Shown: piece by piece, positions 1 to 64,000 of the stretch | Numbering within the stretch: the first letter of the stretch is position 1 | Layout of the letters: each line of letters starts with the position of its first letter | NCBI GenBank assembly: GCA_039714075.1 | Contig: JBDLKA010000004.1 | Span: 3,087-67,086 of the forward strand | Origin: Candidatus Krumholzibacteriota bacterium | Lineage (GTDB): Bacteria; Krumholzibacteriota; Krumholzibacteriia; LZORAL124-64-63 | Length of the DNA stretch: 64,000 nt | Direction: 5' to 3' | Notes under the pieces: generated by a model | The model's database searches: none | Told to the model about the DNA's origin: nothing | The model's input: the letters and a program-made list of their open reading frames with translations, nothing else | Position numbers and translations under genes: made by a program

Positions 1-1518
1 AAAACCGGCCATGCGGGGCGAGCGGATGCCGTAGGCACTGAGTACGGCAAAGGCATCCTCCTGCGTCAGGTAATTGTCCTTGCCACGATACTTCTCGATG
101 ATGACTTCGGCTGCCGCGCGATCGGTTTCCATATCGGACAGATCCTCGCGCACCCGTTCGCGCAGGCGGGCGTAGCGGTTCATGGCCGCCAGGGCCCGCG
201 CCCCGTCCTCGGCGAACTCGAACACCGGCAGATCGGCCGCCCGCAACTGGCCGATCAGGCGGTAGTTCTCGCTGTAGGTCTCCACCACCACGACCACGGG
301 CTTGTCCGACTCCTCGGTCGCCTCCTTGATGCGCCGGGCGATGGCGTCGATGTCCGTGAACGGCGCGGTCACGAAAAACACCATCACCATGTCCGTGTTT
401 TTCTCGGCCAGCAGGGTGCTGATCGCCGCGTGGTAATGATCCTGGTTCGCGGTGGCCACCACGTCGACCGGGTTGCCCAGACTAGCCTCGGCGAACTGTG
501 TTTCCTCCAACCGCTTCTTGCCTTCGTCCGACCACTTCGCCAGTTCCAGCCCCTGCCCAATGGATTCATCCACGGCCTGAATGCCCGGCCCACCCGTATT
601 GGTGATGATGCCGATGCGGTTGCCCGGCGGCGGATTCTGGGTGGACATGGCGATGGCGGCCTTGATCATTTCGTGCGTGTCGGTGAAGGGCACCACGCCC
701 GCCTTGCGGTACATGGCTTCGGCCATCTTCACCTGGTCGACCAGCGCCCCGGTGTGCGACGACACCGCTTTCGATCCTTCGGACGTTCGCCCGGCCTTGA
801 TGGCCAGAACGGGTTTGTGGGGCGTGATCTTTGCTGCCACTTCCAGGAACGCGCGCGGGTCCTTGAAGCTTTCGGTCTGCATCATGATCACGCGGGTGCC
901 TTCGTCCTGGCTGTAGTATTCCAGGATCTCGGGCATGGTCAGGTCGCACTCGTTGCCGTAGGAGCAGTACATGCGGTGCCCCAGGCCGACGTTGTGCAGG
1001 TGCAGTTTGAGCATCTCGCCCATGCCGCCGCCCTGGGCGATGATGGAAACATTACCCGGCTTCTGCGGCACGAAAGTGAAGTTGGCATACACCGATACTT
1101 CCGGGTCGGCGTTCTGGATGCCCTGGCTGTTCGGTCCGAAAATGCGGATGCCGTGCTTGTGCGCGGTCTCGACCATTTTCCGTTCGAGCTCGACTCCCTC
1201 GGGACCCACTTCCTTGAACCCCGCCGAGTGCACGATGGCGAACTTCACGCCCTTGGCCCCGCACTCTTCCAGCACCGCGGGCACGTACACGTTCTTGATG
1301 GAGATGTTCACCAGGTCGATGGTGTCGCAGGGCACGTCCAGGATCGACTTGTAGGCCTGGATGCTGCGAATGGTCCCCCCCTTGGGGTTGATGGGGAAAA
1401 CCGGTCCCACAAATCCGTAATTGGTCAGGTTCTTCACCACGATGTGACCGATGGAGTAGGGGTTTCCCGAAGCGCCGATCACACCCACGGCGCGGGGTCT
1501 GAACAATCCGTCGAGCAT
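1..1518 (-). CDS. Acyl-CoA synthetase (NDP/ADP-forming), acetate--CoA ligase family. Partial: N-terminal 506 aa; the C-terminus lies beyond the window start.
   Basis: Manual minus-strand translation from the ATG at 1518 gives MLDGLFRPRAVGVIGASGNPYSIGHIVVKNL... (CoA-binding domain), followed by succinyl-CoA-synthetase-like and ATP-grasp parts (..EVIIEKYRGKDNYLTQEDAFAVLSAYGIR..). No stop down to position 1. It is absent from the ORF track only because it runs off the edge. Confidence 0.8.
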   Translation of the reverse strand, partial: MLDGLFRPRAVGVIGASGNPYSIGHIVVKNLTNYGFVGPVFPINPKGGTIRSIQAYKSILDVPCDTIDLVNISIKNVYVPAVLEECGAKGVKFAIVHSAGFKEVGPEGVELERKMVETAHKHGIRIFGPNSQGIQNADPEVSVYANFTFVPQKPGNVSIIAQGGGMGEMLKLHLHNVGLGHRMYCSYGNECDLTMPEILEYYSQDEGTRVIMMQTESFKDPRAFLEVAAKITPHKPVLAIKAGRTSEGSKAVSSHTGALVDQVKMAEAMYRKAGVVPFTDTHEMIKAAIAMSTQNPPPGNRIGIITNTGGPGIQAVDESIGQGLELAKWSDEGKKRLEETQFAEASLGNPVDVVATANQDHYHAAISTLLAEKNTDMVMVFFVTAPFTDIDAIARRIKEATEESDKPVVVVVETYSENYRLIGQLRAADLPVFEFAEDGARALAAMNRYARLRERVREDLSDMETDRAAAEVIIEKYRGKDNYLTQEDAFAVLSAYGIRSPRMAGF

Positions 1519-1534
1519 GCCTGGTTCCTCTCTT

Positions 1535-2320
1535 TTACTTAGCGGTCGCCAATTTGCGGGCGGTCAGGGCGGCGCCCAACGCGCCTGTGAACTGGGGAGC
1601 TTCGGGCACGACCACATCGCGGCCCAGGCGCGAAGCCAAAATCTTCACGATGACCGGATTGTGCGCCACCACACCCCCGGTGGCCATGACCATCCCGTCC
1701 AGGGGATCCATTTCGACGATGCGGTCCACCACCGAAACGAAGGCCCCGCGCACGATGCCCTCCACGGGCGCACCCTGCCTCAGGTGGGACAGGATCTCGG
1801 TCTTGGCGAAAACCGTGCAGAAGCTGCCCAGGCGCACCGGTTCGTCGGTGCTCCCGGCCAGGGCGTCGAGCTCGGCCACATCCAGGTTCAAACGCAGGGC
1901 GATCTCCTCGATGAACGCGCCCGTACCGGCGGCGCACTTGCGGTTCATCTTGAACTCGCGGCGTTTCCCCTCGTCGTCCAGGTGGATGACCTTGTTGTCC
2001 TGGCCCCCGATGTCGACCACGGAAACCGCCTGCTGCGCGTGATGGAAGCAGCCGACACCGTGACAGTGGATCTCGGTGCGGGACTCGCCGGCAAAATCGA
2101 CATTCCTGCGTCCGTAGCCCGTGGAAACGGTCACCGCCGGCTCACCCGTCAGGCCAGCGGTTTTCAGGGCCTCGTCAAGACACTGGCGCGCGGTGCCGCG
2201 GTAATCGACACCGGAATGGCGCATGGCCCTGGCCAGCACCTGCCGGTCGCCATCCAGCAGGACCAGCTTGGTCGCCGACGCGCCGATATCCACGCCGCAA
2301 TAGAAGTTTCCCGTGGTCAT
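1535..2320 (-). CDS. BadF/BadG/BcrA/BcrD/HgdC-type ATPase (2-hydroxyacyl-CoA dehydratase activator-like, 261 aa)
   Basis: N-terminal GVDIGASATKLVLLD actin-like ATPase motif, ~260 aa, and conserved Cys (CAAGTGAF). Same strand as, and 8 nt from, the dehydratase-like subunit gene. Confidence 0.85.
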   Translation of the reverse strand: MTTGNFYCGVDIGASATKLVLLDGDRQVLARAMRHSGVDYRGTARQCLDEALKTAGLTGEPAVTVSTGYGRRNVDFAGESRTEIHCHGVGCFHHAQQAVSVVDIGGQDNKVIHLDDEGKRREFKMNRKCAAGTGAFIEEIALRLNLDVAELDALAGSTDEPVRLGSFCTVFAKTEILSHLRQGAPVEGIVRGAFVSVVDRIVEMDPLDGMVMATGGVVAHNPVIVKILASRLGRDVVVPEAPQFTGALGAALTARKLATAK

Positions 2321-2327
2321 GCTCCTA

Positions 2328-3572
2328 TCACCGGCCCTCTTCGATCTGCTCGACCAGGGCCTCGAACTGCGTGCGGGCCTGCTCTTCGGAGTACATCCGC
2401 AGATCGTTCAGGTCGCCGTTGATCGTCACGTAGGGCACGCCCGTCGCGCCGGTCATGCGTTGCGGCATTCCGTAGCGGCAATTCGAGTTGTTGGGGCAGG
2501 TCTTGGCGTCGTGGTAGATGATGCCGTCGATTCCGTAGGTCGCGAACATTTTCTTGAGGTAGTCCTCTTTGTAGTTCTCGCCGCGCACGATGAACAGTTC
2601 GGTGTAGCTGCGCGCCATGGCTTCGAAGGGATCGTCCAGGCCCATGGGCTCGAAGATCCAGCTGTTGCAGTAGGTCGACGCCACCACGCAGGCGTGCTGG
2701 CCGGCAAACTGTTCGGCGTGGTCGCGCAGCTTGCCCCAGACGGGCATGCCCTCCCAGTAGAAGCGCAGCTTTTCGTCCTCGACGGCGGCCACGCCGTCGG
2801 CGATGCGCTGCTCCAGTTCGGCGATCAGCACCGGGTAATATTCCTCGGCCGCGGCCGTGCCGCGCAGAACCACCGCCGGCCCCATGTGGATGGTGCAATC
2901 GAAGAACGAAATGGGGCTGGGCTGGTGGGCAGCCAGTTCCAGGACCCGTTTCCACAACAGGGTGCAGCGGTAGGACGAGGCCATCACTTCCTTCAAACGA
3001 TCCATATCGAATTTGCGGCCGGAAATCTCTTCAAGGGTCGGAATCAGGGCCTTGTGCTGATCGATCAACCCGTCCAGGTGGTCCTTGGTAATTTCCTCCA
3101 GCCCCCGCGGGGTATCGATACCGATCAAGGGCACATCCCACTCGCGCTGGTAGAACGCCAGCCAGTCCTGCACATCGCGGCACTGGTTGGTGTTGTAGAC
3201 CAGTACGTCCGCCTTGGGCACGCCCTTGATGCCGAAGGCCTTCATCAGGGGCGTCTGCTGCTTCAGGTACGAGCCCACGTCGCTGGTCAGGTACGAGCAG
3301 ATATCCGGCGAATACCCCCGGGCGTTGGCCGCGGGAATCAGGTCCGCCGCCACGCGCGACGAGCCCAGCACCGCACCGTGATTCTCGGGAAAATAGACCA
3401 GGAAACCGAAGGACCGCAGCAGTTCGGCCGGTCCCACGCTGGTGCACCAGGCGATCAGCGGGCGGTCCGAAGCGGTGGAGTTGGCGGCGGCGTCCAACTC
3501 GATGAAATGCTCGGCCATGAGTTTGCGCATCATGCCGGTGGCCTGGATTTTCTTGATGGGGGTGTCGCTCAC
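2328..3572 (-). CDS. 2-hydroxyacyl-CoA dehydratase / benzoyl-CoA reductase B/C-family subunit (HgdA/BcrB-like, YjiM-like); a lone subunit, 414 aa
   Basis: Clear paralogy to the BcrB-like protein at 14116..15426 (LMAEHF..LRSFGFLVYFPEN..YSPDICSY.. versus [27 protein letters not shown]..). It sits upstream of the activase gene on the same strand. Confidence 0.8.
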   Translation of the reverse strand: MSDTPIKKIQATGMMRKLMAEHFIELDAAANSTASDRPLIAWCTSVGPAELLRSFGFLVYFPENHGAVLGSSRVAADLIPAANARGYSPDICSYLTSDVGSYLKQQTPLMKAFGIKGVPKADVLVYNTNQCRDVQDWLAFYQREWDVPLIGIDTPRGLEEITKDHLDGLIDQHKALIPTLEEISGRKFDMDRLKEVMASSYRCTLLWKRVLELAAHQPSPISFFDCTIHMGPAVVLRGTAAAEEYYPVLIAELEQRIADGVAAVEDEKLRFYWEGMPVWGKLRDHAEQFAGQHACVVASTYCNSWIFEPMGLDDPFEAMARSYTELFIVRGENYKEDYLKKMFATYGIDGIIYHDAKTCPNNSNCRYGMPQRMTGATGVPYVTINGDLNDLRMYSEEQARTQFEALVEQIEEGR

Positions 3573-3714
3573 GGGGCAGTATCTCCTTGGGTGGGTCGGG
3601 AAAGAGGCATTCCGCGGATACTAGCATTGCGGGATATCCAGCGTCAATCGGCGGGCAATCACCCCATGAATCACAGTTGAATCACAAGGACCGAAACCGG
3701 TAGACTCCCGGCCC

Positions 3715-4125
3715 ATGACCACGATCTCGAGCAAAATCCCCCGCGAAACCCTGCGCGGTTACCTCTTCATCGTCTTGGCCGCCTTCTGCTGGGGCGGCAT
3801 CGGCCCGGTGTCCCGTTACGCGTTCGCCCAGGGCCTGGCGCCGTTCGTCCGGATCGAATTTCCCGCGCCACGGGCCCTGCTGGCGGTGATCTTTCTCGCG
3901 GTGATCTCCACCTTCGCCGCCTACTCCCTGAACTACGCGGGACTCAAGCGGCTGGAATCCTCACGCGCGGCGACCGTGGCCACCATAGAACCGGTCATCG
4001 CCGGAGCGGCGGCCTGGGTCTGGTGGGGGGAGACCTTCACTTTCTGGGGTTACCTGGGCAGCGGGCTGATTCTGCTGGGTGTGCTGCTGCTGATTACGTC
4101 TTCCTCAAAGGAAGGCGCAAGTTAG
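3715..4125 (+). CDS. EamA/DMT-family small membrane protein (136 aa), possibly a truncated remnant
   Basis: The N-terminus resembles EamA TM1 (LFIVLAAFCWGGIGPVSRYAF) and the C-terminus matches the end of an EamA domain (ATVATIEPVIAGAAAWVWWGETFTFWGYLGSGLILLGVLLL). The middle is too short for a canonical 10-TM DMT protein. Confidence 0.45.
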   Translation: MTTISSKIPRETLRGYLFIVLAAFCWGGIGPVSRYAFAQGLAPFVRIEFPAPRALLAVIFLAVISTFAAYSLNYAGLKRLESSRAATVATIEPVIAGAAAWVWWGETFTFWGYLGSGLILLGVLLLITSSSKEGAS

Positions 4126-4155
4126 CCACGCCTTAAGCTGAAACGGCGAGACGGA

Positions 4156-6405
4156 TTATTTGATCAAAACAAGTTTACGGGTCACGGCCCCGTCCACGGA
4201 CTGCAGCCGCGCGAAATACACCCCCGCCGAAACCAGCTGTCCGGTGTTGTCTTTTCCGTTCCAATGGACAACGTAGGAACCGGCCTCTCGATACTCCTCG
4301 ACCAGCGTGCGCACCTTGCGTCCGGCAGCGTCGTGAATCGAAAGGACGACCGGACCCGCTCGTTCCAGTCCGAATTGCATTTCGGTACGCGGGTTGAAGG
4401 GGTTCGGAAACGGGTTGTCCAACCACACCGCGGTCACCTTGTTGCCGGGCAGCAGATTGCCGTCCACCGGGGCGGGGTCCGAGCACTCCCGTCCCAGGAT
4501 CGTCAAGGTGCCGCCGAGCAAATACACATACCCGTGATCAACTTCGGCCTGCCATGCATAGGCACCGGAATGATAATCACCGAGCAGGACAGGCGCCGAT
4601 GGTGAATTCACGTCCACCACGATCATGCCGCTTTGGTATGCCGAAACGTAGGCGGTCTTGCCGTAGACCTCCACGTCCCGGCATCTCCCGAGAGGCAGCT
4701 GACCCACCAGAACAGGAAGATCCCACGAGGCAAGATCATAGATGGAAAGGCCTGTGTTTCCAACAAGATACAGATATCCGCCTGACGCCGTTCCATGGTA
4801 GATATCTTCCGGATGAGATACCGTTGAGACATGGACCGGGGCCAGCGGGGACGCCAGATCAAAAACCGAAATTTCGCCGCCAAAGGGATCGCCGCTTAAG
4901 GCGTAGAGGTGCCCGTCGAGGACGTCCAAAGCCGACAAGGAAAAGCCAAGGTGGTCTCCCACGGCAACCGGGGTATCCGGAATCGACAGATCGTAGACAC
5001 GGAAACCACTCGATTGGATTGCGTACAGGATATCGTCGACAACCAGGCCGTCCACGCGCATCTCGACATCGGTCGCCACGGGATCACCGGTCGGCCAGTG
5101 AAACGAGCCGAAAGTCGAGTGCAGGTATTCGCCATGAATGGCGAATCCAACTTCAAACATGGGTGTGCCGACATTTATAAAAAAACCATGTGAAAAAACA
5201 GGATTTTCGGGGTCACTCAGGTCGAAGACTTCGATAGCCCCGACATCGTACCATTCATCGGAAAGGTCCTCCAAAAAGAAGGCATTCGTGTCCGTAATCT
5301 TAAAGTCCACGGAGGGAATGGCACCCAGGATGTTCGCAGCCGGAGGAGGAACCGTCAGAAGACCTTCGTGATTAACGAGTCTCAGATTATCGAAATAGAG
5401 TAAGCGTTCTCCGACCACTTCCACATGGGCGTTGTCTGCGACTCCGATTCCGTAAACCCTTGTCCAGATTCCGTCAACTTCGGTCAGGTAGTTTACCGAA
5501 CCTTCGGATGGCGCATAGATCATCCCGTTCCCGATGGCAGGTTGGCCGACAATGGGCCGCCCGAAGCTGAAATCCCCCACCTCTTCAATGGCTGCCGGGT
5601 TGGAAAAATCCAGGATCTTCAGGACACTGCTAGAAAGAATGGATCCAAACTGAGAGGGAGGATACTGGTCCAAACGGGCCGCCACCGTCCCGCCTTCGGC
5701 GTCCAGGGCGTCGAACATTTGTCCGTTTGTGGGAGTGGCATAGGTTGTAAATTCACCAAGAAGTACGGGAACGGCCGGTGCCGAAAGATCGTAGGCCCGC
5801 AAAAAGCCCTCGGTTCCAAAGCGACCTCCAACGTACCAGACGCCCGCATCCTCGGCCACACTCAGGGCCCAGTCGACATCGGACAGGGAAACTTCCTCGA
5901 CAGGCGCCGTCGGATCGGAAATGTCGAAAAACCGGAAGCCGTCATCCAGGGCGGCAATGCAGGCAAGACCGCCGACCATCTCCTGATCGACGACTTCGGA
6001 GGCCGAGGCATTCTGCGATCGCTGAACCGGATGGTGCGGATTCGAAAAATCCACCAGCAGCCAGCCACAATTCACGGGATTCGAGGTCTTGAAACCGACG
6101 CTGACCAGGGAGCCCTCGCAGGCGAGGGATGTCGGCCATCCCGCCGAGGAATTGAAATCTCCCAGCACTTCCGGCGCGGCGGCAGGCAAGGCACGCCCCC
6201 AGACCAGGCGCAGACCCGTCCCTGAACCATCTCCGGTGGCGTAGCAGAAATAGTCACCGTCGACCGCCAGTATTTTGAACATGATGGTATCATCGGGAAT
6301 GCTGCCGATTTCGGCCGGCAATTGACCGTAGGGTGTACAATCCGGGGCACCTACAGCCACGGAAGAACAAATGGTCAGCAGGACTATCATGATTAGAGTT
6401 TTCAT
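4156..6405 (-). CDS. Secreted LVIVD-repeat beta-propeller protein with a T9SS type-A C-terminal sorting domain
   Basis: The ORF runs 4156..6450. The signal peptide MKTLIMIVLLTICSSVAVGA begins at M16 (6405). LVIVD-like repeats are present (AYVSAYQSGMIVVDVNSPSAPVLLG). C-terminus NPFNPRTEMQFGL..GVYFARLQSVDGAVTRKLVLIK. Confidence 0.75.
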   Translation of the reverse strand: MKTLIMIVLLTICSSVAVGAPDCTPYGQLPAEIGSIPDDTIMFKILAVDGDYFCYATGDGSGTGLRLVWGRALPAAAPEVLGDFNSSAGWPTSLACEGSLVSVGFKTSNPVNCGWLLVDFSNPHHPVQRSQNASASEVVDQEMVGGLACIAALDDGFRFFDISDPTAPVEEVSLSDVDWALSVAEDAGVWYVGGRFGTEGFLRAYDLSAPAVPVLLGEFTTYATPTNGQMFDALDAEGGTVAARLDQYPPSQFGSILSSSVLKILDFSNPAAIEEVGDFSFGRPIVGQPAIGNGMIYAPSEGSVNYLTEVDGIWTRVYGIGVADNAHVEVVGERLLYFDNLRLVNHEGLLTVPPPAANILGAIPSVDFKITDTNAFFLEDLSDEWYDVGAIEVFDLSDPENPVFSHGFFINVGTPMFEVGFAIHGEYLHSTFGSFHWPTGDPVATDVEMRVDGLVVDDILYAIQSSGFRVYDLSIPDTPVAVGDHLGFSLSALDVLDGHLYALSGDPFGGEISVFDLASPLAPVHVSTVSHPEDIYHGTASGGYLYLVGNTGLSIYDLASWDLPVLVGQLPLGRCRDVEVYGKTAYVSAYQSGMIVVDVNSPSAPVLLGDYHSGAYAWQAEVDHGYVYLLGGTLTILGRECSDPAPVDGNLLPGNKVTAVWLDNPFPNPFNPRTEMQFGLERAGPVVLSIHDAAGRKVRTLVEEYREAGSYVVHWNGKDNTGQLVSAGVYFARLQSVDGAVTRKLVLIK

Positions 6406-6680
6406 GGTGGGATATTCCCTTTCTTGGATATAATTTCTCCTATATAACACCTGGATTATCTTATCATTAATGAAAGATTGATGTCAAATGGATGCCATAG
6501 TTCATCAATTCCTCAAAAAGCTCCACCTGTTGCCGTCCCCAGGCAATTTTCCTGGCCGAAACACAGGTCACAATTCCAATGCCACAACCAATTCCTTGAA
6601 ATCCCCTCCCCGAAATGGGAGAATGATTTTTCGAAATCAGACTCGCCCATTCTGCCCCATATCATCCAAGGAGAACCCTC

Positions 6681-8648
6681 ATGATCGTCGGCGTCATCGG
6701 TTCCGGCTCCATCGGCCCGGACCTGGCCTATGGTTTTGTCTCCGCCCTGGCCAGCCACCCGGACAGCCGTGTCCTCCTTCACGACATCAAACCCGACGCC
6801 TTGGAGGCCGGCCTGGCCCGCATCCAGGGCTACGTGAAAAAGGGTGTCGATCGTGGCAAGCTCAGTCCCAAGGTGGCCGCGGCCATCGGTGACAAACTGG
6901 TCACGACGCTGGACCTTCCCGACCTGGCCGATTGCGATTACGTGCTCGAGGCCGCCACCGAGGATCTGGGGATCAAGAAGATCATCCTGGGCAACCTGGA
7001 AAAAGTCGTGCGGCCCGACTGCCTGATCGGCTTCGCCACCAGCGGCCTGCCGCGCGCGGTGATCGCCGCGGACACGAAACACCCCGAGCGCTGCTTCGTG
7101 AACCACCCCTTCTTTCCCGCCTGGCGCGCCATGCCCATCGAAGTCGTGCTGTCGGACCACGCCGAGTACAGCGAGCGCATGCTGACGACCTTGAAGCATC
7201 TTGGCAAAGTGCCGGTGATCACCGCCGACGTGCCGTGCTTCGCCGCCGACGACATCTTCTGCAACTACTGCGCCGAGGCCGCGCGCATCCACGTCGAAGG
7301 CGTGGCGTCGGTGTGGCAGGTGGACAAGATCGTCAACGACGCCATCGGCGGCGGTGGTCCCTTCAACGTCATGGACCTGACCCGCGGCAACCTGCTGAAC
7401 GTCAAATGCCTGAAGCTGATGGAAGAAGCCGAGACGGGCAGCGAATGGTTCGCCCCGCCCGAGGTCTTCTCCACCCAGGCCAACAATCCCTGGCTCGACC
7501 ACAAGAACCCCGGTGACCCGTCGTACAGCCCCGAACTGGGCCAGCAGGTGCTGGACCGCATCCTGGCCGTGCTATTGGGACGAACCTATTTCGTGGCCGA
7601 CAACGATATCTGCGACCCGGCGGACCTGAACTGGCTGACGAGCAACGCCCTCGGTTTCAGCAAGGGGCTGCTGGATCTGGCGGCCGAACTGGGCGCCGAC
7701 CGCGTGCACGAGATCTGCACCACCTACGCGGCCGCCAACCCCGGTTTCGAGGTGCCCAAAAGCATTAGCGACCGGGTGCTGCTGGATTTCAAGCGCAACC
7801 TGCAGATCGAGAAGGATGACACCATCGCCACGGTGACCATCAAGCGTCCCGAGGTGTTGAACGCGCTGAACGACCAGACCATGAACGAGTTGAACGCCAC
7901 CTTTGACGAACTGGAAGCCGACAACACGGTGGCCGGCATCGTGGTCACCAGTTACGGCGGCTCGCTGGCGGGCGCCGACATCAACGAACTGGCCGCCCTG
8001 CCCACGCCCGAAGAGGCGGCCGACAAGTGCCGCCGCGGGCACAAGATTCTGCGCCGGATCGAGAACTGCGCCAAGCCGGTGGTCATCGCCGTGAACGGTC
8101 CGGTGCTGGGCGGCGGCGCTGAACTGTCCATGGCCTGCCACGCGCGGGTCGTGGGCCCGGGCCTGATGCTTGGTCAGCCCGAAGTGAACCTGGGGATCAT
8201 CCCGGGTTACGGCGGCACCCAGCGGCTGCCCCGCCTGATCGGGGTGGAAAAAGCCGCGGAAATGGTGCGGACCGCCAATACCATCGGCGCCAAGGACGCC
8301 TGCGCCCTGGGTTGGGCGGTCGGTGAGCCCGCGACCTCTCCAGTCGCGGCGGCCAAGGATGTGATCAAGGCCCACCTGGACGGGTCGGCGCCCATCAAGC
8401 GTCTGGACACCGGACCCATGAAAGTGCCTGCAACATTGCCGGCCGTCGACATCGGCCACCGTTCCCTGGCCATCGACCGCATCCTGACCGATACCCTGTT
8501 CGCCGGACTGAAAACCGACCTGGACAGCGGTCTGGAGCTCGAAGCCGTGGCCTTCGCCCGCTGCAAGGGGACCGTCGATTACGACATCGGCATGACCAAT
8601 TTCATCCAGAACGGACCCCGGGTGCCCGCGGTCTTCATGAACGAATAA
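6681..8648 (+). CDS. Fused 3-hydroxyacyl-CoA dehydrogenase (N-terminal) / enoyl-CoA hydratase (C-terminal) bifunctional protein, 655 aa
   Basis: An N-terminal Rossmann motif VIGSGSIGPDLA (3HCDH family) and a C-terminal crotonase fold (VIAVNGPVLGGGAELSMACHARV). The domain order is the reverse of FadB/FadJ and matches the archaeal Hbd-Crt fusion type. Confidence 0.9.
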   Translation: MIVGVIGSGSIGPDLAYGFVSALASHPDSRVLLHDIKPDALEAGLARIQGYVKKGVDRGKLSPKVAAAIGDKLVTTLDLPDLADCDYVLEAATEDLGIKKIILGNLEKVVRPDCLIGFATSGLPRAVIAADTKHPERCFVNHPFFPAWRAMPIEVVLSDHAEYSERMLTTLKHLGKVPVITADVPCFAADDIFCNYCAEAARIHVEGVASVWQVDKIVNDAIGGGGPFNVMDLTRGNLLNVKCLKLMEEAETGSEWFAPPEVFSTQANNPWLDHKNPGDPSYSPELGQQVLDRILAVLLGRTYFVADNDICDPADLNWLTSNALGFSKGLLDLAAELGADRVHEICTTYAAANPGFEVPKSISDRVLLDFKRNLQIEKDDTIATVTIKRPEVLNALNDQTMNELNATFDELEADNTVAGIVVTSYGGSLAGADINELAALPTPEEAADKCRRGHKILRRIENCAKPVVIAVNGPVLGGGAELSMACHARVVGPGLMLGQPEVNLGIIPGYGGTQRLPRLIGVEKAAEMVRTANTIGAKDACALGWAVGEPATSPVAAAKDVIKAHLDGSAPIKRLDTGPMKVPATLPAVDIGHRSLAIDRILTDTLFAGLKTDLDSGLELEAVAFARCKGTVDYDIGMTNFIQNGPRVPAVFMNE

Positions 8649-8661
8649 ACGGGAGACGAGC

Positions 8662-9945
8662 ATGACCACGAACAGCAAATCCATCGTCATCCTGGACGGC
8701 GCGCGCCGGACGCCGAGGGCCGACATCCTGATCAACAACCGCGAACCCGGTCTGTTCTCGCGCTTTGCGACCACCGCCCTGGGCGGCATGGCCATCAGGG
8801 CCACCCTGAAAAATACGCCGCTGGACAAGGGATTGATCGGCCACGTCATCATGGGGATGGCCTCGCACAGCCATCGCGACAGCATCTACGCGGCCCAGGG
8901 CATGGCCTGGCGCGGCGGCCTGGCCGACGACGTGCCCGCCCTGACGGTGGCCCGCATCTGCGGCAGCGGCGCCGAAGCGGTGGCCGTGGGCATGGAGCAT
9001 ATCCTGGCCGGTATCCGGCACGACCGTGACCGGCCGTTCCTGGTTGTCGGCGGCGGCGAGAGCATGCAGTACCCCTTCAGCGTTTACGGCATGCGCGGCC
9101 AGAAAGTGGGTACGGCGATCCAGAAGTACGGACCGCTGGACCCGCGTGGTCTGCCCCGGGGGTCCATGCTTCAGGATTCCCTGTTGCTGGGCCTTTATGA
9201 TCCGGGCGCCAGCCTGGCCATGGCCAATACCGCCGAAGAACTGGGGCGGCGTTACGAAATCACCCGCGAAGAGGCCGACGCCTTCGGCCATCGCTCGCAC
9301 ATGAATGCCAAGGCTGCCCGTGACGAAGGATTGTTCGCCGAGGAGATCGAGCCGGTCACCCTGCCCGGCAGCGGCGGCGAGGCCGACGTCGTGGTCGAAC
9401 ACGACACCCATATCATGGACAACATCAGCCTGGCCAAGATGAGCCGCTTGTACCCGGCCTTCGAGGCGGGCGGCATCATCACCGCAGGCAACGCCAGCGC
9501 CGTGGTCGACGGCGCGGCGGCCATGGTGCTGGGCCTCGAGGACGATGCCAAGGCACACGGCCTGAAACCTTTGGCCCGGGTGGTCGCTGTCGGCACGGCG
9601 GCCTGCGATCCGCGGATCATGGGCTGGGGTCCGGTTCCAGCGACGCGCATCGCCCTGGAAAAGGCCGGCCTGGCCGGAAGCGACATCGACCACGTCGAAT
9701 TGAACGAAGCCTTCGCGCCCCAGGCCCTGGCCTGCATACGGGACTTTGCCGACATGGGCATCGATCCGGAGAAGGTCAACCCGCAGGGCAACGCCATCGC
9801 GCTGGGCCATCCCCTGGGCGCGACCGGAGCCATCCTGACCCTGACCTGCGCCTACGCCCTGCGGCGCAAGGGCCAACGCTACGGTCTGGTCACGATGTGC
9901 ATCGGCGGGGGGCAGGGAAATTCGCTGGTCATCGAGTCCTTGTAG
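8662..9945 (+). CDS. Acetyl-CoA C-acyltransferase (thiolase)
   Basis: Thiolase signatures: VARICGSGAEAV (active Cys), NEAFAPQALAC, GHPLGATG, and CIGGGQG near the C-terminus. Lies 13 nt downstream of the dehydrogenase/hydratase gene. Confidence 0.92.
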   Translation: MTTNSKSIVILDGARRTPRADILINNREPGLFSRFATTALGGMAIRATLKNTPLDKGLIGHVIMGMASHSHRDSIYAAQGMAWRGGLADDVPALTVARICGSGAEAVAVGMEHILAGIRHDRDRPFLVVGGGESMQYPFSVYGMRGQKVGTAIQKYGPLDPRGLPRGSMLQDSLLLGLYDPGASLAMANTAEELGRRYEITREEADAFGHRSHMNAKAARDEGLFAEEIEPVTLPGSGGEADVVVEHDTHIMDNISLAKMSRLYPAFEAGGIITAGNASAVVDGAAAMVLGLEDDAKAHGLKPLARVVAVGTAACDPRIMGWGPVPATRIALEKAGLAGSDIDHVELNEAFAPQALACIRDFADMGIDPEKVNPQGNAIALGHPLGATGAILTLTCAYALRRKGQRYGLVTMCIGGGQGNSLVIESL

Positions 9946-9978
9946 TCAGTAAACATCAACCTGTGAAAGTCGGTCGCC

Positions 9979-10395
9979 ATGTCCTTGTCCTACCATTGCC
10001 CCAATTGCGACAGCCTGCTGAATCCCAACGTGCGCGTGGTGCTCATCGCCCGCTACGGTGAAAAACAGGGCATCGTCCTTATGAGTTCGAAGCCCGGGGA
10101 CTACCAGGTCATCTGCGACAAGGGCTTGTGTCACGACGTGGCCAAAGGGGATGTCGTCGATTTCAGCTGCCCGGTCTGCCACGGGTCGCTGACCTCGGAG
10201 TCCCATGACCACTTTGCCGAACTCAAGGTCGTGAACTCGCAAAAGGAAGGGCACGAACCCTGCCTGCTGCGCTTCAGCCGGGTCAGCGAAGAGCATGCGA
10301 CGTTCCTGTACGACGGGGACTCGGTGAAGGAGTTCGGGGAAGAGGCGGGACTTTTCAGTAAAGAGATGACGATCGAAGGGGACTGGGGCTGGTAG
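9979..10395 (+). CDS. Small Cys-rich hypothetical protein (two CxxC pairs, Zn-ribbon-like), 138 aa
   Basis: CPNC at residues 7-10 and CPVCH at 64-68. Same strand as, and 33 nt downstream of, the thiolase gene. No recognisable family. Confidence 0.5.
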   Translation: MSLSYHCPNCDSLLNPNVRVVLIARYGEKQGIVLMSSKPGDYQVICDKGLCHDVAKGDVVDFSCPVCHGSLTSESHDHFAELKVVNSQKEGHEPCLLRFSRVSEEHATFLYDGDSVKEFGEEAGLFSKEMTIEGDWGW

Positions 10396-12732
<2,337 letters not shown>

Positions 12733-12836
12733 GGTTTGCCTCTCTGGTGTTGCCCGACACCGTCCCACGATAGTCCGGGAGAGAAACAAAAACAACCGTC
12801 AGCTGCGGCCCTTTGTCCGGCTTTGTCCACATTCTC

Positions 12837-12865
12837 ATTGACATTCGGCTCCCGTTTTTCTAGAA
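12837..12865 (+). promoter_or_regulatory. Sigma70-like promoter TTGACA-N17-TAGAAT, plus operator-like palindromes, upstream of the Bcr-like operon
   Basis: A -35 TTGACA and a -10 TAGAAT separated by a 17-nt spacer. A 10-bp palindrome CGAACGTTCG lies just downstream (~12872..12881). An 8-bp inverted repeat TAGTTGAA-gtt-TTCAACTA (~12906..12924) abuts the start codon. A direct repeat CTTTGTCC-gg-CTTTGTCC (~12811..12828) lies upstream of the -35. Coordinates are +/- 2 nt. Confidence 0.4.
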
Positions 12866-12925
12866 TGTATTTCGAACGTTCGTTCTAAATACACAACTTG
12901 TTGTAATAGTTGAAGTTTTCAACTA

Positions 12926-14119
12926 ATGACAAAGGATTCTCCCGTGACCCCTTCCCCCCGCACCCAGATCGTCGACTGGGCCACCGAAATCTACGAAGAC
13001 CTGGATTTCACCGCGTCCCGGCAGTGGCTGGACGACCACCCGGGCAGCAAGGCCGCCGGGTTCCTGCCCGTCTACGCCCCCAAGGAGATCATCCATGCCG
13101 CGGGCATGCTGCCGGTGGGCATCCACGGCAACGGGGCCATCGAGATCATCCGCGGCGACGCCTACTACCAGAGCTATATCTGCCATCTGCCCCGGTCGGT
13201 GGTCGAATTCGCGGAATCCGGCCGCCTGGATTTCCTGTCGGCGGCCTTGTTTCCCTCGACCTGCGACGTGATCCGCAACCTGTCCGGCATGTGGCAGGTC
13301 ATGTTCCCGGAGATGTACGTGCGCTACCTCGACCTGCCCCAGGTGGCGGATCCGGAACTCGGCGCCAGGTTCTGGCAGCGGGAACTGAACGTGATCCGGG
13401 AGGAACTGGGCCGCGTGGCCGATGTGAACATCACCGATGACCGGCTGCGGGCGTCGGTCGCGGTGTACAACGAGGTGCGCGAGGTCATCGGCCAGTTATA
13501 TGGCCTGCGCAACAAGCAACCCTGGAAGGTGCCCACCGAAGAATTATACCTGCTGCTGCGGGCAGGGGAAGTCGTGGCGCCGGAAGTCTTCATGGAGAAG
13601 GCCCGCGCCTACCTGCAGGCCGCCGAAAACAGCGACGATCCCCTCAAGGACCGCACCCGGGTGATCATCGTGGGCTCGTTCTGCGAACAGCCGCCCCTCG
13701 GGCTGATCAAGACCATCGAACGCGCCGGCTGCTACATCGTCGACGACGATTTCCTGGCCGGTAACCGCTTCCTTACCAACGCCGTGCCCGTCGCAGGTGA
13801 TCCCGCGGAAAACCTGGCCACTACGTTCACCAGCAGCGCCGTCAAGACCTCGGTCCTGTACGAACCGGATCCCGACGGCAAGAAGAACCTGATGCAGCAG
13901 CGCGCCAAGGCCGCCGGCGCCGACGGCATCATTTTCTGCGCCGCCAGTTTCTGCGATCCCGCCCTGCTGGACAGGCCCATGCTGCGCGACGGGGCCGAAC
14001 AGGCCGGCATCCCCTGCATCGCCTTCAAGTTCGCCGAGAACTCGGGGCAGTTCCAGCAGTTCCGCGAGCAGGCGGGCACCTTCAGCGATTCGATCAAACT
14101 GTGGGGAGAGGCGTCATGA
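12926..14119 (+). CDS. Benzoyl-CoA reductase / 2-hydroxyacyl-CoA dehydratase family subunit, BcrC/BadD/HgdB-like (397 aa)
   Basis: First gene of a 4-gene cluster with sizes 397/437/426/290 aa, matching BcrC/B/A/D. C-terminal Cys-containing motifs. The stop overlaps the next start (ATGA). An alternative GTG start lies 18 nt downstream, after AAGGA. Confidence 0.8.
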   Translation: MTKDSPVTPSPRTQIVDWATEIYEDLDFTASRQWLDDHPGSKAAGFLPVYAPKEIIHAAGMLPVGIHGNGAIEIIRGDAYYQSYICHLPRSVVEFAESGRLDFLSAALFPSTCDVIRNLSGMWQVMFPEMYVRYLDLPQVADPELGARFWQRELNVIREELGRVADVNITDDRLRASVAVYNEVREVIGQLYGLRNKQPWKVPTEELYLLLRAGEVVAPEVFMEKARAYLQAAENSDDPLKDRTRVIIVGSFCEQPPLGLIKTIERAGCYIVDDDFLAGNRFLTNAVPVAGDPAENLATTFTSSAVKTSVLYEPDPDGKKNLMQQRAKAAGADGIIFCAASFCDPALLDRPMLRDGAEQAGIPCIAFKFAENSGQFQQFREQAGTFSDSIKLWGEAS

Positions 14120-15426
14120 GCGACCAGAAAACAGACATCCGCCAGGCCCAGAAGGACGATTCGATGATCATCCAGAAAGAGATGATCGCCGAGCACTACA
14201 AGCGGCTCGAGCGGGCGCCCGAAACCAAGGAACCGGTGGTCTACACCTTCGTGCCCGGCAACCTGACCGAGCTCATCCGCTCGTTCGGCTGCCTGCCCGT
14301 GCTGCCGGAGATCAACGCCCTGCAGTCGGGCATGCGGGGAAAAAGCCGCGAATATATCGCCGAAGCCGAAAAGCGCGGGCACTCCGAGGACGTCTGCACC
14401 TACGTCAAGTGCGACATCGGCATGGCCATGGCGGGCAACATCGGCCCCACCGGCACCAAGCTGCCCAAGCCCGACCTGCTGCTGCTCTCGTACACCGGCT
14501 GCTACACCTTCATGAAATGGTTCGAACTGCTGCGCGAGGAATACGATTGCCCCTGTGTTTTCCTGCACGTGCCCTACCAGGGCGAAGGCAACATCGAACC
14601 CGAGCACCGGGACTACATGATCAAGCAGATCAAGGAAGAGGTCATTCCCGCGCTGGAGAAAATATCCGGCCGCAAGTACGACGAGGATGCCCTGAAGGAG
14701 CGACTGCGGTTGAGCGTGCAGGCCGAGGACGATCTGGTCTGGGTGCTGCAGTCCGCCATGAAAAAACCCTCGCCCATCGACGCCTACTTCGGCGCCGTGT
14801 ATTACGTGGGTCCGATCTTCAGCGCCTTCCGCGGCACCGAAGAAGGCGTCAATTATTACCAGGCGCTGCGCCGCGAAGTGCAGGGACGCCTGGATGCCGG
14901 GCTGGGTCCGGTCGCTCCCAAGGGTCCCATGGCCGAGGAGAAATACCGCCTGGTGGTCGAAGGCCCGCCCAACTGGACGCACTTCCGCGAGTTCTGGCAG
15001 ATGTTCGCCGACGAGGGCGCGGTGGTGGTGGCCTCGACCTACAGCAAGGTCGGCGGCACCTACGATTTCGGTTTCCGGCACAACCCGGATGACCCCCTGG
15101 GCACCATGGGCGACTACTGCGCCGGCTGCTACACCAACCACAACCTGCCCGGCCGCATCGACATGCTGTGCCAGTACCTGAAGGATTACGAGGCTGACGG
15201 GTTTTTGATCAACTCCGTCAAGTCGTGCAACTCGTTCAGCGCCGGCCAGTTGATGATCCTGCGCGAGGTCGAGAAACGCACCGGCCTGCCGGGCGGTTTC
15301 ATCGAATCGGACCTTGTTGATCCGCGCTACTTCTCGGCCGCCAACATCAAGAATCGCCTGGAGAGTTACCTGCAGATGGTCGAAGCCCGCCGCGCCGGCG
15401 CTTCGCAGAAAGGCCTGTCCGCATGA
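14116..15426 (+). CDS. Benzoyl-CoA reductase / 2-hydroxyacyl-CoA dehydratase family subunit, BcrB/BadE/HgdA-like (437 aa)
   Basis: The ORF runs 14101..15426. An ATG at 14116 overlaps the upstream stop. Paralogous to 2328..3572. Conserved Cys-rich stretches ([33 protein letters not shown]). 4-nt overlap with the next gene. Confidence 0.8.
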
Positions 15427-16703
15427 GCATCGCCTGTGTTGTCGGGACGGACCTCGGTTCGACCACCACCAAGTCGGTCATCCTCGATGGTGACGGAAAC
15501 ATTCTCGGGCGCGGCATCACCAACAGCCGCTCCGATTACGATCGCGCGGCCAAGGTCTCGCGCAGCGAAGCCTTCATCACCGCGCGCTTCAACCTGCTCC
15601 AGCGCGAGGTTGAACAGGCCGCCGGACCCGAGGTGCTTCAGCGTCTACTGGACGCCTTCCGGCTCGAGCAGACCCTCGCCCAGCTCGACCGGTTGCACCA
15701 ACTTGTGTCCGGCGCCCTGGCCTTCGGCGTGCCCGGTGACCTGAGCGTCGCGGCCACCGAAGCCGTGAAAACCATCGTCACCCGTATCCAGCAAAGCGAA
15801 CTGAAACGTTTCGAGGATCCTAATCCGCCCAAGCGCTCGGACTTCTTCCGCGACACCGTGGGTTCGGCCTGGAGCACCATCAGCGAAGAGATCGGCGATC
15901 CGGCGGGCGTTAGCTTCGACATGCTGCTCGGCCTGTACGACAAGTGCATCATCCAGGTCGAGAACGAACCGCTGGCCCTGGGCTTCGGCGATCATATCGA
16001 AAACGCCCTGGAGCGCATCGGCGGTTCCGAAGCCGTCAAGACCGGGGTGCGCCACGCCGTCGAGGCCGAATTCGACGTGCGCGGGGAAGTGGGCACCGGT
16101 TACGGCCGGCAGCGCCTGCCCTTCCCCAAGGAGATGATCCGTTCGGAAATCCTCTGCCACGGCCTGGGCGCTTCGATCATGTTCGGCGGCACCCGCACCG
16201 TGCTGGACATCGGCGGCCAGGACACCAAGGCCATTCAGGTCGACGAGAACGGCATCGTGACCAGCTTCCAGATGAACGACCGGTGCGCCGCCGGTTGCGG
16301 ACGGTACCTGGGCTACATCGCCGACGAGATGAACCTCGGGCTGCACGAACTGGGACCTTTGGCCCAGGAAAGCACCCGCACGGTGAAGATCAACTCCACC
16401 TGCACCGTTTTCGCCGGGGCCGAACTGCGCGAGCGCCTGTCCCTGGGCGAAAAACGCGAGGACATCCTGGCCGGCCTGCACCGCGCGATCATGCTGCGGG
16501 CCATGAGCCTGCTGGCCCGCTCGGGCGGCGTCGAGGACGAGTTCACCTTCACCGGCGGCGTGGCCAACAATCCGGCCGCGGTGTCGGCTCTGCGCGAACT
16601 GGTGACCGAAAACTACGGGGACAAGGTTCTGAACATTTCCCCGGACAGCATCTACACCGGCGCCCTGGGCGGCGCCATTTTCGCCCACAGGAGCGCGAAC
16701 TGA
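15423..16703 (+). CDS. BcrA/BadF-like ATPase subunit (long BadF/BadG/BcrA/BcrD-family ATPase with an insertion, 426 aa)
   Basis: N-terminal [17 protein letters not shown] and a second half carrying CAAGCGRYL and TGGVANN. Its length, insertion and position match the alpha subunit of class-I benzoyl-CoA reductases. Confidence 0.85.
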
Positions 16704-17575
16704 TGAGTACCGAAAACACTACCAAAACAGCAACGGTCACCGCCGGCCTGGACGTCGGCTCGGGTGCGGTCAAGGCCGTGGTCATGGGGTTCGAAGACGG
16801 CCGCGAAGAACTGCTGTCCAAGGTCAGCACCCGGATCCGCCGCCGGGACATCAATGATGTCGTTGACGAGGTCTTCGGCCAGGCGGTCGCCGAAGCCGGC
16901 GTCGATGGTCTGAACTACGTGGCCACCACCGGTGAAGGCGAGGACATTCCCTTCGCCACGGGCCACTTCTACGGCATGACCACCCATGCGCGCGGCGCGC
17001 TTTTTCTCGATCCGCGCGCCAACGCCGTGCTGGACGCCGGCGCCCTGCACGCCCGGGCCATGGCCATGGACAACCGGGGCAAGGTCCTGAACTACAAGAT
17101 GACCAGTCAGTGCGCGTCCGGCTCCGGACAGTTCCTGGAGAACATCGCCCGCTATCTGGGGGTCTCCCAGGCCGAGATCGGCGACCTTTCCCTGGCCGCG
17201 GACAACCCGGAAAAGTGCAGCGGCATCTGCGCCGTGCTGGCCGAGACCGACGTGATCAACATGGTCTCGCGCGGCATCAGCACCGAGAATATCCTGCGCG
17301 GAATTCATGAAAGCATGTCCGGGCGCTTCGTGCGCCTGCTGCGCTCGCTGGACTACGGCGAAGTGATTTTCGTCAGTGGCGGCCTGGCCGGTGATGTGGG
17401 TCTGGTCAAGTCGTTGGCTGACGAATTCGCCGGGCTGAAAAGCCTGAAGGGGCCCGTGCCCGAGATCGCCACCCACCCGGACAGTATTTTCGCCGGGGCG
17501 ATCGGGGCGGCCATCTGGGGGAATTTCCGGCATGGCAAGCTGGGGCTGGAAGGGTTTGCCTGGCAGGCGGCCTGA
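16703..17575 (+). CDS. BcrD/BadG-like ATPase subunit (short BadF/BadG/BcrA/BcrD-family ATPase, 290 aa)
   Basis: The ATG at 16703 overlaps the upstream stop (TGATGA). The track lists it only within the over-extended ORF 15944..17575. GLDVGSGAVKAVV and CASGSGQFLE motifs. Confidence 0.8.
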   Translation: MSTENTTKTATVTAGLDVGSGAVKAVVMGFEDGREELLSKVSTRIRRRDINDVVDEVFGQAVAEAGVDGLNYVATTGEGEDIPFATGHFYGMTTHARGALFLDPRANAVLDAGALHARAMAMDNRGKVLNYKMTSQCASGSGQFLENIARYLGVSQAEIGDLSLAADNPEKCSGICAVLAETDVINMVSRGISTENILRGIHESMSGRFVRLLRSLDYGEVIFVSGGLAGDVGLVKSLADEFAGLKSLKGPVPEIATHPDSIFAGAIGAAIWGNFRHGKLGLEGFAWQAA

Positions 17576-17686
17576 GTCTCTCGAGCCACTCCCACCCGAT
17601 ATCTTGAATTATCCCTCCCGCCGCTGTTCAGGAAGGATAGGCCCCGGATTTCTGCGGGGCCGTCACCCGAAAAAGGGAGGGATTCC

Positions 17687-17977
17687 ATGAAAAATAGAAT
17701 CCTCAGTCCATGGTTGTTGGCCGTGATGATCGCCACGCTTGCCGCGGGAACCGCTCTCGCTGACATCCCGGATGGCGATGAGCACCCCTGGGACAGCGAG
17801 TCCACAGACCCTGTTCTCGAGGGGGACGAGCATCCCTGGGACAGCGAGTCCACCGATCCAGGTATCGAGGGAGACGAGGGTCCCTGGGACGCCGATTCTG
17901 CCGGAACGCTGGATGCGGCCTCGGCGGAAGCGCTGTTGTTTGCGGAGCAGTTAGCCGAGTTGGCACAGTTGCCGTAG
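17687..17977 (+). CDS. Small secreted acidic tandem-repeat protein (96 aa; signal peptide plus GDEHPWDSESTDP repeats)
   Basis: Strong RBS AGGGAGGGA. Signal peptide MKNRILSPWLLAVMIATLAAGTALA. Two near-identical 13-aa repeats plus a degenerate third (39-nt DNA tandem repeat). Followed by an intrinsic terminator. Confidence 0.6.
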   Translation: MKNRILSPWLLAVMIATLAAGTALADIPDGDEHPWDSESTDPVLEGDEHPWDSESTDPGIEGDEGPWDADSAGTLDAASAEALLFAEQLAELAQLP

Positions 17978-18004
17978 GTACCGGTCAGGCAACCATGACG
18001 AGTG

Positions 18005-18036
18005 GAGCCCCGAGTGCAAACCCGGGGCTCTTTTTT
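18005..18036 (+). terminator. Rho-independent terminator (8-bp GC stem GAGCCCCG/CGGGGCTC followed by T6)
   Basis: Hairpin gagccccg-agtgcaaacc-cggggctc followed by tttttt, located 28 nt after the stop of the small secreted protein gene. Confidence 0.55.
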
Positions 18037-18071
18037 CCGGCCGGACGCAAACGAAAACTTCACGGCCGGGT

Positions 18072-20762
18072 CTACTTCTCGAGCGTGAGCAGATAGATGT
18101 CGCCGTCGTCCGTGTCCTGGGTGTAGACGATTCGCGTGCCGTCGTGCGACCAACCGCCGTTGTGGACGTGCCACCGGCCCTGGCCGTTTGTAATCCGTTC
18201 GAGGTCACCTACAGGTTTGGGCAAGCCGGACCCGGAGGCCGGGACCTCCAGTTCGAGCACGAACAGTCCCTGGTCGAAGTGGCTGGCCGATTTCACCAGG
18301 GCGAGGGAACCGCCGTCCGGCGCCAGGATCATTTCCGTGTGGGGTCCGGTAAAGAGCAGGACTTCCTCACCTGTCTGAAGATTGGCGGCCCGCAGTTCCA
18401 TCTTGTCGCCGGCCATGGTGCTATACACGATGCGATTGCGGTCCAGATACCAGTCGAAACGCAGGACCCCGGGAAATACGGACTTCGCCTTGGTGTCGCC
18501 GTGACGATCTGTCATCCACAGGGATGTTCCCCCGATATCAGGCAGTACGTATCCGATCGACTTGCCGTCCGGCGTCCAGCGGATGCTGAGGCTTACCGCC
18601 CAGACAACGCTGGGAATTGATATGTCCCGGATCGAGAGGTGCTCGGGAGGCCCGCTTCCGTCGGCTTTGGCGATCCAGATATCCGTGGGCCCGTCCCGGT
18701 TGGAGAGGTAGGCAATCTCCTCGCCGTCCGGTGACCAGGCCGGGAGTATGTCCATGGACGGATGTTTGGACAGGTTCAGTTCCTCGTGGGTCTCAAGGTC
18801 CACGATCCAGATTTCCTCGTTTCCGGTCCGGGTCGACTGGTAAGCGATACGATCTCCCCCGGGAGCATATCGTCCGACGAAGTTGTCGGCGGTCCAGGAG
18901 GTCAGCTGTTCGGACTCGCCGGTCGAGACGTCCACCGTGTACAGGTCCGTCTGATGGCTCCACCGCGTGTAGACGACAAGTCCGTGGGAAGAAACACTGG
19001 GATACCAGTCCTTTCCGCCGCCGAAGGTAAGCTGGCTCAACTCCCCCGAGTCCACGTGGATACCCCAGATATTCTCCATCCCACTTCTGTTGGACCCGAA
19101 GATGACGTACTGATCTCCGAGCAGAAACGAGGGGTCCATGTTTGCGAATTCGTCCGCCAGGAGTTCGTGTTCCTCCCCACCCGGAACCGATATCAGGAAC
19201 AATCTCGATGTTCCCGCGTGGGATCGTGTAAACACAATCCACTTGCCGTCGAAAGAGAAGCTCCCACTCAGGTCACGAGCGCCTGTCGGGGGAAAGGTGA
19301 CCTGCTTTTCGTCCCTGGTCTCGAGGTCCACCTTAAAAATCGCCACATCACCGTTATCCAAAATCCGGGAATACAGCAGACTCTTGTCCCCCGGAGCCCA
19401 AGGCATGGATCCGAGCAACCGCACCGCGTCCCAAAAATCGTTCAGGTAGGGAACCCGGGTCTCGACCAGTTTGGTCGATTTGCCTCCCAGGGGCGAGATC
19501 GTGAAGATATCACAATAAATCCCATCCCCCCCCAGATAGGCGATCTGGTTCCCGTCGCGGGACCAGCGCGGCAGATCCTCGTCTCCGGGATCATCGGTCA
19601 GACGCAACTTTTGTCCGCCAAGGCGCGATTGCATGTACAGGTCCATCGTCCCGTGTTCAGTGTGGCCGTAGGCGATGAATTCCGAGTTGGGCGACAGATT
19701 TCCCGAGAATTCAGGGCCTCGGGCAAAGGTGATGCGATCTGTTCCACCCGGAGAAAGCTTCCCGCCCGATTCCCAGGGCTGCATGACCAAGAGTGAAAGG
19801 GCGGCGGCGATGACCACCACAACGGCAACCAACCACGCCGTGCGAGCCGAACCCGGCTTTTGATCGCGTTGTTTCTGTTGGGCAGGGGCGGTGAATCCGG
19901 AATCGCGTTTGAGCATCTTGAGGTCGGCCCGGATTCCGGCCGCGCTCTGATAGCGCAGTTCGGGATCCTTCTCGAGGGCCTTGTTGACGATGCGCTGCAA
20001 CTCGGCCGGAACCTTCCGGTTGAGCTTCACCGGCGCCGTCGGGGCCCGATTCAGGATCGCATCGAACATGGCCGCGGACGTGTTCCCCGCGAAGGCGCGC
20101 CGCGCCGTGATCATCTCGTACAGAACCACTCCCAAAGAGAAAATGTCGGTCCGGTGGTCGAGGCCCTTTCCCAGCGCCTGCTCCGGCGACATGTACGACA
20201 CGGTGCCAACCACCGCCCCCGGATTGGTCATGTCCAAGGCGGTCATGGTTGCGCCATCGAGTCCCGGCTCCTGTTCCGTGTCGGGAGCGAGCTTGGCCAG
20301 CCCGAAATCCAGCACCTTGGCCTGGCCCCGGTCGGTAACGAAGATGTTGGCCGTCTTGATGTCCCGATGAATGATCCCCTTGGCGTGAGCGGCGTCCAGC
20401 GCATCGGCGATCTGGAGGGTGAGATCGACCGCTGACTCGATCGCCAGGGGTTGGCCGCCGATGTGTTGCTGAAGGGCCTGCCCCTCCAGCAGTTCCATGA
20501 CGATGAACCGCCTGCCTTCCCACTCGCCGATGTCGTAAATGGAGCAGATGTGGGGGTGGTTCATCGCCGAAGCGGCGCGGGCCTCGCGAATGTGACGATC
20601 GACATTCTGTGGTTTCGTGGCCACCTCGTCGGGAACGAATTTCATGGCGACGTTGCGCCCAAGACGCGTGTCCTGGGCCTTCCACACCACACCCATCCCG
20701 CCTTCGCCGATCTTCTCGATCAGGCGGTAGTGCTGTATGGTTTGACCAGACTGGATATTCAC
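18072..20762 (-). CDS. Eukaryotic-like Ser/Thr protein kinase with a single TM and a periplasmic TolB-like tandem beta-propeller (WD40/PD40 repeats), 896 aa
   Basis: GTG start directly abutting the upstream stop (TAGGTG). Hanks kinase motifs [33 protein letters not shown] after ~residue 300. C-terminal PD40-like repeats. Confidence 0.9.
19880..20762. repeat. Direct repeat copy A (5' kinase-domain coding region of the tandem Ser/Thr kinase genes)
   Basis: Matches 22181..23063 at a constant offset of 2301 nt. The spurious ORFs 20451.., 20609.. and 19981..20370 reappear near-identically at 22752.., 22910.. and 22282..22671. The 5'-most ~470 nt (20292..20762) appear identical, and identity decays towards the 3' side. 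Confidence 0.8.
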
Positions 20763-23093
20763 CTACTCGTCCCCCTTGTGTTCCGCCAAACCCTTCAATC
20801 CCGCCATCTCAAGCCCCTCCATCAGGTGGTCGGTCAAAGCGACCGTCATGGCGTGACGTTCAATCAATTCCCCGCGAATCTCACCGACAGGCCGAGCCCA
20901 CAGCGTGAGCATCTCGTCCAGCGCTGGCCCAGCATCCCCGGAACGGCCGAGTTGCCCGTAGGTTGCGGCAAGATAAAGCGGGCCGCGAAAGTCACCGCCA
21001 CCCAAATCAACATCCCTCAATTCAGTCAGGGCCTGTTCGTGTCGCCCGTGTCGATAGTGGTCCAGGAAAAAGGGCGTCCTTATCCAGCCAGGGGGATTCG
21101 GATCAAGTTCGATCGCTCTGCGCACCATCGGCAGGCTGTGTTCGAAGTCCTCCAACTGGGCAAGGAAGAACCCGAACATGGCCAACCACATGGTGTCGTT
21201 CGGGTTCAGGTCGATCGTCCGGTAAGCTTCGATCTTGGCGCGTTCATAATCCCCGCTGGTGAAATGGGTGAGAGCCATGGCTCCGTGGGCCACATGGTTC
21301 CCCGTGTCGAGCCGTACCGCCTTTTCGGCAAGCTCCAGCGCCCGTTCGAGAGCATCATATTCGTCCGAACGCTCGTTCCAGCGATGGTGGGTTTCCTCGG
21401 CATATATGTAGGCCAGCCAGGCCAGGCCGTCAGCGTAGTCGGAGTCGTCTCCGATCACACGTTCCAGGCAATTACGCGCCGCCAGATGATTTTCCGGTGT
21501 GTGTACATGCAGGTATTCGTACGTCCGCAGGACGCAATCATAACTGTCCAGACTCGCCGGAGGTTTACGTCTGGAACCGGGCAGTCCCGCCCTGGTCAGG
21601 GCTCCGTACGATCCGGCGATCGCGCTGACGACCTGTTGCGTCAACTCGTCCTGCAGCTCGAAAAGATTGGCTACCGTCAGATCACGCTCGTAGTTCGTTC
21701 CCCATATCAACCGCCTGTCGCCGGAATCGGAGAGCTGGACATTGACCTTGACCTGATTCCCTGCTTTGCGGACGCTTCCCTTCAACAGATAACGATTTAC
21801 AGGCAGGGTACCGGCCCGGCCAAGGTCTTCATCGCGATCCTCGTAGCTTTCCGTCGAACTGTGGGCGATCACGGTCAGCCTGCTGTAGCGAGAGAGCTCC
21901 GTGACGATATCCACGGTCAGTCCTTCGCTGAAGTACTTCTGATCCGTATCCCCACTGGCATTGGTGAAGGGCAGAATGTCGATCGTCGGACCTCTCGAAG
22001 AGGTCTGTTGGACACCTGCGTCAATCCCCTTTTCTGGAGCAGTGTCTGCCGGGGTTGCGTCTCGCCCGGACAGCCCCTTCAGCAGAATCACCGCCACCAC
22101 CGCGGTCAGCAACACCCCGGCCACTCCCCACAGGCCCACTCGGAGCCGGTCCGGGCCGGCAGCAACCGGTGGCGGGGTCACGGCGGTCATGCCTGCGGAC
22201 GAGTCCCGCTGCATTCGCTTCAGATCGCTCCGCAGTTCGGCTGTGCTCTGGTAGCGCAGCTCGGGATCCTTCTCGAGAGCCTTGTTGACGATGCGCTGCA
22301 ACTCGGGCGGGACCTCCCGGTTGAGCTCCACCGGCGCCGTCGGCGCCCGGTTTAGGATAGCGTCGAACATGGCCGCGGACGTGTTCCCCGCGAAGGGGCG
22401 CCGCGCCGTGACCATCTCGTACAGAACCACGCCCAAAGAGAAAATGTCGGTCCGGTTGTCGAGGTCCTTACCCAAGGCCTGCTCCGGTGACATGTACGAC
22501 ACCGTGCCCACCACCGCCCCCGGAGTCGTCATGTCGAGCGCGGTCATGGTGGCATCGTCGAGTCCCGGCTCCGGCGTTGCTCCGGACGCGAGCTTGGCCA
22601 GCCCGAAATCCAGCACCTTGGCCTGGCCCCGGTCGGTAACGAAGATATTGGCCGTCTTGATGTCCCGATGAATGATCCCCTTGGCGTGAGCGGCGTCCAG
22701 CGCATCGGCGATCTGGAGGGTGAGATCGACCGCTGACTCGATCGCCAGGGGTTGGCCGCCGATGTGTTGCTGAAGGGCCTGCCCCTCCAGCAGTTCCATG
22801 ACGATGAACCGCCTGCCTTCCCACTCGCCGATGTCGTAAATGGAGCAGATGTGGGGGTGGTTCATCGCCGAAGCGGCGCGGGCCTCGCGAATGTGACGAT
22901 CGACATTCTGTGGTTTCGTGGCCACCTCGTCGGGAACGAATTTCATGGCGACGTTGCGCCCAAGACGCGTGTCCTGGGCCTTCCACACCACACCCATCCC
23001 GCCTTCGCCGATCTTCTCGATCAGGCGGTAGTGCTGTATGGTTTGACCAGACTGGATGGACACGAATTTTCTCCCCCTGGTCGTCCCGACCAT
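20763..23093 (-). CDS. Eukaryotic-like Ser/Thr protein kinase with a single TM and a periplasmic TolB-N-like plus TPR-like sensor domain, 776 aa (or 766 aa from the GTG at 23063)
   Basis: The kinase domain is identical to the downstream paralogue over its first ~157 aa. The periplasmic part shows an [17 protein letters not shown] motif followed by TPR-like helices. A GGGGGAG RBS precedes the GTG at 23063. Confidence 0.9.
22181..23063. repeat. Direct repeat copy B (5' kinase-domain coding region of the tandem Ser/Thr kinase genes)
   Basis: See copy A. Includes the RBS region, and divergence begins immediately upstream of the start codons. Confidence 0.8.
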
Positions 23094-23272
23094 CCCAGAG
23101 CATGATATTCCGCTCGAAAGTGGTATTTCGAGCTCGATTCATATCATATCATACTAATATGTATTTGTTAAGAAAGGGGCGCTATGCACTCCGACTGGCC
23201 GATTTGAGACATTTTTGATATTAATTGGTGGGTTCCAGGCGTTACCGCTCATTCCTGAATTCTGGAGACCCT

Positions 23273-25972
23273 ATGCAATCCGGTCAAACCCTTGCGCACT
23301 TCACCCTCGTGGAAAAGATCGGCTCCGGAGGGATGGGTGAAGTCTACCGCGCCACCGACGCCAAGCTGGGCCGGGACGTGGCCCTCAAGATCCTTCCCTC
23401 CGAATTGAGCGGCGACCCCGAGCGCGAAACCCGCTTTCATCGGGAAGCCCGCGCCCTGGCCAGCCTTCAGCATCCCAACGTGGCCTCGGTGTACGGTTTT
23501 GAAGAAGTGGACGGGATCCGCTTTCTGGTCATGGAACTGATTTCGGGCTCGGAACTAACCGTACGGATGAAAGAAGGTCCCATCCCGGTCGAGGAAACCC
23601 TGGACATCGCCCGCCAGATTGCCGCGGGCCTGGAGGCCGCCCACGAAAACGGCATCGTTCATCGTGACCTCAAACCGGCCAACATCATGGAAACCGAAGA
23701 CGGCGAAGTGAAAATCCTGGATTTCGGATTGGCCCAGGCCTGGTTCGGCGAGGACGACACCCAGCATGAGTCCGCCACGTCCCCGACCATGACCGCGGCC
23801 ATGACCCAGGCCGGCGCCATCCTGGGTACGGCGGCCTACATGAGCCCCGAGCAGGCCAGGGGCGCGGGTGTCGATCGGCGCACCGACATCTGGGCTTTCG
23901 GAGCGATCCTTTTTGAAATGCTGACCGGCAAGCAGCTCTTCAAGGGCGAAACCATCAGCGACACCCTGGCGGCCGTTCTCCGCAAGGAACCCGCCTGGGA
24001 TTCCCTGCCCGTAGACGAAGCTCCCGAGCTTTGCCGGTTGATCGAACGTTGCCTGGAGCGCAATCCCAAGCAGCGTCTGCGCGACATCGGCGAGGCCCGC
24101 ATCTTTCTGCAGGACGGCGGGGCCAGCATATCCAATTTTAGTTTTTCCCAGCTGGGCATGGACGCGGCGCCGGCGGAGTCCGCGCGCGCGAAAACCCCGG
24201 TTCCCCTGTTGGCGATTCTGGCTCTGGTATGCTTGTCGGTTGGCACGGTCCTGGGATGGAAGATTGTCGCCCAACCGAAGCCCGCTCCCCTGCTGCACAC
24301 CATGATCCCCGCGCCCAAGGATGCTGATTTCGATCTCAGGAGCCCGGCCCCGGGTCCGGCCGCAATCTCTCCTGACGGGACCAAGATGGCCTTTACGGCC
24401 GTGGATGAATCGGGAACCTCCCAGCTGCATCTGCGACACCTGGACAAGGGCGAGTCGGTCGTTCTGTCGGGCACCGTGGGCTCGGCCTACCCCTTCTGGT
24501 CACCCGACAGCGAGTTCATCGGGTTCTTCGAGCCCAATGCGGGGAAACTCAAGAAGGTGGCGGCGGCCGGCGGGCCCCCCGTCACCTTGTGCACCGCGCC
24601 CAACGGCAAAGGGGGATCCTGGAACAGCCGGGGAGAAATCATCTTTGCTCCCAATCACAACGGCGGGATCTTCAAGGTCCCGGACATCGGGGGGGCGCCT
24701 GTCCAATTGACGACCCTGGACCCGGACCATGATTCCCACCGGCACCCCCGCTTCCTTCCTGGGGGCACAAATTTTATTTTCACCGGTCGCGCCCTTAGCG
24801 GAAACATCAACAGCATATTCCTGGCCTCAACGGACACGGCCATTGCACCTAGAATAATTTCCGAATCGCAGACCAATGGGGACTTTGTCAACGGCAACCT
24901 GCTGACTGTCCATGAGGGCGTTTTGATGGCCACTCCGTTTACACCGGACCAGGAGAAGGTGACCGCGGGTGCGACCCCGTTGGTGGAAAACATCCTGAAT
25001 ATTCAGGGAGCCGCGGTATCTGTTTTCAGCCCCTCACCGACGGGCATGCTTGTCTTTCAGACGGGAGTCTCCATCAATGTGGGACAAATCATTTCCTGGG
25101 TGGAAATCGAAAAGGGGGTCGTGGAACCTCTAGGTGAACCCGGTCAGGTTTTTCATCCCTTTATTTCCCCGGACGGGAGTCAGGCTCTGCTTGAAGTGCG
25201 CAATGCGTCCAATGAAGGTACGGACCTGTGGCTTTTGGATCTGGCCACGGGTTTGCGGACACGGTTCACGTTTGCCGCGGGCGACGAAAAACGCCCCTGC
25301 TGGTCGCGTACAGGAAAAGACGTGTTCTACGAATCAGTTGAAAACAACTCCTTCCGGATCATGCAGCAACCGGTGGAGGGACAGGGCGGCGCCGCCATCA
25401 TTCTTGAATCCGACCGGGAAATCGCGCCTTCCAGCGTGGATCCCGAAGACAAGTTCCTATTGGTCGATTTCGAACGGGAGGACGGCAATTTTGAACTCCG
25501 CCGGATCACCCTGGAGCCCGGTCTGGACGAAATGGTCACCCTGGCCACTGCGCCTGACGCCAATCTGGGCGGTGGTGAGTATTCGCCGGACGGTCGCTGG
25601 ATCGCCTATCACACCGAAAGCGCTTCCGGATGGGATATCTTCGTGATCGCGGCCGAAGGTGGAGCGCGCAAGTGGCAGGTGACAACCGACGGTGCTGTAT
25701 ATCCCAAATGGGCAACAGGCGGAACGGAATTGTGGGTCAGCACATTCAGCGGAGATCTGCGCGTGTATTCCGTGGACGGTACCGGGCAGACCTTCCGCGT
25801 GGGGAACTTTATCCAGACCCCGATTAACATCGGCCCGGGCCCGAGTGGCAGTTTCTATGACCTGCACCCCGACGGCTTGCGGGTTCTCCAGACCGGAATG
25901 GATCCGGCTTTCCGTTCCGAAGTGTCCCATCTTCACCTGGTCACGGATTGGAAACGGGGGCTTGCCCAATAG
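23273..25972 (+). CDS. Eukaryotic-like Ser/Thr protein kinase with a single TM and a periplasmic TolB-like beta-propeller, ~900 aa
   Basis: The ORF runs 23225..25972 from a TTG. The likely ATG start is at 23273 (MQSGQTLAHF, aligning with the paralogue starts). Motifs GSGGMGEVYRA, HRDLKPANIM, DFGLAQ. Divergent from the tandem kinase pair, about 50% identical in the kinase domain. Confidence 0.9.
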   Translation: MQSGQTLAHFTLVEKIGSGGMGEVYRATDAKLGRDVALKILPSELSGDPERETRFHREARALASLQHPNVASVYGFEEVDGIRFLVMELISGSELTVRMKEGPIPVEETLDIARQIAAGLEAAHENGIVHRDLKPANIMETEDGEVKILDFGLAQAWFGEDDTQHESATSPTMTAAMTQAGAILGTAAYMSPEQARGAGVDRRTDIWAFGAILFEMLTGKQLFKGETISDTLAAVLRKEPAWDSLPVDEAPELCRLIERCLERNPKQRLRDIGEARIFLQDGGASISNFSFSQLGMDAAPAESARAKTPVPLLAILALVCLSVGTVLGWKIVAQPKPAPLLHTMIPAPKDADFDLRSPAPGPAAISPDGTKMAFTAVDESGTSQLHLRHLDKGESVVLSGTVGSAYPFWSPDSEFIGFFEPNAGKLKKVAAAGGPPVTLCTAPNGKGGSWNSRGEIIFAPNHNGGIFKVPDIGGAPVQLTTLDPDHDSHRHPRFLPGGTNFIFTGRALSGNINSIFLASTDTAIAPRIISESQTNGDFVNGNLLTVHEGVLMATPFTPDQEKVTAGATPLVENILNIQGAAVSVFSPSPTGMLVFQTGVSINVGQIISWVEIEKGVVEPLGEPGQVFHPFISPDGSQALLEVRNASNEGTDLWLLDLATGLRTRFTFAAGDEKRPCWSRTGKDVFYESVENNSFRIMQQPVEGQGGAAIILESDREIAPSSVDPEDKFLLVDFEREDGNFELRRITLEPGLDEMVTLATAPDANLGGGEYSPDGRWIAYHTESASGWDIFVIAAEGGARKWQVTTDGAVYPKWATGGTELWVSTFSGDLRVYSVDGTGQTFRVGNFIQTPINIGPGPSGSFYDLHPDGLRVLQTGMDPAFRSEVSHLHLVTDWKRGLAQ

Positions 25973-26000
25973 GGTCAATCGGCCCTTTCGTCCACCAACG

Positions 26001-26038
26001 ACAGAAGGGGCGCCCTTGCGAGCGCCCCTTCTTCTGTC
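26001..26038. terminator. Bidirectional terminator hairpin between convergent genes (10-bp stem GAAGGGGCGC/GCGCCCCTTC)
   Basis: Perfect 10-bp GC-rich stem with an 8-nt loop and T-rich flanks on both strands. Lies between the kinase-3 stop (25972) and the actP stop (26054). Confidence 0.4.
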
Positions 26039-26053
26039 GGCCGTTGAATCTCC

Positions 26054-27925
26054 CTATGCCTGGACCTTCTTCCGGGTCGCCAAAGACACCACGACCAGCG
26101 TCAGGAAACTGAGCGGAATGGAGATGATGCCGGGTTGCCCCAGGGGATGCCAGGCGGCCTCGGCGGTGAGTCCGTAGGGGCCCGCGAACATGGCCGGACC
26201 GGTCAGGATGATTCCCAGCGCCGCGACGATACCCACGGTGATGGAGGCGACAATGCCCGCCGCCGTGGTCTTCTTCCAGAACAGGAGCATGAGGATGGCG
26301 GGCAGGTTGGCCGACGCAGCCACCGCAAAGGCCCAGCCCACCAGGAAGCTCACGTTCACCCCGCGGAACACGATACCCAGGATGATGGCCACGATGCCCA
26401 CCGCGAAGGCGGCGATCTTGCCGGCGCGAACCTTCTCCTTCTCACTCAGGTTCATGCCGCCGAAACGGTCCATGAGGTCATGGGCCACCGCGCCCGAAGC
26501 GGCCACGATCAGGCCGGCCACCGTACCGAGCACCGTCGCGAAGGCGATGGCCGAGATGATGGCGAAAAGCACCCCGCCGAACGACATGGCCAGCAGCGGC
26601 GCCGACATGTTGTTGTCCGCCGGGTTCACCGTGCCGCTGGTGGCCGCGCCCAGACCCATGAAAAGGGTCAGGACGTAGAAGAAACCGATGGCGGCAATCG
26701 CCACGATGGTCGACTTCCGGGCACAGGCCGGGCTGGGAACCGTATAATAGCGGATGAGGATGTGCGGCAACGCGGCGGTGCCGAAGAAAAGGGCCAGCAT
26801 CAGGGAAATGAAGTTCAGCTTCTGCCAGCCCGTTTTCACCTTGAACTTCGCGCCGGGTTTCATTTCCTCGGTTCCCGAAACGGTCTTGGGGTAATACACG
26901 CTGTATTTTGCACCGTCTTCGTCGAACACGGTCTTCTTGTGCCACTGCTCGATCCGCGTATCGGGGTGGGTCAGGCGGGCCAGGAAACCGGCCGGGCCCA
27001 GTGAGCCGGTGCCCCGCGCGGCTTCTTCCTCGTTCATGCCGCCGATCGCCTTGATCCGGCCGACCGGATTCAGCAGTCCGTCGGGCTTGCCGTTGACCAG
27101 GGACCCGCTACTCCACTGGGCCTGCCAAAGAGTGCCGTCGGCATCCTTTTTCCACCACGAAACGACGCCTTCGTGGGAGAACTTCAGCAAATCGCCGACC
27201 GTGTGCTTCAGAAGGTAGCCCTGACCGGCCAACTCCACCTCGGTGGACTGTTCCGGAATATTGAGCAGGGCCTGCCCTTCGGCATCCTTCAGGCTCGGTG
27301 GCTCGGTACTCAAACCGCGCACCATGACCGAGACCACCAGAATGGTGGAAAAGATCAGCAACAGGCCGCCCTTGAGGAACTGGACGTAGGTGGTGGAAGT
27401 CATGCCCGCGGTGGAAACAATGGCGATCACTATCGCACCGACGATGATCACGCCCACCCAGTGGGGCAGGCCGAGCAGGGGTTCGACAAGGGAACCGGCG
27501 CCGTTCATCTGGGGAATGAGGTAGCAGATGGAAACCACCAGGGTGGAAATCGCGGCGGCCAGCTTGATGCCGCGGCTGTCGAATTTTGCATCCAGGGCGT
27601 CGGTGAAGGTGAATTTTCCCATGCGCTTCATGGGCTCGGCCACCACGAAGAGCGCCACGACCCAGCCGGCCAGATAGCCGATGGAGTATAGGAAGCCGTC
27701 GTACCCGAGGGTGGCGATCATCCCGCAGATGCCCAGGAAAGACGCGGCCGACAGGTAGTCGCCCGCGAAGCTGATGCCGTTGACAGCCCAATGGATTTGT
27801 CCGCCCGCGGCGTAGTACCCGGAGGCTGACTTCGCCTTGCGCGCAAAAAAGAAGCTCAGGTAGAGCACCATCAACACGAAGAGCGCAAAGATGACGATGG
27901 ACAGGGGAGTTCCATGCAGATTCAT
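26054..27925 (-). CDS. actP: Cation/acetate symporter ActP-like (sodium:solute symporter family) with a ~150-aa hydrophilic insertion, 623 aa
   Basis: SSF family topology and motifs. Translationally coupled (ATGA overlap) to the upstream DUF485/YjcH gene, the canonical yjcH-actP arrangement. Confidence 0.85.
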   Translation of the reverse strand: MNLHGTPLSIVIFALFVLMVLYLSFFFARKAKSASGYYAAGGQIHWAVNGISFAGDYLSAASFLGICGMIATLGYDGFLYSIGYLAGWVVALFVVAEPMKRMGKFTFTDALDAKFDSRGIKLAAAISTLVVSICYLIPQMNGAGSLVEPLLGLPHWVGVIIVGAIVIAIVSTAGMTSTTYVQFLKGGLLLIFSTILVVSVMVRGLSTEPPSLKDAEGQALLNIPEQSTEVELAGQGYLLKHTVGDLLKFSHEGVVSWWKKDADGTLWQAQWSSGSLVNGKPDGLLNPVGRIKAIGGMNEEEAARGTGSLGPAGFLARLTHPDTRIEQWHKKTVFDEDGAKYSVYYPKTVSGTEEMKPGAKFKVKTGWQKLNFISLMLALFFGTAALPHILIRYYTVPSPACARKSTIVAIAAIGFFYVLTLFMGLGAATSGTVNPADNNMSAPLLAMSFGGVLFAIISAIAFATVLGTVAGLIVAASGAVAHDLMDRFGGMNLSEKEKVRAGKIAAFAVGIVAIILGIVFRGVNVSFLVGWAFAVAASANLPAILMLLFWKKTTAAGIVASITVGIVAALGIILTGPAMFAGPYGLTAEAAWHPLGQPGIISIPLSFLTLVVVSLATRKKVQA

Positions 27926-28254
27926 GCGATTTCCTCCCCGCCGACGGACCTGCCGGCAAGTTCGTTTTCCTTACCGGTACACTTGTGGTTGTAGATGAGG
28001 GCCATCACCAGAGCCAGGACGATCAGCCCCATCCCGTAGACAACGGCGAGGTTCAAACCCATGAAGACGATGACCTGCATGACTTTGCCCTCGGCCACAA
28101 CGTTGGCCAGGACAAAACCCACGTACACGACGCAGTAGATGAGGAACATCACTACGCCCAGGCGAGTCTTGTAATTGCTCGCCGGATCAGGTCCGGATTC
28201 GGGGGCGGGTCCCTGGTGCATGACTTCCTCCTGGGGAAGGGGGCCGGGGCTCAA
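27922..28254 (-). CDS. yjcH: DUF485 family inner membrane protein (YjcH-like), 110 aa
   Basis: Two TM helices, ~110 aa, with a 4-nt overlap onto the ActP start. This is the characteristic partner gene of actP. Confidence 0.8.
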   Translation of the reverse strand: MSPGPLPQEEVMHQGPAPESGPDPASNYKTRLGVVMFLIYCVVYVGFVLANVVAEGKVMQVIVFMGLNLAVVYGMGLIVLALVMALIYNHKCTGKENELAGRSVGGEEIA

Positions 28255-28464
28255 GGACCGCTACGTGCGGCCCATCAAGGGTGATGGCGACGAAATTAAT
28301 ACCCCGTTAAATGAATAACAAATAAAATGAAAGTTAAATTTCTGTTGGGTGTATTTTCTGGTTCCATAGGCAAATACGGAAATTGCTGGTGGGCAAACCG
28401 CCGGTTGGAAGGCTCCCCTGCATCGGTTATTATTACCAAGCATTTCTCCCGAACCGGAGTTCTC

Positions 28465-30528
28465 ATGAAGCGACTCGTCGTTCGCACCATCCTACCGGCC
28501 CTGCTGGCCATCGGACTCTTCTCGGGAGTCGTGTTCTTCTCCTTTCTTCCTTCCCTGAAAAGCTCCGTGATGGATCAGAAGCGGCTCATGATCCGCGAGC
28601 TGACCGAATCGTCCTGGAACATCCTGGCCCGCTTCGAGGCCGAGGAAAGAGCCGGCCGACTGACCCTCAATGAAGCCCAGACCGCCGCCGTGGAACAGAT
28701 CCGCAGCCTCCACTACGGTCAAGAAGGCAAGGACTACTTCTGGATCAACGACATGGAACCGCGGATGATCCTCCACCCCTACCGCACCGATCTGGAGGGC
28801 GAGAGCCTGTCCCGGTTCGCCGATCCCCACGGCAAGCTCATCTTCGTCGAGATGGCCGCGGTCGTGAAGAGTGACGGGGCGGGCTACGTGAACTACATGT
28901 GGCAGTGGAAGGACGATCCTGATCGCATCGTGCCGAAGCTGTCCTACGTGAAGGGGTTTTCGCCCTGGGGCTGGATCATCGGAACCGGCGTCTATACCGA
29001 CGACGTCGATACCGAGGTAGGATTGGTGACCAGCCGCCTGCAGGCCGCAGCACTGCTGATCCTGGCCATGGTATCGCTCCTGATGGTCATCCTTCTGCGG
29101 GCCAGTTTCCAGGCCGAGCGCGGGCGTTTGCGGGCAGCGGCCGCTCTGCGAGGGTCCGAGGAAAAATACCGCTCCCTGGTCGAATCGGCCGGTGAGTCGA
29201 TTTTCATGTCCATCGGCGGCGAGGAGCTCTTCGCCAACGCGAGCATGTTGAGGATGGTGGGCTACAACCGGGAGGAATTCGCGGCCCTCGATGTTGCCGA
29301 TCTGGTGCGGCCCACGGCGGCGGAACTGGAGAGCGGCCGGCGTTCCTGGCAGACGGTCATGGACGGCATGACGGCGCCCACGAGGTACGAGGCCGAATTG
29401 ATCGACCGCGACGGCCGGACCATCCGGGCCATGATCACCCTGTCGCGCATCGTGGTCCAGGGAAGGGTTGGATTCATGGCTGTGGTCACGCGATTGGCCA
29501 AACCGCGGGAACTCGACCTCATGACGACCGAGACCGCCGAGGATCTGGCCGCCGCCAACCGGCGCATGGCGACCATGGCCAGCCTCATGATGAGTCACGA
29601 TGCCGAGGCGATGCCCGTGAGCCGCATGCTTTCGGAGAATGCCGATGCCGCGGTCCGCAAAGGCATAGAATTGGCCGTTGCCGAGTTGGGCCCACCTCCC
29701 CTCCCCTTCGAGGTCATGCTCCTGGGCAGCCTGGGCCGGGCCGAGGTCAGCCTTCTGGCAGATCAGGACCATGCCATCATCTACCCGGACACCGAAGACG
29801 AAAAAACCGTGGTTCAGGAATATTTCCTGGGCCTGGGGTCGCGGCTTTCGGAAATCCTCGACGCGGCGGGCTACCCGTTCTGCCCGGGCGGGATCATGTC
29901 GGGTGAGCCTCGCTGCTGCCAGTCGCTCTCGGGTTGGCGCCGGACTTTTTCCGGCTGGATCAACACTCTCGAGGCCGAAGACCTGTTGCAGGCCAAGATA
30001 TTTTTCGATTTTCGCGGCAGCCTGGACGAGATGAACCTCACTGGCGAACTCTGGGAGCACCTGCGGGCGGAAATATCCCGCCAGCCACGATTCCTCCACC
30101 TGTTGGCCCGCAGCGTGCTGATGTACGAACCCCCGTTGAAAGCTTTTGGCGGCTTCGCCCTGGAGGAACGCAAGGGTGACCGGGGGACCTTTGACGTCAA
30201 GGGAGTCCTGGCGCAGATCGTTGATCTCGTACGGCTCCGGGCGTTGCAGCACGGGATCATCGTCACCGGAACCCTGGACCGTCTCGAAGCGTTGTCGGCC
30301 GGCGGCCACCTGCGGGCCGAAACCGTCCGCGATACCGCCGCCGCTTTCCGCTTCCTCATGGGTCTTCGCCTGAATCACCAGGCGCGCCGGATCCTGGAAC
30401 GGCTCGAACCGGACAATCGGATCGATCCGGAGGCTCTCGATGAGGCGGCGCGCAAACAACTCAAGACGGTGTTCACGAACCTCAAGGCGTGGCAGGCGAC
30501 CCTGGACCACGAGTTCAAGGGGGTGTGA
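28465..30528 (+). CDS. Sensor protein: signal/TM, periplasmic sCache_2 domain, TM, PAS, then a DUF294 putative nucleotidyltransferase plus DUF294_C substrate-binding domain (687 aa)
   Basis: The ORF runs 28327..30528. The ATG at 28465 follows a GGAG RBS and begins a hydrophobic segment. Cache motifs YFWINDMEPRMILHPY, YVNYMWQWKDDP and GFSPWGWIIGTGVYTDDVD. PAS after the second TM. Nucleotidyltransferase motif LLGSLGRAEVSLLADQDHAIIY followed by a helical DUF294_C-like region. Confidence 0.75.
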   Translation: MKRLVVRTILPALLAIGLFSGVVFFSFLPSLKSSVMDQKRLMIRELTESSWNILARFEAEERAGRLTLNEAQTAAVEQIRSLHYGQEGKDYFWINDMEPRMILHPYRTDLEGESLSRFADPHGKLIFVEMAAVVKSDGAGYVNYMWQWKDDPDRIVPKLSYVKGFSPWGWIIGTGVYTDDVDTEVGLVTSRLQAAALLILAMVSLLMVILLRASFQAERGRLRAAAALRGSEEKYRSLVESAGESIFMSIGGEELFANASMLRMVGYNREEFAALDVADLVRPTAAELESGRRSWQTVMDGMTAPTRYEAELIDRDGRTIRAMITLSRIVVQGRVGFMAVVTRLAKPRELDLMTTETAEDLAAANRRMATMASLMMSHDAEAMPVSRMLSENADAAVRKGIELAVAELGPPPLPFEVMLLGSLGRAEVSLLADQDHAIIYPDTEDEKTVVQEYFLGLGSRLSEILDAAGYPFCPGGIMSGEPRCCQSLSGWRRTFSGWINTLEAEDLLQAKIFFDFRGSLDEMNLTGELWEHLRAEISRQPRFLHLLARSVLMYEPPLKAFGGFALEERKGDRGTFDVKGVLAQIVDLVRLRALQHGIIVTGTLDRLEALSAGGHLRAETVRDTAAAFRFLMGLRLNHQARRILERLEPDNRIDPEALDEAARKQLKTVFTNLKAWQATLDHEFKGV

Positions 30529-30533
30529 ATACC

Positions 30534-31274
30534 GTGACGCCACCGAGCGACGGCACCGTCCTTCTGGTCAGCGACATCCACTCGCACTATCACGTCATCG
30601 ACGCCCACATCACCCATGCCCGTGAAAAGCTCGGGCGCACCGTGGAACAGGTCCGTGTGCTGGGCGACTTCGGCCTGTTCGGGCCCAATCTCCACGACTT
30701 TTTCCGACGGGACGGCCGCCGTTTCTCGCTTCCGGTCGCCTTCATCGAGGGCAACCACGAGGACTTCCGGAATTTCGACGATCTGGTCCACGACTACGCC
30801 GATGTCGTGACCCATCTGCCCCGGAACTCGGTACATGATTTCGGTTCCGGGCGCTGGCTGTGCATCGGGGGCGCGCAGTATATGGACGCGTGGTCGACGC
30901 CGCCGGGCTGCGAGATCCGTGACCAGGACATCGCCCGGTGTTTGGAAAATCCGCCCGGGAGTATCGACATCGTCATCAGCCACGACTGCCCCACGAACAT
31001 CGGCGTGACAAGCGAGGCCGAATTCGGGCATCTCGGTCAGCCGGGGATCGCGGGCCTGGCCCGGGTTGCCGATCACCTGCGGCCGAAGTTGTGGTTCTTC
31101 GGCCATCATCACCGGTGGCACGATAACGAGAGCGGCGGAACCCGCTTCGTTGGTCTGCCCCAGAGTTGGCAGGGATACGTACTGCTCGGCGGTGCCGGAG
31201 AGCTGGATCTCGTGGAGCACGAAGTCGCTCTTCCGCGACGACCCGGGTGGTGGCGGTGGATCGGGTTGAAATAA
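30534..31274 (+). CDS. Metallophosphoesterase (calcineurin-like phosphoesterase), ~246 aa
   Basis: The ORF runs 30489..31274. The GTG at 30534 lies 5 nt after the upstream stop, with AAGGGGGTG acting as an RBS. MPP motifs VSDIHSHY, GNHED, GHHH. Confidence 0.8.
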   Translation: MTPPSDGTVLLVSDIHSHYHVIDAHITHAREKLGRTVEQVRVLGDFGLFGPNLHDFFRRDGRRFSLPVAFIEGNHEDFRNFDDLVHDYADVVTHLPRNSVHDFGSGRWLCIGGAQYMDAWSTPPGCEIRDQDIARCLENPPGSIDIVISHDCPTNIGVTSEAEFGHLGQPGIAGLARVADHLRPKLWFFGHHHRWHDNESGGTRFVGLPQSWQGYVLLGGAGELDLVEHEVALPRRPGWWRWIGLK

Positions 31275-31420
31275 GGGCCCGACCGATTGGGCCCGACCGC
31301 CAATCCCCATAACACACTATATCTTATTACGTTGCAAAACCGGACTTAGGGCGTTATCGTTGTCGGACACCGTAACAAATCCATCAGGGACATCCTTCTG
31401 CGCATCCGACGGACAACCTC

Positions 31421-33085
31421 ATGATCAACCTGACCAACATCTCCAAACGCTACGGCCGTCAGATCCTTTTCGTGGAGACCTCCTTCCAGCTCAACCCCGG
31501 CGAGAAGGTCGGCCTTGTCGGTCCCAACGGCGCCGGCAAATCCACCATTTTTCGTCTGATCGTGGGTGAGGAAGATCCCGACGAGGGCACCGTTTCCGTA
31601 CCAAAGCGCACGACCATCGGCTACTTCCGTCAGGATATCGGCGAGATGTCCGGGCGCTCGGTGCTGGATGAAACCATCGCCGGCAGCGGCCACCTGGGTG
31701 AACTTCACCACGAGTTGAAGGACCTTGAACTGGCCATGGCCGATCCGGAACGGGCCGACGAGATGGAGAAGATCCTGGCTCGATTCGGCGAAGTGCTGGA
31801 GATCTACCAGGGACAGGGCGGCTACGACCTTGAAGCCCGCGCCCGCATCGTCCTTGGTGGACTGGGGTTCACCGACGACCAGATCGCCGGCGACTCGGGC
31901 GCGCTTTCGGGCGGCTGGAAAATGCGGATCGGCATGGCGCGCGTGCTGCTGGCCCGGCCCGACGTGCTGCTCATGGACGAACCCACAAACCACCTGGACA
32001 TCGAATCGATCCTCTGGCTGGAAAAATTCATCAGGGACTACCCGGGCGCGGTTCTGCTCACCTGCCACGACAAGGATTTCATGAACCGGGTGGTCAGCCG
32101 GATCGTGGACATCGACGGCGGCGAATTCATCGCCTACACGGGCGATTACGACCACTACGTCCGGCAACGGGCCGTGGCCGAAAAAAACCGCGAAGCCACC
32201 TACGCCCGCCAGCAGGCCATGCTGGCCAAGGAGCGCCGCTTCGTCGAACGATTCGCCTCACACGTGGCCAAGGCGGCACAGGTACAAAGCCGGGTCAAGA
32301 AGCTGGAGAAGATCGAACTGGTCGAGCCGCCGCGAAGGCGCAAGATTGTCGAATTCAAGTTCGAGGCTCCCCCGCGCTCCGGGGACGATGTGGCGGAACT
32401 GGTTGGCTTGTCGAAGGCGTATGGACCCCGCGTGATCTACGACGACTTCAGCCTCAAGATCCGGCGCAAGGAACGGTGGTGTGTTCTGGGGCGCAACGGC
32501 GCGGGAAAGACCACCCTGCTCAAGTTGGTGGCCGGCAAGTTGGCGGCCGATTCCGGGTCGGTGCGACTCGGGGCCAACCTCAAGGTGGGTTACTTCGCCC
32601 AGCAGTCCCTCGAGCAACTCGACCCGGCGCTTACCGTTTTCGAACATGTTCAAAATTCATTTCCCGTCGAGGGCCGCGGTGTGTTGTGCAATCTGCTGGG
32701 AGCGTTCCAGTTCTGCGGCGACGATATCGACAAGCCGACCCGCATTCTTTCAGGCGGTGAAAAATCGCGCCTGGTGCTGGCCCAGATGCTGTTCGACCCG
32801 CCGAATTTCCTGATTCTGGACGAGCCCACCAACCATCTCGACCTCGAGACCAAGGAAATGCTCGTGGATTCACTGGCCGATTTTGAAGGCACCATGCTCT
32901 TCGTCAGTCATGACCGGACGTTTTTGAGGGGGCTCAGCAACCGGGTTCTGGAGTTGCGACCGGGCGACCAGGATGTGAAGGGGAAGACAGAGGGTGTGCC
33001 TGCCCAGCCGCCGCTGGTTTATGACGGCACCTACAGTGAGTTCGTGGCCCGGACGGGGAATGAGGCCTCGGGGGTTCACAGGTAA
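31421..33085 (+). CDS. ABC-F family ATPase (tandem ABC domains, no TM; EttA/YbiT-like translation factor family), 554 aa
   Basis: Two Walker A motifs (GLVGPNGAGKST, VLGRNGAGKTT) and two signature motifs (LSGGWKMR, LSGGEKSR). No membrane domain. Confidence 0.9.
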   Translation: MINLTNISKRYGRQILFVETSFQLNPGEKVGLVGPNGAGKSTIFRLIVGEEDPDEGTVSVPKRTTIGYFRQDIGEMSGRSVLDETIAGSGHLGELHHELKDLELAMADPERADEMEKILARFGEVLEIYQGQGGYDLEARARIVLGGLGFTDDQIAGDSGALSGGWKMRIGMARVLLARPDVLLMDEPTNHLDIESILWLEKFIRDYPGAVLLTCHDKDFMNRVVSRIVDIDGGEFIAYTGDYDHYVRQRAVAEKNREATYARQQAMLAKERRFVERFASHVAKAAQVQSRVKKLEKIELVEPPRRRKIVEFKFEAPPRSGDDVAELVGLSKAYGPRVIYDDFSLKIRRKERWCVLGRNGAGKTTLLKLVAGKLAADSGSVRLGANLKVGYFAQQSLEQLDPALTVFEHVQNSFPVEGRGVLCNLLGAFQFCGDDIDKPTRILSGGEKSRLVLAQMLFDPPNFLILDEPTNHLDLETKEMLVDSLADFEGTMLFVSHDRTFLRGLSNRVLELRPGDQDVKGKTEGVPAQPPLVYDGTYSEFVARTGNEASGVHR

Positions 33086-33168
33086 GGACAAAAAGCAGCG
33101 GGGGCATAGGCGGCGACGGGGCGCTTTTTTACCAAGATAATTATGATAGGCTGCAGATAGATATCCAG

Positions 33169-33750
33169 TTGGTGTCAGCCACCCGACGGAGCAGGTCATC
33201 CTTGGAATCGTTTGCCAAAGCCAGGGAGTTCGTGGAGCACCGAGGTTACGTCCGCGTCCGGCAGAAGTCTATTGCCGCGCTGAAGCTTGCTTCCATCGAT
33301 GATCCCATCAAGGATATCATTGAGGGATTCGCCGAACTCCCGCATTGCTTCACCCTTCAGTGTTGCTATGGACACTTCCTTTGCACACCCGAGCAGGACC
33401 TTCACAATTTTGAGCCGATTCCCCTCGGGTTTTCCGGTCGGGCAACCTATCGAATTGCTTACATCGCTTTTTGTCTGGAGAATAGCCGGCGTGGGAAAGC
33501 ACTTAGGCAGTCACTTGCCCGACTACCGGCGATTGATCCCGACTACATCCAGTTCGGGTCAGCGGATTGGTTCTGGGAACGGTGGGTGAATTCGTATGCT
33601 CTGCAGGTCGAACCCAAGGCCCACATGTTGAAGGATGAGGCCGTTCTGGGACCGGTTGAAGCACGGCACACTCAGGCTGTTCGCGATCATTTTTTCGGGG
33701 AGCTCAGAGTGTTGCTTGCTGCAGAACTAAATGAGAATGAGACAGGCTGA
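33169..33750 (+). CDS. Hypothetical protein with lower-GC coding sequence (193 aa from a TTG; an alternative TTG at 33202 follows GGAGCAGG)
   Basis: The only long ORF in a ~0.7-kb lower-GC stretch (about 52% GC versus ~63% in flanks, by eye). Cys/His-rich segment HCFTLQCCYGHFLC. No recognisable family. Followed by a perfect palindromic terminator. Confidence 0.45.
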   Translation: MVSATRRSRSSLESFAKAREFVEHRGYVRVRQKSIAALKLASIDDPIKDIIEGFAELPHCFTLQCCYGHFLCTPEQDLHNFEPIPLGFSGRATYRIAYIAFCLENSRRGKALRQSLARLPAIDPDYIQFGSADWFWERWVNSYALQVEPKAHMLKDEAVLGPVEARHTQAVRDHFFGELRVLLAAELNENETG

Positions 33751-33810
33751 CAAGAGCTTCCACCTGACAAAGCCAGCATTTCCCCAACTCCCCCATTGTT
33801 CCCACAACCA

Positions 33811-33836
33811 GAAAAGTGCCCCCGGGGGCACTTTTC
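33811..33836. terminator. Bidirectional terminator: perfect 26-bp palindrome GAAAAGTGCCCCCGGGGGCACTTTTC
   Basis: A perfect inverted repeat with A/T runs on both sides. Lies between convergent genes (33750 stop on +, 33874 stop on -). Confidence 0.55.
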
Positions 33837-33873
33837 TCAAGTGATATCAGGGATAGGCTGCAGGGAGGTAAAA

Positions 33874-35778
33874 CTATTTGGCCAGCAGCATCCGACGCGT
33901 TTCCACTTCGTCCCCAGCATGCAAACGATAGAAATACACCCCCGTAGCCACCGTCCTCCCTGCCTGATCCCTTCCCATCCAGACCTTTTCGTGCTGCCCC
34001 GCTGCCTCGCTGCCGGAGTACAAAGTCCGCACCAGCCGTCCAGCCAGATCAAACACCTGAAGATCCACCTGGCCCGCGCTTTCCAGCTCGTACTTGATGG
34101 TGGTCGATGGGTTGAAGGGGTTGGGCACGTTCTGATGCAGCACCACTCCAGCCAGGACACCCGTACCCGGAACCGGGCTCAACTCGGGCTGGAAAACCTT
34201 CCCCACGAATTCCGGCCGGTCGATAAAGGGATTCCGGTTGCCCTGGATGTCATAGACCGCCTCGTTGCGGTCGACCTCCTTGGCACTGACCGGATCGTCG
34301 GCGTTCCATTCCAGCAACAGGGCCTCGGCCCAGGGCAGCAGTGTCGCGCCGGAAGTCATGTCGCTGCCGGGCCAGCCCGCGTCTTCCCCGAAATACCGCG
34401 TGGTCATGTAGAAGTAGGCGCGGGCGAAATCGCCTTTGTACTCGTCGATGGGTTCGAAGACGGTCCCGCTATAACCCGGATAGGCGCAGGGTCCCAACCG
34501 GCTCCCGTTGAGCGAGGTCCAGGTGGGCGAATTCACCTCGCCGAAAGGAAAGCTGCCCCGCTTGTTGTTCACCTCGTTGTCCGTGGGGACGACCATGAAC
34601 ACGTCGGAATACATGGGAGAGGTCGCGCCGTACCAGCTGCTGGGCCAGGAATGTTCGCGGTTGTAACCGGTTCCCTCGGTGCCGGCGGTTCCCCCCTGGT
34701 CGACGCCGAAAGTGTATTCGTAAGGCGGCGTCCCCCCGGGCACGTCCGAGTACATGTCCCAGACCTTGCCGTTGGGCTTGTCGTCCGTGGTGTAGAAGGC
34801 CGACCATAGGCCGTCGTAACTGATGACCGTATGATTATCGATGATGTTGTGCAGGGCCGCCCGCAGGGGCTCGCCGATCAGACCCTCGGCGGAAGTGTAA
34901 TAACCCGGCGGGATGTTCGCCCCGGGAATGGTATAGGAGTCCTCGCCGGAGACCGTTTCGGCCGGAATGTCGTTGGCCGCGGTGACACTGAAATAGATAA
35001 CGGTTCCCGCGACCTGGCCGGGGATCGGGGTGGCCGTCTGGAAGGTGTCGCCACCGGTGTTGGTCATGGTGATGGGATTGATCAGCGCGCCGGATATCGT
35101 ACCCCAGTTCAGGGTCACGGCCGTGATGTTGGCGACCGCATCGGTGACCGCCGCCTGCACGTCAACCGTCTCGCTTTCCACCGGAGATGCAGGCACCGTG
35201 GTGATGGATCCGATGACCGGACCATCCCCGGCCACCGCGCTGTGCGTTCCCGGCGTGGCTTCGCTGGGATAATCGACGGGAGTGGCCGTCCACTCGGCGG
35301 CGTTATAGGCCGGGCTGGGCGAGGTGACATCCCCGTTCCGCACCATGGTCATGTTCTCGAACGCGACACCGGGCACCACGATGTCGTCGACGACAGTACC
35401 CAAGTCGTTTTTCAACCGGGCGCCGTCACCGATCTTCCCGTTCCAGGTGGAATTGCTGGTCGACCAGGCCTCGGCCGGAAAATCGACCGGGAAGACGTCG
35501 ACCGTGGTCTGGTCTCCCGCCACCAGGGCCTGTCCCGGAGCAATCGTTCCCGACAGGTTCCAGGTAAAGATCTCGACGGAGTTTCCCATCGCCACGATCT
35601 GCCAACCGGTCAGGTCCTCGGCCGTCGCGCCGGAGTTGTAGATCTCGATGTACCGGTCGGTCAGGTAATTGACGCGGGGGTCGCAGAGTTCGGACACCAG
35701 GACGTCGGCCTGCGCGGCCGGAGCCAGGGCGGAAAAAACAAGCAGAACCAAGGCGAGTTGGGCGATGACCATTTTCAT
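33874..35778 (-). CDS. Secreted extracellular nuclease: lamin-tail domain, endonuclease I (EndA/Vvn family) domain and a T9SS type-A C-terminal sorting domain, 634 aa
   Basis: Signal peptide. LTD (VLVSELCDPRVNYLTDRYIEIYNSGATAEDLTGWQIV). Endonuclease_1 motifs REHSWPSSW and GNRNPFIDRPE. C-terminus NPFNPSTTIKYEL..GVYFYRLHAGDEVETRRMLLAK. Confidence 0.85.
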   Translation of the reverse strand: MKMVIAQLALVLLVFSALAPAAQADVLVSELCDPRVNYLTDRYIEIYNSGATAEDLTGWQIVAMGNSVEIFTWNLSGTIAPGQALVAGDQTTVDVFPVDFPAEAWSTSNSTWNGKIGDGARLKNDLGTVVDDIVVPGVAFENMTMVRNGDVTSPSPAYNAAEWTATPVDYPSEATPGTHSAVAGDGPVIGSITTVPASPVESETVDVQAAVTDAVANITAVTLNWGTISGALINPITMTNTGGDTFQTATPIPGQVAGTVIYFSVTAANDIPAETVSGEDSYTIPGANIPPGYYTSAEGLIGEPLRAALHNIIDNHTVISYDGLWSAFYTTDDKPNGKVWDMYSDVPGGTPPYEYTFGVDQGGTAGTEGTGYNREHSWPSSWYGATSPMYSDVFMVVPTDNEVNNKRGSFPFGEVNSPTWTSLNGSRLGPCAYPGYSGTVFEPIDEYKGDFARAYFYMTTRYFGEDAGWPGSDMTSGATLLPWAEALLLEWNADDPVSAKEVDRNEAVYDIQGNRNPFIDRPEFVGKVFQPELSPVPGTGVLAGVVLHQNVPNPFNPSTTIKYELESAGQVDLQVFDLAGRLVRTLYSGSEAAGQHEKVWMGRDQAGRTVATGVYFYRLHAGDEVETRRMLLAK

Positions 35779-36011
35779 TTAGGAACCTCGTTTGAATCGA
35801 TTTTACTCCTGATTTCAATAAGTAATTTTATCACAACCGCAGTAAAAATCAAATTATCGGAGACCTTGACCCTGAAGGTTCATTTCCATCAACAAAGTGC
35901 CTGACGGAACCCTCTCCCTGCTGGCCAGACTCCGCAGAATGCGTATATCATCCAGCCAAGCATCAACCGAACCGTAACACGGCGGCCCGCGCCAAAGGCG
36001 AGTAATAGAAC

Positions 36012-37943
36012 ATGCCCGACATCCAAAGCGTCCTGCTGTTCGTGGTGGGATTCATTCTCATCGCCGTGGCGGCCGAACGCCTGGGTGAAAAGTTCACCCG
36101 CTTCCGCATGCCCCTGATCACCGGTTACCTGCTGACCGGGATGCTGGCCGGACCCTACGTCCTGGACCTCATCACCGCCGAGGCCACCCTTCGCCTGCGC
36201 TTCGTGGACGAGATGGCGCTGGGCTTCATCGCCTTCGCCGCCGGCGGCGAACTGTACGTGCGCGAACTCAAGGGGAAATTCCGCGGCATCGCCTGGGTGA
36301 CCGGTGGACTGGTCATGGTGACGTTCGTGTTCGGATTCGTGGCGGCCTTCCTTCTGTCGGGCATGATCCCGGGCCTGGCGTCCCTCAGCCCCGCCGTGCG
36401 GGCCGCCGCCTCGTTGCTGGCCGCGGCCATCCTGGTGGCCAGGTCTCCTTCCTCGGCCATCGCGGTGACGAAGGAACTGCGGGCCCACGGCCCCTTCACC
36501 AAAACAGTCCTGGGCGTGACCGTGATCATGGACGTGGTGGTCATCGTCGCCTTCGCCGGCGCGGCCGCGGTGGCCGACGCCCTGATCTCCACCGAAGCCC
36601 TCGATTTCAGCTTCCTGGGTCTCCTGGTCGCAGAACTGGTGGCCTCGCTGGTGGTGGGAGTCCTGGTGGGATACATCGTGGGCTGGGTGGTCAGCCGGAG
36701 GATGTCGGGCAGCTTGAAGTCCGCCGTCATGCTGGCCCTGGGGTACGGTGTCTTTTTCCTTTCGCACAGCCTGGCGCAATTCAGCCAGACCTACCTGCCC
36801 TGGGAATTCCTGCTCGAGCCCCTTTTCACCTGCATGGTGGCCGGTTTCGTGGTCACCAACCGGACTTCCTACCGCATCGATTTCGCCAATATCCTGCACG
36901 ATACCGGGCCGCCGGTGTACGTGGTGTTTTTCACCTTGACGGGAGCCTCGCTGGCGCTGGACGTCCTGGCCCAGACCTGGATGCTGGCCATCATCCTGTT
37001 CGCGGTTCGCCTGGTGGCGATTTTCCTGGGTTCGAGCGGCGGCATGGCCCTGTCCGGCGCGCCGGCCCGGCACAGCCGGATCGCGGGCATGGCCTTCATC
37101 ACCCAGGCGGGCGTCGGCCTCGGACTGTCCAAGGAAGTCGCGGTGTCGTTCCCCGGTTGGGGCGAATCGCTGGCCACGGTGATGATCGCGGTGATCGTCA
37201 TGAATCAGATCGTGGGTCCGCCCTGCTTCAAGTGGGCCTTGCACCGCGCGCGCGAGACGCACACCCGCGCCACGGTCGGTGAAGACAAGACACCCCGTTA
37301 CGCCATCGTCTTCGGCCTGGGCGGCCATGGGCAGACCCTGGCCCGCCAGCTGCGCCAGCACGGCTGGGAGGTGCGCATCGCTTCGCGCCGCGCCAAGGAA
37401 CGGCAGGCCGAGGTGGACGCTTCGGATCTCGACATCCAGCCCATCGGCGGCATCAACCTAGAGGCCCTGCAGGATCTTGAGGCGGACCGGGCGCGGGCGG
37501 TGATCGGACTGCTTTCGGACGAGGACAACCTGACCCTCTGCGAACTTCTCTACGAACACTTCGGAACCGAAACCTTGATCGTGAACCTGCACGACCGGGA
37601 ATTCCTGGAGCAGTTCCGCCAGCTGGGCGTATGTGTCGTGGATCCGGGCACGGCGCTGGTCAGCCTGATGGACCATTGCGTGCGCTCGCCCGCGTCGACC
37701 TCGCTGCTGATGGGTCTGGATCCCGAGCAGGACGTGGTCGACATCGTGGTCCGCAACCGCGACCTGCACAAGGTTCCGTTGCGGGATCTGCGGCTTCCGC
37801 TCGACGTCCTGGTCCTGTACGTCAAGCGCGGGGACCGCCTGATGCACTCGCACGGGTTCACCCAGCTCGAACTGCATGACCACGTGACGTTCGTGGGATC
37901 GGAGGAAAGCCTGGACGAGGTCAGGCTGAGGTTCCAAGCGTAA
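36012..37943 (+). CDS. Monovalent cation:proton antiporter (CPA2/NhaP-type) with C-terminal RCK/TrkA-N and TrkA-C domains, 643 aa
   Basis: ~11 TM Na+/H+-exchanger-like N-terminal half, followed by a Rossmann motif YAIVFGLGGHGQTLARQL and a C-terminal TrkA_C-like region. Confidence 0.9.
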   Translation: MPDIQSVLLFVVGFILIAVAAERLGEKFTRFRMPLITGYLLTGMLAGPYVLDLITAEATLRLRFVDEMALGFIAFAAGGELYVRELKGKFRGIAWVTGGLVMVTFVFGFVAAFLLSGMIPGLASLSPAVRAAASLLAAAILVARSPSSAIAVTKELRAHGPFTKTVLGVTVIMDVVVIVAFAGAAAVADALISTEALDFSFLGLLVAELVASLVVGVLVGYIVGWVVSRRMSGSLKSAVMLALGYGVFFLSHSLAQFSQTYLPWEFLLEPLFTCMVAGFVVTNRTSYRIDFANILHDTGPPVYVVFFTLTGASLALDVLAQTWMLAIILFAVRLVAIFLGSSGGMALSGAPARHSRIAGMAFITQAGVGLGLSKEVAVSFPGWGESLATVMIAVIVMNQIVGPPCFKWALHRARETHTRATVGEDKTPRYAIVFGLGGHGQTLARQLRQHGWEVRIASRRAKERQAEVDASDLDIQPIGGINLEALQDLEADRARAVIGLLSDEDNLTLCELLYEHFGTETLIVNLHDREFLEQFRQLGVCVVDPGTALVSLMDHCVRSPASTSLLMGLDPEQDVVDIVVRNRDLHKVPLRDLRLPLDVLVLYVKRGDRLMHSHGFTQLELHDHVTFVGSEESLDEVRLRFQA

Positions 37944-37996
37944 GCGGCCGGGATGGTGTCCATGCAAATTGACGAAAATGTTCATAGGTTGTTTTC

Positions 37997-38857
37997 ATGA
38001 AAATGGCTCCACAGCACGTCTTTATCATGGTCCTGTTCGTCGCGTTGTTTGCGGGCGGCGCGGCTGTCGCCGTCGAAAACGAAACTGATACTGATACCGA
38101 TACCGTTTCCGAAACCGAAAGCGAAAACCGCAACGTACTGGATGACGCCCTCCACGGCGGCAAGATCCTGGTCCACGACACCGCGCACATCCTCGTCTCC
38201 CCGTTCCGCATGGGCAAACGTGACGCGCTTCAGCTGGGGGCCATCCTGGCCACCACGGGAATTTTCCTGGTCTTCGACGAGGAAATCCACGGCGCGGTGA
38301 CCAGGAATGCCGACGAGTTTCCCGTCAAACCCCTGGCGGAAGTGGGCCGGTTCCTGGACCCGCTGGGCTACGGCAGCATGAATGTGTACTACTTCGGGGG
38401 TCTGGGGGCCTCGTATGCCGCGGGCTGGGACACGGGCACGGCCATGTTCGGGCAGATTCTCACGTCTTTTGCGGTCTACGGAATTTTAAAACGTCCGGTC
38501 GAAGCCGTGGTCGGCCGCAGCCGGCCCTACGAAGGCGAAGGGGCCTACTCCTTCGGCAACAGCGACGCCACCTCGTTCTTTTCCGGACACACCATCAACA
38601 TCTTCCAGCTGGCCACCATCACCAGCCACCATGTCGCCCGCCCCTGGTTCACCTGGCTGGCCTATTTCGGGGCCGGGAGCGTGGCCGTGCAACGCATCGA
38701 AAGCGACGCCCACTGGCCCAGCGACGTGTTCCTCTCGGCGGCCTTCGCGGTGGCGGTCTCGCGGGGCGTCATCGCGCTGCACGAGGGGCGCAAGATGTCC
38801 GTGGTTCCCCACGCCGGAAACGGTGGGGCCGGAGTCGCCCTGGTCTGGCGCTTCTGA
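37997..38857 (+). CDS. PAP2-family (type 2 phosphatidic acid phosphatase) membrane phosphatase, 286 aa
   Basis: Signal/TM. PAP2 motifs KRPVEAVVGRSRP, SFFSGHT and SHHVARPWFTWLAYFGAGSVAVQRIESDAHWPSDV. Confidence 0.85.
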   Translation: MKMAPQHVFIMVLFVALFAGGAAVAVENETDTDTDTVSETESENRNVLDDALHGGKILVHDTAHILVSPFRMGKRDALQLGAILATTGIFLVFDEEIHGAVTRNADEFPVKPLAEVGRFLDPLGYGSMNVYYFGGLGASYAAGWDTGTAMFGQILTSFAVYGILKRPVEAVVGRSRPYEGEGAYSFGNSDATSFFSGHTINIFQLATITSHHVARPWFTWLAYFGAGSVAVQRIESDAHWPSDVFLSAAFAVAVSRGVIALHEGRKMSVVPHAGNGGAGVALVWRF

Positions 38858-38885
38858 CCCCGGTCTTCTGATCCCTGCTTTCCGA

Positions 38886-41885
38886 TCAACGCACCCAGGT
38901 CACCTTGCGCACCATGTGTTCGTCCGTGCGCGGTCCCTTGACCGAAAGCCGCACCAGGTACTGGCCGCTGGCGACCGTCCGGCCCTCGCCGTCACGTCCG
39001 TCCCAGACGGCCACGTGCGTTCCCTCGGGCGCTTCGGTGCGCATCACGGTCCGGATCCTCCGGCCCCGGATGTCGAAAACCTCCAGTGAAGCCACGGCCC
39101 GTTCCGGCAGCGAGAACGAGAATTGTGCCTGACTCGATGCCGGGTTGCCCGTCGCCAGAGCGAACCGGACACGCGTGATTCCCGACGAGGACGGATCGTC
39201 CACACCGCTGACGATGTCTTCCGGGCACTCCCAGCAGCCGGTGCGTTGCGGATCGTGTCCCTGCATGGCCCAGGTGGCCCACGACGAACCCGGAGCGTTG
39301 TTCAGATCGAAGATCATCAGCTGCGATTCATCCAGGACGACGAGTTCGGTGCTTCCGTCCAGATCCAGATCGCCCATGGCCGCGGTCTGGTGCACGTAGC
39401 TGGGGGTCGCTCGGGGCCACCCGCCCAGCAGGTTGCCGAAGTTGTCCCACGCCCGGATCTTCTTGTCCCGGGCCCCGATGATGACATCGCCCGAAGCCCC
39501 TTCGATCTCGCCCATGATGGGATCCGCGTAGATCCACCAGCCGACACCCGTACTGACGGGATATCCGACTGCGGAACCACCGTGATAATAGGCCAGATGG
39601 ACTTCGTAGTTCTGAGCCGCGAATGCGATCTCTGGCTCACCTGTACCCAGGCAATTGGCCAGCGCGGCGCTGGACAACGGGTAAGTGTCACCGGTGTAAT
39701 AGGGCCAGCCTGGAAGTTCCGTGCCGTCGTCGTCCAGAGCGTGCATGTACCCGTTGACCGTGGGCACCAGGACTTCCACGTCTCCGTCGCTGTCCAGGTC
39801 GCCCAGGGTCGGTACGTCACTGATGGTGGTCGGCATGGTTTCGGCGAACGACACCAAGCCCGACGGATGGTAGGACGCCACCCAGTGGGTACCGGCGATG
39901 ACCAGCTCGTTCAGGCCGTCGCCGTTCACATCACCGATGGCCGCCGGGTGCAGGAGAGGCTCAACCGTGGCCGGGAAGAAGAACCCCGGCGGGACCCGGC
40001 CGCTGTAATTGAAGGCTTCGGCATGGCTGCCTGCACACACCGCGACCACGCGGTGGTAGGGCGGGCCGAGGGTGCCGATGCTGACGTGGGCCTCTGCGGA
40101 ATCGATGGCGCTGATCGGCCAGCCTGGAATCAGCGTGCCCGAGGGGTCGTACAGGAAGATCTGCCCGTTTACGGCGCCGACCGCAATCTCGGGCGATTCG
40201 TCACCGTTCAAGTCGCCCACGGCCACGGGACTGCCGGACAGGGTCACCCCGGGCACCACCGGCCAGCCGGCCACCGGAGTACCATCGTGGTGCAGGGCCA
40301 CCACCTGATCGCTGTCGTTGCTGAAAATAATTTCCAGATCGCCGTCACCGTCGAGATCGACTACCGCCGGAGCGGTCTTGGGCGGGTGCAGCAGTTCAAT
40401 GGGTGAATCCGGCTCCTCGACCGGCCAACCGGGATCGTTGAACCACTCCGCGTCGAACAGCATCTCGCGACCGCTGACTTCATAGTGGTATGACCAGAAA
40501 GCACCGATCCGTTCACCCTGGGCAAGGTTCAGGGCGGCGGGATAACAATTGACGGAAACGATGCCCTCGTGCGCACCATCCGTGAAAACCTGGGGATCCG
40601 ACCAGACCGTCGGCGCGGAAGCAGCGGCCCTTATGATCTCGGTTCCATGTCCGAAATTGTTCATGATCCAGGTATCGGTACTGGACTGCCAGACCAGACC
40701 CCGCACGTCCCCGTACCCCAAATCAAAAGACGTGGGCCAGGTGGTGCCCTGGTCAGCGGAGGCACGGATTTCGATATGGGAACTTGTGCCGGGTGGGTCG
40801 AAATCGTCCGTGATCATGACTTCGTCCCCTGTTTGCGAGGCCGCGATAAGGGGAGCCCGGTTTTCGAAACCGTCCGAGGTCGAGGACAGGGCAAGAACGG
40901 TGCCCCAGGAGCCGGAACCGCCGCTGGCGAAGGAATCGGCTCGCCGGTACCGGAAGGCCGAGTCGAAGGCGCCGTTGGTGGATATGAAAGACCAGACGAC
41001 GTGAACCTTGGAGTTGAAGCCGTAGGCGACACGGGGATTCCAGTAATCGCGATCAGCCACAGCCAGCTCGGCGATTGTGTATTCGGTTTCCCAACTGTCG
41101 CCCTGGTTCGTGCTGCGGGCGAACCAGATCTTGTCGTGGTCGATGCCCCGGCTCCGGGCCGTCAAGTAAAGGTAGTAGCTGCTGAAGTTTGGGGCATCTG
41201 TCGCCATATGGGGAGTCCAGACGTGTTCCCCCGTCGATTCGATGGCGGCGACCTCGGTGAACACGGGGACCGCTGCCGACAGCTCCGCGTGAACGACGAC
41301 GATATATTCGTTGCCCACGGCAGGTGTTTTTCGACAAGCGACGAAGCAGCGATCCTGGGAGCCCTCCGCAATAAGAATTTCAGCATTCCCGTACCGCACC
41401 GACGGACTGGGGTCCGCTATGGAACCCCACAGGGGCCAGGTCAGTCCGCCGTCGGTCGAACGATGGATATCGATCTGGTCGTTCGACACGGCGTTGGGCA
41501 CACCCTGGGCAATATACCCGTACCCGTTGCTGTCGAATGCCGTGGACGGGTATTCGGGAATATCTGCAAACGGTATGGCATACATCAGCACGTCGTCGCC
41601 ACCGATTTGTTCATGGGTCGTGGCTTGTTTATCGGCGCCAAACGATGTCACCATGCCATCGTGTTGAGAAGTCCCCGATTCCCGGACTTCGATCCGGGTC
41701 CGACCGGATCCAGGTATCACGGGTTGCAGGTCGGGGGGGAAAATCTTCACGCTCGAGCCGTCATCCGGCGGAGGTGGGGTTGGTGTACGTTCCAATTCAG
41801 CCGAGACCGGGACCACCGTGCACACCAGCAAGGCAAAAACCGGCAGCCATATCCGTAACGATGATTGAATTAGCGGGTTCTTCAT
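38886..41885 (-). CDS. Large secreted protein: N-terminal BNR/Asp-box (sialidase-like) propeller region, FG-GAP repeats, and a T9SS type-A C-terminal sorting domain, 999 aa
   Basis: Signal peptide. Asp-box repeats (STDGGLTWP, SADQGTTWP, STNQGDSWE). FG-GAP/calcium-binding repeats (DLDGDGDLE, GDVNGDGLNE, GDLDSDGDVE). C-terminus ..GQYLVRLSVKGPRTDEHMVRKVTWVR. Confidence 0.8.
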   Translation of the reverse strand: MKNPLIQSSLRIWLPVFALLVCTVVPVSAELERTPTPPPPDDGSSVKIFPPDLQPVIPGSGRTRIEVRESGTSQHDGMVTSFGADKQATTHEQIGGDDVLMYAIPFADIPEYPSTAFDSNGYGYIAQGVPNAVSNDQIDIHRSTDGGLTWPLWGSIADPSPSVRYGNAEILIAEGSQDRCFVACRKTPAVGNEYIVVVHAELSAAVPVFTEVAAIESTGEHVWTPHMATDAPNFSSYYLYLTARSRGIDHDKIWFARSTNQGDSWETEYTIAELAVADRDYWNPRVAYGFNSKVHVVWSFISTNGAFDSAFRYRRADSFASGGSGSWGTVLALSSTSDGFENRAPLIAASQTGDEVMITDDFDPPGTSSHIEIRASADQGTTWPTSFDLGYGDVRGLVWQSSTDTWIMNNFGHGTEIIRAAASAPTVWSDPQVFTDGAHEGIVSVNCYPAALNLAQGERIGAFWSYHYEVSGREMLFDAEWFNDPGWPVEEPDSPIELLHPPKTAPAVVDLDGDGDLEIIFSNDSDQVVALHHDGTPVAGWPVVPGVTLSGSPVAVGDLNGDESPEIAVGAVNGQIFLYDPSGTLIPGWPISAIDSAEAHVSIGTLGPPYHRVVAVCAGSHAEAFNYSGRVPPGFFFPATVEPLLHPAAIGDVNGDGLNELVIAGTHWVASYHPSGLVSFAETMPTTISDVPTLGDLDSDGDVEVLVPTVNGYMHALDDDGTELPGWPYYTGDTYPLSSAALANCLGTGEPEIAFAAQNYEVHLAYYHGGSAVGYPVSTGVGWWIYADPIMGEIEGASGDVIIGARDKKIRAWDNFGNLLGGWPRATPSYVHQTAAMGDLDLDGSTELVVLDESQLMIFDLNNAPGSSWATWAMQGHDPQRTGCWECPEDIVSGVDDPSSSGITRVRFALATGNPASSQAQFSFSLPERAVASLEVFDIRGRRIRTVMRTEAPEGTHVAVWDGRDGEGRTVASGQYLVRLSVKGPRTDEHMVRKVTWVR

Positions 41886-42058
41886 TGTCGGGACCTCCCT
41901 CCAGGACCTGTTTTTCTGTTCACGCTCCTTTTGCTATTCTCACCAAGATCCGAGCGGCTCAGGCCAATTGCGTCCGGGGCTCCAGTGGATCTTGGACCTT
42001 GTTCTGAATTTTGAATTTCACTTTACTTTAACACATGTGGTGGACCCGATGTAATAAA

Positions 42059-42180
42059 ATGGTTGTGCCAAAGCAATTGTGTCCGTCGCTGGATTGCAGG
42101 TCATGGTGATGGAAATAAGCAGCCACCGTAACAAAGTGACAAAAGGAGGTGCCCCGGGGCACCTCCTTTTGATGTTTGGA
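42059..42180 (+). ncRNA. Candidate small RNA / conserved structured intergenic element, copy 1 (~122 nt, ends in a terminator hairpin AGGAGGTGCCCCGGGGCACCTCCT plus T-tract)
   Basis: ~75-80% identical to 58323..58447, including an exact 24-nt block GGATTGCAGGTCATGGTGATGGAA and the terminal GC hairpin plus TTTTGATGT. Not explained by any CDS. The overlapping ORF 42079..42651 is antisense to a real gene and not conserved as coding. Confidence 0.3.
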
Positions 42181-42224
42181 TTTTCTTCGCGGCCCGACCT
42201 ACCGGCAGGCCGATCCCAACGGCC

Positions 42225-42968
42225 CTATTTCCTGATCTTGTCCAGCAACCCCTTCGCCTGCTCCTCCACTTCGTCCTCCACCAGGTCCCGGGCCTTGTTC
42301 TCGATTTCCGCCCGGGCGATCTCGTCGGTGGCCTTCCTGGTCAAGGCACTCAGCACGGCCTTGGCGATCTCATCGGGCAGGGCGCCCTGGGCGCCGCCGA
42401 TGTCATCCAGTCGGATCGCGGGCAGATCCAGGGACCGCTTTTCCAGTCCGAGTGCGGAAGCATCGACTTCGATGTGTCCCTTTTCGAAGATGAACCGCTT
42501 GATCCGGATCCGCTTCACGTCGTCTTTCTTCTGGTCGCCGCCGTCGCCGCCACCGCTGGATGAACCGGCGTGCTGCTGCACGTTCTTCTGCAATTCGCCG
42601 ATATTCGAGGAGCCCTTCTTCATGAACTCGGCGTTGACCACCGGCGCCTGAACGCGGATCTCCTCGATCACGATCGGGTCCTCACGGAGGCTTTCCAGAT
42701 CGATATCCACGGTGATCTCATCGAGGGTGAAGGCCTGGCGGGTGCCAAAGGCCTCGGGACTGGCGATGCTGAGCCCGGCAATGGTGGCGCGGCCATCGCG
42801 CAGGGAAATGTCGACGCCCGAAACGGCGACGTCGGTCTCCGTCACGGTGCTGCCCTGGTCCTCGATGACCTTGGCGACAATGGAATTGAGGTTGGTCAGG
42901 AAATAGAAAACGCCGCCGATTAAAACGAGCGCCAGGACGACGACGACTCCGATCAAAATCTTCTTCAT
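42225..42968 (-). CDS. Hypothetical membrane-anchored protein (N-terminal TM, charged helical C-terminus), 247 aa
   Basis: MKKILIGVVVVLALVLIGGVFYF TM anchor. Plausible codon usage. No recognisable catalytic motifs. Confidence 0.55.
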   Translation of the reverse strand: MKKILIGVVVVLALVLIGGVFYFLTNLNSIVAKVIEDQGSTVTETDVAVSGVDISLRDGRATIAGLSIASPEAFGTRQAFTLDEITVDIDLESLREDPIVIEEIRVQAPVVNAEFMKKGSSNIGELQKNVQQHAGSSSGGGDGGDQKKDDVKRIRIKRFIFEKGHIEVDASALGLEKRSLDLPAIRLDDIGGAQGALPDEIAKAVLSALTRKATDEIARAEIENKARDLVEDEVEEQAKGLLDKIRK

Positions 42969-43132
42969 GAGAATGCTCCTAACCCTGCGGTCGGTTTGTA
43001 TGAGCTCCCCCGTACATATGGTAGCCGCGGTTGCCCATTCCTTGAAGAACGAAGTTGTTGATCAACCGGACTGATTCTGCCTGGTTATTTCCCTCGTTCT
43101 GCCAGGGCAGGTATGCAATCGTTATGCCCAAC

Positions 43133-43164
43133 AGGAAAACCCCGCCACTCAAAGAGCAGCGGGG
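43133..43164 (-). terminator. Intrinsic terminator for the LamG-domain gene (stem CCCCGC/GCGGGG, U-tract on the minus strand)
   Basis: In the minus-strand sense: CCCCGCtgctctttgagtgGCGGGG followed by TTTTCC, ~30 nt after the stop at 43193. Confidence 0.4.
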
Positions 43165-43192
43165 CCTTGGTCGTCAGGAAAAAATCCCCACC

Positions 43193-44620
43193 TCACCTCA
43201 ACAGTATCGCCTTCCTCGTCTCGACCTTCCCCCCGATATCCACGCGGAAGAAGTATTCGCCCGAGGGTACCGCACGGCCGGATGAATCACGCCCCTGCCA
43301 TTCGACGGAATGTTTGCCGGCCGCGTATTGCCGGTCAGCCAGATTCGCGATCAGGCGTCCCCGAATATCGTAGACCAGCACGCGAACCTGATGCGTCTGG
43401 TCGGTGGAAAAAGAGATGGCCGTGGTGGGATTGAAGGGATTCGGCGTGATCCGGATGTCCTGATCGCCGAACAGACCCTTGTTCCCGCCCCACGCGGCCT
43501 CGATCATGTCCGCCCCGCTGATCGGCTGACCGTCATACGTTTCCCCGGTCAGCGAAACCTTGGTGTCGCCGCACTGGATACCGGAATCGGGAACGCGGAA
43601 GTGGAACAGCAGGTCCAGGTCGCCGTCTCCATCCACATCCGTTTCGTGACGGACAGGACCTTTAAGGTTGGCGTGAGCTTCTGCAGTTTCAGCGGGGCCG
43701 AAAAGAACGGTGGCATGATCGACGTTGGTCGCATCGAATTCAGCCGTCGTGAGCAGGGCCACCGGCACAACATGGTTGGCGTGAGGGTTGCAATTGACCC
43801 GGTTTTCATCACTATCGGGTTTCACATCAATGCCGACGTCGATGGTTGCGGGCGCACACTGCGGAATCTGCACCTGGTCCCAGGTCGGGTCGAAATCATC
43901 ACTGTCCGGGGTGCTGCCGCGGGTGGCGTCATTTCCGTTGAACGAGCTGTCGAAAGCGGTCTGACCGGAGCCCTCATCAAACTCCCAGCAGGCCACCAGA
44001 CCCGCTTCGTCGCCATCCAGTTTGGAACACATCATCTGCTGGATCTGCTCCGGCGTGCGCGCGACCTCCCAGAGACGGACCTCATCGATCGAGCCGATGA
44101 TCCCGTCGACGAAATTGCCGAAACGCCCAATCATCACGTCCCTGTCGTACGCGTGGATTTGACCGGACGCTGCCCTGCTGCTCACTTCCACGCCATCCAC
44201 GAAAAGGCGCATCGCCGTTCCGTCATAAGTTCCGGCGACATGCACCCACTGGCCATAGGGCAAGACATCGAGTGGGGACCTCAGCAAGTGGCGCGTACCG
44301 TTGATCGCCAAATCGAACAAAAACTCCTGCGACCGTGAGTTGATGCCCAAATGGTACTGGTAATAGGGAGCGCTGTGACTGGTGAAGGGCTTTTCAATGA
44401 GGGGGCAATTGCCCAGATCCCAGAATTGTCCGGGGATCATGCACCACACTTCGATGGTAATGGCATCGGCGGGATCGAGGGTCTCGTTTCCCGCGGCGTG
44501 CAGATAGTCTCTCCCGTCAAACTGGAGCACATGGTTTGCACCGGCGGCATCCGAACCTGAAAAAAGGAACACGGCGAAAAGAAAAATCAGGAAAGCGCTT
44601 CGGCGCAGATATGGATACAT
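43193..44620 (-). CDS. Secreted LamG / concanavalin-A-like lectin domain protein with a T9SS type-A C-terminal sorting domain
   Basis: The ORF runs 43193..44674. The signal peptide MYPYLRRSAFLIFLFAVFLFSGSDAAG starts at 44620, after a GGGGG RBS. Laminin_G_3-like segment (LQFDGRDYL..GQWVHVAGTYDGTAMRLFVDGVEV..DEVRLW). C-terminus ..GEYFFRVDIGGKVETRKAILLR. Confidence 0.8.
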   Translation of the reverse strand: MYPYLRRSAFLIFLFAVFLFSGSDAAGANHVLQFDGRDYLHAAGNETLDPADAITIEVWCMIPGQFWDLGNCPLIEKPFTSHSAPYYQYHLGINSRSQEFLFDLAINGTRHLLRSPLDVLPYGQWVHVAGTYDGTAMRLFVDGVEVSSRAASGQIHAYDRDVMIGRFGNFVDGIIGSIDEVRLWEVARTPEQIQQMMCSKLDGDEAGLVACWEFDEGSGQTAFDSSFNGNDATRGSTPDSDDFDPTWDQVQIPQCAPATIDVGIDVKPDSDENRVNCNPHANHVVPVALLTTAEFDATNVDHATVLFGPAETAEAHANLKGPVRHETDVDGDGDLDLLFHFRVPDSGIQCGDTKVSLTGETYDGQPISGADMIEAAWGGNKGLFGDQDIRITPNPFNPTTAISFSTDQTHQVRVLVYDIRGRLIANLADRQYAAGKHSVEWQGRDSSGRAVPSGEYFFRVDIGGKVETRKAILLR

Positions 44621-44856
44621 GGTCAACCCCCGAACAATTTGAATGGAATATGAAGCAGAACCCGATGTTGCCAAACCGAAGGGTGATTATACCTCATATC
44701 CTACCGAAAGTAAATGAGTTGGAAGGGAAAACCCGATTGATATTTCCGGCTGGAACTCGAGACATGGACTTGCCGGCAGACCCGGTTTATAGTTAAATTG
44801 GATCTTTTTACTCTTGGTTGTCCGGTTTTCAGAACACCTTCCCAAGGAGACGAACA

Positions 44857-45882
44857 ATGAACCGCCAGCTCGACCCGGGTCACATCATGCAGACCGCCAC
44901 CGGCTTCTGGGCCTCGAAGGTACTGCTCACCGCCGTGGAACTGGAACTCTTCACCGTGCTTGACGACGAATCCATGACCGCCCCTGAACTCGGCGAAATC
45001 CTGGGGCTGCACCCGCGCGGCACTTTCGATTTCTTCGATGCCCTGGTGGCCCTCAAATTCCTGGACCGCGATGGCGACGGCCCCGGGGGCCGGTACAGGA
45101 ACACTCCCGAGACGGCCGCTTTCCTGAACAAGAAAAGCCCCACCTACATCGGTGGAATGCCCGAGATGTTGAACAGTCGCCTCTTCGGTTTCTGGAACCA
45201 TCTGGGCACCGCCCTCAAGACCGGCGAGCCCCAGAACGAGATGCGGACCCACGGCAAGCCGATCTTCGAGGAACTTTATGCCCACACCGACAAACTGGGC
45301 GAGTTCCTCTCCGCGATGACCGGCTTCCAGGCCGGCAACTTTTCCATACTGGCCGAGAAGTTCGACTTCAGCGGATACAAGACGGTCAGCGACATCGGGG
45401 GCGCCCTGGCTCTTATGTCCTGCATCCTGGGAGCCCGTCATACCCACCTGACGATCAATACCTTCGACCTGCCGCCGGTCGCTTCCCACGCCCAGGAACA
45501 CATTGATGCCGCGGGCCTGACCGACCGTGTTTCCGTGGTCTCCGGCGACTTCTTTGTCGATGACCTGCCCCGGGCCGACGTCATCACCATGGGGAACATC
45601 CTGCACGACTGGAATCTGGAAAAAAAGAAGATCCTGATCCACAAGGCCTATGAAGTGCTTCCCGAGGGGGGTGCCCTCATCGCCATCGAAAACCTGATCG
45701 ACGATGCCCGCCGGGAAAACGCCTTCGGTCTCCTCATGTCGCTCAACATGCTCATCGAGTTCGGTGATGCCTTCGACTATACCGGAGCCGACTTCCGCGA
45801 GTGGTGCGCGGAAGCCGGCTTCCAGCGTTTCGAATTCATCCCCCTGGCCGGCCCGACCAGCGCGGCGGTCGCGTACAAGTAG
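44857..45882 (+). CDS. Class I SAM-dependent O-methyltransferase (plant/bacterial OMT family with N-terminal dimerisation domain)
   Basis: The ORF runs 44818..45882. The ATG at 44857 follows an AAGGAGA RBS. SAM-binding motif VSDIGGALA and an OMT-like C-terminal half. Confidence 0.85.
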   Translation: MNRQLDPGHIMQTATGFWASKVLLTAVELELFTVLDDESMTAPELGEILGLHPRGTFDFFDALVALKFLDRDGDGPGGRYRNTPETAAFLNKKSPTYIGGMPEMLNSRLFGFWNHLGTALKTGEPQNEMRTHGKPIFEELYAHTDKLGEFLSAMTGFQAGNFSILAEKFDFSGYKTVSDIGGALALMSCILGARHTHLTINTFDLPPVASHAQEHIDAAGLTDRVSVVSGDFFVDDLPRADVITMGNILHDWNLEKKKILIHKAYEVLPEGGALIAIENLIDDARRENAFGLLMSLNMLIEFGDAFDYTGADFREWCAEAGFQRFEFIPLAGPTSAAVAYK

Positions 45883-45936
45883 GGACCGATGTGTCCGGTT
45901 GCCGGATCGGGAAAAGGCCTGACCGGCAACTCCCTG

Positions 45937-48900
45937 TCACTTGACCAGGGACATGCGCCGGGTTTCGGTATGATCCCCGGCCTCGAACCGGTACAGATAG
46001 ATTCCCGCAGGCGCCGGTCGACCCGCGTTGCTCCTGCCGTCCCATTGTTCTTCGTGGCGGCCGGCGGTCATTTTCCGGCCGTCTATCAGGGTGCGGACGG
46101 TCCGTCCCGCGATATCGAATACGGTCAACCGGACCGGGACATCCTTCGCCAGGTCAAACCGGATGACCGTGCTGGGATTGAACGGGTTGGGATGGTTCGG
46201 GAAGAGAGCCGAATGCAACGGCGTGGTTGCATCGGGCACTTCCGAAACCATGTTCACCACGACCGCCGGGCTCTCGTTCCCCGCAAAGTCCGTTGCTGTC
46301 AGGAAGTAATAGCCCGGATTCGGCCCTGATATGGTCAGCATGGTCCCGGTAGTGTGGTCGATCACGACCGCGGTCCCGTCCAGGGTCGGATTGGCGGACC
46401 CGTAGACCGTGAAATAGCGGAAATCCGGCTCGTCATTTTCGTTCCATGCCAATTGGTCGGCCGCCGCCAACACGAATCCCGTCGGAACCGAGGGCGCCAG
46501 GTTGTCCACGGAGTAGCCACTGTCGGGCGCGGCATCGAAATAGACCCCCGGCGTGGCGGTGCGCGCCCGCACGAAAAATACCGACTCGTACATGCCGTCG
46601 GTGATGGTCGAGTCGCCCAGGGTGGGCACGACGACGGCGTACTGGTCCTCGGCGTCGGCCGGCACGGTCGTCACGAAGTGCCAGTCACCGGGCGGGTAGG
46701 CCTTGTCCCATTCCGCCACGCCACTTTCCATGGATGCCAGGCTGTCGATGCGGCGGTAGACGGCATACTCGGTTATCGGCATCGCACTGCCGACAAAGTC
46801 ATAACCGGAACGCTCCCACGCGAGGCTCACCTGGCGGCCCTGGTCCCCGGGCACGTCGACGATCGCATCGACGGTCGGAATATCGTACAGCCACTCGAAT
46901 TGAAGGTTGGAACAGCTGGGATTCATCTGCGGCCGAACCACAGTGTGGTTGGAGCGCCATTTCAACTGGGTACCGGGGCTGGCCAGGTTGTACCAATTGC
47001 CGTCGGCGGCCACCGGCGCATAGGCCGTGCCCCCGTCGGAGCTCAGTTCCCAGGTAACATCTTCGGTCTGGATCGTGGACAAACGAGCCTGAACGGCATT
47101 GCTGGAAAGGGTGGCGAAAACCGTCGAATTGGCATAATTCGACCAGGGATCGAACATTCTCTGGGAAACGGCCACGGTTTCCATCCCGTACGTGCTATTG
47201 CCGAGGTAAACGTGGTTTCCGGCCACGGCCACACTAGCCGCCGTGTAGGAACCGTCGTAGGCGTCGATCAGGGTTGGAATGGCCGGGTCCGTGATGTCCA
47301 ACCGGACAATGCCGTGGAGTTGCACCCCGACGAACAGGTCGTCACCCCTGACCCGGACGTCCAGCGCGGAGGCGGATGTTGCATAGGTTCCGATTTGCGA
47401 CGGCACCGCCGGATTGGACACGTCCAGCACGACGACACCGTTGTACGAGTCCGCCACGTACGCCTGGTCGCCGTCAACAGCCACATCATAGGCATATGAT
47501 GTATCGAATACCGTAACCGGGGAAAAGCGAACTCCGGCACTCGGAAAAAATTCCAGGACCTGGATGCCGGGCGCCCCCAGGGCGACGTAGACATAATTAC
47601 CCTCGATATCCAGACTCCAGCCCGTGCCCGCCAGCCCCATCGGGCCCATGACTCCGATGGCGGGCAAGGAACCGAGACTGAAGGCATAGATGCTGCTGCC
47701 CCCGAGCAGAGCGGCCCTGTCCCCTTCGATGGCGATGGCGCTGAAGGAACCAGCGGTCTTGTTGGCCAGGGTCGGATTGGACAGGTCGCTGATGTCGAGC
47801 ACCACGAAGCCCTGAATGGCATCGGCGATGAAGGCATAATCACCGGCTACTTCCACCTGCTTGCAGCTCCAGGTGTAAGCCGGGTCCTTGAATTGGCCCA
47901 GGAGATTCGGGTTTTCCGGATCGTTGATATCATAGATGTAAAGTCCGTTGTTCCCCGCGGCAACGAACGCCACATCGCCTACGATGGCAGCGTGGGTGTA
48001 TCCCACGGCGCCGGCTTGGCCGCCAACGGACTTCAGTGGAATCGTCTTGGCCGCCTGATAGCCGTAAAGGAGGCCGCCTGTGGCAGCCAAATAGGCGGAG
48101 TTTCCGGCCACGGTGACGGCCATGCCCGAAGCGGTGGCCGTACCCGTGGTGATCGTCTGAATCGAAGCGGGATCCCGGACGTCGAGCAGGGTGAGTCCGT
48201 CGGTGTAGTCCGCTACATATGCGTATCCGCCCACAATGCATACGTCACGGGAGTCGCCGCCCGTTGCTGCGGCGCCGACCTGGACCGGAAGCGCCGGGTC
48301 GGTGACGTCCAGCACCAGGAGTCCCCCGGATCCGTCGGCGACATAGGCGGTATTGCCTTCCACGAAAAGGCCGTAGGCATTGCCGGGCGTGATCTTGAAA
48401 CCGACCTGCAACATGAGGGACGGATCGCTGACGTCGAAAATCCGGTAATGGTGGGTGTAGCTGACCGAATGAAGAAGGTCTCCGTCCAGAACCAGGTCTC
48501 TGACCGTGGAGGTGGTCGTTATCGTGTCCAGTACGTTGGGTGCCGTGGGGTCCATGATGTCGATCGCATGGATTCCACCGTAATCACTCGCCAGAAACGC
48601 GGTATTCCCGTCGACAACTACATCATAGGCGGATCCGTACGGGTCGACATTGCCTATCAAAACCGGCGTGGCCGGGTCGGAAATATCGAGAATCTGCAGA
48701 CCGCTCCCGCCGTCCGCCAGATAGGCGATGTTGCCGTCGACTGCAATCCCGTATGAGGTGCCGGTTGTGTTGTAACTTCCTGCTATCGAAGGCGAGAGCG
48801 GATTACTGATGTCCATGACCACCAGGCCGGCCGTGTATGCGGCAATGTAGATGTAGTTTCCATCCACCACCATGTCCCGCGGTTGTCCGGTAAGTATGGC

Positions 48901-49104
48901 CTGGAAATCCCAGTCCATGTAGAAGGGGCCCATACGGATTTCCCCGTCCGCCGTCGACCAGACCGCCGAGGTGCTACCTTTGTAAGTGGTTGTGGTGAAA
49001 TCCTCTTCAAAAAAGCCGGCCCCCACCGCCAGGGTCGGCATGAGGCCGGCCGTCACGATGGCCAATACCAGCGCGCAACCCAGTTTCTTCATTCTCGAAT
49101 TCAT
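45937..49104 (-). CDS. Large secreted LVIVD-repeat beta-propeller protein with FN3-like region and a T9SS type-A C-terminal sorting domain (~1055 aa)
   Basis: The ORF runs 45937..49284. The signal peptide MNSRMKKLGCALVLAIVTAGLMPTLAVGA starts at 49104, after an AAGGGGAGA RBS. More than ten LVIVD repeats (e.g. AYLADGGSGLQILDISDPATPVLIG). C-terminus ..GIYLYRFEAGDHTETRRMSLVK. Confidence 0.85.
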   Translation of the reverse strand: MNSRMKKLGCALVLAIVTAGLMPTLAVGAGFFEEDFTTTTYKGSTSAVWSTADGEIRMGPFYMDWDFQAILTGQPRDMVVDGNYIYIAAYTAGLVVMDISNPLSPSIAGSYNTTGTSYGIAVDGNIAYLADGGSGLQILDISDPATPVLIGNVDPYGSAYDVVVDGNTAFLASDYGGIHAIDIMDPTAPNVLDTITTTSTVRDLVLDGDLLHSVSYTHHYRIFDVSDPSLMLQVGFKITPGNAYGLFVEGNTAYVADGSGGLLVLDVTDPALPVQVGAAATGGDSRDVCIVGGYAYVADYTDGLTLLDVRDPASIQTITTGTATASGMAVTVAGNSAYLAATGGLLYGYQAAKTIPLKSVGGQAGAVGYTHAAIVGDVAFVAAGNNGLYIYDINDPENPNLLGQFKDPAYTWSCKQVEVAGDYAFIADAIQGFVVLDISDLSNPTLANKTAGSFSAIAIEGDRAALLGGSSIYAFSLGSLPAIGVMGPMGLAGTGWSLDIEGNYVYVALGAPGIQVLEFFPSAGVRFSPVTVFDTSYAYDVAVDGDQAYVADSYNGVVVLDVSNPAVPSQIGTYATSASALDVRVRGDDLFVGVQLHGIVRLDITDPAIPTLIDAYDGSYTAASVAVAGNHVYLGNSTYGMETVAVSQRMFDPWSNYANSTVFATLSSNAVQARLSTIQTEDVTWELSSDGGTAYAPVAADGNWYNLASPGTQLKWRSNHTVVRPQMNPSCSNLQFEWLYDIPTVDAIVDVPGDQGRQVSLAWERSGYDFVGSAMPITEYAVYRRIDSLASMESGVAEWDKAYPPGDWHFVTTVPADAEDQYAVVVPTLGDSTITDGMYESVFFVRARTATPGVYFDAAPDSGYSVDNLAPSVPTGFVLAAADQLAWNENDEPDFRYFTVYGSANPTLDGTAVVIDHTTGTMLTISGPNPGYYFLTATDFAGNESPAVVVNMVSEVPDATTPLHSALFPNHPNPFNPSTVIRFDLAKDVPVRLTVFDIAGRTVRTLIDGRKMTAGRHEEQWDGRSNAGRPAPAGIYLYRFEAGDHTETRRMSLVK

Positions 49105-49297
49105 CTTGGTCTCCCCTTGTCCTTGCTGTGGATGCTCCCAACCATGCCTGCTCTCATCAAACACCATCCGGAGTCGGATTAAGTTGCAGGGGATTGAGGA
49201 TTTGGCAGGGAAGTGTTTGTGGGGGGGGTTTCTTCCGGCCGCCAAACCCCCGCGGGCTTGGCGGCCGGATGGAATGAAAATCAAAAAGAAACGCGGA

Positions 49298-51355
49298 CTA
49301 CTTCAACAGCGTGATCCTCTGGACGAAGCTCCGGCCACTTGCCTGCAACCGCAGGAAGTAGACCCCGCTCGCCTGCCTGCCGGCGTTCCAGGTCAAGCTG
49401 TGATGGCCGGCTGTCTGCTCCTGCGCCACCAACGTCCGGACCTTTTCGCCGGCCACGTTGTAGACACTCAGCTCGACCGGACCGTCGCGGTCCAGGGTAT
49501 ACGCGATCTTCGTGACCGGGTTGAAGGGATTGGGACTGACACCTTCGATGCCGAGGGTGCCCGCGACCTGGTCAAGGACGGGCGGATCGGCGTGCATCAG
49601 CAGGAGGACGTCCGACCCTGAATATTCTTCGCCGCCCATTTCGAAAGTCAGCTCCAACTCGACGCAGAATTTCTTGGTCGGCACCACATCGGGCGGCAGC
49701 ATGGCCAGGATGGCCGCCACCACTTCCTGGGTATCGAACTTGATGGTCATATCGAGGAAGCCGTCCGGACCATCGGTCGAGCAGCTGTTGCAATCCAGCA
49801 ACTCGCCGTCGTAGGGAGTGGCGACATCCTCGAAAGCGGTCCGAATCGGCACTACGAAGGCGTTTTCCAGATCCTCTTCACCCATCCTGAGAGGCAGCGG
49901 CAGATCCGCGGTCACCGGCGCTACCCCTTCCAACCGGATCGAAGCCGGATCAATCATGGTCACGTCCACTTCGTCCGTGCCCAGGATAGCCACCGGCAGC
50001 ACACCCTCACCCGTTGCGTTGACCGGATTGGGACAGGAGGTCGGCTTGATGTCGACGAAGATATCGGGAGGCTCGAGCTCCGGTACTTCGGTGGCGTTGA
50101 GGATATTGATATACCAGGCGGTCGCGAGGGGGCCATACCAGGCCGAGTACCCGCTCCAGCTCCCATCGGGGTTTTGAATGTCCACCAGGTATTGGCAGTA
50201 GTGGGAGTACCAGTCGTCCGCGGCCGAGGCCAACGGATCCTCGGCAAAGCCGATCGTATAGCCGCCGGTGGCAGCCGCCATCCCCGTACCGACCAGAATC
50301 GGTTGTGCCAGGGAAAAGACCACATCAGTCAGGCCGTAGACGGACAATCCCTTGTAGACGGCCCACATGGCATAGGGGTGATTGAAGTTGCCGTACCAGG
50401 TGCCGCTGGGGAAGGTGTTCCACCGGCCGTTGATGAAGTTGATGGCGGCCTGGACGGACGGATGCGAGACCGCCCGGCCGACGACCGCAAACTCCAGCAG
50501 CAGGCCGCCGGTCTTGCTTACGTTGACATATGACGTGGGAGAGCTGTAGCCGGAACCGCCACTGGTGTCGTTCTGGACATAATCAGCCCAAAGTTCCAGT
50601 TCGTCCCGAACGTATTGCGGAGCCCCCAGTCCCCAGTCGGCGGCATACAGGTAGGGCAGGGCGCCCCACTGCGCCGTGGAATTGTCGGAGCTGCCGTAAT
50701 TGGCGTCGTAGCGCCAGCCGCCCCGGTAATTGCCTGTGTTGGGCTCGACCTGCCCCCAGCTGAACCAGTCGACCAGGTCCTGCATGAGTTGGGCCCAGGT
50801 CAACCCGCTGACCGCTGTAGAACCCATTCCGATGACGGTGTTTTTGCCCAGCCGCTCCCCGAGCGCATAAACGGTCGGGACACAAATCCCGGTCGTGTAG
50901 ACGTTGCGGTTGGGAACACCGATGTTGAAATAGATGGCCTGGTGGTTGCCGCCGTCGTTGGTGAAGATGCCGTCATTATTGTAGTCCTCGGCATAGCGTG
51001 TGTAGACGGCCAACTCAACGCCGAAGCGACTGTCCACTGCCGCCCGGTTGAGCATGTACAGGACCGCCCGGCCCACGACATCCCCGTAGTTGACGCCGTT
51101 CATTTCAAAGTCGACGCCGGGCAGCCATTCCTCTTCGACAAAAGCCAGGGTTGCCGCCGCGGTGGTGGCCAGGGTCCCGTCGTTGCTCAAGTTCCAGTAA
51201 CCTTCGCCTCCGCTGACGACCTGGGTTTGGGCCAGCCAGACCAGGGCGGTGTCGATGGCCGCCTGTTTCTGCTGCTCGGTAGCGGCCAGAGCGCTGCCCC
51301 CAAGTACCAGGACAAGCAGGGCAACGGCAATGATGGTGAGAGAATAGTTCCTCAT
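49298..51355 (-). CDS. Secreted protein with prenyltransferase/squalene-cyclase-like (alpha/alpha-toroid, QxxxGxW-type) repeats and a T9SS type-A C-terminal sorting domain
   Basis: The ORF runs 49298..51376. M8 at 51355 follows a GAGGGGGG RBS. Signal peptide. PFTB/SQCY-like repeats (LVWLAQTQVVSGGEGYW, IQNPDGSWSG). C-terminus NPFNPVTKIAY..GVYFLRLQASGRSFVQRITLLK. Confidence 0.65.
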   Translation of the reverse strand: MRNYSLTIIAVALLVLVLGGSALAATEQQKQAAIDTALVWLAQTQVVSGGEGYWNLSNDGTLATTAAATLAFVEEEWLPGVDFEMNGVNYGDVVGRAVLYMLNRAAVDSRFGVELAVYTRYAEDYNNDGIFTNDGGNHQAIYFNIGVPNRNVYTTGICVPTVYALGERLGKNTVIGMGSTAVSGLTWAQLMQDLVDWFSWGQVEPNTGNYRGGWRYDANYGSSDNSTAQWGALPYLYAADWGLGAPQYVRDELELWADYVQNDTSGGSGYSSPTSYVNVSKTGGLLLEFAVVGRAVSHPSVQAAINFINGRWNTFPSGTWYGNFNHPYAMWAVYKGLSVYGLTDVVFSLAQPILVGTGMAAATGGYTIGFAEDPLASAADDWYSHYCQYLVDIQNPDGSWSGYSAWYGPLATAWYINILNATEVPELEPPDIFVDIKPTSCPNPVNATGEGVLPVAILGTDEVDVTMIDPASIRLEGVAPVTADLPLPLRMGEEDLENAFVVPIRTAFEDVATPYDGELLDCNSCSTDGPDGFLDMTIKFDTQEVVAAILAMLPPDVVPTKKFCVELELTFEMGGEEYSGSDVLLLMHADPPVLDQVAGTLGIEGVSPNPFNPVTKIAYTLDRDGPVELSVYNVAGEKVRTLVAQEQTAGHHSLTWNAGRQASGVYFLRLQASGRSFVQRITLLK

Positions 51356-51604
51356 GAGAATCCCCCCTCGATTCATGGTAAGAACGATTTTTGAAGATTA
51401 AGGCCGGTAGGAATCCTCCGTGAGAATCGTCACCTCCCTTGCTCCCGTTCCTTGAGGGGGAGAAGTAGATTGGCCTGTCTTGAAATCCGCTGGGCGAGGG
51501 GAGGGCAAGGCGGAGACAATAACACAAACTCAATTTTAAAAACAACAAATTTTACCAGAATTGTCCACAATGTCAGTATGACAAAGGCCGGCCGCCAAAT
51601 CGGA

Positions 51605-51620
51605 TGCCCCCCGGGGGGCA
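51605..51620. terminator. Perfect 16-bp palindrome TGCCCCCCGGGGGGCA (terminator-like) downstream of the M28 peptidase gene
   Basis: A self-complementary GC palindrome with a CCGG core, ~70 nt after the minus-strand stop at 51690. Same style as the palindromes at 33811, 42140-42170, 58400-58430 and 59022. Confidence 0.35.
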
Positions 51621-51689
51621 GTATTATGTTAAGTAATTGAAACAATTGGATCTAAAAGTGGGGCCTTGGGGTGGTTTTTTGACTTTTGA

Positions 51690-52670
51690 CTATGGAGCAA
51701 TATCCAGTACGGCCCCGTAAACGGCCTGGACAACCATGGCCATGCGCTCGTAGTCGAGCTTGTCGGCCGTATCCTCCTCGGTGTGGTAGTTCCGGTTCCT
51801 CAGGTAGGCCGTATCGGTGATCATGACCCCGGGGTAGCCCTGGTTGCGGTAGTTGAGGTGGTCGGACCAGTCGACGCCGGGCACCCACCGGGGCGGAGCG
51901 TTTATGGAGTAGACCGGCAGCGCGGTCGCGCCCCGCATGGCCGCCTTCACCCGGCGCACATCCCCACCTGAACCCATGTCCCCCACGACGCCGATCCAGT
52001 TCCCCTCGGTCGGGTAGAAAAGCTTGAGGATCGACAGGGGAAAGCGCTGGCTGTCCGGTTCGTCGCTGAAGTAACCGATCATCTCCAGGGCGATCATGGC
52101 GCGGACTTCGATTCCCTGTTCGTCCAGGTGCCGCGCGTGGACGGCGCTGCCCATGTTTTCGGTGCGGAAGAAGGGCGGTTCTTCCAGGGTGTAGGCCACC
52201 AGTTCCACGGTGAGCGGCAGATCGGCGCCGTCCAACAGCCGCGCGAGTTCCAGCAGGCCGGCCACGCCGCTGGCGTTGTCATCCGCCCCGGGGAGTTCGC
52301 CGTAGGCGTCGTAGTGGGCGCCGACCACGATGCGCTCATCGGTCAGGGGACCGAGCTGGAGGATGACGTTGCGGTATTCGGTGCCGTTGACGGTGTAGGT
52401 TTGTTCGGAACAGAGGCCTGAGGTCCGGGCGAACCGCGAGTGGATATAGTTGGCGGCGGCGTTGAGATTATCCATGTGTTGGTAGTCCCTGGGCACCAAC
52501 TCCTCCGCAAACACCCTGACGCTTGTCTGGAGTTGCGCCGTATCCACTTCGCCCGCCACTACCCGGGAATCCTTTGAAAGCACCGGCTGGGTAACCTGGC
52601 ACATGACCCCAAGGAGCAGAAAGACAATCAGCAGCACAATCACAATCAGGAATTTTTTCAGTTTTCTCAT
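51690..52670 (-). CDS. M28-family zinc aminopeptidase (secreted/lipoprotein)
   Basis: Signal peptide. Metal-ligand motifs GAHYDAY..GADDNASG, EE, and DHLNY. Confidence 0.9.
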   Translation of the reverse strand: MRKLKKFLIVIVLLIVFLLLGVMCQVTQPVLSKDSRVVAGEVDTAQLQTSVRVFAEELVPRDYQHMDNLNAAANYIHSRFARTSGLCSEQTYTVNGTEYRNVILQLGPLTDERIVVGAHYDAYGELPGADDNASGVAGLLELARLLDGADLPLTVELVAYTLEEPPFFRTENMGSAVHARHLDEQGIEVRAMIALEMIGYFSDEPDSQRFPLSILKLFYPTEGNWIGVVGDMGSGGDVRRVKAAMRGATALPVYSINAPPRWVPGVDWSDHLNYRNQGYPGVMITDTAYLRNRNYHTEEDTADKLDYERMAMVVQAVYGAVLDIAP

Positions 52671-53701
52671 CTTGTACCTTCGGTCCCTGAGGCCCTGAAT
52701 TCGACCTTCCCTCTCTCCACCGTATTACCCTCGTCCAGGCGGCGAAACAGGTACACCCCGCCATCCCCTGACGATCCTACCACAAAATACCCGCCAACCA
52801 TTTCCTTCCTGCCGACGAGTTCCAGGTTTTCATCATAGATGCACATCAGGGTGTGGGTGTCCATATCGTCGTCCCGCCTGAAGGATGTTGCAACGGCGCC
52901 CCCGTTCGGCAGGGGCACTATGCCGGTCGTTCCCGACAGGAAGCGGAACGTGGTTCGATCGCCATCGACTTCAGGCATCGGCGGCACCTCGACGAAACCC
53001 TCTCCACCTTCGGTTGTGGTCAAAAGGAGGTCGCCGGCTTGATCGTATTTACGAACCAGCAGGGGAGCCATCTGCAAATAGAGCAAAGCCCCGTTGCTGG
53101 TGACGGCCAAATGGCCTCCCGCATACACCGATTCGACCCTGGAGGGAATATCCAGGCCGACGGCATACGTATCGGAGAACGATTTGATATGCCGGCGTGA
53201 CGGATCGTAAAGGTCCACGGTGGTGTGGTTCGTCAGATTGTTGGCGGTAATGGCGATCCCGCCATCCGGCAGGACGGCTATGGACCTTGCAGACGAGGCC
53301 GGGTTGGCCCGGTCAAAGGAACCGACATGTTTTCCTTCCGTGTCCAGGATCTGCACCCGGCCGCCCTGGCCGGTGGCATAGATCCGATCCTGGGAATCCA
53401 TGGCTATGACAAAATAGGGCATGAGATCCCCGGGGCCTTCCCCCGGCCTTCCCCATTGCCCCACGAACTCTCCGTTCGGTTTGAACTTGAAGATGCACTC
53501 CTGTTTGATGTCGCCGATATAAATGTTGCCCTGAGAGTCCTCCACCACTGGTGTCACATTGCCGAAAAAATACTCATTCTGGTCTGCTTCGGATCCTAGA
53601 ACCAGATCTATTTCAAGTTCGAAATCGAGAGAATTTTCCGGATAGGCAAACGAGGGGAGCACCAGGGCAAGAACAGTCAAAAGCAGGGCGATTTTTTTCA
53701 T
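52667..53701 (-). CDS. NHL-repeat / six-bladed beta-propeller lipoprotein
   Basis: The ORF runs 52667..53716. Signal peptide MKKIALLLTVLALVL from M6. Repeated GxxYIxD / DxxGxxY-like NHL motifs. 4-nt overlap with the downstream M28 gene. Confidence 0.65.
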   Translation of the reverse strand: MKKIALLLTVLALVLPSFAYPENSLDFELEIDLVLGSEADQNEYFFGNVTPVVEDSQGNIYIGDIKQECIFKFKPNGEFVGQWGRPGEGPGDLMPYFVIAMDSQDRIYATGQGGRVQILDTEGKHVGSFDRANPASSARSIAVLPDGGIAITANNLTNHTTVDLYDPSRRHIKSFSDTYAVGLDIPSRVESVYAGGHLAVTSNGALLYLQMAPLLVRKYDQAGDLLLTTTEGGEGFVEVPPMPEVDGDRTTFRFLSGTTGIVPLPNGGAVATSFRRDDDMDTHTLMCIYDENLELVGRKEMVGGYFVVGSSGDGGVYLFRRLDEGNTVERGKVEFRASGTEGTR

Positions 53702-53734
53702 TCGTATTCCGTTCATCTCAAGCCGGTGCTTTCT

Positions 53735-54454
53735 TCACCGGGCACCGGGTGAAAAAGCCCCCGAAATGGAGGCTGCCCGGGGTTCGCCGGTGAAATACTG
53801 ATTGATAAACTTCCCAAAGGTAACCAACCCCTCCTTCTCGTATTCCCAGGAGCCGTCCTCGATGCGGTAGAGGGTGTAGCCTTGGCAGGCTTCTCCGGAT
53901 GTTGCTTCACCGCAGGGCGGACGAACCCAGACTTCCAGATTGCCGTCGATATACAAAGGAGCATGGCCATCGGCACTGGTTATGGTGAACTCGACCCGAA
54001 AATTGACTCTCTGGAGGTTGTAGGCAACGGCCCCCCATGAATCCGTATCGCATTCCGGGCCACACCATTCGGTGGTGCGCTGAAAACGATTCACCTCCAA
54101 CCCGGCAACGCCCGGAGCCGTCCCGCCATCATTGTTCAGGATTTCCCGACCGGAAAAAACATTCCGCCAGACCTGGATCATTTCCCCCTGGTTCAGGTAC
54201 TCCGTCGGAAGCGACAGTTCAACCACATCCTCATCCCTGAACTTGAAAGTGAATTTCTTAGTGTCGTGATCGAACAGAGAGGCCAGCGCCTCGATGTCTC
54301 TTGCCTCCAATGCGGAAACAAAGGCAACCATCAACTCGTCAGGAGAAGAAATCCTGCCCTCCGGGATCGTGATCGGGGGATCATCGTCAGAACAGCCGAC
54401 CAGCAGCAAGGATATCAGGCAAAAAATGCCCAGGGTTGTTCCCGGTCGCCTCAT
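53735..54454 (-). CDS. Hypothetical lipoprotein (lipobox LLVGCS), 239 aa
   Basis: Signal peptide plus lipobox. No recognisable family. 18 nt upstream of the NHL propeller gene. Confidence 0.55.
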   Translation of the reverse strand: MRRPGTTLGIFCLISLLLVGCSDDDPPITIPEGRISSPDELMVAFVSALEARDIEALASLFDHDTKKFTFKFRDEDVVELSLPTEYLNQGEMIQVWRNVFSGREILNNDGGTAPGVAGLEVNRFQRTTEWCGPECDTDSWGAVAYNLQRVNFRVEFTITSADGHAPLYIDGNLEVWVRPPCGEATSGEACQGYTLYRIEDGSWEYEKEGLVTFGKFINQYFTGEPRAASISGAFSPGAR

Positions 54455-54650
54455 GGTCTCTCCAAATTATTTACAAACAGCCCGTTTGTTGATCGAAAGC
54501 ATTATATCACAGGGGTTCTGGAATATTGAGTCATTTGGGGAATCGAATCAACTGGTTGGAAATTGGATCCTGGAATTATGCCTGAAAACCGGGACCCGGA
54601 GCAATCCGGGCCCCGATTGACCATCCAGGGGCCGCCCCTGGTCGTAATAA

Positions 54651-55298
54651 TTAAAAAGGCGTCAGAAGTATCGTTGTCTCGGTATCACCATTTACAGCGC
54701 GCCAGCCTGTCGGGGAAGGGTAATCCGAAATCAGCGGGTGGTAGAACACGTTCATTTGTTCTATCTGATCATTGATACACCATTGCCCGGCTTGATCGCC
54801 GCCAGACGGAACAATGATATTCAAACCGATGGGATCCGATTGATACCTGGGTTTACCATTGAAGTCCCCAACGTAATTGAAAGTGTAGTCCACGGAACCC
54901 TGGGGCGATCCCGTAACCGTGAAACCCTCGGGCTCATCGGTCAAGCCGTTGGCGACATCGGATAAACCACTTTCACCCGTGGAATTCGCGGCACTGACCT
55001 TGTAATAGTACGTCGTAAAATAACCAAGACCCGTGTCGACGAATTCCGTCAAATCTCCTGAATATACCTGGGCGAAATTCGCCGAGGCATTGTCCGACCT
55101 GAACAATAAATATTCCGTTGCGTTATCGGAGGCGTTCCAGGACAGGGCTATGCTCGCCACTCCCGTATCGGTAATGGACAATCCGGTGGGAACAGCGGGA
55201 ACGGGCTTGGGGGTGGTGCCGTTATCGGAATCCGAATCGGAACATCCCGACAACAGGCACAATAAGAAGATGGACGAGAAAATGATGATCGGTTTCAT
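54651..55298 (-). CDS. Lipoprotein with a fibronectin type III domain
   Basis: The ORF runs 54651..55346. M17 at 55298 follows an AGGAGGAG RBS. Signal MKPIIIFSSIFLLCLLSGCS. FN3 signature (PTGLSITDTGVASIALSWNAS..EYLLFRSD..YYYKVSAANSTGESG). Confidence 0.65.
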   Translation of the reverse strand: MKPIIIFSSIFLLCLLSGCSDSDSDNGTTPKPVPAVPTGLSITDTGVASIALSWNASDNATEYLLFRSDNASANFAQVYSGDLTEFVDTGLGYFTTYYYKVSAANSTGESGLSDVANGLTDEPEGFTVTGSPQGSVDYTFNYVGDFNGKPRYQSDPIGLNIIVPSGGDQAGQWCINDQIEQMNVFYHPLISDYPSPTGWRAVNGDTETTILLTPF

Positions 55299-55629
55299 GG
55301 CTCCTCCTGATTTTGAAAACGAACCTGCATCACGGATGCGCAGCAAAGTACACCTTGAAATAATTCAGGACAAGCACAATATTGCGCCTATTGAGCACTA
55401 TAAGCATCTTGTATTCCAAGCAGTTATGGCAGGATGTCGACAGCGGGCAAGCCTTCACTTCAGCAACGTCATGCGCCTGGTATCCACGTACCCTCGGATC
55501 GGCGTGAACCGTCCCGCCTTCAGTTGATACCGGGATAAGGTGGTTTTTTGCACCGCTAGCGGTGTCCCGAAAAGAAGCAAGAAGCGATCCGTCAATTTAT
55601 GCCACCCACTTGGAGATTTGCAGCTCAGC

Positions 55630-56574
55630 CTATTTGATCAACGTCATCCTCTTCGTCTCGACATAGTCGCCGGCCTCGAGGTGGTAGAAGTAGACGCCGG
55701 CAGGAACGATTTGGCCGTTCATGTCTCTTCCTCGCCAATCGACTTCGTTACGGCCCCGAACTGCGATCTCATCGTTCATCAGGACATTCACCAAACGTCC
55801 GGCTACGTCGAATACGCGCAGACTCACTTTCTGTTCTTTCGGCAGGCTGAAGGCAATCGTCGTTTGGGGATTGAAGGGGTTAGGGACCGCATCCAGAAGT
55901 GCGGTCCTCTCCGGCATCGGCAGACTTGCGCTCACGGCGTTGACCGTGAACGAGGTCGGAAAAACCGGCTGGGTAGAGTTATTGCCGGTCCAGTTCGCCG
56001 GGTTGTTGATGGCCGCCAACAACTCGGCGGCGGTGCCGGTGGTGGGACCGGTATAGCTGTAGTTGTCCATCTCCAGCGCCATCGCCACGTTCGCGCCCGA
56101 GAGGGCGGCGGGCAGGGCCGAAGTGTTGGAGGAGGTCGCGTCTGCCTCCCAAGCCGTGCCGTTATCGTGGTAGCCGTAGAGGAGCGTGCCCGTAAGGACC
56201 CCGCCGCCGTCGATGGAACCCTCGAAAGCGAAGATCTGGTCGCCGCTGGATGAGAGGTTGAAGCCGCCATCAACCCCCGGCATGTAGACCACAGTACCGG
56301 CGGCGAGGCCGCCGGCAGGTACGGTGTAGGTGACGACACCCTCACCAATGCGGAAGACAGTCGTATTGCGCCACCCGTTGTCCGTGAACGATATCTCGGT
56401 GCCTGCGTCGATGGTCGTCAAAGCGACGAAGGCGAAGGCCTTCGCCAAGGGGCTAATGTCCGACCGGAACCCGACGATGGCGACGTCACCAGAGGTGAGC
56501 TGGGCGTTGGTGATCGTCGCGGAGGCCGTGATCAGCCCGAAGACCAGAAGCCCAATGACCAGACGAGAATTCAT
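55630..56574 (-). CDS. Secreted hypothetical protein with a T9SS type-A C-terminal sorting domain, 314 aa
   Basis: Signal peptide. The N-terminal domain is unassigned. C-terminus NPFNPQTTIAFSL..GVYFYHLEAGDYVETKRMTLIK. Its start overlaps the stop of the FHA-histidine kinase gene by 4 nt. Confidence 0.7.
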   Translation of the reverse strand: MNSRLVIGLLVFGLITASATITNAQLTSGDVAIVGFRSDISPLAKAFAFVALTTIDAGTEISFTDNGWRNTTVFRIGEGVVTYTVPAGGLAAGTVVYMPGVDGGFNLSSSGDQIFAFEGSIDGGGVLTGTLLYGYHDNGTAWEADATSSNTSALPAALSGANVAMALEMDNYSYTGPTTGTAAELLAAINNPANWTGNNSTQPVFPTSFTVNAVSASLPMPERTALLDAVPNPFNPQTTIAFSLPKEQKVSLRVFDVAGRLVNVLMNDEIAVRGRNEVDWRGRDMNGQIVPAGVYFYHLEAGDYVETKRMTLIK

Positions 56575-58238
56575 TTTGTTCCTCCTAAAGAAATGCCGTC
56601 CATCTGTAACCTGACCGAAAACGTCGCACCCTTGTCGCTATTGTTTTCGGCCGTGACCGAACCCCCATGCCTTTCGACGATCTGCTTCACGAGCGCCAGC
56701 CCGAGACCGGTGCCGTCCTTATCGTAAGCCGTGGCATTGCTGGCCCGGAAGAACTCATCAAAGACCTGGTCGACTTCGTCCGTTGGAATCCCTATGCCCG
56801 TATCCCGGATGGTGATGACGATCTGATCATTTCGGACCACACCGCGGAGAGCGACCTTCTCGTGCTCCGGGGTATACTTGATGGCGTTGAAAAGCAGGTT
56901 GGTGATGGCTTCCGTAAGGGAAAGTTCGTCTCCGGTCATCGTGTCGATGTCCGGGTCCACATCCGCCTCAAGCGTGATGTTCTTGTCCGTGGCCCGCGGC
57001 CGGACCGTATCCAGGGACTTGGCGATGGCCTCCTTGAGGGAGAACGACGCCACCTCCATCCGCCCGCTCAACCTGAGCCTTGTCAGGCGCAGGAGATCGG
57101 CAATGAAGGACAGGACCTGGGTGGTCCGCCGCGAAGCTCGCTCCACCAACTCGGCCTTCTTTTCCGGCGACCCGATCCCTGAATCGTTGGCGGCGATCGC
57201 GAGACAGCTTTTTATGACACCGAGGTGCCCCTTGATGTCATGGGTGACGCGGGACACGTACTCGTCCTTGATGCGGTCTTTCTCCTCGAGCTCCCGGTTG
57301 GCCTGTCTCAGCGCCTGTTCCTTTTCCTGCAGCTCACGGAAGAAGAGGTTTTTCTGGACGAAGTTGATCTGGCGCGAGATCGCTTCGATGAAATCGAACA
57401 TCGATTCCGGCACATTCTCTTCCGGAAGATCGACGTAGAGAAGATCGACGGAATCGGCGGTCTTGTTGACGCGGGCCGCATAGACGTTGTGCGGCGGCAT
57501 TTCACCGGCGAAGGTCAGCTTCAGGTCCTGAGTGGACGCGGGATGGCTCTTGGCCATGACCGGAGTCGGGGTGAGGCAGGCCGATTCCAGAACCCGGTGA
57601 GAGAACCGCACGGGGGCAGAGGCGCCCGGACGATTCCCGTCCCCCCGTGGGACCTGGTGGGCCAGCACTTCGGGTTCACCAGTAAAGGTCTCGCCGTCGA
57701 GAGAGAGCCGCACGATGGCGACGAAAGTCTGGATGGACTCCGCCAGCTGATCGCACGCCTGGGCGTACAGATCCGCGGAGTTAGACATCTTCAGCAGGTT
57801 CTCGGTGAAGGCGTTGAAGGTGGGAAGCAGCAGGGGTCCCAGGATGGTGGCGGGATCGGCCCGGTAAGAAATGACCTCCTCCTGGCTCCCCCGGTCGACG
57901 ACAGAAAACGACTGCCGGTCCTGGCCGTCCTCACCGGACCCGGCCGACTCACCCCCCAGGGCCAACGTGAAACAGGCGAGCGATATTTTCAGCCCGGGAA
58001 CCATCTCCTGGGTCTTCATCCGCCGGCCCTTGAGGAATATACCGTTGCGGCTGTCGAGATCCTCGATGATCCAGCTCTCATCCACGGCGCGGTAGATACG
58101 CGCATGACGTCGGGAAACGCTCTCATGGTTGAGGATGACGTCGTTCATGGGATCCCGTCCCAGGCGGGTGCCGGCGGGATCCAGGACGACCTCTTTTGTT
58201 CCGGTGGGGCCGGAAATCGTAAGGGAGACTTCAGGCAT
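56571..58238 (-). CDS. FHA-domain-containing sensor histidine kinase (cytoplasmic), 555 aa
   Basis: N-terminal FHA domain (GRDPMNDVILNHESVSRRHARIY..IEDLDSRNGIFLKG). HisKA H-box VTHDIKGHLG. HATPase_c (NAIKYT, RDTGIGIP, GTGLGLALV). No TM. Confidence 0.9.
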   Translation of the reverse strand: MPEVSLTISGPTGTKEVVLDPAGTRLGRDPMNDVILNHESVSRRHARIYRAVDESWIIEDLDSRNGIFLKGRRMKTQEMVPGLKISLACFTLALGGESAGSGEDGQDRQSFSVVDRGSQEEVISYRADPATILGPLLLPTFNAFTENLLKMSNSADLYAQACDQLAESIQTFVAIVRLSLDGETFTGEPEVLAHQVPRGDGNRPGASAPVRFSHRVLESACLTPTPVMAKSHPASTQDLKLTFAGEMPPHNVYAARVNKTADSVDLLYVDLPEENVPESMFDFIEAISRQINFVQKNLFFRELQEKEQALRQANRELEEKDRIKDEYVSRVTHDIKGHLGVIKSCLAIAANDSGIGSPEKKAELVERASRRTTQVLSFIADLLRLTRLRLSGRMEVASFSLKEAIAKSLDTVRPRATDKNITLEADVDPDIDTMTGDELSLTEAITNLLFNAIKYTPEHEKVALRGVVRNDQIVITIRDTGIGIPTDEVDQVFDEFFRASNATAYDKDGTGLGLALVKQIVERHGGSVTAENNSDKGATFSVRLQMDGISLGGTK

Positions 58239-58322
58239 CCTGTCTACCTTTCCATCGCAAACGGTGAGACGGGTATTACTGATTTTGACTATACCATATC
58301 GATGGGGTTTTCCAGTAAGACG

Positions 58323-58447
58323 ATGGTTGTGGCTTCGAAATTGTGTTTCACACCGGATTGCAGGTCATGGTGATGGAATTCGGCGGCAACCACAACGAAA
58401 TGGCAAAAAGAGGTGTCCCCGGGGGCACCTCTTTTTGATGTATTGGA
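58323..58447 (+). ncRNA. Candidate small RNA / conserved structured intergenic element, copy 2 (~125 nt, ends in a terminator hairpin AGAGGTGTCCCCGGGGGCACCTCT plus T5)
   Basis: A paralogue of 42059..42180. It sits in the divergent region between the FHA-HK start and the cupin gene, and no protein-coding gene on either strand ends here that the hairpin could terminate. Confidence 0.3.
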
Positions 58448-58583
58448 GACAGTCAGACAAATTCCGGATATGCGAAGTCCATTTTTTCAATGATACAGGA
58501 CATCTTTTGTGTTATTTTGGGTGATGTCGGGAATGGGAGAGCAAGGCCATTTCCTGATGTTCATGGTTTTGAAGGGAAAAACG

Positions 58584-59012
58584 ATGCGAAAAATGTTGTA
58601 TGCGGTCCTCGTAAGTTTGTTCATCGGCGGGTTGTCGATCGACCCGGCCACGGCTTCGGACCACGATAAGAATCCGGCGGACGAATCCGGGTCCGGCGTG
58701 AATCTGGAGAGCTTGTTGAAGGCGGAGCTTGAGGGATTCGAGGGAGCCGAGGTCATCGTCAGCCGGGTGACCTTTCCTCCCCACTCCTCGCTGCCGAAGC
58801 ATTGGCATCCCGGCGAGGAATTCGCCTACATTCTGGAGGGTTCGGTCATCCTGTGGCAGGACGGCGAGGACGATCTCGTGGGCCAGGCGGGAGACGTCAT
58901 CAAGATCCCCCTGAAGAAGGTGCACACCGCCCGTACCGGGGACGAGAGCGCCACCGTCCTGGTGTTTCGGGTTCACGAACAGGGCAAGCCCGAGCGTGCC
59001 CTCGTCGAGTAA
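58584..59012 (+). CDS. Secreted cupin-domain protein
   Basis: The ORF runs 58509..59012. The signal peptide MRKMLYAVLVSLFIGGLSIDPATA starts at 58584. Cupin_2 motif HWHPGEEFAYILEGSV..GDVIKIP. Confidence 0.75.
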   Translation: MRKMLYAVLVSLFIGGLSIDPATASDHDKNPADESGSGVNLESLLKAELEGFEGAEVIVSRVTFPPHSSLPKHWHPGEEFAYILEGSVILWQDGEDDLVGQAGDVIKIPLKKVHTARTGDESATVLVFRVHEQGKPERALVE

Positions 59013-59021
59013 TGAACATCG

Positions 59022-59045
59022 GCCCCGGGTCTGGACCCGGGGCCG
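59022..59045. terminator. GC palindrome GGCCCCGGGTC-TG-GACCCGGGGCC between convergent genes (terminator-like)
   Basis: Near-perfect inverted repeat lying between the cupin stop (59012) and the M43 protease stop (59073). Confidence 0.35.
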
Positions 59046-59072
59046 AACAACAAATCAACTATCCGTTCCAGG

Positions 59073-60836
59073 TCACTTGAGCAGCATCATCTTCCTGGTC
59101 TCTACCAGGTTGCCCGTTTGGAGCTGGTAGAAATAGATACCGCTGGAGCGACCGCGGGCATCCCACGTCACCGCGTGCATGCCTTCACCCAGGACACCAT
59201 CGACCGGGGTATCGACCAGACGGCCGCGTGCGTCATAGACGCGCAGGGCGGTGTATCCCTCGTGCGGAAGCACGAACTGGAACACCGTGGTCGGATTGAA
59301 CGGATTCGGATGATTGGCCAGCTGGACCGCACCGGTCGCGGGCAGGCCGCGGCGGTACACGTCGCCGCTCTCGCAGCTGCGTGTGGTCACGTTCGAGGCC
59401 GGATCGTAGGTCAGCGAAGCGTGGGTAACGTCGGTCACCTCGAAGCACCACTCGCCCGAGGGGTTCTTCAGCTTGGGCGTCGAGAAGGACGCGACGCCGG
59501 TCGAACCTGTCAGGGAGCTCAGGGTCCCGCTGTTGGGGCCGTCATAGCTGACGGTCACCGTGGCGCCGGCCGCAGGCGCACCGCCGTCGTCGACGATGGT
59601 GACACTGCAAAGGCCGGTGTTGTTGGGCCCGGCGACCTTGCGGCTGACGGCAATGTCAGAGACGTACATCGTGCTGCCGCCGCTGCCCGGCTCGGTGACC
59701 GTGATGTACCCGTTCCTGGTCAGGGTGTCCGAACCGTCGCCGTTGGCCACCGTCAGACTCACGTTGTAGCTGCCCGCGGCGGTGTAGGTGTAGCTCGGAT
59801 TCTGGGCGGTCGAGGTGCCGCCGTCGCCGAAGGTCCAGTCCCAGCTCGTGGGCCCGCCGGTGGACTCGTCGCTGAACGCCACGGTCAGCGGGTAGTCGCC
59901 GCTGGTGGGGGTCCCGCTGAAGGCCGCCGTCGGTCCGGTGGGCGTCGTGCCGCCGTACATGGTCGGGCGGTAGAGGGCCATCTGCTGGTTCATGCGCGTG
60001 GTCTGGTCGGCCGTGAACTCGTACATGCAGTAGTCGTCCGTGTAGTCCATGAAGTTGGTGATGGGGTCGATGCCCGGAGCGGAGCAACTGTCGCGACCCT
60101 CGGGGCACCCGTAGGCCGGGGAGCTTTCCTGGGGAGTGTCGTCGCAGTAGTCGTTGGGCTCCGTGCAGCCGTCCTGGAAGGTGTGATACAAGCCGAGGAA
60201 GTGACCCGTCTCGTGGGTGGCCGTGTCTCCCTCGTTGTAGGGATCGGCCCAGCCGCCGGGGACCGAGCCCCAGAGGCAGACGACGCCGTGCAGGTAGCTG
60301 TCCTCGGGATACATGTCGGGGAAGGTCGCGTAGCCCAGCAGCCCGCCGCCGATGTCGCAGAAGTAGAGGTTGTAGGTGGTGGCCGGATCGATGGCCAGGG
60401 CCTGCTTCATCTGGACCATCTGGTTGCTGCCGTAGCGGTGGGTGGACCACCTGGTATTGTAGGTGCGGTCGATGCTTGCCAGGGAGAAGCTGAACCCGGT
60501 GCCCTGGTAGGCGGCGTTGAGTACGTCCATCTGGTCGTAGATGTAGGAATCGGGCACGTCGGCGTAGCCGTCATCGTGGGCGACGACGTGGATGGCGACC
60601 GGAATCACGACGCCGGCCTTGTCGCGCATGAAGCCGCTGGCCTTGAGCCAGGCATCGACCGCCTGGGCGTTCCGTTCAATGTCGTCGGCGGTCGGGACAG
60701 GCGTGGAGCAACGGACCCCCTGGACCACGGCTCCGGCGGAATTCTGATAGGTGATGTCGGCGGCCATGACGGCCGTCCCGAGCATCAGGATAGATAGCGA
60801 CAACAACATGAATCCCAATGGCTTGAATCTCTCCAC
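59073..60836 (-). CDS. Secreted M43-family (pappalysin/cytophagalysin-like) zinc metalloprotease with a PKD domain and a T9SS type-A C-terminal sorting domain
   Basis: GTG start after an AAGGAG RBS. Signal peptide. HETGHFLGLYH zinc-binding motif. PKD (DWTFGDGGTSTAQNPSYTYTAAGSYNVSLTV). C-terminus NPFNPTTVFQF..GIYFYQLQTGNLVETRKMMLLK. Confidence 0.85.
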   Translation of the reverse strand: MERFKPLGFMLLSLSILMLGTAVMAADITYQNSAGAVVQGVRCSTPVPTADDIERNAQAVDAWLKASGFMRDKAGVVIPVAIHVVAHDDGYADVPDSYIYDQMDVLNAAYQGTGFSFSLASIDRTYNTRWSTHRYGSNQMVQMKQALAIDPATTYNLYFCDIGGGLLGYATFPDMYPEDSYLHGVVCLWGSVPGGWADPYNEGDTATHETGHFLGLYHTFQDGCTEPNDYCDDTPQESSPAYGCPEGRDSCSAPGIDPITNFMDYTDDYCMYEFTADQTTRMNQQMALYRPTMYGGTTPTGPTAAFSGTPTSGDYPLTVAFSDESTGGPTSWDWTFGDGGTSTAQNPSYTYTAAGSYNVSLTVANGDGSDTLTRNGYITVTEPGSGGSTMYVSDIAVSRKVAGPNNTGLCSVTIVDDGGAPAAGATVTVSYDGPNSGTLSSLTGSTGVASFSTPKLKNPSGEWCFEVTDVTHASLTYDPASNVTTRSCESGDVYRRGLPATGAVQLANHPNPFNPTTVFQFVLPHEGYTALRVYDARGRLVDTPVDGVLGEGMHAVTWDARGRSSGIYFYQLQTGNLVETRKMMLLK

Positions 60837-60994
60837 GGCGAGCTCCTTTGATCAGGTAGGAGTGGATTGGCGAACTACAGGATGGCTATAGAGCGGAGAT
60901 GTCCTGAGGATTTGCGGGGACGTGACCCATACACGACAAACCCTGCACACCACACGTCTCGAAAATCATACTAGCATGAATGGTAATCTGTTTT

Positions 60995-61021
60995 CAATAT
61001 AAAATAGCGGACCAATCCGCT
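60995..61021 (-). terminator. Intrinsic terminator for the last large gene (AGCGGA-ccaa-TCCGCT followed by a U-rich tract on the minus strand)
   Basis: In the minus-strand sense the hairpin is followed by AUUUUAUAUUG, ~45 nt after the stop at 61066. Confidence 0.4.
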
Positions 61022-61065
61022 TTCTGAACCGGCGGCAAATGTATTCCCTTAATCCGTGTCGGAGG

Positions 61066-64000
61066 TCACCTGACCAGCATCATCTTCTGCAACAAATCCC
61101 CCGCACCGGTCTCCAGTTTCGAAAAGTAGACTCCCGAAGCAACCGCCCGGCCGCGACCATCGGTGCCGTTCCACACAACCTCGTGTTCGCCGGCTGGCAT
61201 GACCTCGCCGAGCAGCGTCTTCACCAGTTGGCCGCGGGCATCGAAAACCCGCAATTCCACAGGTCCGGATGACGGCAGACTGAAGCGGATGCCCGTCATG
61301 GGGTTGAACGGATTCGGAGCGATCCTCATGGACAATTGCGGCCGCGGGGTGTTCCCGTTGTCCAGCGCGAATTCCCCGTCGTTCAGACCGGCCACCGCCA
61401 TCGCCACGTCACCGGAAGCCGGCAAGGTTGGGTGGATCTCCCCCTCGAGGACCACCGAGGGGGGTTGCCCTTCCGAACCGCTGCCGGATCCCACCCAGAA
61501 GTAGGCCGGCTCCGCATCGGTAACCGAAACGCGCATGTGCACGAGTTGGAGAGGTCGATCGGAAAGCGTGCGGCGGGTTACGGGATACCCCACGACCAGG
61601 CCGTCGCCGGCAGTGAAATCGAGACCGGTTCCCACCAGGTCCTGTTGGTGGACGACGACGTTTCCGCTCACCCGAATCCGCAGGTCGAAAGCCTCGATGC
61701 CGGTCTGGGCGGCGGAACCGTGCAGAACGACATAGGCATCGATCTGCTCGCCCGGGTCAAGCATGCGCGAGCTCCAGATTCCCGCCGCGTCGAAAACAAC
61801 TCCCATGGTTCCAACGAGCCGGGTCCCGGCCGACCCGCCCCCGGCCACGATCGTCTTGGCCGGAACCGGGCACGACACTCCCATGACCGGACCGAGCTTG
61901 GCCACATCGGACAGGTTGATCATCCCGTCCCAGACGAAATCCGCGGCATAGTCGTACGCTTCACCGAAATAGATGCCGGCAAAATCGGCCACGTCATTCA
62001 GGGACACCTCGAGGTCGCCCGTGATGTCGGCGCCGTTGACGAAATACTCGAGGCCGTCAAGCCCGCCCGGGTAGCTTGTCGTGTTCAACAGCGGATCATC
62101 CACGCTCACCTGCAGCAACTCGCCCGGTCCGCTATGGCCGCCGGCGAAAAGAACTCCGCTGATGGTCGTTGCGCCGGTTGCGTCCGTCGGGCCATCAGCC
62201 GTCAAGGGAGAACCGGGGCATTGGGTCCAGCCGCCGTACTGGGATCTGACGCTTATCTTTTCGGCCGGGAAGCCCACGACCGGATCGCCGAACCCGTCGA
62301 CAACCTGCACACCAATGGCAGCATCCACTTCGATTGGCGCCGCACCGGATACGCCGTCCCAAGACAGGGCCGCGGTCAGCGGATGGCCCAGGCCGTCGGG
62401 CGTCGCGAAGAGGGAAACCGGTCCGCCGAGGGCCTGCACGGGGAAGACGGTCACGTTGATCTCGCCCGCAGGTTCGGGTTCTGATCCGGCGGCATAGTTC
62501 TGCAGGATGTCCTCCAGGGGCAAGGAGCGATCGAACAGGGCGACAAGGTGAAGCTCGCCGAGCCAGGGCCGGTCACCCGTCAGTTCGTTGGCCACTCCCA
62601 GGCGGTAGGATCCATCCCAGTTCGAAAAATCCCCGGTTGTCTGACCGTTGACCCGTTCCACCCCGTCGACGAAAATCCTGGTCAACCCGGCGCTGTTGCG
62701 AGTGAACACCACATGGGACAATTCCGTGGTCAGAGTCCCTACCAGGGTCGCGAGTGCGGGTTTCCCGTTCAGGTCGGTGGTCGTCGACCGCAGCCGCACT
62801 TCGTAGACGTCCGAGGCCTCTCCGTAGACACCCTGCCCGAGGGTGAAATTCCGCGTCCCGGTATCAGGCGAGAGGGTCACGATGCGGGCGGGTCCGTTCT
62901 GGGTGAGGTTGGCCGGCTTGATCCAGGCCTCGATGGTGATCTCGTTGGTGGCCGTCACCGCGTCGATGAGTTTGGTCGAAGCTCCCGCCGTGCCGATCAC
63001 CGTCGAGCCGTTGACGGACAGGGCGCCGGCCAACCAACCCACGGCGCCGGGGTCGTCGATGACCAGGTCGGCCGGAGTCCCCACTCCGGACAAGTCGTTG
63101 ACCGTATTCCCGCCGCCCTCGTTGAAATCATACAGGACGACCTGGCCCGCCGTGGCCCGGGACCCGGGTACCAGCACGGTGAGGACGGCCTCATCGCTGA
63201 CATCGCCGCCCAGCCCGTTGGTCACCACGCAGCGGTAGAGATCGCCGTCGTTGACGGCCGCAAGCGGTGGGGTCGTGTAGGTGGAATCGGCGGCGGCGGG
63301 AATATCCATCCCATTGACCTGCCACTGGAAGGAAAGCGGGTCGGCACCGACCGCGACGACACCAAAAGTCGCGGTGGCTCCTTCGAGGGCGAACGTGCTC
63401 GAAGGCTGGGTGACCACACTGGCGGGGACATTCGAATAGTCCACGTACCGTACGACCACGCCCGGCCCCGGCCAAAGGTATTCCGCGCCATGGTGGGAAC
63501 TGGCGGAATAGACCGTGACGGTATTCGTGCCGTTCTGCAGAATGTTCGTGGGGATTTCGATCTGGTCGAACGAATAGGAATGGTCCTCGCCGAATACGGG
63601 GGTGGTCCAGCCGTTCACCCGCGTCCAGTGGACCTCTCCGGGCTCGGCTTCACCATTGAGCCCGTTCCAGGTGGCGACAAGAAGGCGCGCCGACTCGGCG
63701 TTGACCAGATCGTGCCCTGCCGGAATGACGAAGTCGCTGGAGCGGGTCCGGCCGGCCCTCACCCAGTATTTCTCCGGAACACCGGTCGGACGGTACATCG
63801 CGACACTGATTCCGGGGCGGCTGAGGGTCAGGCCCGACACCCGGTCGGTGACGAACCACAAACCATTCGCATCCCGGATGCGGGCGACGACTTCCATCCC
63901 GCCGGCCGGCTGGTCGGGAATCCAGGAGTTGTCCCAGGACACCGAGAAGGGCGAAGAGATCGTCGTGCCGATGTGATTGCGGATCATCACCGAGGTGTCG
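61066..64000 (-). CDS. Large secreted multi-domain protein (Ig-like / LamG concanavalin-like domains) with a T9SS type-A C-terminal sorting domain. Partial: the N-terminus lies beyond the window end.
   Basis: The ORF track starts at a GTG at 63990, but the frame stays open to position 64000 and no signal peptide is present, so the gene continues off-window. LamG_3-like segment (..YRLGVANELTGDRPWLGELHLVALFDRSL). C-terminus NPFNPMTGIRFSL..GVYFSKLETGAGDLLQKMMLVR. Confidence 0.8.
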   Translation of the reverse strand, partial: DTSVMIRNHIGTTISSPFSVSWDNSWIPDQPAGGMEVVARIRDANGLWFVTDRVSGLTLSRPGISVAMYRPTGVPEKYWVRAGRTRSSDFVIPAGHDLVNAESARLLVATWNGLNGEAEPGEVHWTRVNGWTTPVFGEDHSYSFDQIEIPTNILQNGTNTVTVYSASSHHGAEYLWPGPGVVVRYVDYSNVPASVVTQPSSTFALEGATATFGVVAVGADPLSFQWQVNGMDIPAAADSTYTTPPLAAVNDGDLYRCVVTNGLGGDVSDEAVLTVLVPGSRATAGQVVLYDFNEGGGNTVNDLSGVGTPADLVIDDPGAVGWLAGALSVNGSTVIGTAGASTKLIDAVTATNEITIEAWIKPANLTQNGPARIVTLSPDTGTRNFTLGQGVYGEASDVYEVRLRSTTTDLNGKPALATLVGTLTTELSHVVFTRNSAGLTRIFVDGVERVNGQTTGDFSNWDGSYRLGVANELTGDRPWLGELHLVALFDRSLPLEDILQNYAAGSEPEPAGEINVTVFPVQALGGPVSLFATPDGLGHPLTAALSWDGVSGAAPIEVDAAIGVQVVDGFGDPVVGFPAEKISVRSQYGGWTQCPGSPLTADGPTDATGATTISGVLFAGGHSGPGELLQVSVDDPLLNTTSYPGGLDGLEYFVNGADITGDLEVSLNDVADFAGIYFGEAYDYAADFVWDGMINLSDVAKLGPVMGVSCPVPAKTIVAGGGSAGTRLVGTMGVVFDAAGIWSSRMLDPGEQIDAYVVLHGSAAQTGIEAFDLRIRVSGNVVVHQQDLVGTGLDFTAGDGLVVGYPVTRRTLSDRPLQLVHMRVSVTDAEPAYFWVGSGSGSEGQPPSVVLEGEIHPTLPASGDVAMAVAGLNDGEFALDNGNTPRPQLSMRIAPNPFNPMTGIRFSLPSSGPVELRVFDARGQLVKTLLGEVMPAGEHEVVWNGTDGRGRAVASGVYFSKLETGAGDLLQKMMLVR

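Follow-up and report, generated by a model that had tools for sequence, protein, structure and literature searches.

The palindrome that follows the promoter of a benzoyl-CoA reductase operon in this Krumholzibacteriota genome appears, by sequence comparison, to be one copy of a repressor-binding site that is conserved before benzoate-breakdown genes across several phyla. The operon lies in a stretch of 64,000 nucleotides that was analyzed as a whole (the 64-kb window, or simply the window). A first-pass annotation had described the region in front of it as a divergent control region, in which a strong promoter was bracketed by three symmetric or repeated, operator-like elements. When the region was compared with related genomes, only two of these four features proved to be conserved, the sigma-70-type promoter and the palindrome immediately after it.

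By their sequence matches and their order, C-B-A-D, the genes downstream of this region are a true Thauera-type class I benzoyl-CoA reductase operon, bcrCBAD. Their coordinates, together with those of the upstream features, are collected in Table 1.

Table 1. Features of the bcr upstream region and its flanking genes; positions are those of the window.
Feature	Position	Strand	Remarks
Hybrid histidine kinase gene	10396-12732	-	Membrane region, PAS, HisKA, HATPase, receiver domain; ATG at 12732-12730
Intergenic region	12733-12925		Between histidine kinase gene and longest bcrC ORF
Direct repeat CTTTGTCC-gg-CTTTGTCC	12811-12818, 12821-12828	+	About -63 to -46; 10-bp periodicity
-35 hexamer TTGACA	12838-12843	+	Identical in 8/9 clade loci
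-10 hexamer TAGAAT	12861-12866	+	17-nt spacer to -35 box
Longer inverted repeat TGTATTTCGAACG-TT-CGTTCTAAATACA	12866-12893	.	13-nt arms; absent from first-pass annotation
Putative operator, 20-bp imperfect palindrome TTTCGAACG-TT-CGTTCTAAA	12870-12889	.	Arms complementary at 8/9 positions
Operator core CGAACGTTCGTTCT	12873-12886		One mismatch to CGAACG-N2-CGTTCG
10-bp palindrome CGAACGTTCG	12873-12882		Starts 7 nt after -10 box
Mini-palindrome ACAAC-TT-GTTGT	12892-12903	.	Read from alignments
Leader stem-loop TAGTTGAA-GTT-TTCAACTA	12907-12925	+	Perfect 8+8; helix extendable to 12899-12932
Inverted third repeat copy GACAAAGG	12928-12935	-	Overlaps ribosome-binding site; not in first-pass annotation
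Shine-Dalgarno AAAGGA	12931-12936	+	For GTG 12944; not in first-pass annotation
bcrC, benzoyl-CoA reductase subunit C	12944-14119	+	TIGR02263, 484 bits (cutoff 421); longest ORF from ATG 12926
bcrB	14101-15426	+	TIGR02260, 678 bits (cutoff 487)
bcrA	15423-16703	+	TIGR02259, 552 bits, just under cutoff 578
bcrD	16703-17575	+	TIGR02261, 354 bits (cutoff 313); ATG overlaps bcrA stop

The near-consensus promoter TTGACA-17-TAGAAT proposed in the first-pass annotation was confirmed in place and is conserved in relatives. It matches the sigma-70 consensus at 11 of 12 positions and was the sole match of a promoter scan between 12300 and 13300, where shuffled sequences gave a mean of 0.3. Compared among nine loci of this clade, the -35 box had a pairwise identity of 0.81, the -10 box (whose TAnnAT pattern is preserved) 0.69 and the 20-bp operator 0.90, against 0.39 for the promoter spacer, 0.31 for the upstream flank and 0.37 for the leader. 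Judged by these identities, clear purifying selection upstream of bcr is confined to the promoter and the palindrome.

The same arrangement was found well beyond this clade. Of 80 genome loci, 31 have CGAACG-N2-CGTTC upstream of bcrC, or 33 when one mismatch is allowed, and the hosts of these 33 loci are Krumholzibacteriota, Gemmatimonadota, Acidobacteriota, and Myxococcota; the motif is absent from the proteobacterial bcr loci (L062-L079). The palindrome is a perfect 14-mer in most of these loci, and it always sits just 3' of a promoter-like sequence (TTGAC and a -10-like box), at a short and fixed distance. In the window its core begins 7 nt past the predicted -10 box, and this geometry recurs in 32 of the 33 sites, with TTGAC 30 to 43 nt 5' of the operator. 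The half-sites are constant among the orthologous sites and the two central positions vary (TT, TC, TA, AT); the mismatch in the window copy is a T for G in the right half-site. One locus, L020, has a second site 5' of a 4-hydroxybenzoyl-CoA-reductase-like flavoprotein gene. Promoter and operator accompany bcr regardless of the gene upstream, and no related locus has a histidine kinase as neighbor, which speaks against a conserved divergent control region.

The symmetric element reported previously was a perfect 10-bp palindrome at about +1 to +10. The palindrome is indeed present there, and it could in principle be the functional unit itself, centered at 12877/12878, as a short operator or as the target of some other palindrome-reading protein. 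Its exact sequence occurs once in the window and is found in every locus with a TT spacer. However, orthologous sites with TC, TA, or AT spacers (e.g., CGAACGTCCG) lose the 10-mer and retain CGAACG-N2-CGTTCG, the conservation is symmetric about 12879/12880 (TTTCGAACG, TT, CGTTCTAAA) rather than 12877/12878, and some 10-bp palindrome is not rare in a region of this composition (P = 0.14, 5,000 dinucleotide shuffles). We therefore regard the 10-mer as a very unlikely functional unit; because the variant spacers destroy it and keep the 14-mer, the symmetric unit would be the inverted repeat of 14 to 20 bp. An even longer repeat with 13-nt arms can be drawn in the window, and its outer TGTA/TACA is not conserved in relatives, so that this extension is specific to the window. 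A semiconserved (T)AAC-N2-GTT also lies 5 to 8 nt 3' of the operator in the window and in three related loci (L002, L004, L006), with AACGTT in a fourth (L001).

Within the window the operator is a single site: a 20-bp position-weight matrix gave one match in 64 kb, at 30.4 bits. The first-pass annotation had suggested searching for recurrences of its two inverted motifs. In the window, CGAACGTTCG and TAGTTGAA-N3-TTCAACTA are each unique, and the remaining, looser matches to its motifs and to the operator fall in coding sequence at chance frequency. A candidate site before the hydratase/dehydrogenase gene at 6681 was discarded, as it consists merely of the fragment TTTCGAAA and falls under the threshold.

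The operator thus defined has the features of a TetR-type site, being an inverted repeat of ~14 to 20 bp that spans the predicted transcription start (~12872 to 12875) and is conserved amid diverged flanks. A strong predicted sigma-70-type promoter and an operator placed at about +1, both of them conserved, support the earlier suggestion that the reductase genes are repressed and induced.

The first-pass annotation had advised looking for a TetR, MarR, or BzdR-type regulator nearby, and none was found: the 64-kb window encodes no TetR, MarR, Rrf2, or BzdR-type protein, and a Pfam survey of its ~40 genes revealed no DNA-binding regulator. The 80 genome loci (L001 to L080) likewise held no TetR gene up to 6 kb from bcr and, the matches named next aside, no gene of another DNA-binding regulator family. 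When the ORFs of the window and of the 80 loci were searched with TetR(B), AcrR, MarR, and IscR using phmmer, two Rrf2-like genes and one weak MarR match were recovered; the Rrf2-like genes belong to proteobacterial bcr loci (L066 and L079) without the operator motif. When the ORFs of the 80 loci were clustered all against all, shadow ORFs in GC-rich DNA dominated the result and no regulator emerged. Because no regulator gene lies near bcr, we paired regulator and operator by their association in other organisms.

Scanning metagenome contigs for TCGAACGNNCGTTCGA returned 120 loci. Approximately two-thirds of these matches are due to chance, lying inside coding sequence (peptide IERAFE) with GC-rich spacers, and we interpreted those in an AT-richer, noncoding context. 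Sixteen of the 120 loci carry a gene of one distinctive TetR subfamily (TetR_N plus TetR_C_24), and in 15 of these 16 the operator lies within ~120 nt of the TetR gene start, with the same promoter geometry. The candidate TetR gene therefore carries the same operator as bcr, an arrangement that fits autoregulation. Other intergenic sites precede boxC (TIGR03222, 792 bits versus a cutoff of 712), had (TIGR03201, 446 versus 339), and boxB-like, oah-like, and bcrC-like genes, and in one contig locus (L178) the order is operator-boxC-boxB-TetR. The TetR operons also hold either a set of enoyl-CoA hydratase, aldehyde dehydrogenase, and 3-oxoadipyl-CoA-thiolase-like genes or a BoxB-like gene. The TetR-linked aldehyde dehydrogenase, hydratase, and BoxB-like genes score below equivalog cutoffs, so the pathway in question may be some box-like or paa-like variant; the aldehyde dehydrogenase was not assigned as BoxD, since its best models were below their cutoffs.

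This association suggests that the TetR protein encoded beside the operator in these contigs probably binds it. All curated NCBIfam TetR models score far under their cutoffs for this protein, which leaves the subfamily without a functional name. Its best matches among Protein Data Bank sequences (E = 5e-19 to 2e-8) include 3whb, 3vpr, and 5k7f. The first of these is a "Fatty acid metabolism regulator protein," and the other two we take to be PfmR and AibR. Fatty-acid/acyl-CoA regulators, FadR for one, are among the closest solved structures, and a CoA-thioester ligand would be consistent with this, with the acyl-CoA-sensing proteins being only distant relatives of the operator-linked TetR.

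A literature search for the operator motif returned nothing but papers on CpG oligonucleotides. Among known systems, the closest operator is that of PaaR from Thermus thermophilus HB8 (TTHA0973), a TetR-family repressor of phenylacetate genes: its published consensus, CNAACGNNCGTTNG, is matched at 14 of 14 positions by the cross-phylum CGAACG-N2-CGTTCG and at 13 of 14 by the window copy (PMC6651687, PMC9493321). PaaR is released by phenylacetyl-CoA, and its regulon is likewise an aromatic CoA-thioester pathway (PMC6651687, PMC9493321). The predicted targets here are bcrCBAD, box, had, and oah rather than paa genes, they belong to Krumholzibacteriota, Gemmatimonadota, Acidobacteriota, and Myxococcota, and the selection-derived PaaR consensus, AACnAACGTTnGTT, differs in spacing from our operator.

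The same observations bear on whether the bcr operator is read by a regulator of another family, with the TetR association elsewhere reflecting a shared or convergent motif. In its favor, no bcr locus, the window included, has a TetR gene, and proteobacterial bcr loci use different regulators, as the Rrf2-like genes of L066 and L079 illustrate. We nevertheless judge it unlikely, since the site lies ~120 nt or less from the start of the same TetR subfamily gene on 15 independent contigs and keeps its promoter geometry there, copies of it also stand before box, had, oah, and bcrC-like genes (L178 joining all three elements), and the half-site length and spacing suit both TetR dimers and the PaaR consensus.

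For a TetR repressor acting on a reductase-type cluster there is also a precedent by analogy in MbdR of Azoarcus sp. CIB, which represses the class I reductase-type 3-methylbenzoyl-CoA (mbd) cluster (PMC4424350). In its sigma-70 promoters the MbdR operator reaches across the -10 box and the start site, the protein is autoregulated, and its inducer is the first CoA thioester of the pathway (PMC4424350). The MbdR operator, ATAC-N10-GTAT, is unrelated in sequence to the one described here, and mbdR lies inside its own cluster, whereas bcr has no regulator nearby.

Other regulators of this metabolism lie outside the TetR family. BzdR/BoxR (XRE-shikimate-kinase-like), BadR (MarR), BadM (Rrf2), and AadR (Fnr) belong to other families and use other operators. 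No member of these four families is encoded in the 64-kb window. The hallmarks of promoters controlled by BzdR/BoxR are an adjacent XRE plus shikimate-kinase-like gene and operator repeats containing TGCA. The window has no BzdR-type gene, and TGCA does not occur in 12733-12925. They are known from Proteobacteria, where benzoyl-CoA or related signals act through them on bzd, box, or bad genes (PMC6678401, PMC9795900).

The second inverted repeat, TAGTTGAA-GTT-TTCAACTA, had been reported to end 1 to 2 nt before the start codon and to overlap the ribosome-binding site. The 8-bp repeat is present, and it directly abuts the ATG at 12926. The true start of bcrC is probably the in-frame GTG at 12944, as AAAGGA or AAAAGGA is conserved 6 to 7 nt 5' of this GTG in L001 to L003, and the position of the ATG reads AAG in L001. 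With translation starting at the GTG and AAAGGA as its ribosome-binding site, the hairpin would be clear of that site, ending 5 nt 5' of it.

The repeat most likely forms a stem-loop in an mRNA leader of ~70 nt, where it would influence stability or translation. Its predicted folding energy is -6.3 kcal/mol (z = -2.9), or -10.3 kcal/mol in the extended form, and the leaders of the clade are more structured than their shuffled counterparts (combined Fisher P = 0.004). We also considered that a separate regulator might use the repeat as a second operator in the DNA, which would place the promoter between two repressors. A perfect 8+8 repeat that is unique in the window even at 3 mismatches (0.04 expected) and seldom arises in shuffles (P = 0.028 for an 8-bp inverted repeat with a loop of up to 10 nt) would suit such a site, but its sequence is conserved in no relative, and the leaders of relatives carry other hairpins in its place. 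Furthermore, the hairpins of L005 and L007 differ by paired changes, with G-U pairs in L007 that function only in sense-strand RNA, and no gene for a regulator lies nearby. A second operator is thus quite improbable, and we favor the leader stem-loop. A terminator or attenuator was rejected: the stem is AT-rich and followed by ATGACAAAGG, with no T-run, and a scan gave no plus-strand terminator. No Rfam family matched 12600-13100 at an E value of 1 or below.

The 8-bp direct repeats are present just 5' of the -35 box as described, ending 9 nt from it (P = 0.032 in shuffles), and the window holds no further copies of CTTTGTCC. They are absent from the orthologous promoters (L001 to L008). Since neither they nor the 8-bp inverted repeat are conserved as sequence, the view of a promoter bracketed by operator-like sites is unsupported. 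The inverted copy GACAAAGG may owe its presence to the AAAGGA ribosome-binding site.

The direct repeats might still constitute a response-regulator site that couples bcr, or the promoter of the hybrid kinase itself, to that kinase, adding a second, global layer like AccS/AccR of Azoarcus. Their 10-bp periodicity and their position next to the -35 box resemble an OmpR/PhoB-type site, the divergent gene on the other side of the region encodes a hybrid PAS histidine kinase, and a redox-sensing hybrid kinase is reported to control the bzd genes of Azoarcus (PMC6456745). Against this, relatives lack the repeats (in L003, ~25 nt separate the end of the upstream gene from the -35 box), the third copy falls on the ribosome-binding site, perhaps coincidentally, and the window lacks a DNA-binding response regulator; the only receiver domain nearby is that of the hybrid kinase, which has no output domain. 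As a conserved partner of bcr the kinase can be dismissed, its homologue adjoining bcr in 0 of 80 related loci. We consider a response-regulator site improbable; repeats and kinase neighbor are, by comparison with these loci, lineage specific.

Alternatively, an AT-rich spacer might have produced every symmetry outside the promoter by chance. Taken singly, each element is only modestly unlikely (P = 0.03 to 0.14), yet the three symmetric or repeated elements jointly are not readily produced by chance (P = 0.0008, 5,000 dinucleotide shuffles), and the operator is conserved across phyla, fixed in position, and tied to a regulon. As an account of the whole region, chance therefore has almost nothing to commend it; it is already refuted for the operator and possible for the direct repeats.

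Together, we think it likely that bcrCBAD is governed by a TetR repressor that occupies the start site and responds to an aromatic acyl-CoA. A sigma-70-type RNA polymerase would use TTGACA-17-TAGAAT and start at ~12872 to 12875, and a dimeric TetR-family repressor would bind CGAACG-N2-CGTTCG (12873-12886, or 12870-12889 in extended form) over the start site, blocking initiation or promoter escape. The repressor would be a member of the large, functionally unnamed TetR_N plus TetR_C_24 subfamily, which elsewhere would control its own expression through this operator and is encoded alongside genes of the box pathway; in the source genome its gene would necessarily lie outside the 64-kb window. 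Release would be brought about by an aromatic acyl-CoA, most simply benzoyl-CoA, a ligand that we guess from what the regulon contains. A TetR repressor that sits on the start site and is released by an acyl-CoA is in itself a conventional mechanism.

A broader and more speculative proposal, which we put forward only tentatively and regard as somewhat doubtful, is that this TetR subfamily and CGAACG-N2-CGTTCG form a cross-phylum, benzoyl-CoA-sensing master switch over box plus bcr, had/oah, and 4-hydroxybenzoyl-CoA-reductase-like genes, with the structured leader of Krumholzibacteriota as a second, posttranscriptional control. Such a switch would span an oxygen-dependent route (box) and an oxygen-sensitive one (bcr) in Acidobacteriota, Gemmatimonadota, Krumholzibacteriota, and Myxococcota.

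To our knowledge, a few Proteobacteria are the only organisms in which the control of anaerobic benzoate breakdown has been elucidated (BzdR, BadR/BadM, AadR, MbdR), and we know of no control described for the benzoyl-CoA reductase genes of abundant uncultured soil and sediment phyla. The bcr genes of Krumholzibacteriota have been reported in a study that did not analyze their regulation (PMC10936416). The operator motif offers a sequence tag with which more members of the regulon may be found in metagenomes, and the candidate TetR is a possible benzoyl-CoA-responsive sensor for engineering. For the organisms themselves, the conserved promoter-operator module and its candidate TetR provide a testable model of when ring reduction may be switched on.

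The gap between the hybrid histidine kinase and bcrCBAD, the benzoyl-CoA reductase genes, is a local AT-rich trough in a window of 61% G+C. Sequence, promoter and repeat scans recovered every element that the first-pass annotation had named there, namely a promoter, a 10-bp palindrome, an 8-bp inverted repeat and an 8-bp direct repeat, each in its place. Against dinucleotide-preserving shuffles of the gap region, the direct repeat (within 12 nt) gave p = 0.032, the inverted repeat (short loop) p = 0.028, the palindrome only p = 0.14, and the three jointly p = 0.0008.

Features of the window around the bcr promoter
Feature	Position	Strand	Remarks
HadB/HgdB-like dehydratase subunit (414 aa), activase (261 aa)	1535-3572	-	Second, separate set of the bcr enzyme superfamily; all under equivalog cutoffs
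Fused 3-hydroxyacyl-CoA dehydrogenase/enoyl-CoA hydratase (655 aa), thiolase (427 aa), 138-aa protein without family match	6681-10395	+	Upstream of bcr in every Krumholzibacteriota-clade locus
Hybrid histidine kinase (778 aa)	ATG at 12732, left of gap	-	Membrane region, PAS, HisKA, HATPase, receiver domains
Gap	12733-12925		193 bp, 36-45% G+C
7-nt inverted repeat ACATTCT/AGAATGT	12829-12835/12862-12868		Flanks -35 box, overlaps -10 box
-35 box TTGACA	12838-12843		
-10 box TAGAAT	12861-12866		
Putative operator, consensus CGAACG-N2-CGTTCG (one mismatch in the window)	12873-12886		20-bp form 12870-12889
(T)AAC-N2-GTT	12892-12903		5-8 nt downstream of operator
Extended leader hairpin	12899-12932		-10.3 kcal/mol
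ATG of longest bcrC ORF	12926		
AAAGGA	12931-12936		
GTG	12944		Probable bcrC start
bcrC, bcrB, bcrA, bcrD, in this order	Right of gap		Model matches to Thauera-type benzoyl-CoA reductase subunits: TIGR02263, 484 bits (cutoff 421); TIGR02260, 678 (487); TIGR02259, 552, just under cutoff (578); TIGR02261, 354 (313)
96-aa ORF	17687-17977	+	111-nt gap after bcrD; strong ribosome-binding site GGGAGGG; no match in Pfam or NCBIfam
Three adjacent large Ser/Thr protein kinases	18072-25972		PD40 beta-propeller or TPR tails; directly downstream of bcr operon
Many predicted secreted proteins	33874-60836		C-terminal FlgD_ig, Por_Secre_tail or CHU_C sorting domains (type IX secretion), consistent with the FCB group

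A BcrC protein scan, restricted to one genome per species, yielded 80 related loci, among which the closest BcrC relatives (84-88% amino acid identity) were from Candidatus Krumholzibacteriota assemblies, which places the window in that phylum. Upstream of bcr, all that the window and four relatives (L001 to L004) have in common is TTGACA, a 17-nt spacer, TAnnAT, then three bases followed by TTTCGAACGTTCGTTCTAAA. Across nine loci of the Krumholzibacteriota clade, pairwise identity reached 0.90 in the 20-bp palindrome, 0.81 in the -35 box and 0.69 in the -10 box, with 0.39 in the promoter spacer, 0.37 in the 37 nt after the palindrome and 0.31 ahead of the -35 box. Of the proposed promoter and operator-like elements, the promoter and palindrome are conserved, but the 8-bp inverted repeat and the direct repeats are not. 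What lies upstream of bcr varies: a small protein after a thiolase in some loci, in others a membrane protein or a noncoding AT-rich stretch. A homologue of the kinase adjoins bcr in none of the 80 loci. The promoter and palindrome are therefore bcr elements, and the arrangement first described as a divergent control region is an accident of the window's lineage. In L001, ∼1.8 kb of DNA that is AT-rich and lacks a convincing ORF (4200-6015) separates the small upstream gene from the bcr promoter, and the window's kinase occupies the matching position. CACATTC ahead of the -35 box is common to the window and L003.

The conserved unit is longer than the perfect 10-mer originally singled out. A repeat finder returned 13-nt arms, TGTATTTCGAACG and CGTTCTAAATACA, with TT between them in the window. 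Of the 80 loci, 31 (33 if one mismatch is allowed) have CGAACG-NN-CGTTC upstream of bcrC. Most of these carry the perfect palindrome CGAACG-NN-CGTTCG, and the central bases are variable (TT, TC, TA, or AT). The 10-mer CGAACGTTCG exists only because the window's spacer is TT; a TC spacer turns it into CGAACGTCCG and leaves the 14-mer intact. Site-bearing loci are labelled Krumholzibacteriota, Gemmatimonadota, Acidobacteriota, or Myxococcales, and the site is absent from the proteobacterial loci among the 80. TTGAC lies 30 to 43 nt upstream in 32 of 33 sites, so the site begins a few bases past a -10-like element; in the window it covers roughly +1 to +14, counted from the predicted start. Scanning all 64 kb with a position-weight matrix made from the 33 sites gave one match, scoring 30.4 bits, and nothing further above 12 bits. 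The short palindrome (T)AAC-N2-GTT recurs in L001, L002, L004, and L006 and may act as an accessory half-site or belong to the leader helix.

The ATG of the longest bcrC ORF is AAG in L001. A GTG with AAAGGA 6 to 7 nt upstream is common to L001 to L003 and has an equivalent in the window; this GTG is probably the true start. TAGTTGAA-GTT-TTCAACTA, earlier placed over the ribosome-binding site, would therefore lie within a ∼70-nt leader and end 5 nt ahead of that site. The RNA hairpin has a folding energy of -6.3 kcal/mol (z = -2.9). Its sequence is not conserved, and relatives show other hairpins, with 3-nt loops, at this position. The L005 and L007 hairpins are distinguished by paired changes and contain G-U pairs, favoring RNA over a DNA site; leader folding exceeded that of shuffles in eight clade loci (combined p = 0.004). 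No T-run follows the hairpin and no Rfam match was found, and our best guess is that it acts in mRNA stability or translation. In spacing and position the CTTTGTCC direct repeats resemble a typical binding site for an activator or response regulator. No relative has them, and no DNA-binding response regulator is nearby; they may act on the kinase promoter, provide a lineage-specific input, or have no role.

The suggestion of a TetR, MarR, or BzdR-type regulator nearby was not borne out: TetR, MarR, Rrf2, and XRE-type genes are missing from the window (Pfam on ∼40 genes; phmmer), and a search reaching 6 kb from bcr at the 80 loci yielded none except two Rrf2-like genes, in proteobacterial loci that lack the site. 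The bcr site does fit the published consensus CNAACGNNCGTTNG of PaaR, a TetR-family protein of Thermus thermophilus that represses phenylacetate genes and is released by phenylacetyl-CoA (PMC6651687, PMC9493321). A metagenome scan with the 16-mer TCGAACGNNCGTTCGA gave at least 120 loci. Many of the matches listed sit within genes by chance, since TCGAACGNNCGTTCGA with a GC-rich spacer encodes the peptide I-E-R-A-F-E/D (here IERAFE), a caution for any genome-wide motif count. About 35 of those listed are in noncoding context, repeatedly preceding, by 1 to 100 nt, a gene whose 190- to 240-aa product has a TetR helix-turn-helix and is recognizable by GY..(A/T)SMRD(L/I)S..SG(M/V)SLAG(L/M)YYY, then MKVLSHE, then LFGMMNW. 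With a profile built from ten such proteins, 16 of the 120 loci listed proved to encode the subfamily, and in 15 of the 16 the site lay within ∼120 nt of the TetR gene start, with promoter geometry as in the window. The subfamily (Pfam TetR_N plus TetR_C_24) comprises >7500 clusters at E < 1e-20 and bears only generic names; it scores far under the cutoffs of all curated NCBIfam TetR models, and fatty-acid/acyl-CoA regulators are among its closest relatives of solved structure.

Metagenome sites also precede boxC (TIGR03222, 792 bits versus cutoff 712), BoxB-like genes, had (TIGR03201, 446 bits versus 339), an oah-like hydratase gene, and a BcrC-like gene. One locus, L178, has the order operator, boxC, boxB (722 bits versus 499), TetR, hydratases, dehydrogenase; elsewhere, either enoyl-CoA hydratase, aldehyde dehydrogenase, and 3-oxoadipyl-CoA-thiolase-like genes or a BoxB-like gene come after the TetR gene. 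A gene for a VhuG-like hydrogenase small subunit (308 aa) follows the site in L094 (10648), L184 (11342), and L185 (5488), a possible hint that the regulon contains an electron-supply module. Among the bcr loci, L020 has a second operator copy, TATCGAACGTTCATTCGATA (12309-12322), ∼95 nt upstream of a flavoprotein gene for the FAD-binding subunit of a 4-hydroxybenzoyl-CoA-reductase-like molybdopterin dehydrogenase. A weaker operator-like site in L005 (GTTAGAACAGTCGTTCGAAA, 2005-2024, 18.4 bits) lies 84 nt upstream of the hydratase/dehydrogenase gene, and the window has no counterpart upstream of 6681. This gene is divergent from the dehydratase subunit/activase pair in L005 and L006; in Gemmatimonadota it is divergent from bcr, with the operator inside their common intergenic region.

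An operator with this conservation, geometry, and genomic association is most simply read as a site of classical repression. A TetR dimer, which we infer to be encoded in the window's genome, would bind CGAACG-N2-CGTTCG, cover the predicted start site of the strong promoter, and switch bcrCBAD off; benzoyl-CoA, the thioester common to the box and bcr branches, would release it, and the regulator would also control its own gene. Such control has a precedent in MbdR of Azoarcus, which acts on a related reductase cluster through a different operator (PMC4424350). We found no description in the literature of this operator, or of a TetR regulator for bcr/box genes in these phyla, and bcr genes in Krumholzibacteriota were reported without discussion of regulation (PMC10936416). 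Systems of this kind are familiar, but no description of this one seems to exist. It offers a concrete, broadly usable entry point to how aromatic ring reduction is controlled in uncultured phyla.

Follow-up and report, generated by a model that had tools for sequence, protein, structure and literature searches.

A probable bcrCBAD operon for a Thauera-type benzoyl-CoA reductase in a Krumholzibacteriota genome

What is the function of four tightly packed genes at positions 12926-17575 of a 64 kb stretch of DNA (hereafter the window) whose products belong to families shared by aryl-CoA reductases and 2-hydroxyacyl-CoA dehydratases? As the first-pass annotation had described, the four are plus-strand ORFs whose stop and start codons overlap at every junction, by ATGA (4 nt) between genes 1 and 2 and again between genes 2 and 3, and by TGATG (1 nt) between genes 3 and 4. 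We propose that this cluster is very probably a bcrCBAD operon encoding a benzoyl-CoA reductase of the BCR (Thauera) type, a class I enzyme that is heterotetrameric and ATP-dependent. The predicted genes are bcrC (12926..14119, +; electron-transfer subunit of the catalytic dimer), bcrB (14116..15426, +; substrate-binding catalytic subunit, 436 aa), bcrA (15423..16703, +; long ATPase subunit with an insertion, 426 aa) and bcrD (16703..17575, +; short ATPase subunit, 290 aa). The ATPase lengths agree with those first given, while the 437 aa originally listed for BcrB becomes 436 aa with the ATG start (an alternative start, GTG 14101, gives 441 aa). For bcrC, ATG 12926 yields the 397 aa first reported and GTG 12944 yields 391 aa; because the GTG and a preceding AAGGA Shine-Dalgarno-like motif are kept in two relatives (L009 and L005), we consider GTG 12944 the more probable start, with 397 aa as a possible length.

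Pfam assigns genes 1 and 2 to HGD-D (E 3e-66 and 6e-62) and genes 3 and 4 to BcrAD_BadFG (E 2e-73 and 4e-54). These identical domains also occur in 2-hydroxyacyl-CoA dehydratases, as does a three-Cys [4Fe-4S] cluster, the two groups being members of one BCR/HAD radical enzyme superfamily, and HadB and HadC of 2-hydroxyisocaproyl-CoA dehydratase (HadBC/HadI; PDB 3o3m, 4eht) are the second-best PDB relatives of the window proteins. The cluster could thus be read as an HgdAB/HadBC/FldBC-like dehydratase with two activator genes, in which ATP is catalytic for one recycled electron. The equivalog models of NCBIfam for Thauera-type benzoyl-CoA reductase subunits, applied with their curated cut-offs, point the other way: BcrC scores 484 bits with TIGR02263 (cut-off 421), BcrB 678.5 bits with TIGR02260 (cut-off 486.6) and BcrD 354.1 bits with TIGR02261 (cut-off 312.9), while the HadB and HadC models, with cut-offs of 750 and 700, give 166 bits. 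BcrA reaches 551.7 bits with TIGR02259, below the cut-off of 578, in an alignment spanning 2-432 of the 432 model positions; scores of 552-570 bits are a property of the whole environmental clade to which it belongs. The bzd-type models give the window proteins just 71-139 bits against cut-offs of 380-454.

The ATPases argue in the same direction. Known 2-hydroxyacyl-CoA dehydratases have a single homodimeric activator of about 260 aa, as HadI is, whereas the window has two different ATPases. BcrA and BcrD are only 30% identical across ~205 aa and are therefore not duplicates, which disposes of the near-identical HgdC-type pair that the first-pass annotation had named as its refuting case and bears out its description of one long and one short BcrAD/BadFG ATPase. 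BcrA aligns with MbdQ over residues 8-56 and 222-424, so it carries an insertion of ~165 aa (residues 57 to 221) that MbdQ lacks and that is also found in Thauera aromatica BcrA. Moreover, a module of exactly the known dehydratase type, a lone HadB-like subunit with a 261-aa activase, stands apart at 1535-3572. Given the equivalog scores and the 30% ATPase identity, we regard the dehydratase reading as effectively refuted, with next to no probability left to it. HadBC dehydrates with catalytic ATP and does not carry out a stoichiometric ATP-driven reduction (PMC11971306).

Comparison with characterized class I reductases places the cluster closest to T. aromatica K172, with which it shares the gene order C-B-A-D. 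BcrB is 65.6% identical to its T. aromatica counterpart over 418 aa and BcrC 52.9% over 380 aa, and the subunits are similar in size (BcrC 386 and BcrB 432 aa in T. aromatica; 391-397 and 436 aa in the window). Identity is 30-31% to MbdO/N of the MBR type and 23-26% to BzdO/N of the BZD type. In a neighbor-joining tree, the window BcrB falls inside a BCR-type clade whose sister is Thauera BcrB. Unlike the Thauera enzyme, it belongs to a separate sister environmental clade, with BcrA slightly under its equivalog cut-off. Among solved structures, the 3-methylbenzoyl-CoA reductase MbdONQP (MBR; PDB 9g87, 9gai), which shares the four-subunit architecture of class I, is the best relative outright for BcrB, BcrC and BcrA; for BcrD, the top match is MbdQ, near-tied with the HadI activator 4eht.

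Cluster-ligand and active-site residues are conserved. Cys94, Cys129 and Cys371 of BcrB align with Cys95, Cys128 and Cys380 of BzdO, the three Cys of the [4Fe-4S]-OH2 site in BzdNOPQ from Aromatoleum sp. CIB (BZD; PDB 8s02, PMC11971306). BzdO Glu65, Tyr97 and Tyr298 are likewise conserved, as BcrB Glu65, Tyr96 and Tyr309, so the mechanism is presumably shared. The window BcrB has the catalytic-site Cys, Glu and Tyr of T. aromatica BcrB and, like it, a Phe where BzdO has His131. BcrC keeps all Cys common to T. aromatica BcrC and MbdN (Cys86, 113, 253, 269 and 343), and the Cys pattern of both BcrC and BcrB is that of the Mbd enzyme. Of the 6 ligands to the double-cubane [8Fe-9S] cluster of BzdN, BcrC has only 3, and the same is true of T. 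aromatica BcrC. In the ATPases, the cluster ligands are also kept: BcrA has Cys288 in an NDRCAAG motif and Cys327 in STCTVFA, BcrD has Cys137 in SQCASG and Cys176 in GICAVLA, and the two-Cys motifs of both align with MbdQ.

We find less reason than the first-pass annotation to treat the substrate as unknown. Orthologues with 74-80% BcrB identity are embedded among benzoyl-CoA pathway genes. For instance, an Oah equivalog (581 bits, cut-off 464) lies directly 5' of bcrC in one Krumholzibacteriota genome (L027), and in another locus (L062) the order is had (421, cut-off 339), oah (538, cut-off 464), a dch-like gene and then bcrCBAD. Because these orthologues adjoin oah, had and dch, the substrate is less open than first held, and we infer that it is benzoyl-CoA. 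An enzyme specialized for another aromatic CoA ester, substituted or otherwise unlike benzoyl-CoA (for example methyl-, hydroxy-, halo- or amino-benzoyl-CoA), would fit the distinctness of the environmental clade, which shares only 62-66% identity with T. aromatica BcrB, and the one pocket position that differs, Phe318 in place of Thauera Gln316. It would also fit the absence of a benzoate-CoA ligase from the window and the 4-hydroxybenzoyl-CoA-reductase-like gene that follows bcrD in Gemmatimonadota orthologues, which suggests varied aromatic inputs. We nevertheless think such specialization unlikely: 13 of the 14 positions corresponding to the BzdO active site are the same as in T. aromatica BcrB, the dedicated methylbenzoyl-CoA enzyme is the distant MBR type, and Oah, Had and Dch, the neighbors of the orthologues, act on the unsubstituted ring. 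Thauera benzoyl-CoA reductase accepts many substrate analogues, so specialization is unnecessary to explain growth on substituted benzoates.

The operon is preceded by a predicted sigma-70-like promoter (12838..12866, +), TTGACA and TAGAAT with a 17 nt spacer, that agrees with the consensus at 11 of 12 positions, the sole promoter-like site in 12600-18100; a TTGAC -35 with an A/T-rich -10 element is conserved at the same location in 35 related loci. Immediately 3' of the -10 box lies a 13-nt inverted repeat (12866..12893; 92% complementary) with arms TGTATTTCGAACG and CGTTCTAAATACA, the single non-coding match of its kind in the whole window. Of 73 related loci, 35 have an exact copy of its core, TCGAACGTTCGTTC at 12872-12885. 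These 35 come from Krumholzibacteriota, Planctomycetota, Acidobacteriota and Gemmatimonadota, and the core lies 1210-1304 bp upstream of where bcrB starts. The core resembles the box of the TetR-family regulator PaaR, CNAACGNNCGTTNG (PMC6651687), and we propose the palindrome as a putative PaaR-box-like operator; T. aromatica differs in its regulatory site.

That a promoter-operator-bcrCBAD unit is common to four phyla, and that the BcrB tree cuts across phylum boundaries, suggests horizontal transfer. The operon might then be a recent, unexpressed or decaying remnant without a role in its host, the more so as a hybrid histidine kinase (10396-12795) splits it from its usual neighbors. We judge this very improbable. 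All four ORFs are intact with coupled junctions, ligands, promoter and operator are preserved, and GC3 is high and host-typical (0.79-0.86 for bcrC, bcrB and bcrA). In addition, at least 10 related MAGs carry the cluster in synteny, with ~80% DNA identity, a pattern implying that selection has maintained it through vertical descent.

The genes around the operon offer less guidance. A fused 3-hydroxyacyl-CoA dehydrogenase/enoyl-CoA hydratase (6681-8648, +) and a thiolase (8662-9945, +), both identified with Pfam and NCBIfam, and an adjoining 138-aa CPNC...CPVC protein (9979-10395, +) keep their synteny with bcrCBAD in relatives from Krumholzibacteriota. However, orthologues of this unit (66-74% identity) are also found where bcr is absent, next to a lone HGD-D module, so these beta-oxidation neighbors give no specific support to the benzoyl-CoA reductase assignment. 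The HadB-like/activase module of the window itself lies near bcr together with an ADP-forming acyl-CoA synthetase (1-1563, -). Downstream, we confirm that the next ORF (17687-17977, 96 aa) combines GDEHPWDSESTDP repeats with an N-terminus resembling a signal peptide, consistent with the small secreted repeat protein first proposed; a Pfam search with it gave no match. Unlike T. aromatica, the window has no ferredoxin gene after bcrD, as was noted earlier, and the motif CxxCxxCxxxC[PGA] is absent from all six frames of the 64 kb; flanking had, oah and dch are also lacking, and none of the three was found elsewhere in the window.

Based on the BzdNO structure (PMC11971306) and T. aromatica biochemistry, the enzyme might work as follows. 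BcrA and BcrD would form an ATPase dimer bridged by one [4Fe-4S] cluster held by BcrA Cys288 and Cys327 and BcrD Cys137 and Cys176. A reduced low-potential donor, presumably a ferredoxin whose gene lies elsewhere in the genome, would place one electron on this cluster, and MgATP hydrolysis, at one ATP per electron, would push it to the Fe-S cluster of BcrC and then to the [4Fe-4S]-OH2 cluster of BcrB (Cys94, Cys129, Cys371). Water on that cluster would deliver a hydrogen atom to C4 of benzoyl-CoA, and a second electron with a proton from Glu65 would give cyclohexa-1,5-diene-1-carbonyl-CoA, for conversion by Dch, Had and Oah, encoded outside the window, to 3-hydroxypimeloyl-CoA. The operon would be transcribed from its own sigma-70-like promoter, with the palindrome overlapping the start site probably mediating repression that an aryl-CoA relieves.

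The host fits the non-proteobacterial, T9SS-bearing organism first suggested: the nearest genomes are Candidatus Krumholzibacteriota MAGs (FCB group; 93-95% BcrB identity), and the window encodes Por_Secre_tail C-terminal domains (49298-51376 and 55630-56574, both -), FlgD_ig tails (4156-6450, 33874-35778 and 43193-44674, all -) and an SSF/ActP-like transporter (26054-27925, -) besides the synthetase. The lineage is better explored for such reductases than that annotation had held. Campbell et al. (mBio, 2024; PMC10936416) published bcrABCD in Krumholzibacteriota MAGs from the Dive96 hydrothermal-vent and lake collections, in which the 3-hydroxypimeloyl-CoA route is complete or missing at most one gene, and further uncultured phyla are also reported to carry class I BCR genes. 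The published loci have the synteny of the window and BcrB proteins 89-95% identical to it. DNA identity over the bcr genes is ~77-82%, the hybrid histidine kinase and an LVIVD protein are insertions specific to the window, which represents a different species or genus, and no protein on record matches exactly. The occurrence of bcrABCD in Krumholzibacteriota is thus already known, and since it was reported from this same phylum in 2024, the finding is an ordinary one: the first reading was right, and the organism very probably carries a complete, intact copy of a familiar dearomatizing enzyme.

The bcrC, bcrB, bcrA and bcrD genes occupy positions 12926-14119, 14116-15426, 15423-16703 and 16703-17575 of the forward strand, precisely where the first-pass annotation had placed a four-gene cluster. 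By Pfam, bcrC and bcrB encode HGD-D proteins and bcrA and bcrD encode BcrAD_BadFG proteins, giving the order C-B-A-D, in which a pair of HGD-D-family subunits precedes two different BcrAD/BadFG ATPases. The junctions read ATGA, ATGA and TGATG (overlaps of 4, 4 and 1 nt), so the bcr genes are translationally coupled. Counted from its ATG, BcrB has 436 amino acids and not the 437 given previously. The start of bcrC is probably the GTG at 12944, which would yield a protein of 391 amino acids, because an AAGGA motif followed by GTG is kept at this site in the closest relatives. The claim that the two ATPases are distinct, as opposed to near-identical duplicates, holds: BcrA (426 aa) and BcrD (290 aa) are only 30% identical. 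BcrA aligns with the short ATPase MbdQ over residues 8-56 and again over residues 222-424, and the gap between these matches (residues 57-221) points to an insertion of about 165 amino acids. Next after bcrD comes an open reading frame for 96 amino acids whose N-terminus resembles a signal peptide; it contains acidic repeats and matches no family, in agreement with the small secreted-type repeat protein described in the first-pass annotation. A search of all six frames of the 64 kb window detected no ferredoxin-type cysteine motif, in line with the reported lack of a ferredoxin gene after the cluster.

Class I benzoyl-CoA reductases use MgATP and reduced ferredoxin to convert benzoyl-CoA to 1,5-dienoyl-CoA, with two ATP consumed per two electrons. 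Using the NCBIfam equivalog models, we find that three subunits pass the cut-offs for this enzyme: BcrC (TIGR02263; 484 bits, cut-off 421), BcrB (TIGR02260; 678.5 bits, cut-off 486.6) and BcrD (TIGR02261; 354.1 bits, cut-off 312.9). The fourth subunit, BcrA, scores 551.7 bits against a cut-off of 578 for TIGR02259 (E = 1e-165), with model positions 2-432 of 432 aligned and a second-best model far below at 179 bits. BcrA orthologs, including one from a canonical had-oah-dch-bcrCBAD locus, likewise score 552-570 bits against TIGR02259, and we therefore read the shortfall, from these scores, as divergence of the whole clade, not as a different family or function.

To place the catalytic subunits among known types, we compared them with the reference BCR, MBR and BZD sequences that Fuchs et al. 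2025 supply as Source Data (PMC11971306), while the ATPase subunits BcrA and BcrD were judged by HMM and PDB relatives alone. Thauera aromatica K172 BcrB is 65.6% identical to the window BcrB over 418 amino acids and T. aromatica BcrC is 52.9% identical to the window BcrC over 380, versus 30-31% for MbdO/MbdN of the MBR type and 23-26% for BzdO/BzdN of the BZD type. In a neighbor-joining tree, the window BcrB falls within a tight environmental clade (74-95% identity inside) that is sister to T. aromatica BcrB, and MbdO, BzdO and the other HGD-D protein of the window fall outside. A 2-hydroxyacyl-CoA dehydratase is rejected: the bcr proteins score 166.4 bits against a cut-off of 750 for the HadB equivalog and 165.7 against 700 for HadC, and the cluster encodes two ATPases of 426 and 290 amino acids, not one activator of about 260. 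The bzd-type models TIGR03190-03192 are also missed by a wide margin (84.5, 71 and 139 bits versus cut-offs of 454, 449 and 380). By models, identities and tree, the proteins are closer to the Thauera-type BCR than to the BZD, MBR and dehydratase types, and the class I aryl-CoA reductase reading of the first-pass annotation is borne out.

Active-site residues are conserved at the corresponding positions. In the crystal structure of BzdNO, Cys95, Cys128 and Cys380 hold the [4Fe-4S]-OH2 active-site cluster, Glu65 of BzdO is the proton donor, and Tyr97 and Tyr298 touch the thioester (PMC11971306). Cys94, Cys129 and Cys371 of the window BcrB align with the three cysteines, and Glu65, Tyr96 and Tyr309 align with BzdO Glu65, Tyr97 and Tyr298; the T. 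aromatica residues align in every case. Overall, the window and T. aromatica BcrB proteins are identical at 13 of 14 inspected active-site positions, and both carry Phe where BzdO has His131. The window BcrC retains each cysteine that T. aromatica BcrC and MbdN have in common (Cys86, 113, 253, 269 and 343). In contrast, only three of the six ligands of the double-cubane [8Fe-9S] cluster in BzdN (Cys36/73/100/263/293/327) are matched by cysteines in the window BcrC, just as in T. aromatica BcrC, and together with the missed models this rejects the BZD (Aromatoleum) type. Both ATPases carry two-cysteine motifs that align with MbdQ (Cys288 and Cys327 in BcrA, Cys137 and Cys176 in BcrD). In HgdC, two cysteines per ATPase subunit act as ligands of a bridging [4Fe-4S] cluster.

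By homology with the mechanism described for the BZD enzyme (PMC11971306), a reduced low-potential donor would load an electron onto the bridging cluster of the BcrAD dimer, and the dimer would hydrolyze one ATP for each electron. From BcrAD the electron would then travel via BcrC to the aqua-[4Fe-4S] cluster in BcrB, where a hydrogen atom would go to C4 of benzoyl-CoA, and a second electron with a proton from Glu65 would give the 1,5-dienoyl-CoA. Taken together, the comparisons of sequence support the assignment of this cluster as a class I benzoyl-CoA reductase of the BCR type.

A scan of one genome per GTDB species gave 245 relatives. The closest (93-95% BcrB identity) include Candidatus Krumholzibacteriota MAGs, and those at 74-84% identity come from Gemmatimonadota, Acidobacteriota, Eisenbacteria, Planctomycetota, Myxococcota and proteobacterial MAGs. 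A tblastn search with BcrB against 72,556 plasmids returned only distant relatives below 25% identity, and none of the hits was an annotated close relative belonging to a cultured organism. An exact-match look-up with the window BcrC sequence gave no recorded match. Between the window and its best-matching loci, the bcr genes are about 77-82% identical at the DNA level and the neighboring blocks somewhat less so; the window thus represents another species or genus within this lineage. Several window proteins end in Por_Secre_tail or FlgD_ig C-terminal domains, which together with the Krumholzibacteriota relatives fits the earlier guess of a non-proteobacterial host bearing a T9SS.

The genes around orthologous clusters speak to the substrate. 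In the 64 kb window, dch, had and oah are all missing, as are genes for an AMP-forming ligase or a ferredoxin. At a Krumholzibacteriota locus (L027), a gene passing the Oah equivalog (581 bits versus 464) lies directly upstream of bcrC, and a deltaproteobacterial locus (L062) has the order had (421 versus 339), oah (538 versus 464), a dch-like gene and bcrCBAD. In Gemmatimonadota, the operon continues with genes for a 4-hydroxybenzoyl-CoA-reductase-like protein, a TetR regulator, a thiolase and a BadI/Oah-like hydrolase. Pathway genes of the dch/had/oah type have been reported genome-wide for Krumholzibacteriota MAGs (PMC10936416). The presence of pathway genes beside orthologous clusters supports benzoyl-CoA as the likely physiological substrate of the environmental clade. 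At the locus of a closely related Krumholzibacteriota MAG (L005), TtrB/DsrO-like and NrfD/DsrP-like genes (4986-6997) are inserted between the gene for a 138-aa protein and bcrC, and these respiratory-complex genes hint that a host of class I BCR may have the option of anaerobic respiration.

Upstream of bcrC, we identified a predicted sigma-70-like promoter on the forward strand (12838-12866; TTGACA, 17 nt, TAGAAT), the only strong such site in the region, directly followed by a 13-nt inverted repeat (12866-12893; palindrome TCGAACGnnCGTTCGA). Its core, TCGAACGTTCGTTC, has this as its only non-coding match within the window. Of the 73 loci whose upstream sequence is long enough, 35 carry the -35 and -10 elements and the palindrome at a distance of 1210-1304 bp ahead of the bcrB start. 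The 35 loci, listed as L001-L017, L020, L023, L024, L027 and L038-L081, come from Krumholzibacteriota, Planctomycetota, Acidobacteriota and Gemmatimonadota; loci lacking the palindrome mostly have other genes, for example dch, ahead of bcrC. The bcr palindrome resembles the box CNAACGNNCGTTNG of PaaR, a phenylacetyl-CoA-responsive TetR repressor (PMC6651687), and the Gemmatimonadota bcr clusters encode a TetR-family protein for which NCBIfam offers no specific name. Homologs of this regulator were found neither in the window nor in the Krumholzibacteriota loci. From the likeness to the PaaR box and the TetR gene of the Gemmatimonadota clusters, it can reasonably be inferred that a putative bcr repressor would be released by an aryl-CoA. 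The conserved promoter and putative operator offer a concrete handle on regulation and are possibly a marker of the horizontal spread of the operon.

The window contains a second BCR/HAD-family set on the reverse strand, which consists of a HadB-like HGD-D protein (2328-3572; 414 aa), an activase (1535-2320; 261 aa) and, truncated where the window begins, an ADP-forming acyl-CoA synthetase (1-1563). The HGD-D protein keeps the three cysteines, Glu63, Tyr94 and Tyr301, and the module has no HadC/BcrC-like partner for it. The glutamate is no marker for telling reductases from dehydratases, as HadB carries the same residue. No equivalog model is passed by this protein, the best scores being far under cut-off (HadB, 225 bits versus 750; BcrB, 153 versus 487), and its family is very large with only generic names. 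HGD-D, activase and synthetase genes follow one another in the operon, often with an SSF transporter gene after them. The module recurs across many lineages and is usually divergent from two genes, one for a 3-hydroxyacyl-CoA dehydrogenase/enoyl-CoA hydratase fusion and one for a thiolase. It lies beside BCR genes in Krumholzibacteriota, Eisenbacteria (L019), Sulfomarinibacter (L074) and a deltaproteobacterial locus (L086), and occurs without them at four other loci (L085, L088-L090).

In the window, the fusion (655 aa) and thiolase (427 aa) genes lie at 6681-9945 on the forward strand. A role for this pair as an adjoining lower benzoyl-CoA pathway is weakened, because the two proteins are 66-74% identical to the orthologous pair divergent from the lone HGD-D module at bcr-less loci, and the fusion shares only 34% identity with the roughly 700-aa fusion encoded beside bcrC in Gemmatimonadota, Acidobacteriota and Planctomycetota.

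On a broader reading, the benzoyl-CoA pathway would exist in a distinct variant that includes bcrCBAD from Krumholzibacteriota and from allied uncultured phyla, with no dedicated ferredoxin, dch, had or oah genes nearby, cross-phylum control from a PaaR-box-like operator and repeated placement beside a widespread but uncharacterized divergon (HadB-like subunit, activase, ADP-forming synthetase and SSF transporter on one side, fusion and thiolase on the other). In this variant, the divergon would act on intermediates derived from the ring and regain the ATP of ring reduction by substrate-level phosphorylation, and its lone HadB-like protein would add a new, homomeric member to the BCR/HAD family. 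We regard this pathway variant as quite unlikely, and we retain the assignment of bcrCBAD as a class I benzoyl-CoA reductase of the BCR type.

A forward-strand gene at 9979-10395 encodes a 138-aa protein that matches nothing in Pfam or NCBIfam and whose CPNC...CPVC knuckles are of a Zn-ribbon or rubredoxin-like kind; the gene is kept immediately behind the thiolase gene and ahead of the bcr promoter in Krumholzibacteriota-like loci (L001-L003, L005, L008-L010, L012 and L013). Insertions in the window (3715-6450 and 10396-12795) split blocks that are conserved in syntenic relatives. The first, between the HGD-D and fusion genes, holds an EamA fragment (3715-4125) and a reverse-strand gene for an LVIVD-repeat protein with a FlgD_ig tail (4156-6450); the second, between the 138-aa gene and the bcr promoter, is a reverse-strand gene for a hybrid PAS histidine kinase/receiver (10396-12795). 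Downstream of the cluster are three large Ser/Thr protein kinase genes in a row (18072-20762 and 20763-23093, reverse; 23225-25972, forward), the first two with nearly identical N-terminal kinase domains joined to C-terminal regions that are PD40/TolB-like or TPR-like. They are followed by an SSF/ActP-like transporter gene (26054-27925, reverse) that adjoins a gene for a Cache-PAS-DUF294 nucleotidyltransferase-type sensor (28327-30528, forward). This is a second SSF gene, distinct from the one after the acyl-CoA synthetase gene in relatives.

That Krumholzibacteriota carry bcrCBAD was already known from their genomes. Campbell et al. (mBio 2024, PMC10936416) reported bcrABCD in this phylum, with all four subunits in 12 of 40 MAGs and a complete or near-complete route to 3-hydroxypimeloyl-CoA in 11-13 of 40, and their vent and lake MAG sets include the closest relatives of the window. 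Class I BCR genes have also been reported in Zixibacteria, Acidobacteriota and Desulfobacterota MAGs (PMC11704145), benzoyl-CoA degradation genes have been noted in Gemmatimonadota (PMC10581226), and the public annotation of homologs already reads "benzoyl-CoA reductase subunit B". The window therefore adds one further genome to a published pattern and leaves that pattern unchanged. The promoter-operator and the lone HadB-like module are by-products that may be more useful, and they alone might repay further work; the combination of HadB-like protein, activase and ADP-forming synthetase is a very large family without a name. As judged from genomes, ATP-dependent class I BCRs are widespread in uncultured anaerobic phyla (Krumholzibacteriota, Gemmatimonadota, Acidobacteriota and Zixibacteria) and not confined to denitrifying Proteobacteria, a pattern that matters for the anoxic turnover of aromatics from lignin and coal.

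Follow-up and report, generated by a model that had tools for sequence, protein, structure and literature searches.

Probable domain-limited gene conversion between tandem Hanks-type Ser/Thr kinase genes with unrelated sensor modules in a Candidatus Krumholzibacteriota bacterium

How can two neighboring genes be almost identical over nearly half a kilobase at their 5′ ends and unrelated in their 3′ halves? The question is raised by two adjacent genes for Ser/Thr kinases, A and B, in a 64,000-nt stretch of a Candidatus Krumholzibacteriota contig (JBDLKA010000004.1); this whole stretch is called the window below. A preliminary description read the pattern as gene conversion, recent or still under way, between tandem paralogs, and that reading is upheld by comparison with related genomes, in which kinase domains group by genome and sensors group by orthology. 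The locus is very likely a case of domain-limited interlocus gene conversion (concerted evolution) that has been repeated over time. The window copies are referred to as wA and wB, and those of the assemblies L001 and L158 as L1A/L1B and 158A/158B, respectively.

The tandem kinase genes

The two minus-strand genes abut, as first described; the B stop codon TAG (20765–20763) is immediately followed by the A start codon GTG (20762–20760). The B start had been placed at ATG 23093, but it is most likely GTG 23063, since the sequence GGGGGAG lies at RBS distance (7 nt) 5′ of the latter codon, the NCBI product is 766 aa long and 100% identical, and the B orthologs have an ATG at exactly the corresponding codon (Table 1). 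The genes are probably co-transcribed, and the position of the A Shine-Dalgarno sequence inside the final codons of B implies that they are probably also translationally coupled. Their junction is derived, as a deletion of ∼88 nt relative to L001 and L158 took out the original B stop codon and spacer. The TTAACA and TATGAT/GGATATGAT elements of the promoter-like site are kept upstream of the B orthologs in L158 and L161. The RBS-proximal codons of A and B had been thought identical; in fact every base of codon 2 is different (AAT in A, TCC in B), and the 5′ flanks are alike only in the GGGGGA Shine-Dalgarno motif, which is 1 nt out of register.

Judged by their motifs and hydropathy, both products are Hanks-type Ser/Thr kinases with receptor-type (PknB-like) topology, in which the N-terminal kinase domain is cytoplasmic. 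The Pfam Pkinase scores are 166.2 bits for A and 170.9 bits for B (gathering score 31.7), the top PDB sequence matches are PknA and PknB (E values 2e-53 and 4e-51), and the catalytic motifs are intact in both proteins (GEGGMG at residue 19, VAMK at 38, HRD at 132, DFG at 152, and SPE at 192). Each has one hydrophobic segment, at residues 309–327 (Kyte-Doolittle means 2.85 and 2.5), and no other segment scores above 1.6. A divergent third kinase gene, C (23225–25972), was considered as a partner in the repeat and rejected; its kinase domain reaches no more than 44% protein identity and does not participate in the repeat.

Sequence comparison, Pfam and tblastn agree with the initial observation that the C-terminal halves of A and B are unrelated. 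The A sensor has PD40 matches of 83–91.1 bits in five stretches (threshold 20.9) as well as precomputed Tricorn_N, Tricorn_2nd, and DPPIV_N matches; its 566 residues and the tricorn-type matches suggest two tandem propellers. The B sensor has a two-subdomain fold (an alpha/beta subdomain and a TPR-like helical subdomain) that matches the periplasmic domain of Escherichia coli CadC (PDB 3ly7). Its CadC-like identity is one of fold resemblance only, at 13% sequence identity to CadC; a Pfam search of this sensor gave weak TPR matches and did not place it in the CadC sequence family, and precomputed TolB_N (PF04052) matches exist only for longer relatives.

Table 1. Positions of the kinase genes, their repeat segments, sensor modules, and expression signals in the window
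Feature	Position	Strand	Description
Kinase A gene	18072–20762	−	896 aa; NCBI MEN8005718.1; start GTG 20762; kinase domain, TM, PD40/tricorn-like propellers (ORF, Pfam)
Kinase B gene	20763–23063	−	766 aa; NCBI MEN8005719.1; start GTG 23063; kinase domain, TM, CadC-like sensor
Putative recent conversion tract, A copy	20287–20756	−	From codon 3 through base 2 of codon 159; covers N-lobe, catalytic loop, and DFG
Putative recent conversion tract, B copy	22588–23057	−	469/470 nt identical to A copy
Older homogenized block, A	19947–20286	−	Codons 159–272; activation segment and C-lobe; 88% identical to B
Older homogenized block, B	22248–22587	−	Codons 159–272
Sensor module of A (propellers)	18075–19772	−	Orthologous to A-type sensors of L158, L091, L093, and others; unrelated to B sensor (tblastn, Pfam)
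Sensor module of B (CadC-like)	20766–22073	−	Orthologous to B-type sensors of L001, L158, L160, L161, and many others (tblastn; structure)
Shine-Dalgarno GGGGGA of A	20770–20775	−	Within last codons of B (sequence)
Shine-Dalgarno GGGGGA of B	23072–23077	−	5′ of GTG 23063
Promoter-like site TTAACA-17-TG-TATGAT	23143–23171	−	Upstream of B (sequence scan)

Structure of the direct repeat

The kinase-coding parts of the two genes form a repeat in direct orientation at a constant offset of 2301 nt, in agreement with the preliminary description. BLASTN aligns 842 nt at 94% identity, and the limits, first drawn more widely, are now 19917–20756 and 22218–23057. The ∼470 nt at the 5′ end that had appeared identical contain one mismatch (469 of 470 nt agree), a G at 20346 versus an A at 22647 (plus strand) that makes a synonymous AAC/AAT difference in codon 139; the protein identity ascribed to the first ∼157 residues holds for residues 3–159 and fails at codon 2.

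Identity had also been said to decay gradually along the kinase domain, but pairwise alignment finds a single step at codon 158/159, just past DFG. Codons 3–158 of wA and wB are identical at 467 of 468 nt (dS 0.009), and codons 159–272 at 300 of 342 nt (∼88%; dS 0.37). The minimum lies directly after the step (67% identity in codons 159–168 and 83% in codons 169–200), with recovery to 92–93% in codons 201–272; the 5′ edge of this second block is a hypervariable activation-loop patch, codons 159–164 (PDTEQ versus SGATP). At codon 273 identity falls abruptly to 54%, and the genes are unalignable from there. In place of a decaying gradient, the signature is a sharp step plus an older homogenized block. 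Such a pattern is far from what chance would give; with 43 differences among 810 aligned sites, the probability of at most one falling in the first 468 is 1e-15 (hypergeometric), and the longest run with at most one mismatch is 470 nt, a length reached in none of 100,000 permutations (permutation maximum 287). The maximum chi-square breakpoint (57.8) is at codon 159. Neither inverted repeats nor recombinase-type switching was found between 16 and 26 kb of the window.

Orthologous loci and phylogenetic incongruence

The comparison with related MAGs that the preliminary description proposed shows the tandem, in the order B then A, in the independent metagenome assemblies L001 and L158/L159 as well. 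Their B sensors are 77–78% identical to that of the window in amino acid sequence, and their A juxtamembrane and sensor regions are 85–91% identical in nucleotide sequence. Since these relatives carry the same tandem with orthologous sensors, the duplication is older than the identity between the paralogs. In L161 a deletion remnant is present, in which the A leader is joined to the final ∼55 A codons; this loss of A occurred by a deletion that did not run through the kinase repeat.

Different parts of these genes give different relationships. Codons 273–290 and the sensors group by orthology (A–A 85–91%, B–B 69–85%, and A–B ∼50% identity). In the N-terminal part (the first 158 codons) wA and wB are 100% identical, versus 89% for wA and L1A (dS 0.42) and 83% for wA and 158A; 158A and 158B are 84% identical there (dS 0.60). 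Over the same codons, dS is 0.009 between the window paralogs versus 0.42–0.77 between orthologs. This test uses L1A, L158, L160, L161, and L162, as L001 starts only at B codon 157 and so lacks the N-terminal part of L1B. In the C-terminal part of the kinase domain the four window and L001 copies are 86–91% identical in all pairings; L1A and L1B (90%) are not below the ortholog pairs wA–L1A (91%) and wB–L1B (86%), and the wA–wB dS of 0.37 over codons 159–272 about equals the ortholog dS (0.32–0.43). Kinase domain sequences joined wA, wB, and L1A with 100% bootstrap support in a neighbor-joining tree, and wA with wB at 96%, with deep branches weakly supported; support labels in such small-set trees were unstable on rerooting, and the identity and dS matrices were relied on instead.

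Similar pairs exist elsewhere. Two abutting tandem kinase genes with differing sensors in L002 are 86% identical over 854 nt, and a kinase pair in L079 is 81% identical over 870 nt. The N-terminal parts of 160B and 162A are 90% identical, L160 and L162 being not assignable to one genome. When the kinase domain alone served as a protein query, all matches were short or partial proteins of at most 82% identity, and no further identical module on other sensors came to light.

Alternative explanations

Could the identity be a product of assembly? In that case the N-terminal tracts would really differ, or only one would exist, and a collapsed node would have been traversed twice or two genomes joined. 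An exact repeat of 410 nt is longer than the usual k-mers, so that short reads cannot phase its interior, and two copies of ∼98–99% identity could come out 100% identical through bubble collapsing. Moreover, the exact A and B proteins occur on a single NCBI contig in the collection, with no second assembly of the same population; exact-sequence look-ups of contigs for A and B (both start variants) and for P0121 gave no match. That L001 opens at B codon 157 also recalls a repeat-induced contig break at the tract boundary; however, this start lies ∼10 nt before the first L1A/L1B difference, too few for a k-mer overlap, and is suggestive only. Against an artefact, the order B then A, the junction leader, and both sensors recur in assemblies obtained independently from other samples (L001, L158/L159, and the L161 remnant). 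Copies that were truly ∼85–90% identical would share no long k-mers, and only those of ∼98% or more could merge; in addition, a phased mismatch persists 59 nt inside the tract, and the older C-terminal conversion signal is independent of the identical tract. The caveat of a collapsed repeat raised at the outset is accordingly largely cleared by the independent assemblies for the gene arrangement and not fully cleared for the exact 100% identity of the tract interior, and we consider an artefact unlikely.

Less probable still is a recent duplication or replacement of a module by illegitimate recombination, in which the 5′ segment of a kinase gene was copied anew to a position ahead of an existing sensor gene instead of being exchanged between old homologs. 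The very sharp 5′ boundary at codon 3, with unrelated sequence upstream, is what such an event might leave behind, but both genes of the relatives already had homologous full-length kinase domains (83% identity over 813 nt in L158) with the same limits, codon ∼3 to codon ∼272. The tract also ends within continuous homology, as homologous exchange predicts, and B codon 2 (TCC) and the B RBS are B-like, from which it follows that the recipient retained its 5′ terminus. A third reading, that extreme purifying selection or codon-level constraint holds the N-lobe identical without recombination, has practically no chance of being correct. Protein-level conservation of the kinase domain is indeed very high throughout the family, but the synonymous sites themselves are homogenized (dS rises from 0.009 in the tract to 0.37 in the next block) and the contrast with ortholog dS over the same codons refutes this reading. 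An unusually slow rate in place of conversion is likewise disfavored by the ortholog dS of 0.4–0.65.

Proposed mechanism and significance

Under gene conversion, the ∼810-nt kinase-coding direct repeats, 2.3 kb apart, would exchange sequence by non-reciprocal homologous recombination, presumably of the RecA type. The latest event would have copied codons 3–158, which include the N-lobe, catalytic loop, and DFG motif, from one gene into the other. This tract is the longest stretch of unbroken homology; its 5′ end would be set by the start of homology at codon 3 and its 3′ end by the six-codon hypervariable patch, consistent with ends limited by heterology. Earlier conversions, at about the time of the split from the L001 lineage, would have homogenized the remaining kinase codons as far as the end of homology at codon 272. 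A test for the donor gave mixed diagnostic sites; QTIQHY (codons 8–13), which the window tract shares with the A orthologs L1A and 158A, is the sole hint of an A to B direction, and signatures typical of A or of B are almost absent from the kinase domain before codon ∼273. The preliminary description further saw in conversion a means of attaching one signaling output to different sensors. That step goes beyond the data, as conversion maintains the homogeneity of a kinase module that both genes already share and leaves the attachment of the sensors unexplained.

A and B would differ in their inputs and have in common both the ATP-binding and catalytic core and the N-lobe surface. In PknB-type kinases this surface serves back-to-back dimerization. 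Because core and surface are shared, A and B probably have common substrates, and cross-dimerization is possible. It is doubtful, though conceivable, that homogenization is selectively maintained rather than a neutral by-product of the closeness of the genes; coupled receptors would then need identical N-lobes to heterodimerize, the heterodimers would integrate the CadC-like and propeller inputs into one phosphorylation output, and conversion of the kinase module would characterize these sediment bacteria generally and over long periods, with kinase domains clustering by genome and not by sensor type.

The locus offers a clean, datable natural case of domain-limited concerted evolution in bacteria, in which one signaling module stays identical in two receptors with unrelated input modules. 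In practice, orthology can be misread from kinase-domain trees in kinase-rich phyla, identical 0.4–0.5-kb repeats within MAG contigs merit read-level checks, and repeat pairs of this kind can serve as substrates for deletion or amplification.

Comparison with known systems

The mechanism is a known one, here in a gene family for which no prior report was found, and the pair is not a new molecular system. Gene conversion between bacterial paralogs is established for the rrn operons and tufA/tufB (PMC8022953), and concerted evolution is recurrent in prokaryotes generally (PMC6053082). The kinase pair resembles these cases in that paralogs are closer than orthologs, synonymous sites are homogenized, tracts are discrete and lie within continuous homology, and the process recurs over the long term. 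It differs from them in that a single domain of multidomain genes is homogenized, the fused sensors are unrelated, and the genes are adjacent direct repeats. Hanks kinases are absent from the 26 genes listed in PMC6053082, in the text of which the word “kinase” occurs 0 times, and targeted literature searches found no report of gene conversion among bacterial Hanks (eukaryotic-like) Ser/Thr kinases. The nearest parallel discussed in that paper is mtrA-1/mtrA-2 of methanogens, tandem duplicates, one of which has been fused and domain-shuffled while the common part is highly similar within genomes (PMC6053082); like A and B, these are a tandem pair with a homogeneous shared part, in a different protein family and domain of life.

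PknB and PknA of Actinobacteria and Firmicutes have the same architecture as A and B, an N-terminal cytoplasmic Hanks kinase, a single TM segment, and an extracytoplasmic sensor. The sensors of A and B are not PASTA domains but PD40 propellers and a CadC-like domain, respectively, and their activation loop carries an insert of ∼14 residues relative to PknA; the CadC-like domain of B is in turn fused to a kinase and not, as in E. coli CadC, to a ToxR-like DNA-binding domain. Tandem clusters of plant receptor-like kinase and resistance genes evolve by unequal crossing-over and gene conversion. Those clusters are likewise receptor kinase arrays in which recombination in conserved parts reshuffles or homogenizes modules while the ligand-binding parts differ; unlike the present pair they are eukaryotic and meiotic, and their variable parts are homologous LRRs and not unrelated folds.

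Gene organization of the tandem kinases

Two long open reading frames on the minus strand (18072–23093) encode the kinases A and B, and the genes abut as the preliminary description had it, the B stop codon TAG (20765–20763) being followed directly by the A start codon GTG (20762–20760). Both products have an N-terminal Pfam Pkinase match (166 and 171 bits; cut-off 31.7), the motifs GEGGMG, VAMK, HRD, DFG and SPE and one strongly hydrophobic segment (residues 309–327), and for both the closest solved structures by sequence are mycobacterial PknA and PknB. A has precomputed matches to tricorn N-terminal propeller families; the C-terminal domain of B, a CadC-like sensor, gives by sequence weak TPR matches only. 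The NCBI records, from a Candidatus Krumholzibacteriota MAG (contig of 89,781 nt), are MEN8005719.1 for B and the adjacent accession MEN8005718.1 for A. In exact look-ups, both exact proteins were found on a single contig only.

The start of B is most probably GTG at 23063, and not ATG at 23093 as previously assigned, because the GTG is preceded at 7 nt by the Shine-Dalgarno sequence GGGGGAG, the 766-aa NCBI product is 100% identical, and ATG sits at exactly that codon in the orthologues. TTAACA/TATGAT promoter-like elements like those of the window are kept upstream of B orthologues in L158 and L161, two related loci from other assemblies, and AAGGGGGA, which precedes the GTG of A, lies within the last codons of B. 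With this promoter-like site and the position of AAGGGGGA, the B–A pair resembles an operon of two translationally coupled genes. The third receptor kinase, divergent from B, has a kinase domain only ~44% identical in amino acids to those of A and B, and L007 has a similar divergent C-type/B-type arrangement.

Features of the window and of related loci
Feature	Coordinates	Strand	Remarks
Kinase A, 896 aa	18072–20762	-	Pkinase, then PD40 repeats (91 bits)
Kinase B, 766 aa	20763–23063	-	upstream of A
Near-identical tract, A / B	20287–20756 / 22588–23057	-	codons 3–158
Sigma-70-like site, TTAACA-17-TG-TATGAT	23171–23143		upstream of B; sequence scan
Third receptor kinase, 915 aa	23225–25972	+	kinase-TM-PD40 propellers
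96-aa ORF	17687–17977	+	convergent with A; signal-peptide-like N-terminus; no Pfam match
48-nt tandem repeat	17771–17866	+	within 96-aa ORF; encodes acidic (D/E)GDEHPWDSESTDP units
Benzoyl-CoA-reductase / 2-hydroxyacyl-CoA-dehydratase-like cluster	6681–9945, 12926–17575	+	two HGD-D subunits, two BcrAD_BadFG ATPases
Six large predicted proteins with C-terminal FlgD_ig	4156–6450, 33874–35778, 38886–41885, 43193–44674, 45937–49284, 61066–63990	-	other domains: LVIVD repeats, FG-GAP, Laminin_G_3, Endonuclease_1, others
Neighbor of FlgD_ig genes	49298–51376		ends in Por_Secre_tail sorting domain
Junction deletion, ~88 nt	20763–20800 vs L001:1830–1940, L158:3600–3710		CGGAG-like microhomology at flanks
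Remnant of A	L161:2599–2860		3′ of closest B orthologue; leader/RBS region of A plus its last ~55 codons, ending DIYLLKIAE-stop
Kinase pair, Thermoanaerobaculia MAG	L002:233–4915		abutment at 2551/2552
Double-sensor kinase P0123	L005:170–3604		B-type sub-family

Identity within the kinase repeat

The kinase-coding 5′ parts of A and B match as a direct repeat, and sequence comparison confirmed its constant 2301-nt offset. Identity between the window copies (wA and wB), which had been thought to decay gradually, forms instead a three-state mosaic with a max-chi-square breakpoint at codon 159. The sole difference in codons 3–158 is synonymous (AAC/AAT, codon 139), and Nei-Gojobori dS rises to 0.37 in the next block. 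Given 43 differences in 810 sites, the probability of at most one in the first 468 is 1e-15, and a 470-nt run with at most one mismatch was reached in none of 100,000 permutations (maximum 287). The RBS-proximal codons, also described as identical, are not: codon 2 differs at 3/3 positions, and the upstream regions have in common only the Shine-Dalgarno motif, shifted by one base.

Nucleotide identity and synonymous divergence between kinase-coding segments (L1A, 158A and 158B are the A- and B-type copies of loci L001 and L158)
Pair	Codons	Identity	dS	Remarks
wA–wB	3–158	467/468 nt (100%)	0.009
wA–L1A	3–158	89%	0.42
wA–158A	3–158	83%	0.66
wB–158B	3–158	85%	0.62
158A–158B	3–158	84%	0.60
wA–wB	159–168	67%		6-codon activation-loop patch, PDTEQ vs SGATP
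wA–wB	169–200	83%
wA–wB	201–272	92–93%
wA–wB	159–272, pooled	300/342 (88%)
wA–wB	273–290	54%		alignment lost from codon 273 on

A collapsed repeat had been raised as another source of such a pattern, and it bears on the level of identity: if the assembly is of short reads, differences that lie deeper than about one read length inside the 410-nt exact repeat are unassignable to a copy and could be merged by bubble removal, so that the true identity of the tract could be somewhat below 100%. Merging cannot create the step, however, since copies at ~88% share no long k-mers and cannot collapse; in addition, a single phased mismatch has been retained 59 nt into the tract, and the older C-terminal conversion signal is independent of the tract.

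Tandem arrangement in related loci

Comparison of orthologous loci in related MAGs recovers the same B-to-A order. The 3.1-kb contig L001, whose MAG carries the label Gemmatimonadota, begins at B codon 157; the B sensor (77% identical in amino acids) is followed there by a ~100-nt spacer and an A-type kinase (92%). A complete B (81%) is present in L158 and L159, which were obtained from two JGI samples and match each other at 99.96% identity; A follows after an 88-nt spacer. In L161 the B sensor is 87% identical, and downstream of B the A leader runs straight into the final ~55 codons of A; nearly all of the A gene is missing from that lineage, lost by a deletion that did not go through the kinase repeat. 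Because loci from these other samples reproduce the architecture, the tandem is ancestral to this small clade and not an assembly chimera. The A-type and B-type genes are separate in other relatives (L160, L162–165, L093, L009 and L006).

The abutting TAG-GTG of the window in turn is a derived state, because the junction alignment shows a ~88-nt deletion that removed the original stop of B and the spacer; B thus now terminates in the former leader of A, which encodes its present C-terminus, EHKGDE.

Evidence for gene conversion

The first ~288 codons contain no indels among the compared sequences, and so could be compared site by site. Beyond codon 272, A copies are 85–91% identical to one another, B copies 69–85%, and A versus B ~50%; the signal here is pure orthology, and it is lost inside the kinase domain. 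In codons 159–272 the four window and L001 copies are 86–91% identical in all pairings (L1A–L1B 90%, wA–wB 88%, wB–L1B 86%), and dS is 0.32–0.49 whether the pair is paralogous or orthologous; in codons 3–158 wA is far closer to wB than to its orthologue L1A at synonymous sites. A larger neighbor-joining tree of kinase domains groups wA, wB and L1A at 100% bootstrap, and wA with wB at 96%. The paralogues are as close as, or closer than, the orthologues at synonymous sites and their duplication is older than the split of the lineages; therefore sequence has been copied between them. The comparative evidence supports the earlier suggestion of gene conversion between tandem paralogues.

At least two rounds of copying between the kinase parts would account for the mosaic, an older one, roughly contemporary with the split between the window and L001 lineages, that extended over the remainder of the kinase domain, and a very recent one in the window lineage that covered codons 3–158. 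The tract begins where A/B homology begins (codon 3) and ends at the most divergent patch of the kinase domain (codons 159–164), as expected if exchange stops at heterology; strand exchange or heteroduplex extension may have been halted at these points.

A and B have the ATP-binding lobe, catalytic loop and N-lobe surface in common. Differences between them lie in the activation-loop insert, in ~12% of the residues of the C-lobe, in the juxtamembrane region and TM helix, and in the sensor. Through the two kinases, different extracytoplasmic signals probably converge on the same substrates, and A–B heterodimers could form.

Similar pairs in other genomes

The B orthologue of L002 abuts a second kinase, which bears a third kind of C-terminal module; identity between the two kinase domains is 86% over 854 nt, and the tree places them in one cluster. 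That module is of TolB_N-like/TPR type and comes after the kinase with no evident TM segment in between. The kinase pair of L079 is 81% identical over 870 nt. The N-terminal kinase parts of 160B and 162A, from the same JGI sample series but of unproven one-genome origin, are mutual closest relatives (90% nt), which may reflect conversion between unlinked copies; 160B is a solo B-type and 162A a solo A-type gene (L160, L162–L165), and their sensors differ. A-type as well as B-type genes include members with a 4-residue insertion behind the catalytic loop. P0123 and its ~1130–1230-aa relatives have two consecutive CadC-like/TPR sensor modules per kinase domain.

Other features of the window

Beta-oxidation genes (a 3HCDH/ECH fusion and a thiolase) adjoin the benzoyl-CoA-reductase-like cluster; a potential for aromatic degradation is reported for Krumholzibacteriota (PMC10936416). 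FlgD_ig may be a common C-terminal export or anchoring tag.

Relation to known gene conversion

Literature searches found no published case of gene conversion in bacterial Hanks kinases. The process itself, interlocus gene conversion, is known, and paralogue conversion in bacteria is well documented, at ~1e-5 per operon pair per generation for rrn operons and 2e-8 for tufA/tufB (PMC8022953), with 26 long-lasting cases in a prokaryote survey (PMC6053082). At the present locus conversion is confined to a single domain, and the other domains of the two multidomain genes are unrelated.

Follow-up and report, generated by a model that had tools for sequence, protein, structure and literature searches.

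A predicted transmembrane carboxylate sensor with a putative DUF294 nucleotidyltransferase module and its conserved metallophosphoesterase partner beside an ActP-like symporter operon in a Candidatus Krumholzibacteriota bacterium

We examined two adjoining genes of a Candidatus Krumholzibacteriota bacterium, one encoding a transmembrane sensor joined to a putative nucleotidyltransferase (gene A) and the other a predicted phosphodiesterase (gene B). The two genes appear inseparable in evolution, and the genomic evidence argues strongly that they form a functional pair. All positions are given within the window, the 64,000-nt stretch of contig JBDLKA010000004.1 that was analysed. We propose that A and B are a two-gene module of sensor and antagonist that belongs functionally with a DUF485/ActP-like symporter and acts as a reversible nucleotidylylation switch, a reading to which we give about an even chance of being correct. 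DUF294/COG2905 is a large and phylogenetically wide family without an assigned biochemical function. New here are a DUF294 version whose input can be read from its sequence, with a pocket identical to that of known acetate/propionate/pyruvate sensors; placement of the DUF294 output, on structural grounds, in the GlnE/DrrA protein adenylyltransferase class; and comparative evidence for a transferase-phosphodiesterase pairing that involves three unrelated hydrolase folds and two fusions. A vague association thereby becomes a testable model, in which a sensor-controlled write/erase cycle of nucleotidylylation would regulate monocarboxylate uptake.

Gene A (28465..30528, plus strand, 687 residues) starts at an ATG with GGAG 8 nt upstream; a longer reading frame from 28327 was considered and rejected, the homologues being about 687 residues long. 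Its stop codon ends at 30528 and gene B (30534..31274, plus strand, 246 residues) opens with a GTG at 30534, leaving a gap of 5 nt, or an overlap of 4 nt if an alternative in-frame GTG at 30525 is used. Directly after the gene B stop codon is a GC-rich hairpin, GGGCCCGACCGATTGGGCCC (31275..31294, plus strand), with no T-run after it on that strand. It is probably the end of the A-B transcription unit, and the next gene begins 146 nt on, at 31421. On the minus strand, back-to-back with the pair, are genes for a small DUF485 (YjcH-like) membrane protein (27922..28254) and a 623-residue ActP-like cation/monocarboxylate symporter of the SSF family (26054..27925). This arrangement of the pair and the yjcH-actP-like genes had been described in the first-pass annotation and was confirmed by the ORF positions and Pfam matches. 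Chance was excluded because of the E-values and because the arrangement is kept in dozens of genomes. The divergent intergenic region (28255..28464) includes, on reading its sequence, an AT-rich stretch in a genome of 61% GC. It also contains a promoter-like site, TTGGAA-17-TATTAT, at 28405-28433 and oriented toward gene A (one site in a consensus scan against 0.3 expected), a weak hint that this may be the gene A promoter. The flanks of the window encode Ser/Thr kinases, an ABC-F ATPase, a Na+/H+ exchanger and secreted repeat proteins. We detected no Rfam family, no tRNA and no acs gene in the window.

A Pfam scan of gene A recovered each domain that had been read from the letters, all above their cutoffs. 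The sCache_2 domain (PF17200; residues 36-185, 28570..29019) scored 130.7 bits against a gathering cutoff of 25 (E 5.7e-38). It is followed by a cytoplasmic PAS domain (residues 233-341, 29161..29487) that was matched by PAS (28.2 bits, cutoff 22.6), by PAS_9 (29.8 bits, also above cutoff) and by TIGR00229 (42.7 bits). The C-terminal module (29563..30516) consists of DUF294 (PF03445; residues 367-503, E 1.3e-36, 126 bits against a gathering cutoff of 21) and DUF294_C (PF10335; residues 541-684, E 2.2e-37, 128.5 bits against 22.5). The hydropathy profile shows two hydrophobic stretches, near residues 8-30 and 192-214, on either side of the Cache domain, and we conclude that gene A encodes a transmembrane protein whose Cache domain would lie outside the cytoplasm between two helices. 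The N-terminal layout of COG2905, a cNMP-binding domain with tandem CBS domains, was absent from gene A in the Pfam scan, and TM-sCache_2-TM-PAS stands in its place. More than 110 homologues of about 687 residues span 100% of the query, and the closest, at about 90% identity, comes from a Krumholzibacteriia MAG. A search of public assemblies for the exact gene A sequence gave no record.

The periplasmic domain is closely related to sensors of known ligand. The top NCBIfam match of the region was MctS (E 8.3e-22), and among PDB sequences it matched 4k08, an acetate-bound crystal (E 2.5e-39), and PscD, 5g4y (E 3.6e-37). The ligand of PscD is contacted by Y90, W92, H103, F126, Y143, W145 and K156 (PMC5062169), and all seven residues are identical in gene A (Y91, W93, H104, F127, Y144, W146 and K158). 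These pocket residues are kept in 117/117 homologues, with W93 changed to F in eight. The chemoreceptors PscD, McpP and Adeh_3718 and the MctS-type kinases have the same seven-residue pocket in periplasmic domains that are approximately 42-45% identical to that of gene A. Comparison with these sequences strongly supports the view that gene A has in full the acetate/propionate/pyruvate/glycolate pocket seen in PscD and Adeh_3718, so that the earlier suggestion of C2/C3-carboxylate sensing is strengthened by the seven identities, with ligand binding predicted. Whereas these chemoreceptors and kinases signal through an MCP domain or a histidine kinase module, the output of gene A is a putative nucleotidyltransferase.

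The motif quoted for this module in the first-pass annotation, GSLGRAEVSLLADQD, corresponds to residues 421-435 and gives the catalytic pattern G421-x11-D433-x-D435 (D433-Q-D435). Residues G421, S422, D433, D435, D515 and R517 are invariant in 117/117 sequences, the catalytic aspartate pair among them, and D515, in FFDFR, is likely to be the third carboxylate. In a structural comparison the expected nucleotidyltransferase fold was present, and the fold together with the helical domain superposed on GlnE and DrrA. DUF294_C stands where GlnE and DrrA have their protein-substrate-binding helical domain and is putatively a helical substrate-binding domain as well. With these results, we conclude that the cytoplasmic end of gene A shares its fold and catalytic residues with the GlnE/DrrA nucleotidyltransferase class. 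No enzymatic activity of any DUF294 protein was reported in the literature searched, where matches mostly concerned DUF2946.

The structural results also bear on what the transferase might modify. One alternative is that it acts on itself or on a small molecule, such as a carboxylate/acyl-adenylate-type intermediate or an antibiotic-like compound, with gene B disposing of the product as a phosphoesterase of housekeeping or salvage type. Small-molecule nucleotidyltransferases scored far below protein-modifying ones against the gene A fold, and the position of DUF294_C argues against this explanation, as do the strict co-inheritance and the fusions described below, which do not suit a generic housekeeping partner; we regard it as quite improbable. 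A second alternative is a second-messenger module, in which the transferase would make a linear or cyclic (oligo)nucleotide able to diffuse and the partner would degrade it, comparable to GGDEF/EAL and cyclase/CpdA pairs. The fold was closest to GlnE/DrrA rather than to CD-NTases or OAS, and no receptor or effector gene was conserved beside the pair across the loci examined. PADLOC returned no match for gene A and a weak, partial one for gene B, and a synthase and a hydrolase co-translated from one operon would run a futile cycle unless they were differently regulated. Thus, we consider a second messenger unlikely, although less so than a small-molecule substrate.

Gene B had been described as a calcineurin-like metallophosphoesterase starting 5 nt past gene A, and both the family and the spacing held. 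It matched Metallophos (PF00149) with an E-value of 3.5e-10 and 41.1 bits against a cutoff of 21.5. The five metallophosphoesterase motifs, D14-x-H16, G44-D45, G73-N74-H75-E76, H150 and G190-H191-H192-H193, are intact in the predicted cytoplasmic protein and invariant in 25 homologues. Its nearest relatives were Dbr1, GpdQ, MPPED2 and Rv0805-type diesterases and not protein phosphomonoesterases, and we found no close structural relationship to the PPP-type Ser/Thr phosphatases PP1, PP5 and calcineurin. Modelling therefore places gene B in the phosphodiesterase, Dbr1-like branch, and we conclude that it encodes an intact binuclear-metal phosphodiesterase with predicted activity. Membership in an anti-phage defence system was considered and rejected, the PADLOC match of gene B being to PDC-S10 (E 2.5e-6) and confined to the metal-binding motifs.

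We then asked how the pair is distributed. A metallophosphoesterase lies directly downstream of the transferase in every one of the 36 genome loci of the gene A clade, at gaps of -4 to +12 nt and down to 39% transferase identity, and the adjacency on which the pairing had been made to depend was therefore found in all homologous loci of the clade. The metallophosphoesterase family is tiny, and look-ups from its most divergent homologues (48-50% identity) placed all of them beside Cache-DUF294. The explanation that adjacency is meaningless, gene B being an unrelated phosphoesterase, can draw on nothing beyond the generic Metallophos match; it is opposed by the unbroken adjacency, by the company the family keeps in every look-up and by the displacement and fusion of partners in other lineages. 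The comparative data effectively refute it, and we give it almost no weight.

Among 80 genome loci of DUF294 transferases, the partner was a gene B-type metallophosphoesterase in 36, an unrelated metallophosphoesterase in two, an RNase_T/DEDDh exonuclease in 17, a separate PHP gene in six and, in two, a PHP domain that forms the N-terminal part of a fusion with the DUF294 protein. The partners other than the gene B type belong to more distant DUF294 loci. Clades of the transferase tree match the type of partner. One Cache-DUF294 clade had no detectable partner hydrolase; its members have a conserved N-terminal domain of approximately 145 residues that gave no Pfam, NCBIfam or PDB sequence match. 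Each of these hydrolase families has members that break X-O-P bonds so that the nucleotide left behind bears a 5'-phosphate, and by analogy the DUF294 partners may do the same. The earlier idea of a write and erase pair gained from this survey in that unrelated phosphoesterase folds displace one another and the partner is fused to the DUF294 protein in two loci, while the transfer, its substrate and the erasing stay at the level of prediction. Against the idea, DEDDh exonucleases and Dbr1-like enzymes are, to our knowledge, known to act on nucleic acids and not on protein-nucleotide adducts.

The same partner families make it conceivable that the pair remodels RNA ends, with DUF294 adding untemplated 3' nucleotides to a symporter mRNA or small RNA and the partner trimming them as a 3'-5' exoribonuclease, thereby setting transcript stability and transporter expression. 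The partners belong to families best known as nucleases: the exonucleases are RNase_T/DnaQ proteins (NCBIfam PRK09146), the PHP partners are nearest to RNase RNM and pAp phosphatase, the gene B-type enzyme is nearest to the RNA debranching enzyme Dbr1, and mRNA degradation was speculated on by Henriquez et al. We nevertheless consider this explanation unlikely, to about the same degree as a second messenger, and favor nucleotidylylation.

The genes around the pair connect it to carboxylate uptake. DUF485 and SSF genes adjoin it in 29/36 loci, and in some they are co-directional with A and B, apparently as one four-gene operon; in approximately 10-20% of loci the pair has no adjacent symporter. 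In the window, the symporter (Pfam SSF, E 9e-68) shares 41.6% identity with E. coli ActP along 486 residues. Its best NCBIfam matches were MctC and ActP, each under its equivalog cutoff, with 388 bits against 750 and 316.6 bits against 1099 for the ActP equivalog/subfamily models. An alignment to ActP revealed an insertion of about 135-160 residues (approximately residues 209-369) between TM6 and TM7, which matched no Pfam family, and the most fitting description of the protein is a relative of the ActP/MctC type that carries an additional loop domain. We considered the insertion as a cytoplasmic target domain and ruled this out, as helix alternation and the positive-inside rule would place it in the periplasm. 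The DUF485 protein (E 7.2e-09, 35.9 bits against a cutoff of 28) has two hydrophobic segments, and its gene overlaps the start of the symporter gene by 4 nt, an arrangement like that of E. coli. The real DUF485 start is likely the ATG at 28221, which is preceded by AGGAGG.

In the nucleotidylylation model, binding of a carboxylate in the periplasm would be relayed through TM2 and the PAS domain and alter nucleotidyltransferase activity. The transferase would attach AMP or UMP as a nucleoside 5'-monophosphate, or perhaps several in a short chain, to a hydroxyl of a cytoplasmic target, and gene B would hydrolyse the phosphodiester, free the 5'-NMP and reset the switch. The target would most likely belong to the carboxylate-uptake machinery, either the YjcH/ActP complex or a factor controlling it, and the mark would most likely be inhibitory, throttling the high-affinity symporter when external acid is plentiful. 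A more ambitious version is possible but rather doubtful: a one-component transmembrane system in which external acetate or pyruvate drives (poly)AMPylation/UMPylation of the YjcH-ActP complex or a gating factor, and a dedicated 5'-nucleotidyl-removing phosphodiesterase, interchangeably Dbr1-like metallophosphoesterase, PHP or DEDDh, erases the mark, the whole acting as a widespread post-translational brake that restrains secondary transporters (SSF, BCCT and others) in many phyla. If true, this would be the first function for DUF294/COG2905 and its exonuclease-like partners. Were the write/erase model itself confirmed, nucleotidylylation would join the outputs available to bacterial transmembrane sensors, and nuclease-like enzymes would be seen to serve as de-nucleotidylases.

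The proposed switch follows the logic of GlnD, with nucleotidyltransferase, hydrolase and sensors, the HD hydrolase being swapped for another. GlnD unites a nucleotidyltransferase with a KNTase_C-type helical domain, small-molecule sensors and a metal-dependent phosphohydrolase for removal of the mark, and the GlnD-GlnK-AmtB output gates a membrane transporter. Its layout of writer and eraser in one polypeptide is reproduced by the PHP-DUF294 fusions. However, GlnD has HD and ACT domains, whereas gene A matched neither in Pfam, has an extracytoplasmic sensor and relies on a separate metallophosphoesterase as the putative eraser; a PII-like target, which had been suggested as something to look for nearby, was not found in the window. 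The resemblance is thus one of logic and not of membership. GlnE and Legionella DrrA/SidM share only 12-16% sequence identity with gene A, and neither has a transmembrane sensor. GlnE takes its mark off with a second nucleotidyltransferase domain, and the DrrA mark is cleared by the PP2C-like SidD, neither of which is a metallophosphoesterase, PHP or DEDDh enzyme like the DUF294 partners. MNT-HEPN pairs (MntA/HepT) are toxin-antitoxin systems and differ in having no sensor domains, dedicated hydrolase or transporter context.

The first-pass annotation knew of no characterised Cache-DUF294 system; cytosolic DUF294 relatives have in fact been studied genetically in Pseudomonas, and the statement stands in that none has been characterised biochemically. 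P. putida PP_0354-PP_0353 and P. aeruginosa PA3233-PA3232 (COG2905) share the DUF294 and DUF294_C catalytic module with gene A, at 36-37% identity to the Pseudomonas loci compared (Pfam E 1e-48). These operons are tied to yjcH-actP and short-chain-acid metabolism, and in them the last 4 nt of the transferase gene are shared with the phosphoesterase gene. In contrast to membrane-bound gene A with its periplasmic sCache_2 and PAS domains, the Pseudomonas transferases are soluble, with cytoplasmic cNMP-binding and CBS sensors, as in relatives from Desulfobacterales, and their partner is a DEDDh exonuclease (RNase_T) rather than a metallophosphoesterase.

[quoted passage not shown] On pyruvate, deletion mutants of PP_0353 (the hydrolase), yjcH and actP-I are impaired and the PP_0354 (transferase) mutant is not (PMC9927547; 10.64898/2026.09.07.749794), an asymmetry predicted by an inhibitory writer and a reactivating eraser. 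On propionate, growth is poorer in the PP_0353 mutant and in the PP_0354 mutant but not in the actP-I and yjcH mutants (10.64898/2026.09.07.749794); therefore, ActP cannot be the sole target, nor can the mark be purely inhibitory. We found no literature joining actP, an exonuclease, CBS and a nucleotidyltransferase beyond this P. putida work (PMC9927547; 10.64898/2026.09.07.749794), and the role of the Pseudomonas DUF294 members was still called unclear in the 2026 preprint (10.64898/2026.09.07.749794). In P. aeruginosa, PA3232-PA3235 are co-induced approximately 16-fold on propionate (PMC9765439). Cofitness in Shewanella and P. stutzeri is described between an "RNase T domain protein" and the DUF4212 and SSF symporter adjoining it, in ambiguous wording by which the phenotype could belong to the COG2905 or the RNase T gene (10.1101/072470); for Psest_0349 and Sama_1525 of Price et al., gene order in related operons suggests the RNase T gene rather than the DUF294 gene. 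The P. putida pair is located near glcB.

The locus contains two adjacent genes on the forward strand. Gene A (28465-30528, +) encodes a protein of 687 aa from an ATG start, with GGAG 8 nt upstream, and gene B (30534-31274, +) encodes a protein of 246 aa from a GTG located 5 nt past the gene A stop. An alternative in-frame GTG for gene B at 30525 would create a 4-nt overlap with gene A. Pfam searches identified four domains in gene A: sCache_2 (residues 36-185, E 5.7e-38), PAS (residues 233-341, above the gathering score), DUF294 (residues 367-503, E 1.3e-36), and DUF294_C (residues 541-684, E 2.2e-37). A hydropathy scan placed a transmembrane segment on either side of the Cache domain, at residues 8-30 and 192-214. 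Gene B matched Metallophos (41.1 bits against a cutoff of 21.5), and the two genes divergent from gene A matched DUF485 (27922-28254, -) and SSF (26054-27925, -). A mechanical open reading frame begins gene A at 28327; we ruled this start out because alignments to over 110 database homologues, each of roughly 687 aa, span 100% of the query from 28465. Because the ORF table, the Pfam matches, and the hydropathy scan agree, we conclude that the first-pass annotation described the gene order, domains, and coordinates accurately in every particular.

The Cache domain had been proposed to sense carboxylates. Its best matches among solved structures were Adeh_3718 (4k08, E 2.5e-39) and PscD (5g4y, E 3.6e-37), and PscD uses seven residues (Y90, W92, H103, F126, Y143, W145, and K156) to bind acetate, glycolate, propionate, and pyruvate (Brewster et al., PMC5062169). 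Dissociation constants for PscD lie between 10 and 400 uM. In a HMMER alignment, gene A was identical at all seven contacts (Y91, W93, H104, F127, Y144, W146, and K158). The pocket was also kept in 117 of 117 aligned family members, save for a change of W93 to F in eight. Identity of the whole pocket together with its conservation across the family therefore makes the prediction of a periplasmic C2/C3-carboxylate sensor well supported, in agreement with the proposal.

We modeled the transferase module (gene A residues 350-687) from an alignment of ten homologues and obtained a pLDDT of 85.2 and a pTM of 0.84. The motif G421-x11-D433-x-D435, as well as D515 and R517 of FFDFR, was invariant in 117 sequences, and thus the catalytic Asp pair attributed to DUF294 is present as D433 and D435. 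By its modeled fold, the enzyme belongs with nucleotidyltransferases that act on protein tyrosines, and its own substrate would putatively be a protein. A diffusible nucleotide signal in place of a protein mark seems improbable. In gene B, the five canonical metallophosphoesterase motifs were invariant in 25 homologues. The structures nearest to the gene B model (pLDDT 88.8) were aq_1956, CWF19L1, and TT1561, together with the phosphodiesterases Lmo2642, MPPED2, GpdQ, and Rv0805.

The same order, Cache-DUF294 followed directly by the phosphoesterase, was found around a 59%-identical gene A homologue and around the three most divergent gene B homologues (48-50% identity). We then used the transferase alignment to scan a set with a single genome for each GTDB species, obtained 80 loci, called ORFs in each, and classified them by phmmer/jackhmmer and Pfam. 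A member of the gene B family lay directly downstream in 36 of the 36 loci of the window's clade, which spans transferase identities down to 39% and is mostly Krumholzibacteriia, with others from Latescibacterota, Riflebacteria, and Verrucomicrobiota. Eighteen loci had a spacing of -4 nt between the genes, 23 a spacing of +2 to +5 nt, and 3 a spacing of +10 to +12 nt. The first-pass annotation had held that the paired system would fall if the phosphoesterase were never adjacent in homologous loci; with adjacency in all 36, that objection is therefore clearly removed.

The replaceability of the partner argues most strongly for a functional pair. In distant DUF294 loci, the neighbor is another kind of phosphoesterase. 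In Pseudomonas and Halothiobacillaceae, where the DUF294 proteins carry classical cNMP-binding and CBS sensors, an RNase_T/DEDDh exonuclease gene overlaps the 3' end of the DUF294 gene by 4 nt, and in Desulfobacterales the partner is a 720-aa PAS-RNase_T protein. A PHP-domain protein is encoded immediately upstream of the DUF294 gene in Actinomycetota and Anaerolineae, and in one locus each of Kiritimatiellia and Phycisphaerales (L062 and L055) the DUF294 protein itself carries PHP as an N-terminal fusion. Further PHP neighborhoods again had the order DUF485-SSF-PHP-[Cache-PAS-DUF294]. Two Bacteroidota loci have a different metallophosphoesterase upstream, without significant similarity to gene B (E 1.9). 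Across the 80 loci, the partner was a metallophosphoesterase of the gene B type in 36, another metallophosphoesterase in 2, RNase_T in 17, a separate PHP protein in 6, and a fused PHP domain in 2; the remaining 17 had none, of which four or five are cut by contig ends. Partner type tracked clades of transferase modules in a neighbor-joining tree. The partners come from three folds that are unrelated to one another and were recruited on five or more occasions. All of these folds carry out phosphodiester hydrolysis that leaves a nucleoside 5'-phosphate, and by established enzymology this common chemistry would be exactly what removal of a 5'-nucleotidyl group from a hydroxyl needs.

Two of these groups have further features. 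In Desulfobacterales (L049, L053, L054, L056, and L058-L061), the cluster reads Acs - SSF - [PAS-RNase_T, ~720 aa] - [cNMP-CBS-DUF294], so the hydrolase itself bears a PAS sensor domain, and the cluster is followed in several cases by a spore-photoproduct-lyase-like radical-SAM gene or a cytidylate-kinase-like gene. The single Cache-DUF294 clade without a nearby partner phosphoesterase (N-termini of its Cache-DUF294 proteins at L066 6441-6875, L072 6318-6750, L074, L075 6186-6620, and L077) has a strongly conserved cytoplasmic N-terminal domain of ~145 aa (MKLSxHADRTExLVGIRAEDIHKWIDGFFD...HRKFRHC...DDYDG), in which conserved His and Asp are abundant. This domain had no sequence match in Pfam, NCBIfam, or PDB; it may have a regulatory role or represent another hydrolase fused to the protein.

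Of the 36 close loci, 29 have genes for DUF485 and an ActP-like SSF symporter beside the pair, either divergent, as in the window, or co-directional in what appears to be one operon (L004, L006, L016, and L040). In a minority of loci, the pair has no adjoining transporter. The window symporter shares 41.6% identity with E. coli ActP. Neighbors in other DUF294 clades were genes for other SSF subfamilies, Acs, BCCT, an amino-acid permease, or a Na+/Ca2+ exchanger. The cNMP-CBS-DUF294/RNase_T pairs of Halothiobacillaceae and Pseudomonas (L079, L081, and L085-L087) lie beside BCCT (betaine/carnitine/choline) transporters rather than SSF, an amino-acid permease-Usp fusion adjoins the DUF294 gene in L077, and L048 has the Na+/Ca2+ exchanger; the association may therefore extend to secondary transporters in general. 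The window symporter also contains a hydrophilic insertion of ~135-160 aa between TM6 and TM7 (residues ~209-369; 26819-27301, -), absent from E. coli ActP, without a Pfam match, and predicted to be periplasmic. Symporters adjoining the module elsewhere are similarly long (620-660 aa), so the insertion may be an extracytoplasmic domain particular to this transporter lineage.

The logic of the proposed switch is closest to that of GlnD, in which a transferase is joined to an HD hydrolase and sensor domains and which regulates AmtB via GlnK. Membership in the GlnD family is nevertheless excluded, because the HD domain, the ACT domain, and a PII protein are all missing. In the literature searched, we found no biochemical study of DUF294, but genetic data exist for soluble relatives. 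Growth on propionate induces P. aeruginosa PA3232-PA3235 jointly, by about 16-fold (PMC9765439). The P. putida operon of PP_0354 (cNMP-2xCBS-nucleotidyltransferase) and PP_0353 (RNase_T) is a direct target of MxtR/ErdR, a two-component system that responds to acetate, and depends on it strongly; in that species, growth on pyruvate is impaired by deletion of PP_0353, yjcH, or actP-I and not in the PP_0354 mutant, whereas growth on propionate is reduced in the PP_0353 and PP_0354 mutants and unaffected in the yjcH and actP-I mutants (PMC9927547; 10.64898/2026.09.07.749794). The 2026 preprint calls the function of PP_0354/PP_0353 unclear and considers protein modification "similar to ... uridylation of PII" possible (10.64898/2026.09.07.749794). 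Price et al. reported an "RNase T domain protein" adjoining a DUF4212+SSF lactate/alanine symporter and cofit with it; the wording is ambiguous between two genes, and the arrangement of related operons favors the hydrolase (10.1101/072470).

The pyruvate pattern, in which hydrolase loss resembles transporter loss and transferase loss is silent, is characteristic of an inhibitory mark that the transferase writes and the hydrolase erases, and we therefore propose a sensor/write/erase scheme for the window. The Cache domain would bind external acetate, pyruvate, or propionate, and the signal would be relayed via TM2 and PAS to the GlnE/DrrA-like transferase. The transferase would nucleotidylylate a cytoplasmic hydroxyl on a component of the uptake machinery, and the Dbr1-like phosphodiesterase encoded by gene B would take the mark off. 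We give an even chance to such carboxylate-controlled, gene B-erased nucleotidylylation of the uptake machinery. Against it, the propionate phenotypes misfit a pure "ActP-off" scheme, and one DUF294 clade lacks a partner. The known substrates of the partner families are moreover nucleic acids; remodeling of RNA 3' ends instead of a protein mark is an unlikely reading. MNT enzymes attach short chains of AMP to tyrosine, which makes it conceivable, under the protein-mark model, that a poly-nucleotidyl mark is trimmed by the exonuclease-like partners; such a mark would account for the recruitment of nuclease families.

Taken together, the results confirm the observation and support the hedged write/erase reading first offered for the pair. 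We conclude that the pair does not stand alone but represents the membrane-bound, putatively carboxylate-sensing, metallophosphoesterase-partnered variant of a widespread, biochemically uncharacterised DUF294-plus-phosphoesterase module, already noticed in Pseudomonas. Three results go beyond the first-pass annotation, and we found none of them in the literature searched: the placement of the transferase by structure among protein adenylyltransferases, the identity of the carboxylate pocket, and the displacement and fusion of partners across folds.

Other genes in the window also drew our attention. Just upstream of the symporter, three large genes for Ser/Thr protein kinases follow one another (18072-25972), two with PD40 repeats (18072-20762, -; 23225-25972, +) and one with TPR repeats (20763-23093, -); similar Pkinase-TPR genes occur near the module in locus L001. 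Large secreted-type proteins with LVIVD, FG-GAP, and Laminin_G_3 repeats (4156-6450, 38886-41885, 43193-44674, 45937-49284, and 61066-63990, all -) each end in a FlgD_ig-like domain, and a further one (49298-51376) has Por_Secre_tail. These repeated C-termini suggest a common sorting signal in this Krumholzibacteriia-like genome. Finally, a 555-aa protein (56571-58238, -) joins an N-terminal FHA domain to a C-terminal histidine-kinase ATPase domain, an uncommon pairing.
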